A stretch of 63,874 bases of DNA, the filler included, from Octopus bimaculoides (taxonomy: Eukaryota): the NCBI RefSeq assembly GCF_001194135.2. It is 5 parts of 5 records of this genome, joined end to end, with 100 filler letters (N's around TTAATTAATTAA, not from the genome) between each part and the next. Parts side by side here need not be neighbours in the genome. Positions count along the whole stretch, not along the records: positions 38,861 to 52,046 come from NC_068994.1; 4 more parts are not named here. One strand, written 5' to 3'. The position numbers and the translations under genes were made by a program. The notes beneath the pieces are model-generated. The model did no database searches, was not told the origin of the DNA, and worked only from the letters and a program-made list of their open reading frames with translations. Of this stretch, positions 1-63,874 are shown piece by piece. Within the stretch, counting starts at the first letter, position 1, and each line of letters starts with the position of its first letter.

Positions 1-49
<49 letters not shown>

Positions 50-788
50 CATCCACACGCATGTACGCACAACCACGCACGCACGCACATATATAAAGGC
101 GCGCAAACACGCACTTCCACACATTCATTCACCAGCAAATATATCCCAGCCTTGTTTCTTAGCTCCCATAACACGGATGAATTTGGAAGCAGTTTTACCA
201 TTATCTTAGACCAGCGTTCTCATTCGGGCCCCCTGTGAGTCCGTATAATATTTTGTGGGGTCACGCAAGAAAATAACAAATTGGCGATCCACAATAAGGG
301 TCACTGAAAAATACGTGGTTTAGATGAACCTTCTGCAAGAAACGCCTATGTTTCTCTCTCTAACATTTTACGTTGTTCAGCCTACAAAAGTTAATGTGTG
401 AAAAACAAAATAGGAATTTTGAAAGAAGTCTCTATAAAACTAGTTTTTAAACATCGAATGGCTGTGTGTGTGTGTGNNNNNNNNNNNNNNNNNNNNNNNG
501 TGGGGGGGGGGTCTACCAGAATAAGATAGTAACCAAAAGAGGCCCACGAGAGCCAAATAGTAAATTAGGGATTTACGGTAGTATTTTAAGGGGCCCCTCA
601 AAAACTTTTGAGCTAGGTGTGTGTATCGCTATGTGTCACGCTGAATCTCCCCTGAGAACTACGTTAAGGATACACATGTCTGCGGAGTGCTCAGCCACTT
701 GCACGTTAATTTCCTGAGCAACCTGTTTCGTTGATCGGATCAACTGGAACCCTCGTCGTCGTAACCGACGAAATGCTCCTATATGTGC

Positions 789-827
<39 letters not shown>

Positions 828-1410
828 CGCGCGCGTGCGTGTGCTTGTGTATATTCAAAGTAGAATTTTTCAGTCCGCTATTTCCTGATGAAGACGATAA
901 AAATCTGATCTGAATGTAATTGGCTGCTATTTTTAACACGTCACGCAACCACGTAAAGGCCTCACGGTCATATTCCTTGTTATGTAACGTCTGCTTTCAT
1001 CTCATTGTACCCGAATTACTCTGGTGGTTGCTTAGCATCAGCAACACACTCATCGCCTTTAGCCCCGACACCCCACCCCAACTCACCCCNNNNNNNNNNN
1101 NNNNNNNNNNNNNNNNNNNNNNNNNNNNNNNNNNNNNNNNNNNNNNNNNNNNNNNNNNNNNNNNNNNNNNNNNNNNNNNNNNNNNNNNNNNNNNNNNNNN
1201 NNNNNNNNNNNNNNNNNNNNNNNNNNNNNNNNNNNNNNNNNNNNNNNNNNNNNNNNNNNNNNNNNNNNNNNNNNNNNNNNNNNNNNNNNNNNNNNNNNNN
1301 NNNNNNNNNNNNNNNNNNNNNNNNNNNNNNNNNNNNNNNNNNNNNNNNNNNNNNNNNNNNNNNNNNNNNNNNNNNNNNNNNNNNNNNNNNNNNNNNNNNA
1401 AGGAATGAAC

Positions 1411-1935
1411 AGAGAGAGACAGAGGCAGAGAGAGACAGAGGCAGAGAGAGACAGAGGCAGAGAGAGACAGAGGCAGAGAGAGACAGAGGCAGAGAGAGAC
1501 AGAGGCAGAGAGAGTGAAACAGAGAGAGATAGGGAAAGAGAAACAGAGAGAGAGACAGGGAGAAACAGAGAGAGACAAACAGAGAAAGAGAGAGAGAGAG
1601 GGTAAGAAAGAAAGAGAGAACTAAAGAACGAGGGAGAGAGAGAGAGAGAGAGCAAGAAAGAGAGAGAGAGCAAGAAAGAGAGAGAAAGCAAGAAAGAGAT
1701 AGAGAGGGAATGAGAAAGACAAGAGCAAGAAAGAGAAAGAAAGAGAGTAAAAAGAGTGAGAGAGAGAGTGAGAATGAAAAGGAGAGAACTAAAAAGAGAG
1801 AGAAAGAGAGAGAAAGAGGAAGAGAGAAAGTGAGAGAGGGAGAGAGAGAGAGGAAGAGAGACAGAGAGAACTAAAGAGCGAAGGAGAGAGAGAGGGAGAG
1901 AAAGCGAGTGAAACAGAGTGAAACAGAGAGAAGGC
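1411..1935. repeat. GA-rich tract with 16-bp unit AGAGAGAGACAGAGGC x6 (1411-1506)
   Basis: Direct reading. Confidence 0.9.
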
Positions 1936-2118
1936 GGCGAGTCGGCAGAGTTGTTAGCACGCCGGGTGAAATACTTATTGGTACGTTCCGAGTTCAAATT
2001 CCGCCAAGGTCGACTTTACCTTTCATCCTTTCGGGGGTCGATGGATGAAGTACCAGTTGAGTACTGGGGTCGTTGTAATCGACTTATCCCACCCCCAAAT
2101 ATCAGGCCTTGTGCCTAG
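1933..2118 (+). mobile_element. tRNA-derived SINE family B
   Basis: ggcggcgagtcggcagagttgttagcacgccggg...gagttcaaattccgcc...cctttcatcctttcggggtcgat...gtaccagttgagtactggggtcg. Confidence 0.85.
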
Positions 2119-2980
2119 AGTAGACAGGATTATTCTTAACATATTTCAGTTAATTATGGTTAAGTGGTCAGCCCCGGATGACGCTTATGGAGGGCGGCGC
2201 TTTTAGGTTTGCTGTATAGGCTTCTGGAGGCCCGTGTGTGTGAGCGGTACACGCAAGGGCTTCCCTGAGCGGCAAACATTCTAGCTACGGCTACTGTGGC
2301 TGGAAAAGGAAAAACTNNNNNNNNNNNNNNNNNNNNNNNNNNNNNNNNNNNNNNNNNNNNNNNNNNNNNNNNNNNNNNNNNNNNNNNNNNNNNNNNNNNN
2401 NNNNNNNNNNNNNNNNNNNNNNNNNNNNNNNNNNNNNNNNNNNNNNNNNNNNNNNNNNNNNNNNNNNNNNNNNNNNNNNNNNNNNNNNNNNNNNNNNNNN
2501 NNNNNNNNNNNNNNNNNNNNNNNNNNNNNNNNNNNNNNNNNNNNNNNNNNNNNNNNNNNNNNNNNNNNNNNNNNNNNNNNNNNNNNNNNNNNNNNNNNNN
2601 NNNNNNNNNNNNNNNNNNNNNNNNNNNNNNNNNNNNNNNNNNNNNNNNNNNNNNNNNNNNNNNNNNNNNNNNNNNNNNNNNNNNNNNNNNNNNNNNNNNN
2701 NNNNNNNNNNNNNNNNNNNNNNNNNNNNNNNNNNNNNNNNNNNNNNNNNNNNNNNNNNNNNNNNNNNNNNNNNNNNNNNNNNNNNNNNNNNNNNNNNNNN
2801 NNNNNNNNNNNNNNNNNNNNNNNNNNNNNNNNNNNNNNNNNNNNNNNNNNNNNNNNNNNNNNNNNNNNNNNNNNNNNNNNNNNNNNNNNNNNNNNNNNNN
2901 NNNNNNNNNNNNNNNNNNNNNNNNNNNNNNNNNNNNNNNNNNNNNNNNNNNNNNNNNNNNNNNNNNNNNNNNNNNNNNNN

Positions 2981-3027
<47 letters not shown>

Positions 3028-3429
3028 TGTATGTATATTATAGTCATTAGATAGGGTTGGTGGAGGGTAGTTCTTTTGAAAGAAACTGCATAAAAATACC
3101 AGAATGTGTTCCTTCGGTTCCTTGGTTCATGTGCCATCACGTAGTTGTGTCACCTGCAAGAAATAGCAACCGAATCTTCCTTTACATACCAGATTCACAG
3201 TTTCCGCTGAGACAAAAAAACAGACTAAGTTAGACCACGTAAACTAATGTAGTTAGTGGCTCTATACAAATTTTATCTGAAAATAGATTAGGTCATGGAG
3301 AGAATGTCTTTGAGCAGAATGTCTAATATATCAGGGGCTTATTCGGGGTTAATTAACAACAACCAGAAATTCACCCTGAACGCCTTCAGATCGGTGGGCT
3401 TGGAGTGTGCACGAGCACATGTAATACAT

Positions 3430-3468
<39 letters not shown>

Positions 3469-5135
3469 NNNNNNNNNNNNNNNNNNNNNNNNNNNNNNNN
3501 NNNNNNNNNNNNNNNNNNNNNNNNNNNNNNNNNNNNNNNNNNNNNNNNNNNNNNNNNNNNNNNNNNNNNNNNNNNNNNNNNNNNNNNNNNNNNNNNNNNN
3601 NNNNNNNNNNNNNNNNNNNNNNNNNNNNNNNNNNNNNNNNNNNNNNNNNNNNNNNNNNNNNNNNNNNNNNNNNNNNNNNNNNNNNNNNNNNNNNNNNNNN
3701 NNNNNNNNNNNNNNNNNNNNNNNNNNNNNNNNNNNNNNNNNNNNNNNNNNNNNNNNNNNNNNNNNNNNNNNNNNNNNNNNNNNNNNNNNNNNNNNNNNNN
3801 NNNNNNNNNNNNNNNNNNNNNNNNNNNNNNNNNNNNNNNNNNNNNNNNNNNNNNNNNNNNNNNNNNNNNNNNNNNNNNNNNNNNNNNNNNNNNNNNNNNN
3901 NNNNNNNNNNNNNNNNNNNNNNNNNNNNNNNNNNNNNNNNNNNNNNNNNNNNNNNNNNNNNNNNNNNNNNNNNNNNNNNNNNNNNNNNNNNNNNNNNNNN
4001 NNNNNNNNNNNNNNNNNNNNNNNNNNNNNNNNNNNNNNNNNTATATATATATATATATATATGCATATATACATACATATATATTATCCAATGCCAACAC
4101 TTGATTGTTCTCTTAAGCATCAACACAACGAATCCGAATGTTCAGTCTTCTTAGTGACTTATACGTTTATGCACAGATTGGGGAATGATGGGCACCTCTT
4201 GCAGCGGGTGTTCAGAAAGCATAACACACACGGTGATTCATGTTTTCGTTTCGTCATCTAATTTTTCATTGAGTCTTTTGCATTTCTCGGCTACGGCTAT
4301 CCATAGTATGCAACACATAATAGAGATGCTAAAATTCAAGCGATGCCTGTGTCAGAATCTTTCTAAAGTGAATGAAAGGACTTTCAATGGGCCTGTCCCG
4401 CTCTCTAAAGAACCTATGTATATGTACAAAAAGAACTAATCGACATCATTAGATGCAAACGAGGTCATGGATGTTACATCATAGTTTTTCTTTCAGAGAA
4501 ATGTCTAAACAAGGACTTAGGGGTCTCCTAAGGTCAGTTGTTGCATGGCCCTTTGAAAGGATTGACTTTTCATCCTGCAAAGCATCTAAAGGAAAAAAAC
4601 TAACCTCCTGACCAAAAAAGCTGAGGAAGGTTGCCAATTTAGTAAGTGACGGCCCGACTATGCGACAGGCTGTACTAGGTTACATGTTGCTAGTTAGTAA
4701 GAGTACATTGGCATAATTTCCGTAGACGCGCGCACTCGTGTGTGTAGGTGTATGTGTGTGTGTATGTGTGTGTGTATGTGTGTATGGCTAAGTTTCCAAT
4801 TAACAGTTTCCAATTAGAATTTTTCTCTCAAAACGCGTTGGTAGAATTGAACATTCGAGACTTTGTATATTTGTATACTACTGCACTTTGGTATACAAAA
4901 AGATGGCAAGTTGTCAGTTTCCCAAATTCCCAGTAATTTCTTTTTCCATTCATATAGCGCCGAGGTCCCTGTACTTTTTTCCTCTTCTACGGAATAGATA
5001 AAATAAAGTACCAATCAAGTTCAAGGGCTGATGTAATCAACTTGCCCATACCTTTAAAAATTGCTGGCCTTGAGCCACAATTTGAAATTAATTGTTGTTA
5101 TTATCATTATAATTATTGTTGTTGTTGTTGTTAGG

Positions 5136-5342
5136 ACGGTGAGCTTGGCAGAATCGTTAGCTCGCCAGGCGAAATGCATACCGGCATTTTGCCCGTCGCT
5201 ACGTTCTGAGTTCAATTTCAGCCGAGGTCAACATTTGCGTTTCATCCTTACGGGATCGATAAAATAAGTACCAGCTGAACTCTGGGATCGATATAATCGA
5301 CTCAACCCAACCTCTCCCAAGCTGCCCTTGTGGCAAAAATTT
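5136..5342 (+). mobile_element. SINE family B
   Basis: Same head and central domain; a partial copy at about 4955-5050. Confidence 0.8.
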
Positions 5343-5491
5343 GAATGATAATAATAATAATAATAACTATTATTATTATTGTTATCATCATCATCATTAT
5401 TATTATTATTATTACTATTATTATTATTACACTTTATGTATTGAATACGTTTTCTTCGATTATAAGCACTCGCATTCACAAGTCTTTATAA

Positions 5492-5531
<40 letters not shown>

Positions 5532-5548
5532 NNNNNNNNNNNNNNNNN

Positions 5549-5590
<42 letters not shown>

Positions 5591-5592
<2 letters not shown>

Positions 5593-5727
5593 GACGGGCT
5601 TTTTTTAGTTTCTGTCTACTTTGGTCGGACCGAGGGTATAGTAGAAGACACTTGCCTAAGATGCCACGCAGTGGGATTGAACCAGAACCATATGGTTGGT
5701 CAGCACGTTACACTACCACGCAGCCAT
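5591..5727 (-). mobile_element. SINE family A 5' half
   Basis: Reverse complement of the family A head/body. Confidence 0.75.
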
Positions 5728-6403
5728 ATATATATATGCATGTATGTATGTATGTATGTATGAATGTATGTATGTATGTATGTACATGCGTTTGTGTGTG
5801 TGTGAGAGTGTTTGTAGATATGGCTATGCATTTACATAAATCTATACATACCTTAATATATATAAGTTCTCATACACATACATATAAGCAGAGTAAAAGA
5901 GAAAAATAAATAAAACGAAAACGAAAACTGATACCTTATTTAAAAATGAAGGTATAGTGATATATGCATTCACTTTCACATATATACACACACACACATA
6001 TATATATACTAAATTAAATATATATCATATACATTTTTTGTCATGTATGTATTGGCTTCGTGTGTATTCGACTTAATCATGTATTTTCCGAGTACTCGAT
6101 TGTATACGTATTTAGTTGTATAGTTTGAGTCATGTTTTTCTGTTAGCTTTATATATTGTTTGTATATACGCATGTATGCATGTATGTATGTGTGTGTTTA
6201 GTCGTGTGTGCTCTGTGTATATAGTTTGTATATTTTCTTGAAAGATTCTCCTCTTCATTGTTTTTATTCACAAGTTGGCATCAAAAGACAAACCCTGAAA
6301 CGCAACCACGTCAGTTCTGATACTTGTCTGGCATTTATTGATATTTCCTTCCAACTTTGAACTGCTCACTTCTACATCAAAACATACATTCTTTGTTTGC
6401 AGC

Positions 6404-6483
<80 letters not shown>

Positions 6484-6539
6484 TAATAATAATAATAGTA
6501 ATAATAATAGTAATAATAGTAATAATAATAATAATAATA

Positions 6540-6613
<74 letters not shown>

Positions 6614-6616
6614 AAT
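6404..6616. repeat. (AAT)n/(GAT)n microsatellite; representative of many (e.g. 16030-16216, 24216-24439, 28474-28560, 36541-36598, 63240-63306)
   Basis: Direct reading. Confidence 0.95.
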
Positions 6617-6806
6617 CAGTGTTGCTGTCAAAATTTCAAATTCTTTTGAAAGTGTGATACTCCACCCCTTTTCTGCTTTATTTTATATAATGATTGCTAT
6701 TGTAGTTTAGCCCCAGGTCAACCTTGCCTCCGCAGACACATGATCAAAGTCGCTTCAATCGTGGTTCCGATTTGTTTTTTTTTGTTTTTTTTGCTTGCTT
6801 GCTTGC

Positions 6807-6849
<43 letters not shown>

Positions 6850-7014
6850 TTACTTTTGCATTTTATTCAGACATAATGTACATGGGCCTACTTTATCCAA
6901 TGTGCCCCTGCATTTTCAAAAATAAAAAAAAAAGAACTATCATTAAGATAATTTTTGAGTGAGATAGGAGTTGCCATTTCAAGTTTGTCGAATGACCACG
7001 TAGAAGCAAGATCA

Positions 7015-7120
7015 CAGGTTCGTTTTGATATATGGTTTATAAGCCTGGTACTTATTCTATCGGTCACTTTTGTCGAACCGCTAAGTTACGTGGATGTAAA
7101 CACGTCGACATCGGTTGTCA
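7015..7120 (-). mobile_element. SINE family A 3' part
   Basis: gcctggtacttattctatcggtc...cgctaagttacg...gtaaacac...catcggttgtcaag. Confidence 0.7.
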
Positions 7121-7174
7121 AGCGATGTTAGGAGGACAAACACAAATACATGCATACGTTCATATATATATATA

Positions 7175-7752
7175 TATTTGACGGGTTTTTCCCTCCAAAA
7201 AGAAGGTTGCGTATTTCCCTCCAAAAGGAAGGTTTTTCGGCTGGTCGTGCAACCATTTATGCACTGCTTCCTTCTCATCTTCATCCGTAGGAAATCAACG
7301 ACCTCGTAAACCATCTTTGAGCGATCTAAAGTTATGATAGTCGTAAGGTGCGAGATCTGAGCTATAGGCAGGGTGTTCCAGCACCTCAAAGCCCGTGTAT
7401 GGGCGTGCATTGCCATGCAACAAAACTTGCTTCGACAATAGGCTTTGGCGTTTGGTGTGAATGGTTGGTGTCAGTTTGTTGGCCAGCAAAGTACTGTACC
7501 TTGCACTGTTGATTGTTCACTCTTTTTCCAGAGGAAATGGATCACTGTTCTTTGTTCGTCTTTGGCGCGCATTGCTAGTGAAGCGGCCATGCTTACACTG
7601 TAAAACCAGAAAGAAAAATGGCGCGATCAGGCTCAAACTTCGATCACATGACCGCAATAGTACCAGCTGTAAGCACGCATGCGCAAAAGGTAGAGTGACA
7701 ATAATAAAGTTATGTTATGGCGAAAGCGCTGATAGTTTTTTTACTTCCCCTT
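7175..7752 (-). mobile_element. Internally deleted mariner transposon
   Basis: HGNARPY...HPAYSSDLAPYDYHNFRSLKDGLRGR (cf. HDNARPH, YSPDLAPxD); mariner-like end TATAAGGGGAAGTAAAAAAAC at about 7756-7735. Confidence 0.8.
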
Positions 7753-7778
7753 ATATATAGATACATAGATAGATAGTT

Positions 7779-7843
<65 letters not shown>

Positions 7844-8294
7844 TACATACGTGCGCACGCATTCTTTTTGAGAGTAGATTTCGAAACTCATAAAGCTATA
7901 AACAGAAGCCCTCGACATTTTTCGTCCAAAAGGGATTTGCAACCTAATAATCATATTCTGTTATTTATAGCTTTATGTTCTTCGAGATCCACTGTTCCAA
8001 AAAAGCATTATTTCACGTACTCTCGAAAGTTTATAAATTCTTATAACGTCAGCAATATATACCCGTATACAATATATATTTATATATACACTATATATAC
8101 ATGCACGCACAGATGCATATATCTACGCAATATATATAATTTACATTTTAAATCCGCTTTACATATATATATGTATGTGTGTGTGTATACATATATTACA
8201 CACGCGCATATATATTACGTATGCATACGCATTATATATAGTGCGTGTGAATATTGAATGTACATACTTTATATTACATGCATACACACACACA

Positions 8295-8373
<79 letters not shown>

Positions 8374-8470
8374 TATGCATATACACAAACACCTACAATG
8401 CCCATTGTTGGTTGAACGGTATAGTGGATATGCTACAAACTTCACAAGCACCACACACATACACACACAT

Positions 8471-8508
<38 letters not shown>

Positions 8509-10235
8509 ACACATACACGCACACACACGCGTACACAAACACACACAAACACACACAAACACACACACTGAGTAAACAAATCACTAACGAAAAGTATAAC
8601 AAGAAAAAAACAACATTCATACAAATAAAACTAGATATTGAAAAACACCACCACCACCGCCACCACTAACACCACTGCTACTACCACCACTATTTCTACT
8701 ACTACCACTACTGCTGCTGCTGCCATATTGTAGTGTAGTGTAAAGTGACTTTGACAAATATCAGAATTCTATAAAGAAAGAAGAAAGTGAGTTGTCTTGA
8801 AGTATGTCAGAATTGTGGCTTTTTGAGTTCCACCTTGTCAAAAAATAGCAAAGATAAGGCATGAAAAATGATTTCATTTGTCGCTAACCCTGGATTAATG
8901 GGTATTTCTACGTTCTACTCTGATGTTAGCTTTCCCGCCTTCTGCACAGCCGTTCTACTGTGTCGGACATCTGTGTGTGTAATCGTATGAGTCTGTGTAT
9001 ATCGGCGTGTGTGTGTGTCGGCTTGTGTGTGTAGTGCAGTTTTAGCTGTGTGTGTAGTTGAGTTTATATGTTTGTTGCCATGTGTGTGTGTGTGTGCGTG
9101 TGAGACGATGTGCTTTATAGCAATGTAAGTTCGAGTTTGTAGCCAGAGCTGCATATTTGTGTTTGTGTTCTCTGTGTATTTATAACGTGTGTTTGTGTGG
9201 TGTAATTTTAGCTGTGTATGCAGCTGTCAGTGTATGTATGTGAGACGATATGATTTGTAGCTATGTAAGGTTGTGTCTCTGTGTATATCTACGTGTTTGT
9301 ATGTGTGTTCGTGCATTTATAATGCATGTCTAACTGAAATGTGTGTTTATGTAGGCTGGTGTTTGTAAGTGTAGCTGCGAATATTTGTGCGTGAGACTAC
9401 ATATGTGGATATGTAAATATGGTGTGTGTCTGGCTACATAATGCGTAGATATAGAAATTGTGTTAGTAACTCTGTGAGAGTGTGTGTGTGTGCATGCGAG
9501 TATGCGTGTGTATATATATGTCTGTAACTGTACAGTTCTTGGCAATAGTCACTGTGTTCGCAGCCATGTTGTAGCGTTTGTTACAATAGTGTGTACGCGT
9601 GTGTGTGTATGTGTGTGTGTGTGTACATAAGTAGTTATGTCTAGCTATGTAAGATGTGTGATACACATTTACATGCGTATGGCGGGAGACGTACGGCCAT
9701 GTTTTGCGTGCGTGTGTACGCGTGTGTGTATGTACGTGCAAATGTGTGCGTGCATGCGTGTGTGTGAGAATGTGTGTATCTCTACTTGGTTCCAGGTCAG
9801 TGCTCCGCAGCCTATTTTCACATGCGGCACACTTATATTCTTTTCAAAATTCGGCGGCACAACTGAACTAAAAATATAACAAAATGTATAGGGGAAAAAA
9901 ACAATATTCAGGTTACACTGCGGCACATCTAGCATCGTCTCGTGGCACACCAGTGTGCCGCGGCATACCAGTTGCGGAGCACTGTTGTAGATAGCCGTCA
10001 TGAACGAATCTTTCCAGCCACATCAACATGTGATCAGTGGCTGTGACGAGGCTCAATGAATAAAACATTGCGCCTGTATGGTAAAAAATCTGTTTCTCGA
10101 CCACTTGATTCTGGGTTCAATCCTACTGCGTGGCACCTTTAACAAGTGTCTTCTACTATAGCTTCGGGCCGACCAAAACCTTGTGAGTGGATTTGGTAGA
10201 CGGAAACTAAGAAGTACGTCGTCATATATGTATAT

Positions 10236-10395
10236 GCCGAGGAGTGGCTTTGTGGTATGTAGCTTGCTTACCAACCACATGGTTCCGGGTTCAGTCCAAC
10301 TCCGTGGCACCTTGGGCAAGTGTCTTCTGCTACAGCCTCGAGCCGACCAAAGCCTTGTGAGTGGATTTGGCAGACAGAAACTGAGAGAAGCGCGT

Positions 10396-10433
<38 letters not shown>

Positions 10434-10645
10434 TGTATGTATGTATGTATTATGTGTGTGTGTGTTTGTGTGTCTCTCTGTCCCCCCCCCACCATCACTT
10501 GACAACCGATGTTGGTGTATTTACATCCTCGTAACTTAGTGGTTCGATAAAAGAGACCGTTAGAATAAGTACTAGGCTTATAAAAGAATAAGTTCTGGGA
10601 TCGATTTGTTCGAGTAAAGGCGGCGCTCCAGCGTGGCCGCAGCCG
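10236..10645 (+). mobile_element. tRNA-derived SINE family A, full copy with internal (TA)/(TG) microsatellite
   Basis: A-box TGGCTTTGTGG, B-box GGTTCAGTCC; body gcaagtgtcttctactatagc...gagtggatttggtagacggaaactg; 3' part gacaaccgatgttggtg...tccagcgtggccgcag. A partial copy lies just upstream (about 10066-10222). Confidence 0.85.
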
Positions 10646-12654
10646 CTCCTGTGCCTGTATATATAGGACGACGACGACTGCTTTGAGTCAATTCTTCAAA
10701 GCTAATGTCGTTCTTGCTCTCGTTCGGTTAGATCGCTTGTAAATGGCACAAAGGAATGGACACTTTCTTTAAAGCTCGAAGAACGATTAAAGGATTATTG
10801 CACTGAACTTCGACGCATATGCTGAAGGAAGTCTTTTTTTTTTTGTGGGGTGGTGGAGAAACACATCCATTATAAAAACAAATTTGTGAGTCTTTATTCC
10901 ACTCATGCCACTGAACATTAAGCACACTTTCCAAGGCGCTGCTTTGGAGTAAAATCTGTGTCAGTATTATCAATTATCTTTTACAAATGTTGGTCAGTTA
11001 CTGATGAGTCTCAAACTCTCTTGTCCCGAAACCATCACCAAAGATTTTCGATACTAAGTATGAATCTTTGGCGTGGTAATGCCGGATGGAACGAGCTGTG
11101 AGGAGAAATGAGGTCTGTCTTGACAGGGTCATCAACTGATGATGATGATGACGAAGAGTATGNNNNNNNNNNNNNNNNNNNNNNNNNNNNNNNNNNNNNN
11201 NNNNNNNNNNNNNNNNNNNNNNNNNNNNNNNNNNNNNNNNNNNNNNNNNNNNNNNNNNNNNNNNNNNNNNNNNNNNNNNNNNNNNNNNNNNNNNNNNNNN
11301 NNNNNNNNNNNNNNNNNNNNNNNNNNNNNNNNNNNNNNNNNNNNNNNNNNNNNNNNNNNNNNNNNNNNNNNNNNNNNNNNNNNNNNNNNNNNNNNNNNNN
11401 NNNNNNNNNNNNNNNNNNNNNNNNNNNNNNNNNNNNNNNNNNNNNNNNNNNNNNNNNNNNNNNNNNNNNNNNNNNNNNNNNNNNNNNNNNNNNNNNNNNN
11501 NNNNNNNNNNNNNNNNNNNNNNNNNNNNNNNNNNNNNNNNNNNNNNNNNNNNNNNNNNNNNNNNNNNNNNNNNNNNNNNNNNNNNNNNNNNNNNNNNNNN
11601 NNNNNNNNNNNNNNNNNNNNNNNNNNNNNNNNNNNNNNNNNNNNNNNNNNNNNNNNNNNNNNNNNNNNNNNNNNNNNNNNNNNNNNNNNNNNNNNNNNNN
11701 NNNNNNNNNNNNNNNNNNNNNNNNNNNNNNNNNNNNNNNNNNNNNNNNNNNNNNNNNNNNNNNNNNNNNNNNNNNNNNNNNNNNNNNNNNNNNNNNNNNN
11801 NNNNNNNNNNNNNNNNNNNNNNNNNNNNNNNNNNNNNNNNNNNNNNNNNNNNNNNNNNNNNNNNNNNNNNNNNNNNNNNNNNNNNNNNNNNNNNNNNNNN
11901 NNNNNNNNNNNTATATATATATATATACATATGCATATATACACACAATCATATACGTATATATATATATATATATATATACACATTTATTTAGACAAGC
12001 ATACACACGTATATACACATATTTGCACAAGTATATATACATTCGCACACACACTCACACATATATGTGTACTCGCCATACACAAAAGAATTCATATGTG
12101 CGTACCAGTCAGATAATTACGTATGTATATATTATACATACATAATATAATAATGTATTAATATTACATGGGTTTCGTTGCATATTAATATAAAATTTTT
12201 AACAACGTGTGCAAATATATGTAGCAAGCATTTCTTTGTCGATTGCCTCATTGAATTCTCTGTCCTTCTGTTCGTTGGCAATAATTATAGTTTTAATAAT
12301 ATATATTTTTTTTAATATCTAAACATATGTTACCTGTTCGTTATGACCTAACAGGATTCATTAAATAGAAGAACGTAGCTGGGAATAAAGGTGAGGGTTG
12401 AATGTGAGAATATATGTAAATTAGACACAAAGGTTGGGATTAAATGTACGAGCAAATGCGAAAAAGGGTTAAAGGTGATGTTGGTATGTGAGCAATTATG
12501 TAAACTAGGGGGCAAAGGTCAAAGTTGAATGGGAGAAAATAATCAAAATTATATATTAACATATAATACAAATATATAAACTATAAATTTATGAATTTAT
12601 TTATTGAGATATTTTATGTTTTTAAATTTCAATCGTGGAAAAGTATTGCAAGTA

Positions 12655-12722
12655 AAGGCAGACGAAATACCACTAAGCATTTCGCCCAGCGTGCTAACGT
12701 TTCTGCCAACTCGCCGCCTTAC
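12655..12722 (-). mobile_element. SINE family B head
   Basis: Reverse complement of ggcggcgagttggcagaaacgttagcac. Confidence 0.7.
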
Positions 12723-12899
12723 AAATGTACCTAAAATGACCAAACTCCACCCGGTTTCTCTTGTATATAAGAAGCCATAGATTCGGCATATTTATAAGCA
12801 GTACTTGGATTATTTTCTGATTTTTTTTTTCAGAGATGCAAAGTGGATTGAACAGTGACATGAGAACATGCGATTGTGTAGAGTGATAAAGGCGGAGGG

Positions 12900-14120
12900 A
12901 CAAGTGTTAAAATGGGAGCGAGATCAGGTAAAAAAATAAAAAACAAAAAGATTCAAGGAGGATGTAGTACGGAATTGAAAAACAGATGTCCCCCCGGGTT
13001 GAAGCTATGTGTAAAGGAAAATGGGAGTTCAGAAAATGTGGAGATGGCTAATTCGAAGTGGAAGAGACACAAGTTGCCCTGAATGGTGCGTTGGAGAAGT
13101 CGGATGTCGGATTAGACTAAGTGAGGGACCAAGAAAAGCAGTTGATTGATAGGCTGGTACGAGTAAAGAGGGTAGAATTGTCAATAGCTCGGGCGCAACA
13201 ACGAGCGGTGTAAAGGGCTGAATGGTGCAACCACATTGGAGGAAAACATGGGCAGTTATGCAGGATTTAATTTCTAATCAGTTTCAAATACAGAAGTGGC
13301 GGGTGTTTAGCAACTGTATTATGGAGATTAGCTGATCTGGTGTGAGTAGAGAAGGATGAAAACAACTGAGTTAGTAGGGTGGATGGTCAATTGACATGCG
13401 AATGTCAAAGAAGTTGACGGAGTTATGAAAGAAGGTAAATGTGAATTTTAAGGTAGGGTCGAGGGAGCTGGTGAAGTAAAATGAGATGAGTTGTTCGTGA
13501 GTAAAAAACATAGCATCGTTACAATGGTTGACATAACGAGTGAATACTTAGGGTGAAGACAGTCAAGTGGTTGAAGATCTGTTCCTCGATTACAGGTAAG
13601 TTCACTGCTATTTATTCATCACCGTGAAGAAAGTTCACGATGAGAAGTTCACCACGAGAGAAGTTTACCGAGAAAATATAGCCACAGTGTTTCACCATTA
13701 ATAGTTAAAAACTATTTTATTGATAAAAAGAGGGGAAAAAACGGTGAATTAATGACGTCAATGCGACAAATAGGTTAGCGTAGCCAGGGCACATCCTGGT
13801 GCCGATTTCAGCTCCAGTAAACTTCTGGTAAAAATCCATGAGAATGGAAAAGGAGTAAAGAATAGAAACGAGTTCGATGAGGCGAATGAGAATAGGGATG
13901 GCGGATTCGAGTGCATTTCGACGATCTAAGAATTTGAGAAACCACAGCAAAAGTGTGGTTAAAGAGATACAGAGCCTCAATCTTGTCACGACCGTAGATA
14001 GAAAGGCTGCTAGCGAAGATGAGAAGAATGAGTGGGGATAATTAGATAAGAGGGAGAATTAAGCGGAGTGTTAGTTATGTGTGTTGGGGAGGAAGTAGAT
14101 GATAGGCGCACATGGTATAC
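12900..14120 (-). mobile_element. Penelope-like element RT remnant
   Basis: FLDRR...LIRLIELV...FYQKFTGAEIGTRMCPGYANLFV (cf. PLE GxAMGTRMGPSYANLF); downstream DPTLKFT- and FLDI-like motifs. Confidence 0.6.
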
Positions 14121-14204
14121 GGACGACGTTGACGTTGTGAGTTGTGGGTAGCGGAAAGGGAGAGGAAAGCAATGCTGATCTAAGTTACGGTCACACTGGG
14201 CAGT

Positions 14205-14537
14205 GGCCTAAGAGCCCCATTCTCATCTATGTTATAGCTTCATATTCAAACTATAGTGGCCTGCACACTAGGCAGTTGTTCAAAGGCCTAATGGATCTAG
14301 GTGCCCAATTCTGATCTATAGTATGGCTTACTGTCGAACCTATAAAGACCAGCACATTGCACAGTTGTACCAGGAGTCCCAGGGGCCCAACAGATCTGAG
14401 AATCCAATTCTGATCTGTAGTGTAGCTTAATGTCAAACTTATAAAGGCCAGCACATTGCGCAGTTGTACCAGGGGCCCACCCAATTCTGATCTATGCTGT
14501 GGCTTGCTGTCAAATAGTATAGGGCCCAGCACACTGA
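14205..14537. repeat. Degenerate minisatellite, about four 70-100-bp units
   Basis: Repeated ccaattctgatct...gctt..tgtc.aa..tata..g.ccagcacattgc.cagttgtaccagg. Confidence 0.75.
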
Positions 14538-15660
14538 TTTACACAAAGGCCTATAATGCTCTGAAGACGGCCCTGGAGGAGTAGAGTAGACGAATTTCAG
14601 TTTAGGCAGATTGGGCCCAAGTTATGTATTCTAGAGTAATTTGAAGTTGATCAATGATTAAGGAATTACCGGACAGCTTCGGTTTTGATGAGGTGGGGCT
14701 GTCAGTCCTCCACAACACAGCCCCCTAGTGGTCAGTTTAAGGACGGCCGTTGATTACACAGGTATTGGAGAGTGTATATGTTTTCTTGTGCGTATATATG
14801 ATTTTGTGTATGTATGCTTGTGTGTGAATCTGTGTACGTGTGTGTGTGTGTGTGTGTGTATGCTTTCGTGTGTTTGTATGTTTTGTGCGTGTGTGTATTT
14901 ACTTTTGCGCGCGCGTGTGAGTGTATGTATGTGTGTATATACTTTTGTGCATGCTTGTGTGTGCATGTGTATGCGTATGTATGTGTATGTGTGTGTGTGT
15001 GTGTGTGCATGCTTGCGACTACGCGCGTGTTAGTGCGTGTGCGAGCGCATAAATGTCCGTGTGCATGCGTGCGTGAGTGTGTACGTTAGTGCGAGTGTGT
15101 TTACGGAGTCAATGACATGCGGAATTACGATGTTAGCAATTAAAAGCTGAATCCTTGACGTCACCTCGTTTTGACTCGCTCATTATTTCCAGTCTCTCTA
15201 TGAAACTATAAACACCTGTACACACTTCTCTCTCTGCATGTGAGAGAGGGCGAGAGAAAGGCGGAACGTGTAACAGCTTCAGGCAATGTTTCCTGAAAAC
15301 CTTTTGTAATAATATTTTAATATTACATTCACTCACATCCACTCCATATGTTGTCCAATGGGGGGGGGGGNNNNNNNNNNNNNNNNNNNNNNNNNNNNNN
15401 NNNNNNNNNNNNNNNNNNNNNNNNNNNNNNNNNNNNNNNNNNNNNNNNNNNNNNNNNNNNNNNNNNNNNNNNNNNNNNNNNNNNNNNNNNNNNNNNNNNN
15501 NNNNNNNNNNNNNNNNNNNNNNNNNNNNNNNNNNNNNNNNNNNNNNNNNNNNNNNNNNNNNNNNNNNNNNNNNNNNNNNNNNNNNNNNNNNNNNNNNNNN
15601 NNNNNNNNNNNNNNNNNNNNNNNNNNNNNNNNNNNNNNNNNNNNNNNNNNNNNNNNNNNC

Positions 15661-15714
<54 letters not shown>

Positions 15715-15798
15715 CATACGCACACACATATCTATAATATAGATTTATACACACGCATACACACACATATATAAACACACACAAACACACACACACAA

Positions 15799-15832
<34 letters not shown>

Positions 15833-16046
15833 ATACACATGTATATACACATACACAGACATACGCATACACACAGAAACGCACACACGCATACGTACAC
15901 ACAGACATACATATACGTATACATACACAGGGTTGTTAGGGGTGGGGGTGCGCCATTTTGCATTTAGTCTCATTTCTCTGTCATAAAATTCATAATCTTT
16001 CTCTCCTTTTGTTTTTTTTTGCCGCTCATCATAATCATCATCATCA

Positions 16047-16084
<38 letters not shown>

Positions 16085-16087
16085 AAT

Positions 16088-16170
<83 letters not shown>

Positions 16171-17243
16171 TGATGATAATAATAATAGTAATAATTACTA
16201 TTATTATTATTATTATCCGCCCTAACCTTCATTCCGGTCGCAGTTCTTCCACCNNNNNNNNNNNNNNNNNNNNNNNNNNNNNNNNNNNNNNNNNNNNNNN
16301 NNNNNNNNNNNNNNNNNNNNNNNNNNNNNNNNNNNNNNNNNNNNNNNNNNNNNNNNNNNNNNNNNNNNNNNNNNNNNNNNNNNNNNNNNNNNNNNNNNNN
16401 NNNNNNNNNNNNNNNNNNNNNNNNNNNNNNNNNNNNNNNNNNNNNNNNNNNNNNNNNNNNNNNNNNNNNNNNNNNNNNNNNNNNNNNNNNNNNNNNNNNN
16501 NNNNNNNNNNNNNNNNNNNNNNNNNNNNNNNNNNNNNNNNNNNNNNNNNNNNNNNNNNNNNNNNNNNNNNNNNNNNNNNNNNNNNNNNNNNNNNNNNNNN
16601 NNNNNNNNNNNNNNNNNNNNNNNNNNNNNNNNNNNNNNNNNNNNNNNNNNNNNNNNNNNNNNNNNNNNNNNNNNNNNNNNNNNNNNNNNNNNNNNNNNNN
16701 NNNNNNNNNNNNNNNNNNNNNNNNNNNNNNNNNNNNNNNNNNNNNNNNNNNNNNNNNNNNNNNNNNNNNNNNNNNNNNNNNNNNNNNNNNNNNNNNNNNN
16801 NNNNNNNNNNNNNNNNNNNNNNNNNNNNNNNNNNNNNNNNNNNNNNNNNNNNNNNNNNNNNNNNNNNNNNNNNNNNNNNNNNNNNNNNNNNNNNNNNNNN
16901 NNNNNNNNNNNNNNNNNNNNNNNNNNNNNNNNNNNNNNNNNNNNNNNNNNNNNNNNNNNNNNNNNNNNNNNNNNNNNNNNNNNNNNNNNNNNNNNNNNNN
17001 NNNNNNNNNNNNNNNNNNNNNNNNNNNNNNNNNNNNNNNNNNNNNNNNNNNNNNNNNNNNNNNNNNNNNNNNNNNNNNNNNNNNNNNNNNNNNNNNNNNN
17101 NNNNNNNNNNNNNNNNNNNNNNNNNNNNNNNNNNNNNNNNNNNNNNNNNNNNNNNNNNNNNNNNNNNNNNNNNNNNNNNNNNNNNNNNNNNNNNNNNNNN
17201 NNNNNNNNNNNNNNNNNNNNNNNNNNNNNNNNNNNNNNNNNNN

Positions 17244-17288
<45 letters not shown>

Positions 17289-17626
17289 ATGCATATATAT
17301 GTATACATATGTGCATACCTATGTACATATGTATATGTATGTATTTATATACATATATACATACATACATACATACATACACACATACGAGAGGGACGAG
17401 AGGGAGTCTATGCCCGTTTAAGGCCTGTTCACACTGTTCGTGTCAACTCAGATCAGATCTGTCCACACACACACACAAGCACGTATGCACACATGCACAC
17501 AGATACACAAACACACCTATACACACACACACACACTCACACACAAACAGACACACCTCTACACACACACTCACACACACACACAAACACACCTATACAC
17601 ACACACCTATACATACACACACCTAT

Positions 17627-17658
<32 letters not shown>

Positions 17659-18660
17659 ACGGTAGACAGGTGGTGTGGTTCGGTTGATCAAAAAGATGTT
17701 TTAAGACATCAAAATATGAGTCAGAATTCGGTGAGGTAATATCACCTTATTTATAGAAGAGGGAGTGGCTGGCTGGCTGGTTGGTTGACTGGCTGGCTAG
17801 TTGGCACGTTGGTTAGTAGTGACTTTAATATGGTAGTAGTGGTGGTTGTAGTGTAGTGGTTATTTGGATGCGTGGTGGTGATGGAGGTGGTTTAATGTGC
17901 GAAGAGACCTTAAAGAGGAGGGCACAAACTCGCTATCTCTCACTTCCCCCGGATCTTTTTGGTTTGACGGTCAACATTTTTCATTTATGTTTTATGTAGT
18001 GTTTTTGGTACCGAAACACTTTCAAACTTCGTATACTTGTATATTTTGTTACAGAACAGATAAAAAAATTTGTATTCGAAGTTATTTCATGTTAAAAATT
18101 GTCTTATTTCGATAATTTCAACCAATCACTGACGTTTATTCAGTTGGATACAGTTACTGCTGTGGCGGTGTATATGGTATTAATCCCTTGTTGACATATT
18201 TCATCCGGTTTTTTGGTTTGTTTTCTTTTAAAGCAGACAAAATTACAGAAAAATGGTCATTTATACGCATATATTGTTTATATGATAAATTACGCAGTGT
18301 GTATCTGTGTTTGTAACAATTTTTCGCTAGTACTCAGTAACACATTTTCTAAATGATGGTAGAGTTTGATTTGAAAAGCCAGGTCTCCTGTATCTAGATA
18401 CATCCCTCCCTCCCTCCCTCTCTCTCTCTCTCTCTATCCTTCATCCATCTCCCCCGTCCCTCTATTCTACCGTCCCCCATCCCTCCTCTCTTCTATCCTT
18501 CTCATCAGTCTCGGTGGCTCTGTGGATGGCCATTGGCATCACCTTTCCTCCATACAAAATGGTAAAAATAAAACCACGCATTTTAAAAAGAAAAGGCAAC
18601 CTGATATAATGAGGCCACCACCGATGAAATTTCGAAGTCAACGTGAACAAGATATAATAC

Positions 18661-18770
18661 ATAGGTGCAGATATGGTTGTGTGGTAAATCGCCTGCTTTC
18701 CAACCAGATGGTTACCGGGTTCAGTCCCACTGTGTGGAATCTTGGGTTTCTATAGCCTGGGGCAGACATA
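18661..18770 (+). mobile_element. SINE family A head, partial
   Basis: aggtgcag..ggttgtgtggtaa...ggttcagtcccactg. Confidence 0.65.
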
Positions 18771-18779
18771 TCGCTATTT

Positions 18780-19270
18780 AAGAACAGAGAAGGTCCTACT
18801 TTGCAAATAAGATTGTAATTAGACTGAAACTTGTCGAAAGTTGTCTCCCTTTATCGCCAGAAAAATTAAAGGTGTTCATCACGGCCTTACGTTTTCTTTT
18901 CTTCTGCGACATGTATTATTTCTAGCTTAGAATATTAATGGTATCTATATGAAATACATTAACTTCAAACGAATAAGCAGTTATGGCTTGAATAGGGGCA
19001 CAAGAAAATAGTCAGAACTTTTGACTTTGTGGTCAATTATTCCACACTTTAACCTTACACCTATTGTGCTTCTTTCTGTAGTCGACGCCATATTCGCCTC
19101 TTTTTGAAATGGCTGTCTTGAAGAATTCAGTTGAATGATTTACAAGTTTCCTCAAAATGATATACAGTATTTCAAGGTTTGTGTAGACATTCTTTGAGCC
19201 ATTTCTAGTCATTCTATATTTTTTTTTTATTTCTTTTACCATTTCCATAATTTATTTCAAGTATTTCTCA
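18780..19270 (-). mobile_element. Possible Penelope-like remnant (post-RT region)
   Basis: SKNVYTNL...ILRK resembles the PLE PYSxNVxTN motif; weak. Confidence 0.3.
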
Positions 19271-19403
19271 ATTCTTCAACTGTTTACTGGAAATGGTGAG
19301 TAATCATTCCAAGAATTACTGGGGTAAATGTCTCTTGACCTTTTCGTCAAAGATATTCTGCGATTGGTTCCATCACTGTGTGTGTGTGTGTGTATGTGTG
19401 TGT

Positions 19404-19447
<44 letters not shown>

Positions 19448-19547
19448 NNNNNNNNNNNNNNNNNNNNNNNNNNNNNNNNNNNNNNNNNNNNTTAATTAAT
19501 TAANNNNNNNNNNNNNNNNNNNNNNNNNNNNNNNNNNNNNNNNNNNN
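19448..19547. other. Artificial scaffold linker 44N-TTAATTAATTAA-44N
   Basis: Identical 100-nt structure occurs four times; the 12-mer gives stops in all six frames. Confidence 0.95.
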
Positions 19548-19894
19548 TGTAATGGAAGTAGTTGATCTTTTGAAATAATCCTTTATTTCACAAGAATCTG
19601 TTTACAGAATGAAGAAGAAAAATAATAAAAGATGTTTTATTTGGATAGAATTTTCTTAAGTAAGAAGACAATGATGAGGAATTTAATTAGAAAAAGAAAA
19701 ATTGATAGAAATTACAACCTCGGCGTCATCATTGATTGGTTGGGAATATATTAATGACGGGTAGGTGAGTGGGGGGTGATGTGGGGGATATCGGAGGGGG
19801 TGTGGGGAGACATTGGTGAGGGGTGGGTGGATTCTGTGAAAAAAATATAACTTATTTCAGATGAGAAAATAATGGAGACTGAATCGTGAGTGAA

Positions 19895-20265
19895 TGTATA
19901 ACTAAACACATAAACACACGCCAAAACATATGAGTAAATGCTTAACTAAACACATTGGCTAAATAACTAAACATGTAGCTAAACACATGACCAATCGTAA
20001 ACGAAATACGTAACTAAATATGTAACATCTCGAATAATAAACACGTGACTTAACAGACAATTAAATATAACTAAACATTAAACAGACATTTAAACATATA
20101 ACTAAACATGTGACAAACTTGTGCAATTTACAATTAGGTGGAAATCTAAACACATCACTAAACACAAAACTGAACAACATTTCTAAACATATAAAAATAT
20201 ATACTTAGCTAAGAAACTATCATATAGACTTATCTAAACACTTGTAAACATATTAACACATAATC
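19895..20265. repeat. Degenerate (ACTAAACACAT)-like minisatellite
   Basis: Recurrent taactaaaca/ctaaacac units. Confidence 0.6.
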
Positions 20266-21158
20266 AAAGCTAAGTCCATCCAGTGGTACAACCTATCATT
20301 GCTCACGTGCACCAAAGACAACAGGGGAGTAAAATCCGGGAAGTTAAATAATTCCTTATTCCTCGATGTAGCCTGAAATTTCAGAGATGAACGGAGATCC
20401 ACCAAGGGTGATGACACTTCAAGTATTGAGAGAAACCATATTGGAGACGATCCTACCTAAATTTTACCGGACAGCGCCCATTTATTAGTCGAGATATGAG
20501 TTGTTGAAACGATTGTAAACTACGTAAAAAAATTCATATGGCTGACTCCTTCGATATATATATANNNNNNNNNNTGTATGTATGTATGCATGTATGTATA
20601 TATATATGTATGTATGTGTGTATGCAGTGTTTTTAAACCGATCCAGTGATCTGTTACTCTGGAGTTTCCACAACGATCTGCTGCTTTTTCAAATTAGTCC
20701 AAATGGGTTCTGTGCGATGTGTCTGAAGAAGTGGTGGTCCGCTATGGAATCGTCAGAGTAAAAGTTCAGTGGACGGGTTTCAGTTATTGCATTCTACGCT
20801 TGTATTGAGTTCTTCTTTTCAGGATCTTTGCGCAATAACCCCGAGAGTTGGGGGTGTCAAGGTCTCAGATTACAAACAAGAGGAAGATATTTACACAGTA
20901 GTGTAGTCGAGGGGGGGGGGCAAGGAATTTGCGTGTGTGAATGCGTACACGAATGTGTGTGTGTGTGTGAGTGTGTGTGTGAATGCGTACACGAATGTGT
21001 GTGTGTGTGAGAGTGTGTGTGTGTGTGTGTGTGTAGCCGCTAGACTACTCTCTGTCACGATTCAGAGTTTCGCAAAACGTAGTTGTAACAGGAGTAACAT
21101 CTGAGGACTGCAATACTTAAATATATATACACATAAACGTTTGCATACATGCACAAAC

Positions 21159-21197
<39 letters not shown>

Positions 21198-21394
21198 AAC
21201 AATATATGAGTATATGCATATATATGTACATGTGTGTATATACCTTCATCCACATGTACACATAGATACATAACTGGGTACATGACGTGGCAAAAGAACA
21301 TGGACAAAATGATAAACAAGGTACAACAAACAAGCAAGCCACATAGAAACATCTCCTTCATCAGCTGCCACCATTAAAACACCGGCGTTTCGAA

Positions 21395-21428
<34 letters not shown>

Positions 21429-21689
21429 CATACATACATGCACATCTATGTCCGTGTATATATGTATACACAAATACTTACAGACCCACACGTACACGTA
21501 CATATACACACACACGCATTTATTTATACACACACACACACACACACACACATACAAACACACACACACACGTACGTGTAATTATATATTTATATATGTG
21601 CACAGTGTTGTTTATGTATGTGTGTGCGTGCGTGTGTGCGTGCGTGTGTGTATATCTAAACGGCGATTATATATGTGGAGGTATATATA

Positions 21690-21751
<62 letters not shown>

Positions 21752-22789
21752 TGTGCTTGTGTGACGATGTATAACATTATGCATATATGTTTGTAGACAC
21801 GCTTAATTTAATTTACTTAGTGAATAATTTAGTAAATGGTAAGGAATGGACCAAAATCGAGAAATTTCCCTCCTAATTGATCATATGACTCATTTGATGA
21901 TGGCGGACAAATGAGAAATCTTGCTTTAACGTCTTACGCACACTCTCACTCTAACATCCCTCTCTCTCTCTTTCTCTCTTTCTCTCTCTCATTCTCTCAC
22001 TATATACATATATATATATATATATATANNNNNNNNNNNNNNNNNNNNNNNNNNNNNNNNNNNNNNNNNNNNNNNNNNNNNNNNNNNNNNNNNNNNNNNN
22101 NNNNNNNNNNNNNNNNNNNNNNNNNNNNNNNNNNNNNNNNNNNNNNNNNNNNNNNNNNNNNNNNNNNNNNNNNNNNNNNNNNNNNNNNNNNNNNNNNNNN
22201 NNNNNNNNNNNNNNNNNNNNNNNNNNNNNNNNNNNNNNNNNNNNNNNNNNNNNNNNNNNNNNNNNNNNNNNNNNNNNNNNNNNNNNNNNNNNNNNNNNNN
22301 NNNNNNNNNNNNNNNNNNNNNNNNNNNNNNNNNNNNNNNNNNNNNNNNNNNNNNNNNNNNNNNNNNNNNNNNNNNNNNNNNNNNNNNNNNNNNNNNNNNN
22401 NNNNNNNNNNNNNNNNNNNNNNNNNNNNNNNNNNNNNNNNNNNNNNNNNNNNNNNNNNNNNNNNNNNNNNNNNNNNNNNNNNNNNNNNNNNNNNNNNNNN
22501 NNNNNNNNNNNNNNNNNNNNNNNNNNNNNNNNNNNNNNNNNNNNNNNNNNNNNNNNNNNNNNNNNNNNNNNNNNNNNNNNNNNNNNNNNNNNNNNNNNNN
22601 NNNNNNNNNNNNNNNNNNNNNNNNNNNNNNNNNNNNNNNNNNNNNNNNNNNNNNNNNNNNNNNNNNNNNNNNNNNNNNNNNNNNNNNNNNNNNNNNNNNN
22701 NNNNNNNNNNNNNNNNNNNNNNGTGGTGGTGGTGGTGGTGGTGGTGGTGGTGGTGGTGGTTATAATAATTATTTGTAACATAAGCAAAA

Positions 22790-22950
22790 GGCCAGATATG
22801 TAAAGGGAGGGAGCCGTAGTCGATTAGATGGACCCCAGTACATCAGTGCTTCACTGGTTTTATCAACCCTGGAGAGAAGGAAAGCAAAGATGATGTTGAT
22901 GGGATTCGAACTCAGAATGTAAAGTTTGTATCAAGTTGTAAAATGTTAGC
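22790..22950 (-). mobile_element. SINE family B, diverged
   Basis: gaccccagtac...ctggttttatcaaccc...gaactcagaatgt. Confidence 0.6.
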
Positions 22951-23070
22951 TCAGAAACCATTAGAGTGACGTCACAGAAACCGTACAAGTCACGTTACAG
23001 AAACCATTCAAGTGACGTCACAGAAACCATACAAATGACGTCATAGAAACTATACAAGTGACGTCATGAT
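22950..23070. repeat. 23-bp tandem repeat (AAGTGACGTCACAGAAACCATAC) x5 containing four perfect CRE palindromes
   Basis: TGACGTCA at 22967, 23013, 23036, 23059; variant TCACGTTA at 22990; exact 23-bp period. Confidence 0.9.
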
Positions 23071-23234
23071 GAGGTCACTTTGTAAAAATTTGGCGGCAAC
23101 ACTCCAGACGAGCGGTACAGCCATGAAGCAGGAAAGTCTCTGAAGAACCTGGGTAACCGAAATATTGAATGACATTCTGACATCCAGTCAGACAGAACCA
23201 GTGAACATCACAGACCAAATATCGTTATATACGA

Positions 23235-23385
23235 CGTAAAAAGAGAGAATGACTTATAATAGACATTGAAATCGCTTCAGACAAACATATTACAAATAAG
23301 AAAATAGAAAAGACCTGGTAATATTCTGATTTAAAAGCGGAAATATCAGGAATATGAAGATGGCCACCAGTAAAAGTAAAAAAGG
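23235..23385 (+). mobile_element. Short R4-like RLE fragment
   Basis: IIDIEIASDKHITNKKIEK..YSDLKAEISGI resembles the D...EK..KY core of the copies at 59-62 kb. Confidence 0.5.
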
Positions 23386-23700
23386 CCAACAAGTTCGGGA
23401 GAGGGCATAAATCGATTACATCGACCCCAGTACGCAACTGGTACTTATTTTATCAACCCTTGAAGGATGACAGACATAGTCGGTCTCGGCAGAATTTGAA
23501 CTGAGAACGTAAAAACGAAATGTCGCTAAGCATTTGACCCGGCGTGCTAACGATTCTGCCAGCTCGTTGTCTTTGGTTTCAAATTTTGGCACAGGGCCAG
23601 CAAGTTCGGGGGAAGGGTTAAGTCGATTACATCGACCCCCAGTTTTCAGCTGGTATTTATTTTATCGACTCCTGAAGGATGAAAGGCAAAGTCTACCTGT
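23385..23700 (-). mobile_element. Two adjacent SINE family B copies (23385-23567 and 23578-23700)
   Basis: Both contain gtcgattacatcgacccc...ggtacttattttatc...gaaggatga. Confidence 0.75.
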
Positions 23701-23719
23701 AGCAAATCATATACAAGAG

Positions 23720-24060
23720 ACGAGAGAGACAACCTTGGTGAACCGAGAGCGCAATGCAAAACAGTTCCGATTGGTAACCTTTTATTTTGATCGCAAAACC
23801 GTGAATATTTCTGCTGGGTATTCCATAACTTCATGCAATTCCATCTATGCTACCGAAGACCAAACCTTTTTGATGAACAAAACAAGACAACCCCTCGACC
23901 TCTTGGGGGTAGTTGGGACGCTGCAGCCATGCAGCGTATCTGGGGTGGGAAAGACTGGCAGAGCCCGTCCTTCTCCAGGCTATGAACACTCCGGTTGATG
24001 AACACTATTGCTAAAATCTTTAACTATTTGGGAAAGAGTTATGGGTCTGAAATTGCGTAT
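23720..24060 (-). mobile_element. Tx1/L1-like RT fragment, heavily decayed
   Basis: NFRPITL..VKILAIV-like N-terminal RT motif read across frameshifts. Confidence 0.35.
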
Positions 24061-24294
24061 TTTGCCCCCCCCCCCCTTGTTCATAGTGTTCTTCAACAGC
24101 GTCAGCGCTTCTCAGCTCTTACAAACTTGAAACGTTTCCAGATTGCTGCCAGTTGCAATAGATAGCTGCCAAAACAGTAACGAACAAGGATACTATCAAT
24201 AAAAAAATAAGAAGAATAACAATAATAATAATAATAATAATCATTATGATAACAATCATAAAAGTAATTGTAAGAATAATGAATGTAATAACGC

Positions 24295-24439
<145 letters not shown>

Positions 24440-26366
24440 TGTGGCGATAATGATTGAGAGTTGATTGCTAATATTTGTAGGAGAATATTTTTTTCTCACT
24501 TTGCTGGAAGATAACGATATGAAATTAAATTGTTTGCAAATAATGTCAGCTGAACAATATGGATGGAGCTCGATGAAAACCATTGTTATTGCAATAATAA
24601 CATCGCTTGTCATATTGAAAAAAAACCAGGCAAGCGTAATGATAACTTAAGGAATATGGAAACATTGGAGGAGGGTGGAAACGATCGGATGAGAGAGCAG
24701 TAGGGAGAGAGGAGGAGGAGAGGGAGAGGAAGAAGAAGAAGAAGAAACCCAATTAAAACGAAAGTAGAAAAAAAGTCTTCTAAGATTTTTTTCTCTGGCT
24801 CTACTGGGGAATTATGGGTATTTTTCCTGTATTTACTGAAGTTAGCCATATTATACAGATCTTTTTTTCTTCTTTTCTTTCGTTAGTTCTAACGCGGTGG
24901 CTTTCATCTTTGCTGCGGATTGTTCTTTTCTAGTTTACATTACATTTTTTATCAGCGATTTTTTCTTTTATATTTCTTCGTTCACATATTCAGGTACACA
25001 CACACACACACAGGCGAGCGCTCGCTCGCATACACACGTTCATACAGAGACACATACATTTACAGGTGCAGTTACATAAACAGTCAGACACATATTCGCA
25101 AATAAACGGACACACATCCACGTAAATACATACAGTTTGTGTTTGCAGCTACACATACATACACACAAAGCAGACCAAAAAGAGTATACGCATATGCATG
25201 AGTACACATGCACACATGTACATACGTATATCGATTATATACATATATATATACATACACATGTGTGTTTATATATGTATGTATATATATATATATATAT
25301 NNNNNNNNNNNNNNNNNNNNNNNNNNNNNNNNNNNNNNNNNNNNNNNNNNNNNNNNNNNNNNNNNNNNNNNNNNNNNNNNNNNNNNNNNNNNNNNNNNNN
25401 NNNNNNNNNNNNNNNNNNNNNNNNNNNNNNNNNNNNNNNNNNNNNNNNNNNNNNNNNNNNNNNNNNNNNNNNNNNNNNNNNNNNNNNNNNNNNNNNNNNN
25501 NNNNNNNNNNNNNNNNNNNNNNNNNNNNNNNNNNNNNNNNNNNNNNNNNNNNNNNNNNNNNNNNNNNNNNNNNNNNNNNNNNNNNNNNNNNNNNNNNNNN
25601 NNNNNNNNNNNNNNNNNNNNNNNNNNNNNNNNNNNNNNNNNNNNNNNNNNNNNNNNNNNNNNNNNNNNNNNNNNNNNNNNNNNNNNNNNNNNNNNNNNNN
25701 NNNNNNNNNNNNNNNNNNNNNNNNNNNNNNNNNNNNNNNNNNNNNNNNNNNNNNNNNNNNNNNNNNNNNNNNNNNNNNNNNNNNNNNNNNNNNNNNNNNN
25801 NNNNNNNNNNNNNNNNNNNNNNNNNNNNNNNNNNNNNNNNNNNNNNNNNNNNNNNNNNNNNNNNNNNNNNNNNNNNNNNNNNNNNNNNNNNNNNNNNNNN
25901 NNNNNNNNNNNNNNNNNNNNNNNNNNNNNNNNNNNNNNNNNNNNNNNNNNNNNNNNNNNNNNNNNNNNNNNNNNNNNNNNNNNNNNNNNNNNNNNNNNNN
26001 NNNNNNNNNNNNNNNNNNNNNNNNNNNNNNNNNNNNNNNNNNNNNNNNNNNNNNNNNNNNNNNNNNNNNNNNNNNNNNNNNNNNNNNNNNNNNNNNNNNN
26101 NNNNNNNNNNNNNNNNNNNNNNNNNNNNNNNNNNNNNNNNNNNNNNNNNNNNNNNNNNNNNNNNNNNNNNNNNNNNNNNNNNNNNNNNNNNNNNNNNNNN
26201 NNNNNNNNNNNNNNNNNNNNNNNNNNNNNNNNNNNNNNNNNNNNNNNNNNTATATATATATATATATATATATCAACATTCACATACAGAGATACACACA
26301 CATATATGCATATACATACGTGTCTATGTACATATATAGATGCACACATATATACGTATGTACAAA

Positions 26367-26413
<47 letters not shown>

Positions 26414-26860
26414 CAGATATGTATATGTGTTTATATTCACCGTTCTACTCCTTGCAAAACTCAACGTCGTCTTCAGATCTTTAGGTGGTCGCTTGTTAAA
26501 ATTGTCACCTCTTTCATCAAATTTTAAACAGCTTTTACAAATCAGCCACCTCTGCAACTGCTGCTGCACATTCTGCTGCAAATTCTGCTGCACATTCTGC
26601 TGCACATGCTGTTGTTGTGCTTGTTGTTGGAATTATTCATTTAAAAACATTTCTTAATTTTCACTTTCTCTTTTATGAAATTTATGTATTAATAATTATG
26701 TAAGCAAAGATAGAACTGTTTAACGAATGAATACAGACATTTACACCAGCGCGCGCGCGCGTATATAATATTACAAGGCCAGAAGTTTCGGTGGAAGGGG
26801 CTAACCGATTACACCACCCCTAGTGCTCAGCCGGTACACACACACACACACACACACACA

Positions 26861-27446
26861 CAAGGTAATCTGTATCTCCAACTAACCCTAGATGTGTTAG
26901 AATACGGAAAACAGCGTTATTTACCTTGACTGACTTCCACCAGTTCATATGAGAAGTCCTCTCAAGGTAAATAACGAAGTATTCTTTGTTCTAACACAAC
27001 CTCCATGTTAAGTTGGAGATCAGGATTGCATTTTGGTATTAATACTGCTTCTGTTGCTCTTAATTATTTTTTGATAAGCCCACTGGACACCTGCGACACC
27101 AGTTAACGGTATACAGAATATCAGTATCTATTCACACACTGATATTCTACATACCGTTAACAGGGAGATTCGATTGTTATATTACTTCCGGACGTCTGCC
27201 ACTGAGGAGCACACAGCAGGGCGAAATTACGAGATCTGGCAGTTTTGGCGGCTGTAGCAGATGGTTCTCTTCTGTGAACATATATAAATACGAGTGCTTT
27301 TATGCACCACGAGTCCAGATGAGAGTTCCAGGTGTGGTTGTGTGATAAATAACTCAGTTTTTTGTATTATAGCACAACATCCACGTTAAGCCGAAGATAA
27401 CGATTGATTTTTGGTACTAACACTGCTTCTGTAGCTATTAATTATT
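26861..27446. repeat. Compound hairpin-rich element (probable non-autonomous DNA transposon)
   Basis: Foldback 26867-27027 including a perfect 15-bp IR (26915-26929/26962-26976); 24-bp stem 27102-27125/27138-27161; diverged direct repeat 26968-27068 vs 27346-27446. Confidence 0.75.
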
Positions 27447-27698
27447 AATTATATNNNNNNNNNNNNNNNNNNNNNNNNNNNNNNNNNNNNNNNNNNNNNN
27501 NNNNNNNNNNNNNNNNNNNNNNNNNNNNNNNNNNNNNNNNNNNNNNNNNNNNNNNNNNNNNNNNNNNNNNNNNNNNNNNNNNNNNNNNNNNNNNNNNNNN
27601 NNNNNNNNNNNNNNNNNNNNNNNNNNNNNNNNNNNNNNNNNNNNNNNNNNNNNNNNNNNNNNNNNNNNNNNNNNNNNNNNNNNNNNNNNNNNNNNNNA

Positions 27699-27860
27699 TA
27701 GGCGCAGGCACGGCTGTGTGGTAAGAAGCTTGCTTCCCAACCACATTGTTCCGTCCCACTGCGTGGCATCTTGGGCAAATGTCTTCTGCTATAGTCCTGG
27801 GCCAACCAAAGCCTTGTGAGTGGATTTGGTAGACGGAAACTGAAAGAAGCCCGTCGTACT
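27699..27860 (+). mobile_element. SINE family A 5' half
   Basis: ggcgcaggcacggctgtgtggtaagaagcttgc...gacggaaactgaaagaagcccgtcg. Confidence 0.8.
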
Positions 27861-28470
27861 TGTGTGTGTGTGTGTGTGTGTGTGTTATGTTTGTGTCTCT
27901 CAGACCAGATCAAATAGCTTGAAATCCAATATCAAATGAAGAGAGAGAGAGAGACAGATACACACAAACACACACAAACACACACACAGTTGATTACATG
28001 GACACGCAGACGTGGTGTCTCTCTCTTCATCATTTTCCAATCTATACTTCTCCCCTCTCTCTCTCTTTCTCTCTCTTTACTCTTCCCTCTGTTTGTTTCA
28101 ACCATCTCCTGGTCTCCCACATTTATCTCAAACTTCTTCCTCTCTCTCTCTCTCTCTCTCTCTCTGCTCCTCCTCCTTTCCCCATTTTCTCTCCTTACTC
28201 TCCATTCTTTCCTCCACTTCTCCTCTCATTCTCTCTTCACTGCTTCACACTTTCTCAAACTTCCCTTCTCATCCTCTGACTCTTACTCACCTCCCTCCCT
28301 CTCTCTTCTCTCTTTCTCTTCTCTCCCCTTATCCCTCTCTCCCTTCCTAACACTACCTCTCCCCTCACTTCCACCCCACTCATTCATTTCTCAATTTGTT
28401 CAAAGACTTCAATTGCATTCTTCAATCAGTTTTGTTTATAATTTGCTTATATCATTGATCTTGTTGTTGC

Positions 28471-28539
<69 letters not shown>

Positions 28540-28769
28540 CATCATCATCATCATCATTACTACTATTGCTGTCCCCTTTTGTTGGTAATCATCAGAATTG
28601 TTTTTTAGTTCAATCATTTGGACAACAAATGAAAATTTGAAAAGACGAAAATAGAGGTACAAAAAAAAAAAAAGACCTTTTCCCCCAGTGAAGTTGGGTA
28701 GACATGAAAAAAATAAATTAATATTAAAAAAATGTAGAAACATATATTTAAAAAAAAAATGAAGCAAAT

Positions 28770-29330
28770 TATTTTATATGGAATGTTTTCGTGAAAGACT
28801 GAAAATAAATGTTTTCGAGGGTAAATAAAACACGAAAGAAACAAAACGTTTTGTGGCTCGTCTAAAATATATCGAATACTTTCTGGATAGAGAGCAGAAT
28901 TAGAACTAATTAAATTGCCTTCATTTACTATGAGTAAATGTTGAAAAATAAAGTAATTGAGATAATCAAAAAGTTTCACCAATATTTCAAACTATCGACC
29001 TTTTTCTAATCTTCATTTCTTCTGGTTTTTCTGGCGTCTTTTTACTTTAAATCTTTATTTTATATTTTGGTTTTGGAACCAAGTGCTTATCTGCAAACAT
29101 AAAACGGATTTTCTATTCATATCAGTTACATTTCTATCTGGAATATCAAATTGGTTCAATGCTCCCTTCGGACGTTTTTCTTGGGTAGAATTAATTCACA
29201 CCTATATATCTTCCACCCTCTCTAGTTACTGGATGGAAGTAATCTAATCTAATATTTTTCCTCTCCGAATTCCCTCCAAACCATTTCCTCTCCAATGTTC
29301 TCCCTATATGATTTAGTTACCTGCAATAAT
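28770..29330 (-). mobile_element. Possible Penelope-like RT remnant
   Basis: Fragments resembling DFYPSI...AL and RKS.L....W; very decayed. Confidence 0.25.
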
Positions 29331-29484
29331 CTTAACCAAACACCTCGAAAATCTAGGGATCTGACAGTTTTCTAATTAAGTTTCTTTAACTGTTTATATT
29401 CAACAGACTCGAAAACTTTTAGGAGCCATAATATGCAAATAACACTTTCTACAATTGGACTGGTTTAATAGGAACGATGGAGCA

Positions 29485-29580
29485 AAATGTCCGACAGTTT
29501 TTGTTTCAGCTCTCTACGTACTAAGTTCAAATCCAGTTAATGTTGATTTTGCCATTCTCTCCTCTGTGGTCACAGAAGGA
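29485..29580 (-). mobile_element. SINE family B head, diverged
   Basis: acgtactaagttcaaatcc...ttgattttgcc. Confidence 0.4.
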
Positions 29581-29659
29581 GCAATATAAGAAAGTAATGT
29601 TAGATTGTGGTTCATCGTATAATGATTGACCACGATACTGTATTCACACATTGATGGAT

Positions 29660-29697
<38 letters not shown>

Positions 29698-29727
29698 TAC
29701 ATGCATACATACATATATATATATATA

Positions 29728-29756
<29 letters not shown>

Positions 29757-29759
<3 letters not shown>

Positions 29760-29904
29760 GGTGCAGGAGTGGCTGTGTGGTAAGTAGCTTACTTCCCAAT
29801 GGGTTCAGTCCCACTGCGTGGCACCTTGGGTCAGTGTCTTCAGCTATAGCCTCGGGCCAACCAAAAGCCTTGGTAGACAGAAAGTGAAAGAAGCCAGTAG
29901 CGTA

Positions 29905-29938
<34 letters not shown>

Positions 29939-30152
29939 TATGTGTTTGTGTGTGTGCGTGTGTGTGCTTGTGCTTTTGTGATTGTCACCCCACCATCGCT
30001 TGACAACCGATGTTGTTGTGTTTACGTCCCCATATCTTAGCAGTTCGGCAAAAGTGACCGATAGAATAAATACTAGGCTTACAAAAAGAAAGTCTTGGGG
30101 TCGATTTGTCCGACTAAAGGCGGTGCGCCAGCATGACCACAGTCAAATGACT
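29757..30152 (+). mobile_element. SINE family A, full copy
   Basis: Same head, internal (TG)n and same 3' part as the 10236 copy. Confidence 0.85.
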
Positions 30153-30432
30153 GATATATATACATATATATATATATATATACATATATATANNNNNNNN
30201 NNNNNNNNNNNNNNNNNNNNNNNNNNNNNNNNNNNNNNNNNNNNNNNNNNNNNNNNNNNNNNNNNNNNNNNNNNNNNNNNNNNNNNNNNNNNNNNNNNNN
30301 NNNNNNNNNNNNNNNNNNNNNNNNNNNNNNNNNNNNNNNNNNNNNNNNNNNNNNNNNNNNNNNNNNNNNNNNNNNNNNNNNNNNNNNNNNNNNNNNNNNN
30401 NNNNNNNNNNNNNNNNNNNNNNNNTATGTATA

Positions 30433-30595
30433 TACGACGAGCTTCTTTCAGTTTCCGTCAACCAAATCCACTCACAAAGCTTTGGTTGGACCGTGGGTAT
30501 AGTAGAAGATACTTGTCCAAGGTGTCACACAGTGAGACTGAATCTAGATCAATGTGGTTGGGAAGTAAGCTTCTTACCACACAGCCACACCAGCA
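30433..30595 (-). mobile_element. SINE family A 5' half
   Basis: Reverse complement of the family A head/body. Confidence 0.75.
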
Positions 30596-31247
30596 CCTAT
30601 TATGTTGAGATTGCTAAGATTTTGTCTGAAGAATTTTTGCGCTAAAATACCCTGGATTGAAATGTGAATCAATAATTGAAGTTTACCCAGGATCTACACT
30701 AGTTATAACTGCTCTACGGCCTACATGATGTCTTGTCTCTCAAGTAAACATGTGGAATGTTCTAAGAAGGTATCAACTAATCAGGAATCTAGACTGAGTG
30801 GTACTCGTCTCTTTGTTGATCTATTAATTCAGGACATGACGAGTGGAGTTGAGAAATGCGGTAGTCATGTTATTAGTGAGATCATGTAATTAACAAAAAT
30901 ACTGTATTGTGATGAAGTGATTTAGCGATTGACGCTGGAAATGCCAGGTAAATCGTATAAATAGTTAATAAGGATTAATTAAAGCGGCATATAATAAACA
31001 TCAATTAAGAAAGGGTCAACACCTACAGTGTGCAGGTTAACTAAGTGGACATACACAACACTGTAGGTGTCAGCTAAATGGAGATTCTACTAAACACAGA
31101 CTAATTAACTTCGGACAGATTGAATAAAATTCCATCATCTTCAGATCTCTCTGCCAGGAATGACAGACAGATCTCATCATGATGCTAACCAAACTGACAT
31201 ATTACCTAAATGGGAGGCGTTCTCTCTTCAGTGAAAAAAGGTCAATC

Positions 31248-31279
<32 letters not shown>

Positions 31280-32214
31280 CCCATTAGCTACCTTATTAAT
31301 TAGGACACTAAATTAAGAATCAGGGTTGATGAATTATTTCACATACACATTTATTCTTACGTGTTCAATCATATACACTTAAGCACACAGGCACACACAT
31401 ACACACTCACACATACATACATACACACACGTATGCATGCATTCATTCATACATACATACATATATATTATATGTACATATATATATATATATATATANN
31501 NNNNNNNNNNNNNNNNNNNNNNNNNNNNNNNNNNNNNNNNNNNNNNNNNNNNNNNNNNNNNNNNNNNNNNNNNNNNNNNNNNNNNNNATATACATATATA
31601 CTGTATATATACATTATATATTTATATGTTTTATATATATATATATGTTAAAGAAAGAAAGAAGGAAAGAGAGAACGAAAGAAACAAACAAGGAATGCAG
31701 GATTACCTGATGACTTCACACAATATAACTATACACACATATACACACTTATTCATGCACACTCTCAGGTCGTCAAGTTCTATCTGGCCTATAGAGCTGG
31801 TTGAGGGCTCTTTCTGGCATTTACGAAATAGAACTGGTAGCAAGTCTTTTCTAGCGTATTCTATGCTAAACAGAGTTGAGATGAGTAAATAGTTTAGTAA
31901 CGAAAATATGTGAATTGAGATTGTTGTATGGAATAATGTGTTGACCTTTTGACCACAGATGAATTATTTAGCTTCATTAGTGCACTCTGACCTCTATTGT
32001 TTGGCTTGACCTTAGTATTATTATCTAATCTGTAGTGTGGCCATTGACACTTTTAGTGGCAGTTGACCTCAACTGAATCACATGACTGTGTATCAGACGA
32101 CACCAGAACAAAGTTATGTCATACAATACATACACACTCAGACTTGTTCAGTGTGAGTTACTTGACACAACGATATACAACAGTTGACATCTTTCTTTTC
32201 TCTGCCATTTTTTC

Positions 32215-32217
<3 letters not shown>

Positions 32218-32299
<82 letters not shown>
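32218..32299. repeat. (CT)n microsatellite
   Basis: Direct reading. Confidence 0.95.
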
Positions 32300-32301
<2 letters not shown>

Positions 32302-32489
32302 TTCTCTTTCATATAACTGTGCTTCTGGAGACGTGCGTGAGCCAATAACCAATGAACTCACAGGAAATTTCCTTCAGCTCCAGAAAACCACAAGACGCAA
32401 AGTTTCAAAAAGCAAAACTGCTAAGCCACCTTCATATATTCTAGATTTTTCCAAAATTTACTGGTCAAAAGGAAAACTAAATTACGTTT

Positions 32490-32905
32490 AAAGTCATCAT
32501 TCCACAACATTCAGTATCATCATTCTACTACATTCTGTGTCATCACTGTTCACTGTTTCGTGTCATCAGTTCACGAAATTGAATGTCATCTCTCCGCTCT
32601 ATCCAATATGTCACTCCACTACATACAATGTTATCACTCCACTAAATTCAACGTCATCACTCCGCTATGTTTGTTGTCACAACTCCACGACATTTAATCT
32701 CATCACTCCACACCATTCAATGTCATCATTCCATTCCGTTCAGTGTCATCACTGCGCAACATTTACTTCATCACTATCCTACATTCAACATCAAAACAAT
32801 ACTACATGATGTGTCATCACTCCGTTACATTCGGTGTCACTTCCACTCCATTTAGCGTCATCACTCCAGTACGTTTATTGTCATCACACCGCTTCATTCG
32901 ACAGT
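32490..32905. repeat. Degenerate about-20-bp minisatellite (gtcatcactcc...ttcaat)
   Basis: Recurrent tcatcactcc units. Confidence 0.6.
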
Positions 32906-33004
32906 CCCTCAAAACATCAACGAAACAGGGACCTCAGACGAACTACATTGCAATATGGGACTTCAGACGAACAAGCCCATATAACAGTGTTCCTTTAATA
33001 TAGT

Positions 33005-33230
33005 TCTCGGGAGAGAGTGTGACAAGGCTGGTCCTTTGAAATACAGGTGAAGAAAGAGTGAAAGCTGGGGTGAAAGAGTACAGCAGGGTTCGCCACCACT
33101 CCCTGCCGGAGCCTCGTGGAGCTTTATGTGTTTTCGCGCAAGAAACATTTACAACGCCCTGTTAGGGAATCGAAACCGCGATCCTACGACCGCGAGTCCG
33201 CTGCCCTAACCACTGGACCATTGCACATCC
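33005..33230 (-). mobile_element. tRNA-derived SINE family C
   Basis: Head with A-box TGGTCCAGTGG and B-box GGTTTCGATTCC, followed by non-tRNA body. Confidence 0.7.
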
Positions 33231-34297
33231 ATACGTACACACACACACACACACACACGCACCAATGCACATGTTTGCTTGTGTATATAAGAGTATTAAT
33301 GCTATATCTCTGACTATACATTATGGTTATTAAACACGAATGCCCTAGCTCTCCTCCGCTCTCAACAAAAATATACATACTCACAGATACATACACACGG
33401 TGGTTTACGTGTGTACACACATACACACATACGCACGAACATACACATGTACACACGCACACACACACACACATACGAAACGTAAAAATATAATATAAAT
33501 AAGTATAAAGATATATACATATACACCGTACATGTGTATATATTTATGAATGTATTAAGTATGAACCTATGTATATATGTGTAACTGTATGTACTGTATA
33601 TATATAACCACATATATATACAATGCATATAGATATGTTTACTTATATAAATGCACACATATATATCTACAAGTAGACATATATATACATATAAATATAT
33701 ATATATATATGTGTTTATTTTAATATTATAGATTATATGTGTGTGTTTAATATTATATATATTACATATATATATACACGTATATATATACACACACACA
33801 CATACATACATACATACATATATACAAGCTTTGTCTCACTCTCTCAAATGCCCTAATTTAATAATCATTTTTTTTTAATCAATTACCCAAATTTCTACCA
33901 AGGTCTGTGTTTACCTTCCTTTAGGGAAGAATAAAAAAATTAACGAAACAGAAATATGTGAAAATTTCTACTATTTTTCTTTTCTTTTCTTTTCTTTCTT
34001 TTTTTTTTTCGTCTCAAAGAATTCCTCGAAAAAATCGAACTTTTTTTTTTCCTTTCGTAAAGAATCCCTCCGATGCCCGCCGCCACCTCCCTCTAACTTC
34101 GACCAGTTAATGTTGTCTGTCAATAAGAAAGGCCTCGAATACAAGTGTTGCAGGCTGAATGTCTGCAGATCTAATCTGTTCGCTGCCGTCCACAAACAGT
34201 TTAATGGAATAACGAACCGTTAGAATATCATTGTTTGAAATATGGCCAATTAAAACAGTTTCACGCTAAATTCATATTTGTTTGCACACAAACAACT

Positions 34298-34333
<36 letters not shown>

Positions 34334-35580
34334 TCTTCTTCTTTTTCTTCTTCTTCTTCTTCTTCTTCTACTTCTTCACTCTTTCTTTCTCTCCTTTCTT
34401 TCTCAATCTCTCCCTCTCCTCCTCCTCTCTCTTATTTATCTCCTCCACCCTAACCTCTCACTCTTTTACTCTGCTAAGACATGACAAGTATATCTGACTT
34501 GTGGACACATTTTATTCCTATTTTAACATTGGAAATAATTCCGAACAACATTCCCGGCTCTCTCTTTTTTAAATCTTCCACCAATCCCTTTCTTTTTCTT
34601 TTCTTTCTTTCTTTCTTACTTTCTTTCTTTCTTTCTTTATTTCTTTCTTTCTTTCTTTCTTTCTTCCTTTCTTTCTCTCTTTCTTTCTTTTCCCCCCCTA
34701 TCCCATACACGGTTGGAAATGTGACGGTAAAAGATGCTTCTATCCCCGCTTCACTGTGAAATAGTAATGCGAAGAGACATGGGAGCTTGGAGGGGTGAAA
34801 AGAGGTTGAGAGAGAGAGAAAGAGAGAAAGAGAGAGAGTGGGAGTAATAAAGAATGATAGATAGGGAAGGGGAAAGAGAGAGAGAAAGAGGGAGAGAAAG
34901 AAGATAGAAATAATTTTTTCGCGTTTATTTCTAACAGTTATGTAATCATCGGNNNNNNNNNNNNNNNNNNNNNNNNNNNNNNNNNNNNNNNNNNNNNNNN
35001 NNNNNNNNNNNNNNNNNNNNNNNNNNNNNNNNNNNNNNNNNNNNNNNNNNNNNNNNNNNNNNNNNNNNNNNNNNNNNNNNNNNNNNNNNNNNNNNNNNNN
35101 NNNNNNNNNNNNNNNNNNNNNNNNNNNNNNNNNNNNNNNNNNNNNNNNNNNNNNNNNNNNNNNNNNNNNNNNNNNNNNNNNNNNNNNNNNNNNNNNNNNN
35201 NNNNNNNNNNNNNNNNNNNNNNNNNNNNNNNNNNNNNNNNNNNNNNNNNNNNNNNNNNNNNNNNNNNNNNNNNNNNNNNNNNNNNNNNNNNNNNNNNNNN
35301 NNNNNNNNNNNNNNNNNNNNNNNNNNNNNNNNNNNNNNNNNNNNNNNNNNNNNNNNNNNNNNNNNNNNNNNNNNNNNNNNNNNNNNNNNNNNNNNNNNNN
35401 NNNNNNNNNNNNNNNNNNNNNNNNNNNNNNNNNNNNNNNNNNNNNNNNNNNNNNNNNNNNNNNNNNNNNNNNNNNNNNNNNNNNNNNNNNNNNNNNNNNN
35501 NNNNNNNNNNNNNNNNNNNNNNNNNNNNNNNNNNNNNNNNNNNNNNNNNNNNNNNNNNNNNNNNNNNNNNNNNNNNNNNN

Positions 35581-35710
35581 AAAGAGACCGATAGAATAAG
35601 TACCAGGTTTACAAAGAATAAGTCCAGGGGGCGATTTCTTCGACTAAAAGGCGATGCTCCAGCATGGCCGCAGTCAAACTGACTGAAACAAATAAAAGAA
35701 TAAAAGAATA
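35581..35710 (+). mobile_element. SINE family A 3' part
   Basis: aaagagaccgatagaataagtaccagg...ccagcatggccgcagtcaaa. Confidence 0.75.
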
Positions 35711-35727
35711 TATATATATATATAAGA

Positions 35728-35940
35728 GGAGGTGCGTGGCTTAGTGGTTAGGGTGCCGGACACATGATCGTAAGATTGTGGTTTCGCTTCCTGGTCCTGG
35801 CGATGCGTTGTGTTCTTGAGCAAGACACTTGATTTCACGTTGCTCCAGTCCACTCAGCTGGCAAAAATGAGGAACCCTGCGATAGACCGGCGTCCCATCC
35901 ACGTTGGAAATACATACGCCGCGGAAACACGCGTAACCGG
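35728..35940 (+). mobile_element. tRNA-derived SINE related to family C
   Basis: ggaggtgcgtggcttagtggttaggg...ggtttcgcttcc...ttgagcaagacactt...gctccagtccactcagctg. Confidence 0.7.
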
Positions 35941-36189
35941 TCTTATGAGTCTATATGACTCAGGAAAAACCTTTCTCCAATTTCTCATCCGTTTCTCTGA
36001 ACAGAACGGAAGCTAATTGCACTCAATACAAAAAAGAAAGTACGGTTTAAATTTATTATGAAACAGTCACTGAATAAACTCCACAGTTAATCAAGCTTTA
36101 AACCGGTTACAAACGTGAAGTATGTGGCCTTAATTCTCATGCTTTTGTGAAATATGCCCTTATCTACTTTCGTTAAATCAGTTCTTTTT

Positions 36190-36322
36190 AGTTAGTCACA
36201 AGGCTTTGGTAGACCCGAGGCTATAGTAGAAAACATTTGCCCAAGGTGCCACACAGTGGGACTGAAACCGGAACCATGTGGTTGGTAAGCAAGCTACTTA
36301 CCACACAGCCACACCTATGCCT
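36190..36322 (-). mobile_element. SINE family A 5' half, next to (GATA)n
   Basis: Reverse complement of the head; (GATA)n at 36324-36376. Confidence 0.8.
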
Positions 36323-36324
36323 AT

Positions 36325-36377
<53 letters not shown>

Positions 36378-36540
36378 CACGGTTTCAAATATTTCGTCTC
36401 CACTCGATATCTAAAACTGCCTAGTTTTACTGGCATAAAATTATTTTATTTATTCAAATAGAATCTATTTTTCCTCAACTATCTTAGTTTCATAAAAATG
36501 TTCTCTCTCACTGACTCACATTTCCTCTTTATTAATTCGC

Positions 36541-36586
<46 letters not shown>

Positions 36587-38346
36587 CATTATTATTATCG
36601 TTTGTATTAACATTTTTTTTTTCCTGTTTATGTATTCATATTTTTTTATCCATTAAATTAATGATTTAGAATTAGATCTACATTCTATAAATTGATTTAA
36701 TTTTTAAAAAATTTCATTTTGATTAATTATGAGAATAAATAACCCTGATATCTGTCCCCAAAGAGATTATTTGTTAAATGTCATATTTATTTACTGTGCT
36801 ATTCCTGTAGATAAAGGGGCTGACAGCAGTTTTTTCTCCTCTTAATTTATAGACATAATGGAAATTGATGATGTAAAGTATAATTTCATTTCATACAAGA
36901 TATAATTGAAACAGTTAAAAGGCGACTTCCTTATCTCCTTATCTCGTCACAACTGAAGAGAAAGGAGAGGAAAAAAAAAAGGGGGGAGAAGATGATGTGG
37001 TTTACTGGCAGCCCCGCCTTTCAACGATTCTTTACATTCTGCACACAATTAGTTATACATACCTGCAATTTCTATATCCCACACAAGAGCACTTCTATAT
37101 AGGCTATTATTGGAGCCTGCATATAACCAAATACAATTTTTTTTTTATTCTACGCTCCAGACTGTCGAATAATACTCATCTGTACGTATGTATGCATGTA
37201 TGTGCATGTATGCATGTATGTATGTATGCATATATGTATGCATATATGTATGTATGTATCTATATATATATGCATTATGTGTGTGTGTATGTATATATAT
37301 ACACATTTTTATATGTATGTATATATATACATATATATACTTATTTTTATATATAAATATATATATACATCTGTATGTATACATTTGTATGTATATATAC
37401 ATACATATATGTTTGTGTATATACATAGTTATAAACGCATGCATGCATATATTAATACATATTTGTCTCTATATATCTTAATGTTGCTTTAATATATTAT
37501 ATATATATATATNNNNNNNNNNNNNNNNNNNNNNNNNNNNNNNNNNNNNNNNNNNNNNNNNNNNNNNNNNNNNNNNNNNNNNNNNNNNNNNNNNNNNNNN
37601 NNNNNNNNNNNNNNNNNNNNNNNNNNNNNNNNNNNNNNNNNNNNNNNNNNNNNNNNNNNNNNNNNNNNNNNNNNNNNNNNNNNNNNNNNNNNNNNNNNNN
37701 NNNNNNNNNNNNNNNNNNNNNNNNNNNNNNNNNNNNNNNNNNNNNNNNNNNNNNNNNNNNNNNNNNNNNNNNNNNNNNNNNNNNNNNNNNNNNNNNNNNN
37801 NNNNNNNNNNNNNNNNNNNNNNNNNNNNNNNNNNNNNNNNNNNNNNNNNNNNNNNNNNNNNNNNNNNNNNNNNNNNNNNNNNNNNNNNNNNNNNNNNNNN
37901 NNNNNNNNNNNNNNNNNNNNNNNNNNNNNNNNNNNNNNNNNNNNNNNNNNNNNNNNNNNNNNNNNNNNNNNNNNNNNNNNNNNNNNNNNNTATGTATGCA
38001 TATATGTATGTATGTATCTATATATATATGCATTATGTGTGTGTGTATGTATATATATACATATATATACTGCCTTTCAAGTTGTCTCGTATAAAAAATA
38101 AAAAAGGATTATTTTCAAATCCGATTTGTTAATTTCATTCGTTTTTATATCTTTGTCATACATGACGGGATTTGAATTCTTGGCGGGTGAACACCATTGA
38201 TGTGAGATGAGTGTCCATGAGTGTGCCCGAGTGCTCGCATGCGCGTTTGTGTGTATGCGTGTGTGTGTGTGTGTATTCTACAAAGGATTTATTTTGCAAT
38301 ATTCATTGTATGTCTGTGTGTACACACAGACCACATCAACGATATG

Positions 38347-38377
<31 letters not shown>

Positions 38378-38393
38378 GTTATCTATCTATTTA

Positions 38394-38720
38394 TATAGGT
38401 GCAGGCGTGGCTGTGTGGTAAAAAGTTTGCTTTTTCAGTCCCACTGTGTAGCTCCTTGGGTAAGTGTCTTCTACTATAGCCTCGGGCCGATCAAAGCTTT
38501 GTGAGTTGTTCTTTGTGTGTGTGTGTGTGTGTGTGTGTGCTTAACAACCGGTATTGGTGTGTTTACGTCCCCGTAAATTAGCAGTTCAGCAAAAGGAATC
38601 CTATAGAATAAGTACTAGGCTTTAAAACATGTCCTGAGGTCGATTTCTGCGACTAAAAACTTCCAAGGCATTGCCCCAGCGTGGCCGCTATCAAATGGCT
38701 GAAACATGTAAAAAGATATA
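38394..38720 (+). mobile_element. SINE family A, full copy
   Basis: Same head, internal (TG)n and 3' part. Confidence 0.85.
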
Positions 38721-38725
38721 AAAAA

Positions 38726-38760
<35 letters not shown>

Positions 38761-38860
38761 NNNNNNNNNNNNNNNNNNNNNNNNNNNNNNNNNNNNNNNN
38801 NNNNTTAATTAATTAANNNNNNNNNNNNNNNNNNNNNNNNNNNNNNNNNNNNNNNNNNNN
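38761..38860. other. Artificial scaffold linker
   Basis: 44N + TTAATTAATTAA + 44N. Confidence 0.95.
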
Positions 38861-40274
38861 CATAGGTAAGGAACTTGAATGTGTCTTTCGTAAAGTGTGG
38901 TTCTACATCATTCACATCTAACACTTGGATTGACAGATCTTTATCAGTTTTCAGAGCAGGTAATCCTTTATCTTCACACGACACAGTAAAGTGATAATGT
39001 TCCTGTGTCTCTCTGTCTACTGCTTTCTTTAGAACTATTTTATATTCCTTTGATCCCATTGACTGTAGTTTGAATGTGTCGTCTTTGATATGACAGTTCA
39101 CCTGTCCATTGTGTCCAACATCATTGTCAGTGACCATCACATAAGCAATGAAACTACCAACTTTGATATCTTCCAGAATGGTGGCGGTGTTGTGATTCTG
39201 TGTAGAAATAAAGTTCACATCAATATTTGGGGGTTTGTTGTGTTCATTGATGACATTTACATGGACAGCAGCTATTGAACTCAGTGGTGGATTACCTCCA
39301 TCCCTGGCTTCTATATAAAGTGTATACATAATCTTCTCTTCATCAATATCAATTTCATCAATTAGAGAGATATCTCCAGTTGTTTTATTCAAGCCAAAGT
39401 ATGTTTTGTCAATATCAGAAGTCATTGGACTAAAATAATAAGAAATCATCCCATTTTTGCCACTATCCTTATCATTTGCAGAAGGAGTTAATATTGGTTT
39501 GAATATTTGATAAGTATTCTGAATAGAAATATTGTAGATGTCATTAGAGAAAAGAGGTAAATTATCATTCTCATCTTCTACAATTATTGTTATCTCTAAG
39601 ACACATTGTTTGGGTGGAGATCCCCCATCTGTAGCTGATACCTGAATATGATAGATATCTTTTTGCTCTCTATCTAATTTTTCATTCAAAACAATTTCTA
39701 ATCTGGATATTCCATCCACTCTTTTAGAAACAGACAGCACAAACTTCACAGAATTATTTCTCAATTTATAATTAATCAGTCTGTTTTGATATCCAACATC
39801 TTTATCAACAGCATTAGGTATGGCCTTCTTCATACCTTTACCATCTCCTTCCCTAAAATGTAGTGTGATTTCTTCCTCAGGAAACTCAGGCTGGTGGTCA
39901 TTGGTGTCTTCTATTACAACTTTAATCTTTAATATCTTCGTAAATGTTTTATGTTTGTGTATAGCAATTTTCACAGTTTTGTAACATTCAGTATTATATC
40001 GACACAAAACTTCAGCATCCAAAGTTTGAGCTGTGTACAATTTTCCTTCTTTTGTTACATTAAATAGTTGAGTTCCTTTCTGTTTAAGTTGATTAAATGT
40101 GAAGAGACTGGCATCATCAGTTAAAAGAGTTTTGGTGACAAGAGTTTCAGTAGCAATGTCGCCTATGAAATAGTAAGGAACATTTTCCTCTTTTACATGA
40201 AAGGTAATGTCTTTGCACAGACTACAATGCATACAAGAGAGAAGTATGCAAATTGCTACAAACATATTTGCCAT
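38861..40274 (-). CDS. Pcdh: Protocadherin ectodomain exon (signal peptide, EC1-EC4, start of EC5), truncated at assembly linker
   Basis: Uninterrupted 471-codon ORF. Hydrophobic Cys-rich signal peptide MANMFVAICILLSCMHCSLC. Cadherin motifs EDTNDHQPEF, LDRE, ATDGG, EDENDNLPLF, ARDGG, VDRE, CEDKG, LDVNDVEPHF. EC1 Cys pair LDAEVLCRYNTEC as in protocadherins. Intronless ectodomain. Symbol is family-level only. Confidence 0.96.
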
Positions 40275-40322
40275 TTGGATGAAGAAGGACTTCTATAGCA
40301 AAAAAAAAAAGGTAAACCACAC

Positions 40323-40348
40323 CTGAAATGAAAATATAAAATCTAATT
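40323..40348 (-). promoter_or_regulatory. Splice acceptor of a 5' UTR intron, 48 nt upstream of the Pcdh ATG
   Basis: Minus strand reads ttagattttatattttcatttcag|gtgtgg; exon starts at 40322. Confidence 0.6.
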
Positions 40349-40719
40349 AAAAATATATTTTCACAATTTTATTACAATTCCTCATGAAAAAGTTAAGAAA
40401 CATTAAACTTCCACTTCAAAAGATTAACCACACAAAGCAATAGAATTTCAAAAAATATTCAATAAAAATCATGTTGTTCATTCTATTCTAAAGTAACACC
40501 TACAACCAACAGTAATCATTAATACACGGAGTGTTCAGTTCACTCTACAAGTCACAGTTCCATTCATAAAAAGTGAAATAAAATAAGATTTCCTTACACA
40601 ACATTGTTCATGTACATGACAAAAGCAAAGTATGTGATGTATATTCTTCATAATTACTTATTCTGTTATTTTACTTGCAGAGGCAACTGGCAATAAATGA
40701 TGTGATTTGAGGAAGAAGT

Positions 40720-41095
40720 AAATGCTATTTCTATCAGGTTTAGCTGCTTCTCAAATTTGTGGTTTTGGATTCAGTTCCATGGCATGGTACCTTAGATAAG
40801 TGTCTGCTACTACAACCCCAGGCTGACCAAAGCCTTCTGAGTGGCTTTAGTACATGGAAACTGAAAGAAGCCTGTCTTATATATGTGTGTGTTTTATGTG
40901 TATTCATGTCTAGATATTACACGGTGGTTCTAAACAAGGGTCAGCATTATATAAACTGAGTTACTCATTTCCACTCTTCCATGAAGCATGACTGGTCAAT
41001 GGGAAATGTTACTTTGCCAAGAAACAGGTGAGGGTTGGCAACAAATAGAGCATCCAGCTACAGAAAATCTGCCACAACAAATTCCAGCTGACCAA
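40720..41095 (+). mobile_element. Diverged SINE family A head plus an RTE-tail-like fragment, in the putative Pcdh 5' UTR intron
   Basis: ggattcagttccatggcatggtaccttagataagtgtc...ggaaactgaaagaagcc; gggttggcaac...catccagctacagaaaatctgcc. Confidence 0.6.
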
Positions 41096-41624
41096 AACTA
41101 AAAATACCATCAATCAACTAAAATGCAAAATACACATATTTAAATAACACTAATTATAGATAAGTTCTTTAAAGCTAATCACCTAAACAATGTAATTAAG
41201 AGATGGATTCCTACAAGAATGTTAACCTTCTAATAAGCCAGTGTATGTAGTTCAAAGCATAATCATATAATGTGATTTCTTAACAAATAAACAATCAGTC
41301 CTATATAACATGTTTGAAATATAGGGAATATCTACACAAAAATATCTAATAAAACAACTCACCAATTTTGTTACATAACAGTGTTATATTCTGAGGCTGA
41401 GAAAGTCTAGTTTCAAATTTCAATTTGTTTTTGTTTTTCTGATCAGTTTGAAGAAGATGAACCTGTAGGGTTAGAAAATGATGAATGGTATTTAATAAGG
41501 TTTATATAAACCAGAGCAGAGAAAAGGAATTCTGATTCAGAAATACAATAATACATGAATTATGGACCAGGTGTTATTTAGTGTCCCACATTACCAAAGG
41601 CAACAAATTGATAGAATTATTACA

Positions 41625-41760
41625 GCTTCAGACAGAATGCTCTGTGGCATTTGTTTTGACTCTTTGCACCCAAGTTCAAATCCTGCTGAGGCCAAGTATA
41701 CCTTTCATCTTTACAGGTTTCATAAATAAGGTACCAATCTATTGCAGGGAACTGGACAAG
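41625..41760. mobile_element. SINE family B, diverged
   Basis: caagttcaaatcctgctgaggcc...cctttcatct...ataaataaggtacc; orientation not resolved with confidence. Confidence 0.55.
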
Positions 41761-43383
41761 CTTTTTTAAGGGTCGGATGAGATGAGTTGTGGTATTTACT
41801 CCATTTCTTTGCATTTTAAGTTTAAATTCTGCCTAGGTACCAAAAGTCACCTGCAATAACCTGCAGGCCTAGTATGACAAATAAAGCAAACCGTGAAGGC
41901 AATGCTAGCACCAAATAGATGCTGTTGGGTGAAATCAAGAGAAGGGTTTCTCTGATGGAGAAACTTATACACTGGTAACAATTATCAAATATCTATAATT
42001 TATCTTCTTTGGGTAAAGAAACTATCTGACAAAACAGTAAATATTTCTCACACACATACCCTCTTTAATCATGCTTTGTTGACTAATTACTATAATACAT
42101 TGTAATAATTATATATATAAAAATAAGAAATGTCTACGATACCTATTTGCAGACAAAATGCCGCTATTCATTTTGCCCAGTGTGCTAACAATTCTGCCAA
42201 CTCACAGCCTCGATAGTGATATTAAAATTTTAAAATAAAATAATCTTAGTATTTTATTTTGTCTTAGTTTTTGAGAGTGAACACCAAAACAACAGATGGA
42301 ATTTTTAAAGACCATCATTAAAATAGTTGTGATGAACAAAATGGAGTATGGTCCCAATGAAGTGACATCTGATGGTATGGTCATTTCAATTTACTTGCAT
42401 CGCTAACAACATTAGAACAACCTACCAAATCCCTTTTTTTTTCTTCAATAAAGACAATAGAAATAATCACCTATTGATGGATACCCCTAATTATGTAACT
42501 TCAGACATTTGACCTCCACTATTGAGTAAAATAAAAGCAAATATATACTAAAATATATAAAAATCTTAATAATGGAACAACATCTCTGCTAATTAATAGT
42601 TTCAATTTATAAAGAAATAACCAAAACTAAATTCTTTAATTTCAAATCAAATTTCACCACAGGTGACTCTACCTAATTACAAGTATGAAGAGACAATACT
42701 AGAAACATACGGATGTTGATTCAGTCAAATATAAGTAAAATACTAACCAGCAAAAGTAAACTGTTGTCATAAATTAAAAAAAACTAAAACACTTATTCAA
42801 ATCAAGGTTAAATTATTTTGATTAATAAGTATTACCAATTGAAACATGGATAAAATATCAGATATTGTTATATTTAAGAAAATTAAATCTTCATAGAAGA
42901 CAGCAGTTTAGAAGACTAAATTACAAAGCAGTAATACACTTCCTTTATGTACTGTTTCCTTCCATGCCAAGGCTAAACTCTTTAACAAATAAGTGTCTCA
43001 CGAGGATACAACAGAACAAATGTATGTATTGAAAATAACTGAAGTATTTGGATCTCAGTTAATAAAAGTATATTACAAACTGAGGACTGGGAAATAAAAG
43101 CTAAAAAGAAAAGGTCATTTGTAAAGAGATAAAAATATGGATATATTAGGATAAGTAATAAGGATTTGGTGGCCAGTTGAAATGTATCAACATTAAGAAC
43201 TATAGAGAAGCACACTAATATTTGGAATAAAAAAAAGTAAAAGATAAAGGAAATTCTAAATATAATTAGAAGATTTTCCTTCATGAGAATCTGAATTAGA
43301 AATTTGTTAGTTTTGTAATAAAGAAAATATATAAATTTCGTTGTGTAAATTATACAAGAATATAATATTAATGACAGACTTAC

Positions 43384-43600
43384 ATTTATTGTGTAAAATC
43401 CTTTGTTGTATAAATTGTGACTTGGTCCCAATGTTCTGTTGTTAATGGTTGTCTGTGTCACTGCTGCTATGGTGTGACAATGGCTTCATGTTGATGGAAT
43501 AGTGTTGGTGGTGAGTCAGTGGGGAACCAGCAGTTCCTCTCAGTCTTCCTTTGTGGATGTGTGATGTTTAGTGTGTGTAAGTATATGAATGTGTGTGTGT
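43384..43600 (-). other. Candidate non-coding first exon / promoter of the minus-strand Pcdh
   Basis: Donor AAAT|GTAAGT at 43383-43378. More GC-balanced island in AT-rich surroundings. AP-1 site TGAGTCA at 43512-43518. 5' boundary is a guess. Confidence 0.35.
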
Positions 43601-43745
43601 GTGAGAGATGGGTGATGCTTATTCCAGTTTCACTCAGACTATTTCCCCTCACACAGAAGAAGAAAGAATACAGAATATCAGCCCCGTTAACAGTCAGCCA
43701 TGTTAAGTCTATACAACACCAATATGTCTGATGTAGAGAGAGAGT

Positions 43746-43748
<3 letters not shown>

Positions 43749-43830
<82 letters not shown>
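43749..43830. repeat. (AT)n microsatellite; representative of dozens of (AT)n/(AC)n/(TATG)n tracts, which flank many N gaps
   Basis: Direct reading. Confidence 0.95.
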
Positions 43831-43834
<4 letters not shown>

Positions 43835-44258
43835 TAAGTGTTTCATACAGATCTTATATTAGCAAAACATTATTGTTGTTAGTAAATACATTTACTAACT
43901 TATGATGTTAAACAGACAATTCTAGTTAGAATATGTCTGACTTAAATATAACACAAAATCTATAATGGAAAATACTGATAAATATGTTTATAAATGAGGA
44001 TATTTTGTAATAATTTATATTTTATGACTTAATTTCTAAAAAATATCAGTTGTCATTATAAACACAGAAGGAATGTTTAAAAAAATTGTCTAAATGCTGT
44101 AAGACAAATGTCTTCTTAAGAAAGTCATTTCTTGTTTCTTAAATGCGAATATATAATTAATTTTTTATCATATTATTTTTTGATTGTCTATTTAAACATA
44201 AACATTCAAGACACTACTTATCAATGCCAAGCTTCCTTATTGCTATTTTAATATATAC

Positions 44259-44491
44259 ATATCAGCTGAATAAAGTAACAACATCGTCTGGTTTTCACAT
44301 TTTTTATAATGGTATTTTAACATTAAAAAATATTTTGTAACGCTCATAAAGTTAAATTAGCGCTTTCATACACTATATATGAAAGTGCTAATTTAACTTC
44401 ATGAGCGTTACAAAATATTTTTTTTAATATCAAAATACCATAATAAAAAACATGAAAACCAGACCATGTTTTAACTATATTCAGCTGATAT
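44259..44491. repeat. 233-bp near-perfect palindrome (MITE-like foldback) in the putative 3' UTR of the minus tail gene
   Basis: Arms 44259-44370 and 44378-44491, 7-nt loop, 11 substitutions plus a 2-nt bulge (about 90% identity). Confidence 0.95.
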
Positions 44492-44520
44492 ATTATTCTA
44501 TACACATTCACACAAATTCG

Positions 44521-44567
<47 letters not shown>

Positions 44568-44644
44568 TGAGATGAAACATTGTCCAATCCAGCAGAAAAT
44601 GATTCAGGTGATATTAAAATAAAACATCCATTACTCATTCTTAA

Positions 44645-44650
44645 TTTATT
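44645..44650 (-). terminator. Candidate proximal polyadenylation signal AATAAA (minus tail gene)
   Basis: About 76 nt downstream of the stop; a second AATAAA at 43835-43830. The hexamer is common in AT-rich DNA. Confidence 0.3.
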
Positions 44651-44725
44651 CCGAAGACTTAAAGATCCACTACAAATTTATATAATGTGAAAGGTTAGGA
44701 GTTTGTGAGTAATAATTGTGACTGA

Positions 44726-44841
44726 TCAGTTGTTTATAACATCAGGTGTAGCAGGGAGTTGTCTTTCTGGAGGCTTCACGTATCTGTCCTGGGGCAGTTT
44801 CTCAGTATTGGCTGCGGGGTCCTGTTGCATACCATAGACAG
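44726..44841 (-). CDS. Terminal coding exon (AVYGMQQDPAANTEKLPQDRYVKPPERQLPATPDVINN*)
   Basis: Acceptor tgtatatgtttcag at 44842-44855. In frame with the preceding exon; TGA at 44728-44726. Clear paralog on the plus strand at 45786-45904. Confidence 0.75.
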
Positions 44842-44927
44842 CTGAAACATATACAATGGTAATACATAGAGTCAGTTTTGTACATTATATTTATCTTTGT
44901 TATTCTCTTAGTTTATACTACCCTTAC

Positions 44928-45081
44928 CTGACATTGCTGGTATTTCTTCATACTGTCTACTTGACCGCTCACTCCAGCACTGTCCACTGCTCTTACAACT
45001 GGTTAATGTGTCAGTGGGATAGTTAGAAGATGGTCTGTTGTCTCCATAAGATGTCACCTCAATGGGTTGACTGTATTTCTG
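44928..45081 (-). CDS. Internal coding exon of a probable protocadherin cytoplasmic tail (QKYSQPIEVTSYGDNRPSSNYPTDTLTSCKSSGQCWSERSSRQYEEIPAMS)
   Basis: Bounded by acceptor ttgtattttacag (NAGNAG) and donor G|GTAAG. 154 nt, open, phase 1. Splices in frame over an 86-nt GT-AG intron to the next exon. Assignment to Pcdh is an inference from context. Confidence 0.7.
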
Positions 45082-45785
45082 CTGTAAAATACAACAGCAA
45101 CAAGATATAAATAATATAATTGATGATACTTTCTCTGGAGTTGTATGCATGCAGCCATCTTTGGTATAAAACAACTGCCTACTTTTTTACCAATTATCAA
45201 TCAGTTTGGCAAAATAACTGTAAAATAATTTCTTAGGCAGGCACAAGGTCCTTTTTATGGAAAGAATACAGTCAATGGAACTGCCCTCCATACATAACTG
45301 GTATAAAAGGCAAACTCCAGCAGGATTTTGACTCAGCATACAACTAGACATAAATACTGTCAAACAATTAATCCATGGCTTGACCATTTCTGATACTACT
45401 CACCTTTTTGGGTGAACAAAAAATAATGAACATCTTTGAAAACCACAGCCGTTTGTTAAACTCAGGTCCTAGTTCTAGTAACACTAAGTGAATGAAAGAT
45501 GACTAAAGCATTGGTTAGCAATGAAGACTATTCTAAATAATATTCTCANNNNNNNNNNNNNNNNNNNNNNNNNNNNNNNNNNNNNNNNNNNNNNNNNNNN
45601 NNNNNNNNNNNNNNNNNNNNNNNNNNNNNNNNNNNNNNNNNNNNNNNNACAGTAATTCATTACTAATTATTGTACTAATTATTGTTGTTGAATGACATCT
45701 AATTAGTTCTGTGTGTATGTCCCTAGAGTATTTCTGATGATGGTGATTGTTTCAAACATTGCTACATTAAAACAATCTTTTGCAG

Positions 45786-45904
45786 GGATCTATGGTAGCC
45801 AACAGGATACACCAGTGAACCCTGAAAGACAACAGTACCAAGACAGATATGTGAAACCTCCAGAGAGACAGTTACCTTCAACACCAGATGTCATTACTAA
45901 CTGA
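45786..45904 (+). CDS. Paralogous terminal coding exon (GIYGSQQDTPVNPERQQYQDRYVKPPERQLPSTPDVITN*)
   Basis: Acceptor aatcttttgcag ending at 45785, same phase (1) as the minus copy. Shares YGxQQD, QDRYVKPPERQLPxTPDVIxN and the stop position, with synonymous changes inside the conserved block. Confidence 0.75.
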
Positions 45905-46293
45905 CCACTGGTCACTTACTAAATATTGACCCCTCAGAACAAGATTTCAAATATAATACTCATCCTACACACTCACACACTCAAAGTAATATAAATATCA
46001 TAACTTCTAACTTTACCTTACAGTTACAATATTATATACCAACATATGACACAATATATAGATGCCAACAATGAAGTCAGCAACATTTCAATATTTATAA
46101 ACACACAGAATTTTACATATTGTTTTATATCAGCCAATATTTTCTCTGATATTCTCAGTTATCTGCTCTTTATGAAATTTCCCAAATATCTCTGGCATTA
46201 AATTAGAATAGATTTAAAATATATATCTCTATTTTTTACAACAGTGTTTTTAAAATCTAACACTTAGGAAATTATATATAAAAATGATACCAA

Positions 46294-46299
46294 AATAAA
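46294..46299 (+). terminator. Candidate polyadenylation signal AATAAA (plus tail gene)
   Basis: About 390 nt downstream of the TGA at 45904. Confidence 0.3.
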
Positions 46300-47879
46300 C
46301 ATGCCTGAAAATTAGAATATTCCTTCTGTATTTGTTCATACATCCTCCATTATAGGTTGGGTGTATATTTAGGTCAGACACATCTTAACTAGAATTATTC
46401 TATATTAACATCATTTGCTAGTAATATATTTACCAATATCAGTGATATTTTGTTAATATAAAATCTGTATGAAACACTGAATATNNNNNNNNNNNNNNNN
46501 NNNNNNNNNNNNNNNNNNNNNNNNNNNNNNNNNNNNNNNNNNNNNNNNNNNNNNNNNNNNNNNNNNNNNNNNNNNNNNNNNNNNNNNNNNNNNNNNNNNN
46601 NNNNNNNNNNNNNNNNNNNNNNNNNNNNNNNNNNNNNNNNNNNNNNNNNNNNNNNNNNNNNNNNNNNNNNNNNNNNNNNNNNNNNNNNNNNNNNNNNNNN
46701 NNNNNNNNNNNNNNNNNNNNNNNNNNNNNNNNNNNNNNNNNNNNNNNNNNNNNNNNNNNNNNNNNNNNNNNNNNNNNNNNNNNNNNNNNNNNNNNNNNNN
46801 NNNNNNNNNNNNNNNNNNNNNNNNNNNNNNNNNNNNNNNNNNNNNNNNNNNNNNNNNNNNNNNNNNNNNNNNNNNNNNNNNNNNNNNNNNNNNNNNNNNN
46901 NNNNNNNNNNNNNNNNNNNNNNNNNNNNNNNNNNNNNNNNNNNNNNNNNNNNNNNNNNNNNNNNNNNNNNNNNNNNNNNNNNNNNNNNNNNNNNNNNNNN
47001 NNNNNAATTATGGTTATTTTTCAAGTGAAATATATTTAAATCCAGTTAGTTTGTTGTGTCTTATTTGCAGACATCTTCATATATTATCAGTATTGATAAT
47101 GTATAATATATAACCACAAGATGTTCTTTATTGTGTGTATTTTAAAGAAATTTGAGTGTTTCTTGTTAAGGATCTTTTGAGAGAGTCAAGTATCTTTATT
47201 ATGTTTATATGTAAGAATGTGTTGTATTAATATAAAATATTAAAGTGAAACTGGGAGAATAGTTGACAAGATGGTGGTTTAGTGTCAATATATATATAAT
47301 GAATATTGTGTTGTGGTATTGTTTAACTCTTTCTAAATTTATTATTCTGTCAGATTTTATTGGTTTTAATCTGTTTTGTTGCATTCATACTGAAACACTG
47401 TCGTATTTGGTCTTGTTTAATGAATATCTTTTAATTAAATGTGGTGTTGATGGCGGAGGTTTTCTGTCATTAGATATTTCTGTAAAATTTTGTTCACTAA
47501 AAGAACTGTATTTACATTGAATTACACTATTGTATCTATAATACAATAATTGTATTTTCATAATGTATTTGTCATTTGTGTATGAAAGAGAACTTCATCA
47601 TCATCATTGGATGTCCATTATCCATGCTGAAAATGGATTGGACAGTTTGATGGGAAGCAGTGCCTCTAAGGATGACATTGATCTCCAGTGTCCGTTTTGG
47701 TATGCAACTGGATGACCTTCCTAACCTCCAACCACTTTATAGCATGGGCTGGGTGTGCTTTACATGCCACCCACACTGCTGGAGTCACAGTGCAGTTTGC
47801 AGCTTGAAAGTGAAGGAGAGAGAGAAGGATAAAGAAGAGAAAATGATGTGTAGGAGCTGTAAAACATAGTGGTGATAAG

Positions 47880-50800
47880 GGATCCAGGTTACCCCACAAG
47901 GCACAAGCTAGGTAGAAGTGTGTGTGTAGGTAATTTGTAAGATTGTATGGGAAGGTGAATGAAGGGTAGGGCAGGCTGCCAAAATGGGTAGGGCTGGAGG
48001 AAGGATGAGACAAGAGTTGTGCGCTCAGGATGATTGAGGGATGCAGAAGAGTGGGGAGAAGAGGGGGTAGCAAGAGTAGTAATGATGATACAGTTGCTGA
48101 TGGTGGGGAGGACGAGGAGGGTGGAGGAAGAGATAAGTGTAGCATGTGAGAGGAGGGAATTTCTGAAACAGACTGAGTCTCCAAAATATAGCACTTCCAG
48201 GACTCAGTCCCAGTGAGGAAGGTGAGTCCTTTTGAGAACCTTATATCATGAGAGATCCCGGTCCTTTGTCATCTCATCCAGGAGGTTCAAAGAGCTGAGG
48301 TCAGCTTCCACCACTTCATCCCATTTCTTCCTGAGGGTTCCACACCCCTTTAAGCAAACAGCAGTTCTCATCCACTTGCATCCTGTGGCCACACCATCTC
48401 AATCTTCTCTTCTTTCTGGAACACAACAGCTGATACCTCCTATATCTAGTTTTCCATCCAGAATTTTTAATTAGAATTTCCAAAACTGATCCATTACAAC
48501 CATAAGAATTCTTGTAAATAAATGGAAAATATTGATCAGTATTAATTATAAATTTTTTGTCTTTTCCTAATTGTTATAAATGTCTATTTTATACAAATCT
48601 AGTTGTCCTTTATCCTGAGTTAATGTGACATCTTCATTGAAAAAAACTTTCTGCCATTGTCTTTCTGATGATTTCTCCATGTTTTGTTTTTGAACTAGAA
48701 AAACCTTGTTTAAATATCATTTTAGTTTTTATAGAGAAAGATTTATTTATTGTAGAGAGGAACGAACCACTTTCTTGTTGACAGTTCCTTAAGGGTGAAT
48801 ATATTGTCTTCTCTCAAAAGTGTCACCTTTTGATCTTTTGCTGGGAGCTTCTATCTGGTTGCTTGATTTTCTTATATAACAGCCAAATTCACCCTCTTCT
48901 ACAACCTCCATCTACATTAAATGATCATTACTTCTTCACACAGCTGTCCTCATCCAGATGCATCACAAGTGCATACCAGAACAGTCTTCTTTCTTGCACA
49001 CTACATTTAATTCTTCATATGCTCAGTTTTTCTTGCAACATTTTTGTATTATGCCATTCATGCACCCTTACATCCAATAGAACCTGCTGGTTCATTTCTT
49101 TCCACTTTTCTCAAGTCCTTTACACTTGAGGCCCCTGTCTCTCTACCATGCAGTATCACAGTTCTAACAAAACTATCAAACAATCTCCACTTCCCTCTGA
49201 GGGAAAGATTTTTATTGCCAGCAGTAGTAATACCAATTTTCCAACCTGTACTTACTCTGGCTACCCTACTTTCAGTGCAACCATCTTCCCCGATAATTAT
49301 GTCTCCTCTATAACAAAAGCTATTGTCTACTTCCTGTGAACCACCTGAGAATTGAAGAGAATCAATTTCTTGTGTTCTCATAGTACATTCTGTTTCTGTG
49401 CTCGTGTCACATAGTGTGTTTTGTTAGTCTGCCTGTGATTCCACTGCACCACTTGTGCATAGCTGTAACTTACACTGGATGCAGCAATTGGCATTTATAC
49501 GTATTCTTTTTCTGCATTTTCATTTTGATCAAGGCCATTTACAATATCTGGATCCTGTCTTCTTTCGGACTTACTAAAAACCTTAGTCTTGACTAAGTTT
49601 ACCTTGATTTTTAGGTTTAGCTTCCATACCTGGAATTTCTTCTCTAATTCCTCCATAGATTCAAGTATGAGAAATGGATTATCAACAAATGCAAATCTCC
49701 ATGGATATCTAATCTTAAATTTCTTTGTGATGGCTTCATGGACTGTGATGAATAGGAGAACACTGAGATTGAACCTTGATGGATCCCTACTGTTCCTCTA
49801 CTGTTCCTCTAAATTCATTACTGAAATCCTTGTAGACTCTTATTTTACTGCACAGACTTCACAGGTCATTCATCAACACTTAGTAACCACCAAATTAACG
49901 AGCATGCTATCCTGTCAAATACCTTCTCTAAATCAGCAATTGTCAAGAAAAACAGTAGCAAAGTATTTCTCGTTACAGTTGCATCTGTTTTGGGTCAATT
50001 ATGTTATGACACACTTCAACCTTCATAGTTTTTTTTTTATTCCTCTGTAATTTTCTCTTTCTAAGGCCTTGGTAATATTTTGGTGAGGCATGTGTAGGGT
50101 TATGTTGAATTTATACCTTTTGTACACAATGTTTAGCATCTCAATAGAGAAAGGGAGCAATTTGAGAATGAGTTATTTAAAAAAAATTCTTTACACCCCT
50201 TCTGTGGACAATTTTATCAAATTTTTGACACTTTAGAGAGATCAAGTTGTTTAAAATTTGACACTTTAGAGACATCAGGTCATGTCATTTTCATCAGCTC
50301 TATTCATAAGATCTGATGTCTCTAAAGTGGAAATAAGATTATTTCCTTCAATTTAGTGGTTTGTGAAAACATGTAGGTAAAAGTGTATGTGTGTCTCCTA
50401 GACATTTTTTTTTTATTTTGATTCCCGGTAATATTGTAAGCATTAACCAAAGTTAAATATCACAAGGGAGCTTCAGGATTTTAGAAATGATTCGTTGGGG
50501 ACCACTGCTCTAAGGCATCTCCTTTGTTTTTGTGTCAGTTCATTGTTATATCGCTATGTCAGTCATTGGGTATGATGCCTTCCTGTATAACCTGATTTCC
50601 TATCCAGGTAGTAATCATTTCGCTTACCTTCCCAGATATCTTGAACATCTCTACAACTTGCTTTCTCTTCATGCCCATAATTTCTTTGTCAACCACATTA
50701 CTTGTCAACTTGAATTGCTGGTCCTCTGTAGGCTCCCCCTGTTTATCCCATGCATTCTCCACATTCGACAACCTCTCATAATAGCACTCCCTTGCCTCTT

Positions 50801-51350
50801 GTCTTCCATGGCTAATGTGCCTTCATCATTCCAAATATACTTCTCACCAATGGTATCTGAACTCTCTCTAACTGTCTTACAATCCTGATCCTTATGTTGC
50901 AAATTTCTTCTTTTCTGCCCTACCCTTATCTGAGTATACCTGTTTGCCTAGCTACCCTTCATGCTGTTTGATAATGCTCCCTACAGTCACCTTCCTTCTG
51001 GGTTTTCCAAGCCTGTCCCTTTGTCTTTACCATTCTATCATCTATATCATTCCACCATCAGTTTGACTGGGAGTTTGTCAGATCCATAGCCCTTGCAGAT
51101 TATTTTGCTGGAATTCTCAGTAGCCATCTATGTTGCAGGTGTTTCAATCTTTCTCCCTACAGTCATGGATCTTTTAGCTTCCATGCCTAGCTTCTCCATA
51201 TCGTCTTCTGTTTCTGTGTCTAACTTCACTCTGACTCTGAACTCTCTAACCACTCATCCACATTGTGTTGTGCATTCTTTATCAGGAAAGGTTTGGATTG
51301 TTTACAATGGTCCTTCTGTCTTATTTCCTGGTAAGAATGAAATCTAACTT
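47880..51350 (-). mobile_element. Decayed RTE-clade LINE with nested insertions, antisense to and upstream of the plus Pcdh
   Basis: EGIIPND, KGDAL, DLEKVFDR, GIHQGS, degenerate YADD (FAFVDN), FCYRGDII..GCTES.VARV, SLRGKWRLFDSFVRTVILHGRET, VQERRL, KKWDEVVEADL..LNL.DEMTKDRD; many frameshifts. Confidence 0.8.
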
Positions 51351-51780
51351 GAGTGATTAATAGATTGTACATGATGAGGTGGTTGGCTGTGTTTTCTTCA
51401 CTCCAATATCTATCCAAATCAGTTAAAAAGACAGTTAAATATTTTATATTTCATATAAAACATTCTTACAAATAACAAGTATCTGCTCCATGGAATTCTG
51501 TGACATTGTGCTTGAAGTATTGCATTTTAAAGTTTAGTTAATGAAGCAAAGATGGAAATTATCATTGTATAATTTACAGGAAGGTGATTATGAACTTAAT
51601 ACTGCTTCGTTACAGATTTTATAAATATAATATATTGGGTATTATTGTGATTAATGAAGGTAAAGCAGGAAAGAATGGAAACATTCAATACAATAAAAAG
51701 ATATTTATTTTGCTGTGGTTAATAGAATAAATATTATAAATCTGTTATTTGTTTCTGTAAAGTAAATGGCAGTTGTGTAC

Positions 51781-51794
51781 CTTTATATTTTCAG
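51781..51794 (+). promoter_or_regulatory. Splice acceptor of a 5' UTR intron, 28 nt upstream of the second Pcdh ATG
   Basis: ctttatattttcag|atcaat; same architecture as the minus-strand paralog. Confidence 0.6.
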
Positions 51795-51822
51795 ATCAAT
51801 TGACTGGTATTTAACTCAACTA

Positions 51823-52046
51823 ATGAAGATGGTCTTAATAGCGATATGGATATTACAGTGTCTGCTTCACTGTTCTGTCTCTAAAGACATTGTTTACCAT
51901 GTGAAAGAAGAAAACAGTCCTATTATCAACATAGGAGACATTACTGCTGATTCAAAGTTAAAGGACCCTGCATTATTATCATTCAGTCAGTTACAACAGA
52001 AGGGAACACAGCTATTTAATGTGACCAACACTGGAAAGATATACAC
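51823..52046 (+). CDS. Pcdh: Second protocadherin, N-terminus (signal peptide + partial EC1), truncated at assembly linker
   Basis: MKMVLIAIWILQCLLHCSVSKDIVYHVKEENSPIINIGDI...QLQQKGTQLFNVTNTGKIYT aligns with the minus-strand copy (KDITFHVKEEN...IGDI...QLKQKGTQLFNVTKEGKLYT). The ATG at 51823 follows a splice acceptor, so the ORF-track start at 51766 is probably intronic. Confidence 0.9.
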
Positions 52047-52146
52047 NNNNNNNNNNNNNNNNNNNNNNNNNNNNNNNNNNNNNNNNNNNNTTAATTAATT
52101 AANNNNNNNNNNNNNNNNNNNNNNNNNNNNNNNNNNNNNNNNNNNN
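52047..52146. other. Artificial scaffold linker
   Basis: 44N + TTAATTAATTAA + 44N. Confidence 0.95.
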
Positions 52147-52496
52147 CCCGTAATCTAGCGATTCGGCAAAAAGAGAACCGATAGAATAAGTACTAGGCTT
52201 ACAAAGAATAAGTCCTGGGGTCGATTTGCACGACTAAAGGCGGTGCTTCAGTCAAGTGACTGAAACAAGTAAAAGAGAGTAAAAGAGAGTAAAAAGAGAG
52301 AGTATATTGTATGTATGTATGTATGTATGTATGTATGTATGTATAATTCTTTCACTCTCCATCCACCAAATCCACTGACAAGTCTTTGGTCGCCTCGTGG
52401 TTGTAGTAGAAGACACTTGCTCAAAGCACCACGCTGTGAGACTGAATCACAAACCATGTAATTGTTAAGCAAACTTCTTACCACAGCCTGCGCCAC
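52147..52496. mobile_element. SINE family A 3' part (+, 52147-52285) and head (-, 52345-52496)
   Basis: Matches to the family A halves in opposite orientations around (TATG)n. Confidence 0.7.
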
Positions 52497-53399
52497 ATAA
52501 TAATCTTTGGAGCTGGCTGAGCATATACGCCCTTAACACACGCATATTCCTGTCGCATTCGTTCATCCTCCTGTCATCACTATTATTGTGTGCAACACCC
52601 TGACTCCGCACTGATCATAACACCGAAGCCCTTTTCCCCCAAAATGTGAGCCCTCTGGGGTTCCCCTCTCTTGTTCGTATCTTTCCCGTAGGTTAACTTA
52701 CAAAAGTTTAAAAGTAACTCTAAATAATATCAGTCTCACTGACCGAGAAGAGCCTGCAAAAGCCGTTGGTACTGCCCGTTCTTCCAGGCTAGCAAGTAAA
52801 AATAAACTGATAATTCTGCATTAAATAACAAGGAGATGTATAAACAAACTTTAAATTAATGTCAATAGGAAAACTTGGAGAGGACTACGTCGTAAAATAT
52901 GATGGTAACTTCAATTTAAATTAAACGAAATAGCCAATAATATTGAAAACTACAATTATACCATATATCATCAGATTAGCTCATAATGGATTCGTGACAA
53001 GTATTATTGTTCGTGTATTATTGTTCTAGTTCTTAGATCAATTTTGTAAAGAAAGAAACGTGGGCGTTCAAATTAACCACCATATATGGCTGGTTCTTAT
53101 TTGATTTATACGATCAAACGGTGGAGTATGTGGCAGGGTAATTTGTATTTTGAAAAACAGTAAAATATATATATTTATAAATCTGTAGATGACATTACAA
53201 GATTATATGCTCGAAGCTTATATTCGGGTATCAGATAAAGGTTGCAAATTCCTTCTTCTAAGTCATTATATATGTGATCTTTACACGTACTAGGTGTACA
53301 TGTGAATGTATATATGCATATGTGTGTATATTTTGCCATATTTGAATCTCATTTGTTCAATCGTGTGTGTGTGCATTTTCCTTTGAGTTCTATTCAAAT

Positions 53400-54930
53400 T
53401 CTTGAAAGGTTTTAACCGGTCGCCAACAAAGCAACAAGACTTTTAGAGTTAAGAGGGTTTCCGGCGTTTGTAAATATGTCGTTGAGCTGGTGTGTTGGTT
53501 GATCTGTCGACACACATACCCAAGTATGTGCATCTATTCACCAAAAGAACTTCAGATGGAAAATCTTTGGAATGTCTTACAAATTTTTATGGCGCCATTA
53601 ATAGATTGGATTTGGAGAATCCGTATCGATTTCTTTTACTCTTTCTTCGAAAAACCTAGTATTTGTAGGTTTTTGTGAAAATTTGTTGGTACATAGCTTA
53701 ATGCATCTATGCTGATAGGTACAAATGAGAATTTATTGGCAGGGTACAAGAGCTGTAAGTTCCGCATTAGCTCACCATAAATGTTCTTTTTTCCCTGGAT
53801 TTTTGCTTCTACTAATGTATGTGATATCTTCCACACTGGTATAGCAGAGCCAACATTTTCTATCATAATGTCGTATCTTTGTCCCTCTTGTTTATCACGT
53901 ATTTAGAAGTTATCAGTTTATCAGCTATTGCCTGCTCCCGAATAGCGAAGGCATAACCTGCCAATACTGTTATCTATTCTCTAGCTTACGAGATGTGTAC
54001 CTATGCATTGCTTTTTGCCGATATGATGCGGGTTTCTCCTCCAAGCTTCTGTTTAGTACCTTTCTAGTTTCGATGTCCAGGTTCCGGATCTCGACAAGTG
54101 CTCAGTTCAATTCTCCAAATGTTGGTACTAGCCCTTGCATTGCAAAAGCATTGTGAGATATGGTTCTGTTAAATGCGGACAGCTCTGAGTTCCATATTTT
54201 CCAGAGTCTACAGAAGTATTCTTTTATTATTCTGACTTAAGTCGCAGCACCAATGTATACAACATTTTCATTGATTCCGAGATATTTATTGTATTCAATG
54301 TTAGACATAGGGGAGATAGACAAGCCATTCATGTACATGTTCTCTGTCTGGTCATCAATATTTTTTTCCAGTTGACTATCATGTATGAACATTTATCTTG
54401 CTCAAACTCCATTCCTATGTCTCGTGAGAATGTTGTCGATCATGTTACCAGAATATAACTTTAGGTTATCGACAAAAGATGTGTGGGTGACATTAATTTT
54501 ATTCTTTTTTGCATATATCAGCATGTAGCCTTGACATTTTGTTAACAGGGCTGACAAGGGGTTCACTGACAATACAAATAGTATCACAGATAAACTATCA
54601 TTCTGGAATATGTCTGTTGGCAGCTTGTGTTTGTAAATAGTTGGTGTTGCTTTAGTACTTGTCAGTGATAACTGTGTGGACCATGTTGTGGTCAGTCTTT
54701 CAATGGCATTCACCATAGCAGCTGGTAGTTTTGCAAGGTGTAATGATTCTATCACTCTTCTTGAATCTAGCCATATTTTTAAGAGATTACGGCGATGTTG
54801 TTTCGCTTGTATGTATATCATTATTCAGTTTTATTCCAAGATTTCTTGCCAATAGCAAAAGAACCGGTTTTCGTCCTAAATCCAAGGCTCTTCATTAAAA
54901 TTTCAATGACATCAACAAGATACTTTTGTT
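53400..54930 (-). mobile_element. Decayed R4-like element, RT to RLE
   Basis: AKQHRRNL..IWLD, IFQNDSLSVILFVLSVNPLS, FVDNLKLY (RT motifs); C-terminal KKNIYGELMRNLQLLYP. Confidence 0.75.
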
Positions 54931-55074
54931 TGTATGTATGTATGTATGTATGTATGTATGTATGTATGTATGCATGTATGTATGTATATATGTATGTATG
55001 TATGTATGTATATGTGCAGATTTGCATGTTTTTTATGTCTGTCTTCTCATGCATATACTTGCATATCTAGAGAT

Positions 55075-56070
55075 GCTCGTAAATATTTAAATGATAAACT
55101 TCTGGAAAGTTTTACAGATTTTACAGTTCCAGTAATGGCTTGGATCTGTGGTCTTCTAATCAGTTTTCTCCTTTCTGGTTTTGATAAGCCTCATTTCCCA
55201 AGATTGGTATTTAGGCAGTGTGTTAATATACCAGTGCCCCGATAATTACAGGTATAAAACCCAAACTTGTAACCTGGATAGAGTAGCTGTAGATTCCTCA
55301 TTAGTGCAGTGTATTTTTCTTTTCGCTGGCTCTTTAGCTTTAGGTACACAGTTTCTCTTCTTTGTCCCAAATCACTGTCAGGTCTGTTATACATTATTTA
55401 CATTATTTACATTTGACGGATATTTGTCCTCATGTGTTATGTTTACATTTTATTGAGGTTTTCACTGTGACATTCCACTAGTACTCCTTTTATTATGAGT
55501 GGCTCTGACTTCCACCATACTGTGGATTCTTATTTCTTTGGCCTCTGGCCTCAGGGTTATCCAGCCACAAAGCATCACTATTACACTCCATCTCCTCGCT
55601 CAAAATTTTCCTCCAAAAGCAGTCTACGTCTTCTCGTGAAGGAGCTTCTGTGATATTCACTTTTTCTCTCATGTTTCTGTAGACTGTTGCCTGGTTCCGG
55701 TTAAATTTTTTTGTCTATTGATTTTCTCCCGGTTACTTTCTTCTGATGTCGAAGTTTCTTACTGACAGCTTTTAGCCCCTGCTTGAGGATGATCAGTTTG
55801 CAAGTGAGTGTCCTCATTTCGCTATCTCCAAATATCACTTCTATCTCCTTCACGTTTTGTTGGTGAGACGTATAATCATTTTCTTGTCTGCAAGCAATAA
55901 GCATCATCATATAGCTGATGGTCTTCCGTAAATCAGCTAGATTTTTCCATGTCTTCAAAACCCATGATGGCACTTTCTTCGTTGTTTCGCTTTTGTTTAT
56001 TTTTGAATGTCGTTTATGTATCGCTTGATAATAGAGTTCAAGGCATATTAGACAGGCGTTAATTTGCCAG
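55075..56070 (-). mobile_element. Internally deleted R4-like element (N-terminal region joined to RLE fragment)
   Basis: PSWVLK...LRKTIS, LKQGLKAVSKKLR, APSREDVDCFWRKI, then NRPD...KEKYTALMRNLQLLYP with no RT between. Confidence 0.6.
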
Positions 56071-58149
56071 AATGAAAGTCCATTACATTGTTTTAGATAT
56101 TCCTCTCCAATTTCATGCTGTCTGGTGGTCTTTTGCTTACTTTGGTAGAGAATACTCTCTCTTCGAGAGAATGCTTCAAAGCCAAAGTTGTATGTATGTA
56201 TGTAGTCCGTGCATATGCTCTAAATGCATCGAGGAGAGACTGTTTGGAAATGTTTATCATGAGAATTTGTGATGTTCATGCTTTTCTCATTAGAGAAATA
56301 TGTGAGAGAAATTACTACAATCAAAATGGAAACTCAATTGTTGACTTCACTCACTAGAAATTTATTTCTACCTGACATCATTTACTTCCACATTTATGTG
56401 TATAGTTTTCTTAAGCAAAATGTCTTTTAATGAGGGAAGAAAATAGGTTAGACGTCCATGTCTTTCTCAAGAGAATTAGCATTATATTTTAATCACGTCG
56501 ACTCTAGGCTCGAAGAGAAACTGATTAAAGACTCGGCTCACCAGGACACTTCCATCTTGTAGAATAGCACGCGCCACAGTTAGCTTCAATAAATTAAACC
56601 ATTTAGGTGGAAACCATTTCTTTCTCCTCGTTATTAATTTATAGTTATTGGTCCTGAAACTATAATTGATACATTAACAACATGTCAGTTATCAGCTTGG
56701 AGTTATGTATCACATAATGGATGAATAATTTTGAGAATATCATAAATCAAAAACAACTTTATTGATGTATTTAAATATCCAATATTCGAGGAGAATTTAG
56801 AATCACCAAAAATTCGAAAATTTGAAACAGAAATAGAATCGTATATGAGAGAACTAAAATAGAAAACATTGATTGTGATAAATATGTAATGTAAGCGTGT
56901 GATATTTAACAACTGCAAATAGAAGAGATGAAAAGATGGAAAAGTAGAAATAAAACACACGTCCCTCTTCATACTAGTGAAATAAAATTTGACAGCAGAT
57001 GATTCGATAAAAATTATTTTCGGCTCATTATGCTATGTTATCCCGTACTTCACTGTGTTTTTCATACAGAAGGCATCCGTAGAAAATATTTCGATGTCAT
57101 TATATTAAGTATATATATATATATAGTATTATATCAGTTAATACTGTTCACAAAAATACACCCTGTTAATTGTTATTTGAGTAAATCCACAAAGACTGAA
57201 ACATGTCCAGGATGGTCACTGTACATACCAAATATCACCCAACTTAAATTTCAGAATTTCTCCTCTATCTTCTTTGATAATCACTGACAGCGCTAATGAC
57301 TGCTTCTCATTGGAGGTTTGATTTCAATTAGTCAAAAATTATGCTTAGCTTGGTTCGCTAACCACGTTAACCTACACTTAACAGAATGTATAGTTGATAG
57401 TTCTAGTTTGGAAATTTTGTCAATAATTGCCTGAAAGCAAAATCATCACTTCTCGTAAGACTATTCTGAGAGGATGGTCTCATTTCAGATTAGATTACGC
57501 CTCTTAATATGTAGTTTTCTCCCTTCCCAATATCATCTTAACAAAACTTAATACATGCTCTCAAATTATCGGCTGAAGCTAGAGAACAAGCATTACAATC
57601 TTAAGAATATTTTCTTCTCACTTCTTTATAAAATGGTGTAAATTCTATTTATTATTCCTAAAAGTCACTGTGTTTTATATTTAATGCTATTCTAAGTAAT
57701 GCAAACATACCTTACCTAATAAGCAACATCGTGAAAATACCGGAGGAAAACATATATCAGTAACATAATCAAAAGTGTCTGCGGAATGTAATTAATAAAT
57801 ATCTCATTTATATAAAAGTGGCAACTCTATGTCGAAGATTTTGTCAAAAAAAAAATTGGAATTCACCTGCTTAAAAAATATAAGACGATCATTATATTGG
57901 TATGCAAAATGCACTGGAATAGGCGTCAAAATAATGACAGAAAAAAATAACCAAGAGACAGTATCCGCATGAAAATAACCGCGGAGGAGGATTGATAAGA
58001 CCAAAATATGTCTGGAATTATCACCCACACTTGCTAATTTCAGATGAAAATATTAATTATTGAGCTAATTTTTTCTTCTCATTGCATTAATGAATTGATT
58101 AAATTTTTCCTTCACTACATTAAGTATGACTTCAATATCTTGATCGCTA

Positions 58150-58860
58150 TTTTTCAGGATGCAGATGGTGCCTCATGCGTAGAAGCCACCGTGCAGAGGG
58201 TGCTGGTAGCAGACTGACCACCTGTTCATTGAAACGCGTCCCTTCCACAAGAAAATAAGAGACTCTCCAACCTGAACAAGCAGGAACGGAGCATGGCTCG
58301 ACAGTCAGATGATAAATGATGACCGAGGTAGTGTAGGAATTCGTCACCTCACCCAGTTCTTATTCACGTAGAGGTCGGGTCTGAAACAGAGCCCGAGCTG
58401 CTTAACTAGTCTGTCAGTCCAACGTCCAGCGACGTCAACTGACGGCATCAACCTATCTCACCAGGTGTCCAACAGCAAGCCCAACGTTGATTTTGGCCCG
58501 GCATCTAACTCATATTCCTTTAAAATGGTGCCGACTGTCACCACTTCGGAAGCGTCCGACACCATGACGGTGACGTCGTCCGAGTACGCCGATACCGTCC
58601 TTCTGTGTCCCAGTTCCAACTTGCGCATCTGTGACTCGAAGGCCAGTACGTTCAGAAAAGGTAACAGCGGACAGCCCTGACGGACCAAGCGTGTGATGCG
58701 AAACGAATCCGATAAAGTAGTTTCAATACAGTGAAAATAACGCCAAAAACAAACCACAGCACGTACCTAAGGCACACAGAACTGCGCTCGGTAGTGCAGT
58801 GAAAGCACGTTACAGAAATAAAACTACGGAGCAACAACAAATGTTACCCTCCACCCTAAG
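58150..58860 (-). mobile_element. Tx1/L1-like reverse transcriptase fragment
   Basis: RLVRQGCPLLPFLNVLAFES...AYSDDVTVMVS...LKEYE...LGLLLDTW. Confidence 0.75.
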
Positions 58861-58861
58861 G

Positions 58862-59946
58862 TGAACGTACTAAAGCTGTACATGAAGAGGTGTAAAGGTG
58901 GACGTGGCCTGATCAGCGTACGGGAGTGCATCGACCGTTAAAGAATAAACAGAAGAGTATTTAGTAAACAGCGAACAAGACCTGCTCAAGTATGCTGCTA
59001 ATGCAGAAGAATTTACTAACAATGGACTTGAGGGTGCTAATGAATTCCGATCATGAATAGCCAACGAGAGAGAAGAAACTCTACTCCGCATGGAATTATA
59101 TGGTTAGTTCCCCTGAGAAACTAACGACTTAAAAGCCTAGGAAGCATCATGGAGGTGGCTAAGCAAAGATGACCTTAAAAAGAAGTCTGAAAGCCTAATC
59201 ATCGTTGCCCAGGACCAGTATTGAATACTATCTAAAGGAAAAGGGATATATACCACACAAACGCAAAGGACCTTTGCAGAATGTGTAGAAAGAAGGTTGA
59301 GAGTGTGACACACAATGTTAGTGCTTGCGAATGTCTTACTCAGAAAGACTACAAGTGCAGGCACGACAAGGTAGCCCTAAACCTTCACTGGCTACTGTGC
59401 TAGAAGTATGGATACGAGGTAACAGATGCTTGGTACCAACATACACTGTAAAAGGTAATGGATGTAAATGGGAATGCAAAGATCCTCTGGGACTTTGACT
59501 TCAAGACCGACTAGGTGTTAGTGCACCGAAGGTCGGATGTAGTAACCCTTAGAAGGGACAAACAAGTGTGTCTAATAATCCGACGTGGCATTGTCAGGAG
59601 ATCAACATATTATCATGAAAGAAAAAGAAAAGGTTGATAAATTTGGAGGCTTGAGAATTCAGATCGCATGATGTAGCAGCTACATGAATCAAACATAAAG
59701 GTTGTCCCTGTTGTCATCGGAGCATTGGGTTCAATACCACCCAACATGAAGAAACATCTGGACACATTAGAAATACCCTACAATCTTCAGTTCTTGAAAA
59801 CATCGGCTTTACTTGAAACGACATGCATACTGCGTAAAGTACTGTCTGTCTGAGGTCCTTGTTATGACTTAACAGATAGTACAAATCCCCGGTACACATA
59901 ATATCTTCAATTTACATCACAGTATTGAATACTGTACAATGTCTTC

Positions 59947-59947
<1 letters not shown>
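58862..59947 (+). mobile_element. 5'-truncated R4/Dong-like non-LTR retrotransposon (RLE type), decayed
   Basis: GGRGLISV, SESLIIVAQDQ, CCHC knuckle CRMCRKKVESVTHNVSAC, RHDKV, KILWDFDFKTD, VVPVVIGALG; followed by (TAA)n at 59948-59980. Confidence 0.85.
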
Positions 59948-59981
<34 letters not shown>

Positions 59982-59982
<1 letters not shown>

Positions 59983-61327
59983 GGGTTTTATAAGTATCTT
60001 GGGGTACACGAAGGGTAAAGCATTCAATACGGATTAATGAAAGAGAAGATCAGGAAAGAGTATTATAGACGTTTCAGAATGGTCCTGAATACTGAGCTGA
60101 ACCTTCCAGTATAGAATTGCCACTATAAACTCCCTGGTGGTACCAGTTGTCTAGTATAGCCTTAATGTCATCAATTTGAATCTGAGTGAACTCCAGTGTA
60201 TGGACATAAAGACCAGGAAACCGCTGACAATAAACAGGATGCACTATCCAAAATCAGACATCCACAGGTTCTGTCTCGCACGAAAGGAAGGCGGTGGAGG
60301 CCTAATCCAACTTGAAACGTCTCATAAAACGACCACGATAGGACTTCAAGTGTACATCCAAAGTAACACCGACTGGATGATACCGTTGGTAAGGAAACAT
60401 GAACAGAGTAAGAAACTCAATCCCAAAGGAGACATATAAGTACAGACGAGAGCTTAACCTCCCTAATTATGATGGTGATAAGGAGGACACATCACACACA
60501 AAGGCAGCACGAGCGTATAAAACATAAGCCAAGCAGGCAAGCTTGCAGGTAATAATCAAGATTGTGGAAATAAAAACCATTACATGGGCAATACTCTAGC
60601 TGATGTATATATGAGAATTTATCAGTGGCTGCTGAATGTTGGTTTGAAAGCCGAAACAGAAAGATTTATCCTAGTGGTACAAGATCAGAGTCTCCTCACT
60701 CGGAACTATCACGCTTATGTCATTCATAATGAGGTAGACACAAAGTGTAGACTCTGCAATAACAAACTTGAGAGTATAGACCACATTGTTTCCGGTTGCT
60801 CAGTCTTTGTCCCTGCATAATGTAAAACTAGGTATGATCGAGTTGGTCAATATTTGCACCGGAGTGTATGCCGTCACTATGATATCCTACACCTTAAGAA
60901 TTGGTATGAACGCCATCCGGAGCCAGTCACTGAATGCGAGAATGTTACCATACTATGGGATTATGTGATACATACAGACGTCGTCATCTAAGACCTAAGA
61001 CAAAAAACATGTCTTTTATTGATATGACAGTGCCTATTGATAGAAACATCTCAGCAAAAGAATTTGAAAAACTGCCGAAATATAAGGACCTTGAAACTGA
61101 AATATCTAGGATATGGCAATTAAAAACCAAAACCATCCCTGTTGTTGTAAGTGCCCTGGGAATGATCAAGAAAGGTAGTGACAATTTTTTTATGAAACTC
61201 AAAACATTGTGTTGACAGCAACCGCCCACATTCTCAGGAGGTTTCTCTCCATCAGCTGTATACGTGCCTTAGGTCTCTGGTTGAGACCCTGTCAGAAGCT
61301 GAAATAAAATGCAAATCAATCGGAAAA
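59982..61327 (+). mobile_element. 5'-truncated R4/Dong-like non-LTR retrotransposon, decayed
   Basis: YKYLGV, RKEGGGGLIQLE, GLKAETERFILVVQDQSL, CRLCNNKLESIDHIVSGC, FIDMTVPIDRNISAKEFEKLPKYKDL; starts right after (TAA)n and ends in (TAC)n/(TAA)n at 61328-61395. Confidence 0.88.
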
Positions 61328-61395
<68 letters not shown>

Positions 61396-61417
61396 TGCCA
61401 AATTTGAACACCATTAA

Positions 61418-61645
61418 GGCGGCGAACTGGTAGAATCGTTCAGGCGGTGAGCTGGCAGAAACGTTAGCACGTCGGGCGAAATGCTAAGCGGTATTTCGTC
61501 TGTCTTTACGTTCTGAGTTCAAATTCCACCGAGATCAACATTGCTTTCCATCCTTTCGGGGTCGATAAATTAAGTACCAGTTGAATAGTGAAGTCGATAT
61601 AATCGACTATACTCCTCCCCCAAATTCTAGGCCTTGTACCTATAA
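61418..61645 (+). mobile_element. SINE family B with a duplicated 5' head
   Basis: ggcggcgaactggtagaatcgtt followed by ggcggtgagctggcagaaacgttagcac. Confidence 0.85.
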
Positions 61646-61740
61646 TAGAACAGTTTTTTTTTATCATCATCATCATCATTATTATCATTATTATTATTAT
61701 TATCATTATTATTATCCCTTCGTAATACAGTATAGGTAAA

Positions 61741-62630
61741 AATACACCGGAATCTTTAGTCATCTGTCAATCACAACAAGGACCTCAGACAGATAATGAT
61801 TTCTTTAAAGGCTGCTTTTTGCAAGACATCAATCTTCCATGGAATTTCCAGTTGCCTAAAGAAGTTTTGAAGTTTCAATGGGATTGAGCCAAACGCTCCG
61901 ATCACCACTGGTATCCCTTTTATATTACCCTCTCGCATTCCATACAGTCTTGCCATTTCCACTTTCAATTCGGAGTACTTGGTGATTTTTTTCAACCTCT
62001 TTACTCACAACATTCATGTCATTTGGTATGGCTGCATCAATGATCTGACAGTATTTCTCTCTCTTATTCAATAGGACAATATCCGGCCGACGATGTTTGA
62101 TTACACGATCCGTCTGAAAATCATGGTCCCAGAGTATCGTTACTTTTCCATCCTCCTGCATAACTTTACTTGGTACGTGCTCCTACCAATACTCTGTTAC
62201 TTCATATTGGTATTTACGGCATAAGAGCGCTTGTATTCTTTTTGTGCAAGACTCTCACACGAACTTACAAAGTGGGTCACATTTTCCACACTCTTTCCAG
62301 AGTCTACATTTCTGGCTGCCAGAAGTTTTATAGGTGTTATACTTCACTGAGTTTGTAGCGAGAGCCTGGTCTTTTGCAGCAATGATCAGGCTTTCGGAGG
62401 AACGCTTCAAATCACCTCACTCAAGCCATGCCCACGATGCTGTATTATCCTTAACGTCCTGTGTATTCCTTTCAAACTGTCCATGCATAATCATTTCAAG
62501 GTCTTCTTTTCTCTTCTCAGGTTTTTGGTTAAACTCTTCCTTACCCATCATTTCATCTGCAATTACACCCATATCTTTCGAGGCACATTGCAGCAGGTCT
62601 TCCTCACTATTTATCAAATACTCGGCTACT
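61741..62630 (-). mobile_element. R4/Dong-like element 3' part (RLE domain), cut by linker
   Basis: VTILWDHDFQTDRVIKHRRPDIVLL...IIDAAIPND...KY (PD-D/ExK endonuclease), IPVVIGAFG; 3' flank is (TAA/TGA)n at about 61663-61716. Confidence 0.88.
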
Positions 62631-62730
62631 NNNNNNNNNNNNNNNNNNNNNNNNNNNNNNNNNNNNNNNNNNNNTTAATTAATTAANNNNNNNNNNNNNN
62701 NNNNNNNNNNNNNNNNNNNNNNNNNNNNNN
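62631..62730. other. Artificial scaffold linker
   Basis: 44N + TTAATTAATTAA + 44N. Confidence 0.95.
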
Positions 62731-62995
62731 GTTTACATATAATGAAATGAGATAATAATAATAATAAAAATAATAATAAATAATAACGATGATGTTGCTG
62801 AGGATTTCATTTATTTGCCACCAGGGCGAAGAATGAAGGGAACAATACAAAGACAGACATATAGCGTGGGGGGTTTACATATAATGAAATGAGATAATAA
62901 TAATAATAATTTCTGTTTTTATATATACCAGGGCGAAGGAGACAATGCAAAGACAAACATCAAATGTGGGAGTTTACATATAATGACATGTATTA
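62731..62995. repeat. Three tandem copies of a 100-140-bp unit containing gtttacatataatga, interleaved with (TAA)n
   Basis: Units at 62731, about 62872 and about 62972; ccagggcgaag...acaaagaca recurs. Confidence 0.7.
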
Positions 62996-63024
62996 AAAAA
63001 AAAAAAAAAGAAACTTTGTAGTGT

Positions 63025-63232
63025 AAGCACAAGGCCTGAAATTCCGGAGGAGTGGGGGGGGGTCAATCGATTACATCGACTACAGTACATGTCTGGTACT
63101 TTGTTTATCGACCTCCGAAAGGATGAAAGGCAAAGTGGACTTCGGTGGAATTTGAAATCAGAACGTGAAGATGGACGAAATACCGCTAAGCATTTTGTCC
63201 AGTGTGTTAACTGTTCTGCCAGCTCACAGCTC
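63025..63232 (-). mobile_element. SINE family B
   Basis: Reverse complement of the full family B sequence. Confidence 0.8.
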
Positions 63233-63259
63233 TACAACTACTACTACTACTACTACTAC

Positions 63260-63306
<47 letters not shown>

Positions 63307-63874
63307 GAATTGATAATAATTTCCTTAATCTTGGACACTACAACGACGAGATACAAAGAAGCAGGGTAGGATTTATTTGAATAAAACGAAAAGAGTAGAA
63401 AATGAATAACAGATAGTATATATCAACAGATGTACCCCAGGTTAACCATCCCAACTGGGGTAAAAGTGGACAGCCACTAGAAGGTCAAGCAAGTGACTCT
63501 CCACAGATCCAGGATTTTTCTGGAGTTATAATAATAGTTATAACTGAGGTAATTATTATAAACAAGCTATTTGGGATACACGGCAGTGTAAGTCTTCGAC
63601 GCCAAATGTGAGAATCACAAAGCGAATTGATTCAAGGTGAAGCGGGGAAATCAGTAGAGAATAGAGAATGTGAGGAAGTTCGGAGTAATCTAAGGACATT
63701 TGATTTTAAGGTGATTTCTAACATGCCTGTTGTTCATTTCTTTCTTTCATTCCTTCTTTCTTTATATGTCTTGTTTGTCCAATGTACTTTCATGTAGGTG
63801 TTTCCTATTATAGTTTTTCTTTATGTAAATACACGACAGGCACACACACACATCTACACACACACACTCACACA

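What the first reader, a model, noticed from the sequence alone, without database searches (positions are those of the whole stretch)
38861..52046. Mirror-image protocadherin module: tail exons and ectodomain exons radiate in opposite directions from a central axis
Seen: reading outward from about 45.6 kb, each arm has the same order, a terminal tail exon with stop and 3' UTR, then kilobases of spacer, then a 5'-UTR acceptor, then a Pcdh ectodomain exon (left arm on minus, right arm on plus). Each tail lies UPSTREAM of the same-strand ectodomain, and no same-strand ectodomain exon exists upstream of either tail within this block. Established: coleoid Pcdhs are expanded in tandem arrays; vertebrate clustered Pcdhs splice many variable exons to shared constant exons. 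Inference, three options: (a) two antiparallel interleaved Pcdh arrays, in which each transcript must read antisense through the other strand's tail exon and promoter, a possible mutual-exclusion or promoter-choice mechanism; (b) an inverted duplication or inversion breakpoint in a head-to-tail array that orphaned both tails, or made them shared or trans-spliced constant exons; (c) two contigs joined in the wrong orientation at the exactly 100-N gap 45549-45648. Option (c) is a serious possibility.
Basis: partly seen in the sequence, partly recalled or inferred. Interest (0 to 1): 0.78.

Follow-up and report, generated by a model that had tools for sequence, protein, structure and literature searches.

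The report
Inverted scaffold in octopus protocadherin array
The mirror-image arrangement of protocadherin gene pieces is really in this Octopus bimaculoides reference sequence, but it is almost certainly an assembly artefact: a 31-kb scaffold was inserted backwards during Hi-C scaffolding of an ordinary head-to-tail gene array.

Summary
Two homologous protocadherin (Pcdh) 3' ends diverge from the 100-N gap at 45549-45648, and each is followed 4.4-5.9 kb downstream by the start of the next Pcdh gene.

The window is O. bimaculoides assembly v2, CM046614.1 (record coordinate = window + 2,498,260). In gap-free Argonauta, O. sinensis and O. vulgaris loci, every gene of this subfamily has one large exon plus its own two small tail exons. 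All genes lie head-to-tail on one strand. The tails are therefore private exons, not constant exons.

The sequence left of the gap is a 30,955-bp block (genes B, E, F, G on the minus strand). It is bounded by the only two exactly-100-N gaps among 15 gaps in about 78 kb.

- At the far gap, two tail-less gene heads (G and H) converge.
- At the finding's gap, two head-less tails diverge.

O. vulgaris has F'→G'→D' on one strand. G' is 93.5% identical to G and ends in the window's plus-strand tail. Block and right arm are collinear with it; 2,257 nt are unassembled.

Inverting the block makes G whole. Low interest, except as an error report for a reference assembly.

The parts
38861..40274 (-). 5' part of the large (ectodomain) exon of Pcdh gene B (signal peptide, EC1 to EC4). 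ATG at 40274-40272. Cut at the piece's edge, which abuts a 1192-N gap in the source record.
   Evidence: ORF. (100% to A0A0L8FH51; Pfam Cadherin_2 and Cadherin). (XP_014789892.2; L005 gap at 11415-12606).
40275..40322 (-). Putative 5' UTR of gene B, downstream of an acceptor-like tttcatttcag|. Presence of a 5'-UTR intron is inferred, not shown.
   Evidence: A similar pyrimidine-tract-cag motif lies 10-60 nt upstream of the ATG of genes B, D, E, F, G and of the O. vulgaris and O. sinensis orthologues.
43348..43969 (-). Conserved downstream / 3'-UTR elements of the gene unit. 43832-43969 mirrors 46346-46483. 43348-43766 recurs downstream of every gene of the array in three species.
44726..44841 (-). 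Last coding exon 'a' (AVYGMQQDPAANTEKLPQDRYVKPPERQLPATPDVINN*). It belongs to the gene that precedes B in the array.
44928..45081 (-). Penultimate coding exon (QKYSQPIEV...EEIPAMS). NAGNAG acceptor; donor gtaagg.
   Evidence: It is 94-98% identical to the penultimate exons of all paralogues.
45082..45548 (-). 3' part of intron 1 of that gene. The block and contig end here.
45549..45648 (.). 100-N gap. A scaffold join of unknown size made when the shotgun scaffolds were ordered with Hi-C. The flanks are not true neighbours.
45649..45785 (+). 3' part of intron 2 of gene G. In O. sinensis and O. vulgaris the aligned sequence starts 30-32 nt after the penultimate exon.
45786..45904 (+). Last coding exon 'b' of gene G (GIYGSQQDTPVNPERQQYQDRYVKPPERQLPSTPDVITN*).
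45905..46484 (+). 3' UTR / downstream region of gene G. 88% identical to the O. sinensis and O. vulgaris orthologous regions.
46485..47005 (.). 521-N sized gap. It hides the array-wide conserved downstream element. The flanks are collinear with the long-read assemblies.
51795..52046 (+). Putative 5' UTR after the acceptor (51794) and the start of the large exon of Pcdh gene D (ATG 51823). Cut at the piece's edge, which abuts a 1944-N gap.
   Evidence: 91-93% identical to O. sinensis P0007 and the O. vulgaris D'.

Best explanation
The piece comes from a tandem, head-to-tail array of closely related protocadherin genes on Octopus bimaculoides chromosome record CM046614.1 (assembly v2).

Gene structure. 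Each gene has a large exon of about 800 codons (signal peptide, cadherin repeats, transmembrane helix, start of the cytoplasmic domain), then its own penultimate exon (about 51 codons) and its own last exon (about 39 codons). In such an array the tail of gene n always lies a few kb upstream of the head of gene n+1.

Cause of the mirror image. The 30,955 bp to the left of the 100-N gap (record 2,512,854-2,543,808; genes ..tail a, B, E, F and the 5' half of G) sit in the record in the wrong orientation. This block is bounded on both sides by 100-N joins introduced when the short-read shotgun scaffolds were ordered and oriented with Hi-C (HiRise plus Juicebox).

True layout, all on one strand: H.. 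| ..tail a → B → E → F → G 5' half | G tail b → D.

The plus-strand 'tail' of the finding is the last exon of gene G. About 2.3 kb of G is unassembled: the rest of the large exon, intron 1, the penultimate exon and about 30 nt of intron 2. That stretch is nearly identical among paralogues, and it is also missing, as sized gaps, from genes B, E, F and D.

Shown:
- the gene structure and the private tails;
- the two 100-N boundaries with complementary broken gene ends;
- collinearity of block plus right arm with one continuous O. vulgaris strand.

Inferred:
- that the 100-N gaps are Hi-C joins and the block is one shotgun scaffold;
- that tail a belongs to gene H.
For: 1. Gene structure and private tails.
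- Argonauta L001 (gap-free) has three tandem genes. Each has a large ORF ending ...RTLQKSMK|gtaagt, plus its own penultimate and last exon.
- The same holds for O. bimaculoides B, E, F, D, for O. sinensis and for O. vulgaris.

2. Source of the window. It is GCA_001194135.2 CM046614.1, at 100% identity.

3. Second 100-N gap at record 2,512,754-2,512,853.
- Gene G (371 codons, open) runs into it from one side.
- Gene H (66 codons) runs into it from the other side, on the opposite strand.
- Of 15 gaps seen in about 78 kb, only these two are exactly 100 N, and they are the two points where orientation switches.

4. O. vulgaris P0129 (879 aa).
- It is 93.5% identical to G over 371 aa. The best O. 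bimaculoides paralogue reaches only 61% or less.
- It ends with tail b, 38 of 39 residues identical.

5. Collinearity with gap-free O. vulgaris L007, which carries F'→G'→D'→D'' on one strand.
- Block positions L006 20960→29654 align to L007 904→11123 at 77-91% (most segments 87-91%).
- Window 45649→52046 aligns to L007 13381→16714.
- The unaligned stretch between them is 2,257 nt.
- In O. sinensis L002, the tail b→D region likewise follows directly, on the same strand, after the end of a large exon and a penultimate exon.

6. Both halves of G look functional.
- The 5' half has dN/dS of about 0.16 against O. vulgaris.
- Exon b shows 0-1 non-synonymous and 2 synonymous differences, and its splice site is intact.

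7. Assembly method. The authors state that v2 is the published shotgun assembly scaffolded with HiRise and curated in Juicebox, with no gap closing (PMC9068888 Supplementary Note 1).

8. Accession numbers. In the v1-based annotation, B (XP_014789892) and D's tail (XP_014767718/9) are about 22,000 numbers apart, whereas neighbouring genes in v2 are numbered consecutively. This suggests different v1 scaffolds.

9. Literature. [quoted passage not shown]
Against: - No O. bimaculoides reads or independent O. bimaculoides assembly could be examined. A real inversion specific to this species or individual is therefore not formally excluded.
- O. vulgaris and O. sinensis are sister species, so they count as one outgroup lineage.
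- That HiRise joins are written as exactly 100 N is my own knowledge, not a tool result. I did not see the AGP file.
- After the flip, H (only 66 codons assembled) would face tail a. I could not test whether they are one gene, and further unplaced scaffolds may belong in that gap.
Confidence: 0.9

Rival explanations
1. A real 31-kb inversion specific to O. bimaculoides (or to the sequenced animal). Its breakpoints lie inside gene G and inside gene H (or the owner of tail a), leaving two truncated heads at one end and two orphan tails at the other.
For: The orientation is what the deposited record shows. The only outgroups are the sister pair O. vulgaris and O. sinensis. Tandem arrays with 98%-identical segments are prone to rearrangement.
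Against: - Both 'breakpoints' coincide exactly with the only two 100-N joins, and neither junction is sequenced.
- What is missing at the junction is exactly the paralogue-conserved stretch that short reads also failed to assemble in B, E, F and D.
- Both halves of G keep open frames and intact splice sites, and show purifying selection.
Confidence: 0.05
2. The orientation is right and the 100-N gap (true size unknown) hides two head-to-head gene 5' halves with a divergent promoter region. The far gap would then hide two tail-to-tail 3' halves.
For: A 100-N gap conventionally means unknown length. About 0.14 Gb of the assembly is unplaced.
Against: - The region orthologous to the right arm follows directly after G' in O. 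vulgaris. G's 5' half is already present at the far end of the block, up to the very edge of the gap.
- This rival needs four extra hidden gene halves, including a second G-like head, where one flip explains everything.
Confidence: 0.03
3. Two antiparallel interleaved Pcdh arrays, whose transcripts read antisense through each other's tails and promoters; or tails used as shared or trans-spliced constant exons.
For: Only the mirror layout itself. The first search with the tail returned just two small stand-alone gene models.
Against: - Those small models are truncated annotations. The large Pcdh ORF lies directly upstream in Argonauta and in O. sinensis.
- Every gene has its own tail exons.
- Introns are about 1.6 kb or less.
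- There are no opposite-strand Pcdh exons within the block or within 20 kb to the right of the gap.
- The literature states that cephalopods do not splice to shared final exons.
Confidence: 0.01

Closest known systems
Coleoid cephalopod tandem protocadherin arrays (Albertin et al. 2015; Albertin et al. 2022, PMC9068888; Styfhals et al. 2019, PMC6339937)
   Same: Multi-exonic, closely related Pcdh genes lie in same-orientation tandem sub-arrays on one chromosome. They arose by whole-gene duplication and are homogenised by gene conversion. The corrected locus is exactly this.
   Different: Nothing biological differs. The apparent orientation switch is confined to one 31-kb block between two scaffold joins in assembly v2.
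Vertebrate clustered protocadherins (alpha and gamma clusters: many variable first exons spliced to three shared constant exons)
   Same: A large first exon encodes the ectodomain, the transmembrane helix and the proximal cytoplasmic part. Small downstream exons encode the distal cytoplasmic tail. The tail is much more conserved than EC1-3.
   Different: Here each gene has its own two tail exons 0.3-1.6 kb downstream of its own large exon. No sharing is seen in any of four species. The tail has no Pfam match.
Local inversion errors of small scaffolds in Hi-C scaffolding (HiRise and similar tools; my own knowledge)
   Same: A short block (31 kb) flanked by fixed-length join gaps, whose reversal restores gene integrity and synteny.
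   Different: I could not inspect the Hi-C map or the AGP. The error is inferred from gene structure and cross-species collinearity.

Membership tests
Protocadherin (cadherin superfamily) | N-terminal signal peptide and Cadherin_2 (protocadherin-type EC1) domain, followed by multiple cadherin repeats | tested here: met
   B (P0003) has precomputed PF08266 and PF00028. The G orthologue P0129 has Cadherin (5 stretches, E=9e-66), Cadherin_2 and Cadherin_CELSR2_9th.
Protocadherin (cadherin superfamily) | Single transmembrane helix and cytoplasmic tail after the ectodomain | tested here: met
   Seen by eye in the Argonauta large ORF and in P0129 (..TLLIIIVVAAVIVSIAIVVSITLCIV..). The cytoplasmic sequence that follows continues into the two tail exons. 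No transmembrane predictor was run.
Vertebrate-type clustered Pcdh locus with constant exons | Many variable exons spliced to one shared set of constant exons | tested here: not met
   Each of 3 Argonauta genes, at least 5 O. bimaculoides genes, 2 O. sinensis genes and 3 O. vulgaris genes has its own penultimate and last exon directly downstream. PMC9068888 states the same.
Scaffold-orientation artefact | The block is bounded on both sides by scaffold-join gaps, and neither junction is sequenced | tested here: met
   100-N gaps lie at record 2,512,754-2,512,853 and 2,543,809-2,543,908. All 13 other gaps seen have other sizes, 83-5518 N.
Scaffold-orientation artefact | Reversing the block restores gene integrity and collinearity with independent contiguous assemblies | tested here: met
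   G 5' half plus tail b equals O. vulgaris G' (P0129). Block and right arm map to one strand of gap-free L007, with 2,257 nt missing. O. sinensis L002 agrees for the right arm.
Scaffold-orientation artefact | Reads or contact data from the same species contradict the assembled orientation | not testable with these tools
   No O. bimaculoides reads, Hi-C map, AGP or second assembly were available.

The most novel reading that the evidence does not exclude
The 31-kb inversion is real in O. bimaculoides. A recent rearrangement inside the Pcdh array would then have split gene G and created a divergent pair of orphan tails and a convergent pair of truncated heads. That would be a natural case of array remodelling, possibly with antisense transcription across the junctions.
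Probability: 0.05. Interest if true: 0.35.

Novelty: not a real feature. Interest (0 to 1): 0.08.

Why it matters
As biology it does not matter: the locus is an ordinary same-strand protocadherin array of a kind already described.

It matters practically in two ways.

First, the O. bimaculoides chromosome-scale reference has a mis-oriented 31-kb block at CM046614.1:2,512,854-2,543,808. This breaks at least one protocadherin gene (G) into a 391-aa 'protocadherin-17' model and an unannotated tail, and it creates an orphan 112-aa gene model. Counts and orientation statistics of Pcdh genes, and any analysis of promoter choice or antisense transcription in this array, would be misled by it.

Second, several 'uncharacterized' small proteins (O. 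sinensis LOC115219122, O. bimaculoides LOC106867375, Argonauta Ahia01_000691400) are simply Pcdh tails.

Tried and rejected
- **Tail search.** A database search with the minus-strand tail returned only two small stand-alone proteins. For a while this suggested that the tails were an independent small gene or a rare constant region. I rejected this when the Argonauta locus showed an 800-codon Pcdh ORF running straight into the 'start' of the 128-aa model, with two more genes carrying their own copies. The word-index search simply missed the full-length proteins.
- **Upstream exon.** I looked for the upstream exon (SDRYGHSRSHYYPEDW...) in the piece on either strand. It is absent.
- **Failed look-ups.** P0001 and P0004 are not on record.
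- **Third homology search.** I ran it with too strict an E-value cut-off, so it listed only 4 proteins and no orthologue. The O. vulgaris orthologue of G was found instead through cluster membership.
- **UniProt accession prefixes as a proxy for v1 scaffolds.** B, E and F are 'FH..', D's tail is 'I2..' and the left array is 'G7..'. This is only suggestive, so I gave it little weight.
- **Pfam.** The tail and two intergenic ORFs gave no hit.
- **Palindrome 44259-44491.** No other copy in the fetched loci.
- **H and tail a.** I could not test whether they are one gene, because no orthologue with tail a was found in L002, L004 or L007.
Full report
**What is in the piece.**
The piece 38861-52046 has two runs of N: 45549-45648 (100 N) and 46485-47005 (521 N).

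On the minus strand:
- A protocadherin large exon starts at ATG 40274 and stays open to the left edge. I call this gene B.
- Two small coding exons lie 4.4 kb upstream of it. The first is 45081-44928 (QKYSQPIEV...EEIPAMS; acceptor ttttacag|CAG, donor |gtaagg).
- After an 86-nt intron comes 44841-44726 (AVYGMQQDPAANTEKLPQDRYVKPPERQLPATPDVINN, TGA).

On the plus strand:
- A single homologous last exon lies at 45786-45904 (GIYGSQQDTPVNPERQQYQDRYVKPPERQLPSTPDVITN, TGA). It has the same splice phase.
- The start of another Pcdh large exon (gene D) follows 5.9 kb downstream, at ATG 51823.

The arms are homologous in mirror order: last exon 73%, a 3'-UTR element 81%, and the start of the large exon 74-77%, with E-values from 4e-14 to 7e-30. 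A pyrimidine-tract-cag acceptor motif precedes both start codons, and also those of five other genes of the array. The only correction is that the left 'tail' is two exons.

**Are these Pcdh tails, and are they shared?**
A search with the left tail returned only two small proteins: O. sinensis 'uncharacterized LOC115219122' (120 aa) and an Argonauta hians hypothetical protein (128 aa).

The Argonauta locus is gap-free and settles the matter.
- The 128-aa model begins inside an 800-codon ORF that is an obvious protocadherin: cadherin repeats, a transmembrane helix, then ...SDRYSHSRSHYYPEDWKTATMNRTLQKSMK|gtaagt.
- The two flanking Pcdh genes each carry their own near-identical penultimate and last exons.
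- All three genes are on one strand.

The same three-coding-exon structure with private tails is seen in O. bimaculoides genes B, E, F and D, in O. sinensis and in O. vulgaris. Albertin et al. [quoted passage not shown]

So in a normal array the tail of one gene lies upstream of the head of the next. What needs explaining is only why two such units face away from each other at the 100-N gap, with neither tail having a head.

**Where the piece comes from.**
Gene B is 100% identical to O. bimaculoides A0A0L8FH51 / XP_014789892.2. The piece matches GCA_001194135.2 CM046614.1 at 100% identity, with record coordinate = window + 2,498,260.

Both edges of the piece abut sized gaps (1192 N and 1944 N) inside the large exons of B and D. 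[quoted passage not shown]

**The other end of the block.**
Walking left in the record, the minus-strand array continues B → E → F → G.
- Gene G has 371 open codons.
- It is cut in the EC4 region by a second gap of exactly 100 N (record 2,512,754-2,512,853).
- Immediately beyond that gap, a further gene H (66 codons assembled) lies on the opposite strand and also runs into the gap.
- Further left (L003) and to the right of the finding (L008), all Pcdh landmarks are on the plus strand.

The 30,955-bp block therefore has two tail-less heads converging at one end and two head-less tails diverging at the other. I saw 15 gaps in about 78 kb. Only these two are exactly 100 N; the others measure 83-5518 N. 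One reversal of the block turns all four broken ends into head→tail junctions on one strand.

**Cross-species test.**
The 90%-identity cluster of G contains O. vulgaris CAI9733487.1 (P0129, 879 aa).
- It is 93.5% identical to G over all 371 codons. G's best O. bimaculoides paralogue is 61% or less.
- It ends ...EEIPAMSGIYGSQQDTPGNPERQQYQDRYVKPPERQLPSTPDVITN. This is the window's plus-strand exon b, with 38 of 39 residues identical.

Its locus L007 is gap-free and reads F' → G' → D' → D'' on one strand.
- The O. bimaculoides block, from F's 3' part through the F-G spacer to the last base before the 100-N gap, aligns collinearly to L007 904→11123, most segments at 87-91%.
- The finding's right arm 45649→52046 aligns to L007 13381→16714.
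- The 2,257 nt between them are the rest of G's large exon, intron 1, the penultimate exon and 32 nt of intron 2.

In O. sinensis the right arm is likewise collinear over 7 kb. There it is preceded on the same strand by the end of a large exon, a 1.6-kb intron and the penultimate exon, and the window's contig begins 30 nt after that exon.

The unassembled stretch is nearly identical among paralogues and between species. The EC4 segment shows 98-99% nucleotide identity to O. sinensis and O. vulgaris; against the O. bimaculoides paralogues it is 96-100% identical at the protein level. The corresponding stretch is also missing, as sized gaps, from B, E, F and D.

**Functional state of the two halves of G.**
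- The 5' half has dN/dS of about 0.16 against O. vulgaris.
- Exon b has 0-1 non-synonymous and 2 synonymous differences, and an intact acceptor.

This is as expected for one intact gene. It is not expected for halves separated by an old inversion.

**The two gaps.**
- The flanks of the 521-N gap are continuous. They are collinear with 606 nt in O. sinensis and 635 nt in O. vulgaris. That interval holds a downstream element repeated after every gene of the array.
- The flanks of the 100-N gap are not neighbours.

**Conclusion.**
The mirror image is best explained (about 0.9) by a shotgun scaffold placed backwards between two Hi-C joins.

Residual alternatives:
- a real species-specific inversion (about 0.05);
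- a correctly oriented block with four hidden gene halves (about 0.03);

I could not test whether tail a belongs to H, and no O. bimaculoides reads were available.

That HiRise writes joins as 100 N is my own knowledge. It receives indirect support from the accession numbers: B and D's tail are about 22,000 numbers apart in the v1 annotation, whereas neighbouring genes in v2 are numbered consecutively.

Noticed in passing
window 38861-39227; L006 gaps at 5388-6579, 11262-12570, 20060-20959, 29655-29754; L008 8042-9985: Within this subfamily, EC1-3 are diversified: 47-60% amino-acid identity among paralogues and about 76% nucleotide identity. The stretch from EC4 to the tail is 96-100% identical among paralogues at the protein level, and 98-99% identical in nucleotides between octopus species. 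Every gap inside a gene starts in this conserved part. The pattern fits concerted evolution by gene conversion, and it explains why short reads could not assemble the array.
   Followed up: partly
window 45076-45084 (minus strand): The penultimate exon has a NAGNAG acceptor (ttttacag|CAG|AAA). NCBI isoform pairs differing by one Gln at exactly this point exist in O. bimaculoides (LOC106867375 X1/X2, 208 and 207 aa). The O. sinensis X2 model lacks the Gln, while the Argonauta model has it.
   Followed up: partly
L005 5125-5549 (= window about 44726-45150); L006 28532-31172; L001 10001-11260; O. sinensis LOC115219122: Several annotation artefacts. An orphan 112-aa gene is called on tail a. G is modelled as a 391-aa 'protocadherin-17' that reads across the 100-N gap into unrelated sequence. 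The 120-aa O. sinensis and 128-aa Argonauta 'uncharacterized/hypothetical' proteins are the 3' ends of Pcdh genes whose large ORF lies directly upstream. Fused models of 1091, 1102, 1701 and 1788 aa span neighbouring genes.
   Followed up: partly
window 44259-44491, flanked by 43749-43834 and 44521-44565: A 233-nt near-perfect palindrome (87% self-complementary) lies about 235 nt downstream of the stop codon of tail a. (AT)n tracts of 45-85 nt flank it, about 425 nt away on one side and 30 nt on the other. It accounts for most of the extra length of the left arm's 3' region compared with the right arm. No other copy was found in the fetched loci.
   Followed up: partly
window 43348-43766; L007 4000-4425, 14196-14653, 21043-21496; L002 3879-4306, 14591-14924, 15934-16204: An element of about 420 nt recurs 0.4-1 kb downstream of the last exon of every gene in the array, in O. 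bimaculoides, O. sinensis and O. vulgaris. It is always in the same orientation relative to the gene. It is part of the duplicated gene unit (3' UTR or downstream regulatory sequence) rather than a transposon. Its right-arm copy is hidden in the 521-N gap.
   Followed up: partly
window 48574-51725: A 3.1-kb stretch of the G-D spacer is shared with O. sinensis (81%). It is absent from both D-upstream spacers of O. vulgaris, and it has weak partial matches (67-79%) in another O. sinensis Pcdh region (L004). It is probably repeat-derived. The ORF at 49058-49381 (minus strand) has no Pfam hit.
   Followed up: partly
window about 44998-45000 (minus strand codon in TSCKSSG): The left penultimate exon has Cys where all other copies seen have Arg, or His in O. 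vulgaris G'. That covers O. bimaculoides B, F, D and P0005, O. sinensis, and Argonauta. It is a single CGN→TGY-type change, and the exon is otherwise intact.
   Followed up: no
L007 16491-20501 and 23286 onward: O. vulgaris carries two tandem D-like genes (N-termini 93% and 91% identical to D). O. bimaculoides shows one, with no further Pcdh landmark in the 10 kb after D's tail (L008).
   Followed up: no
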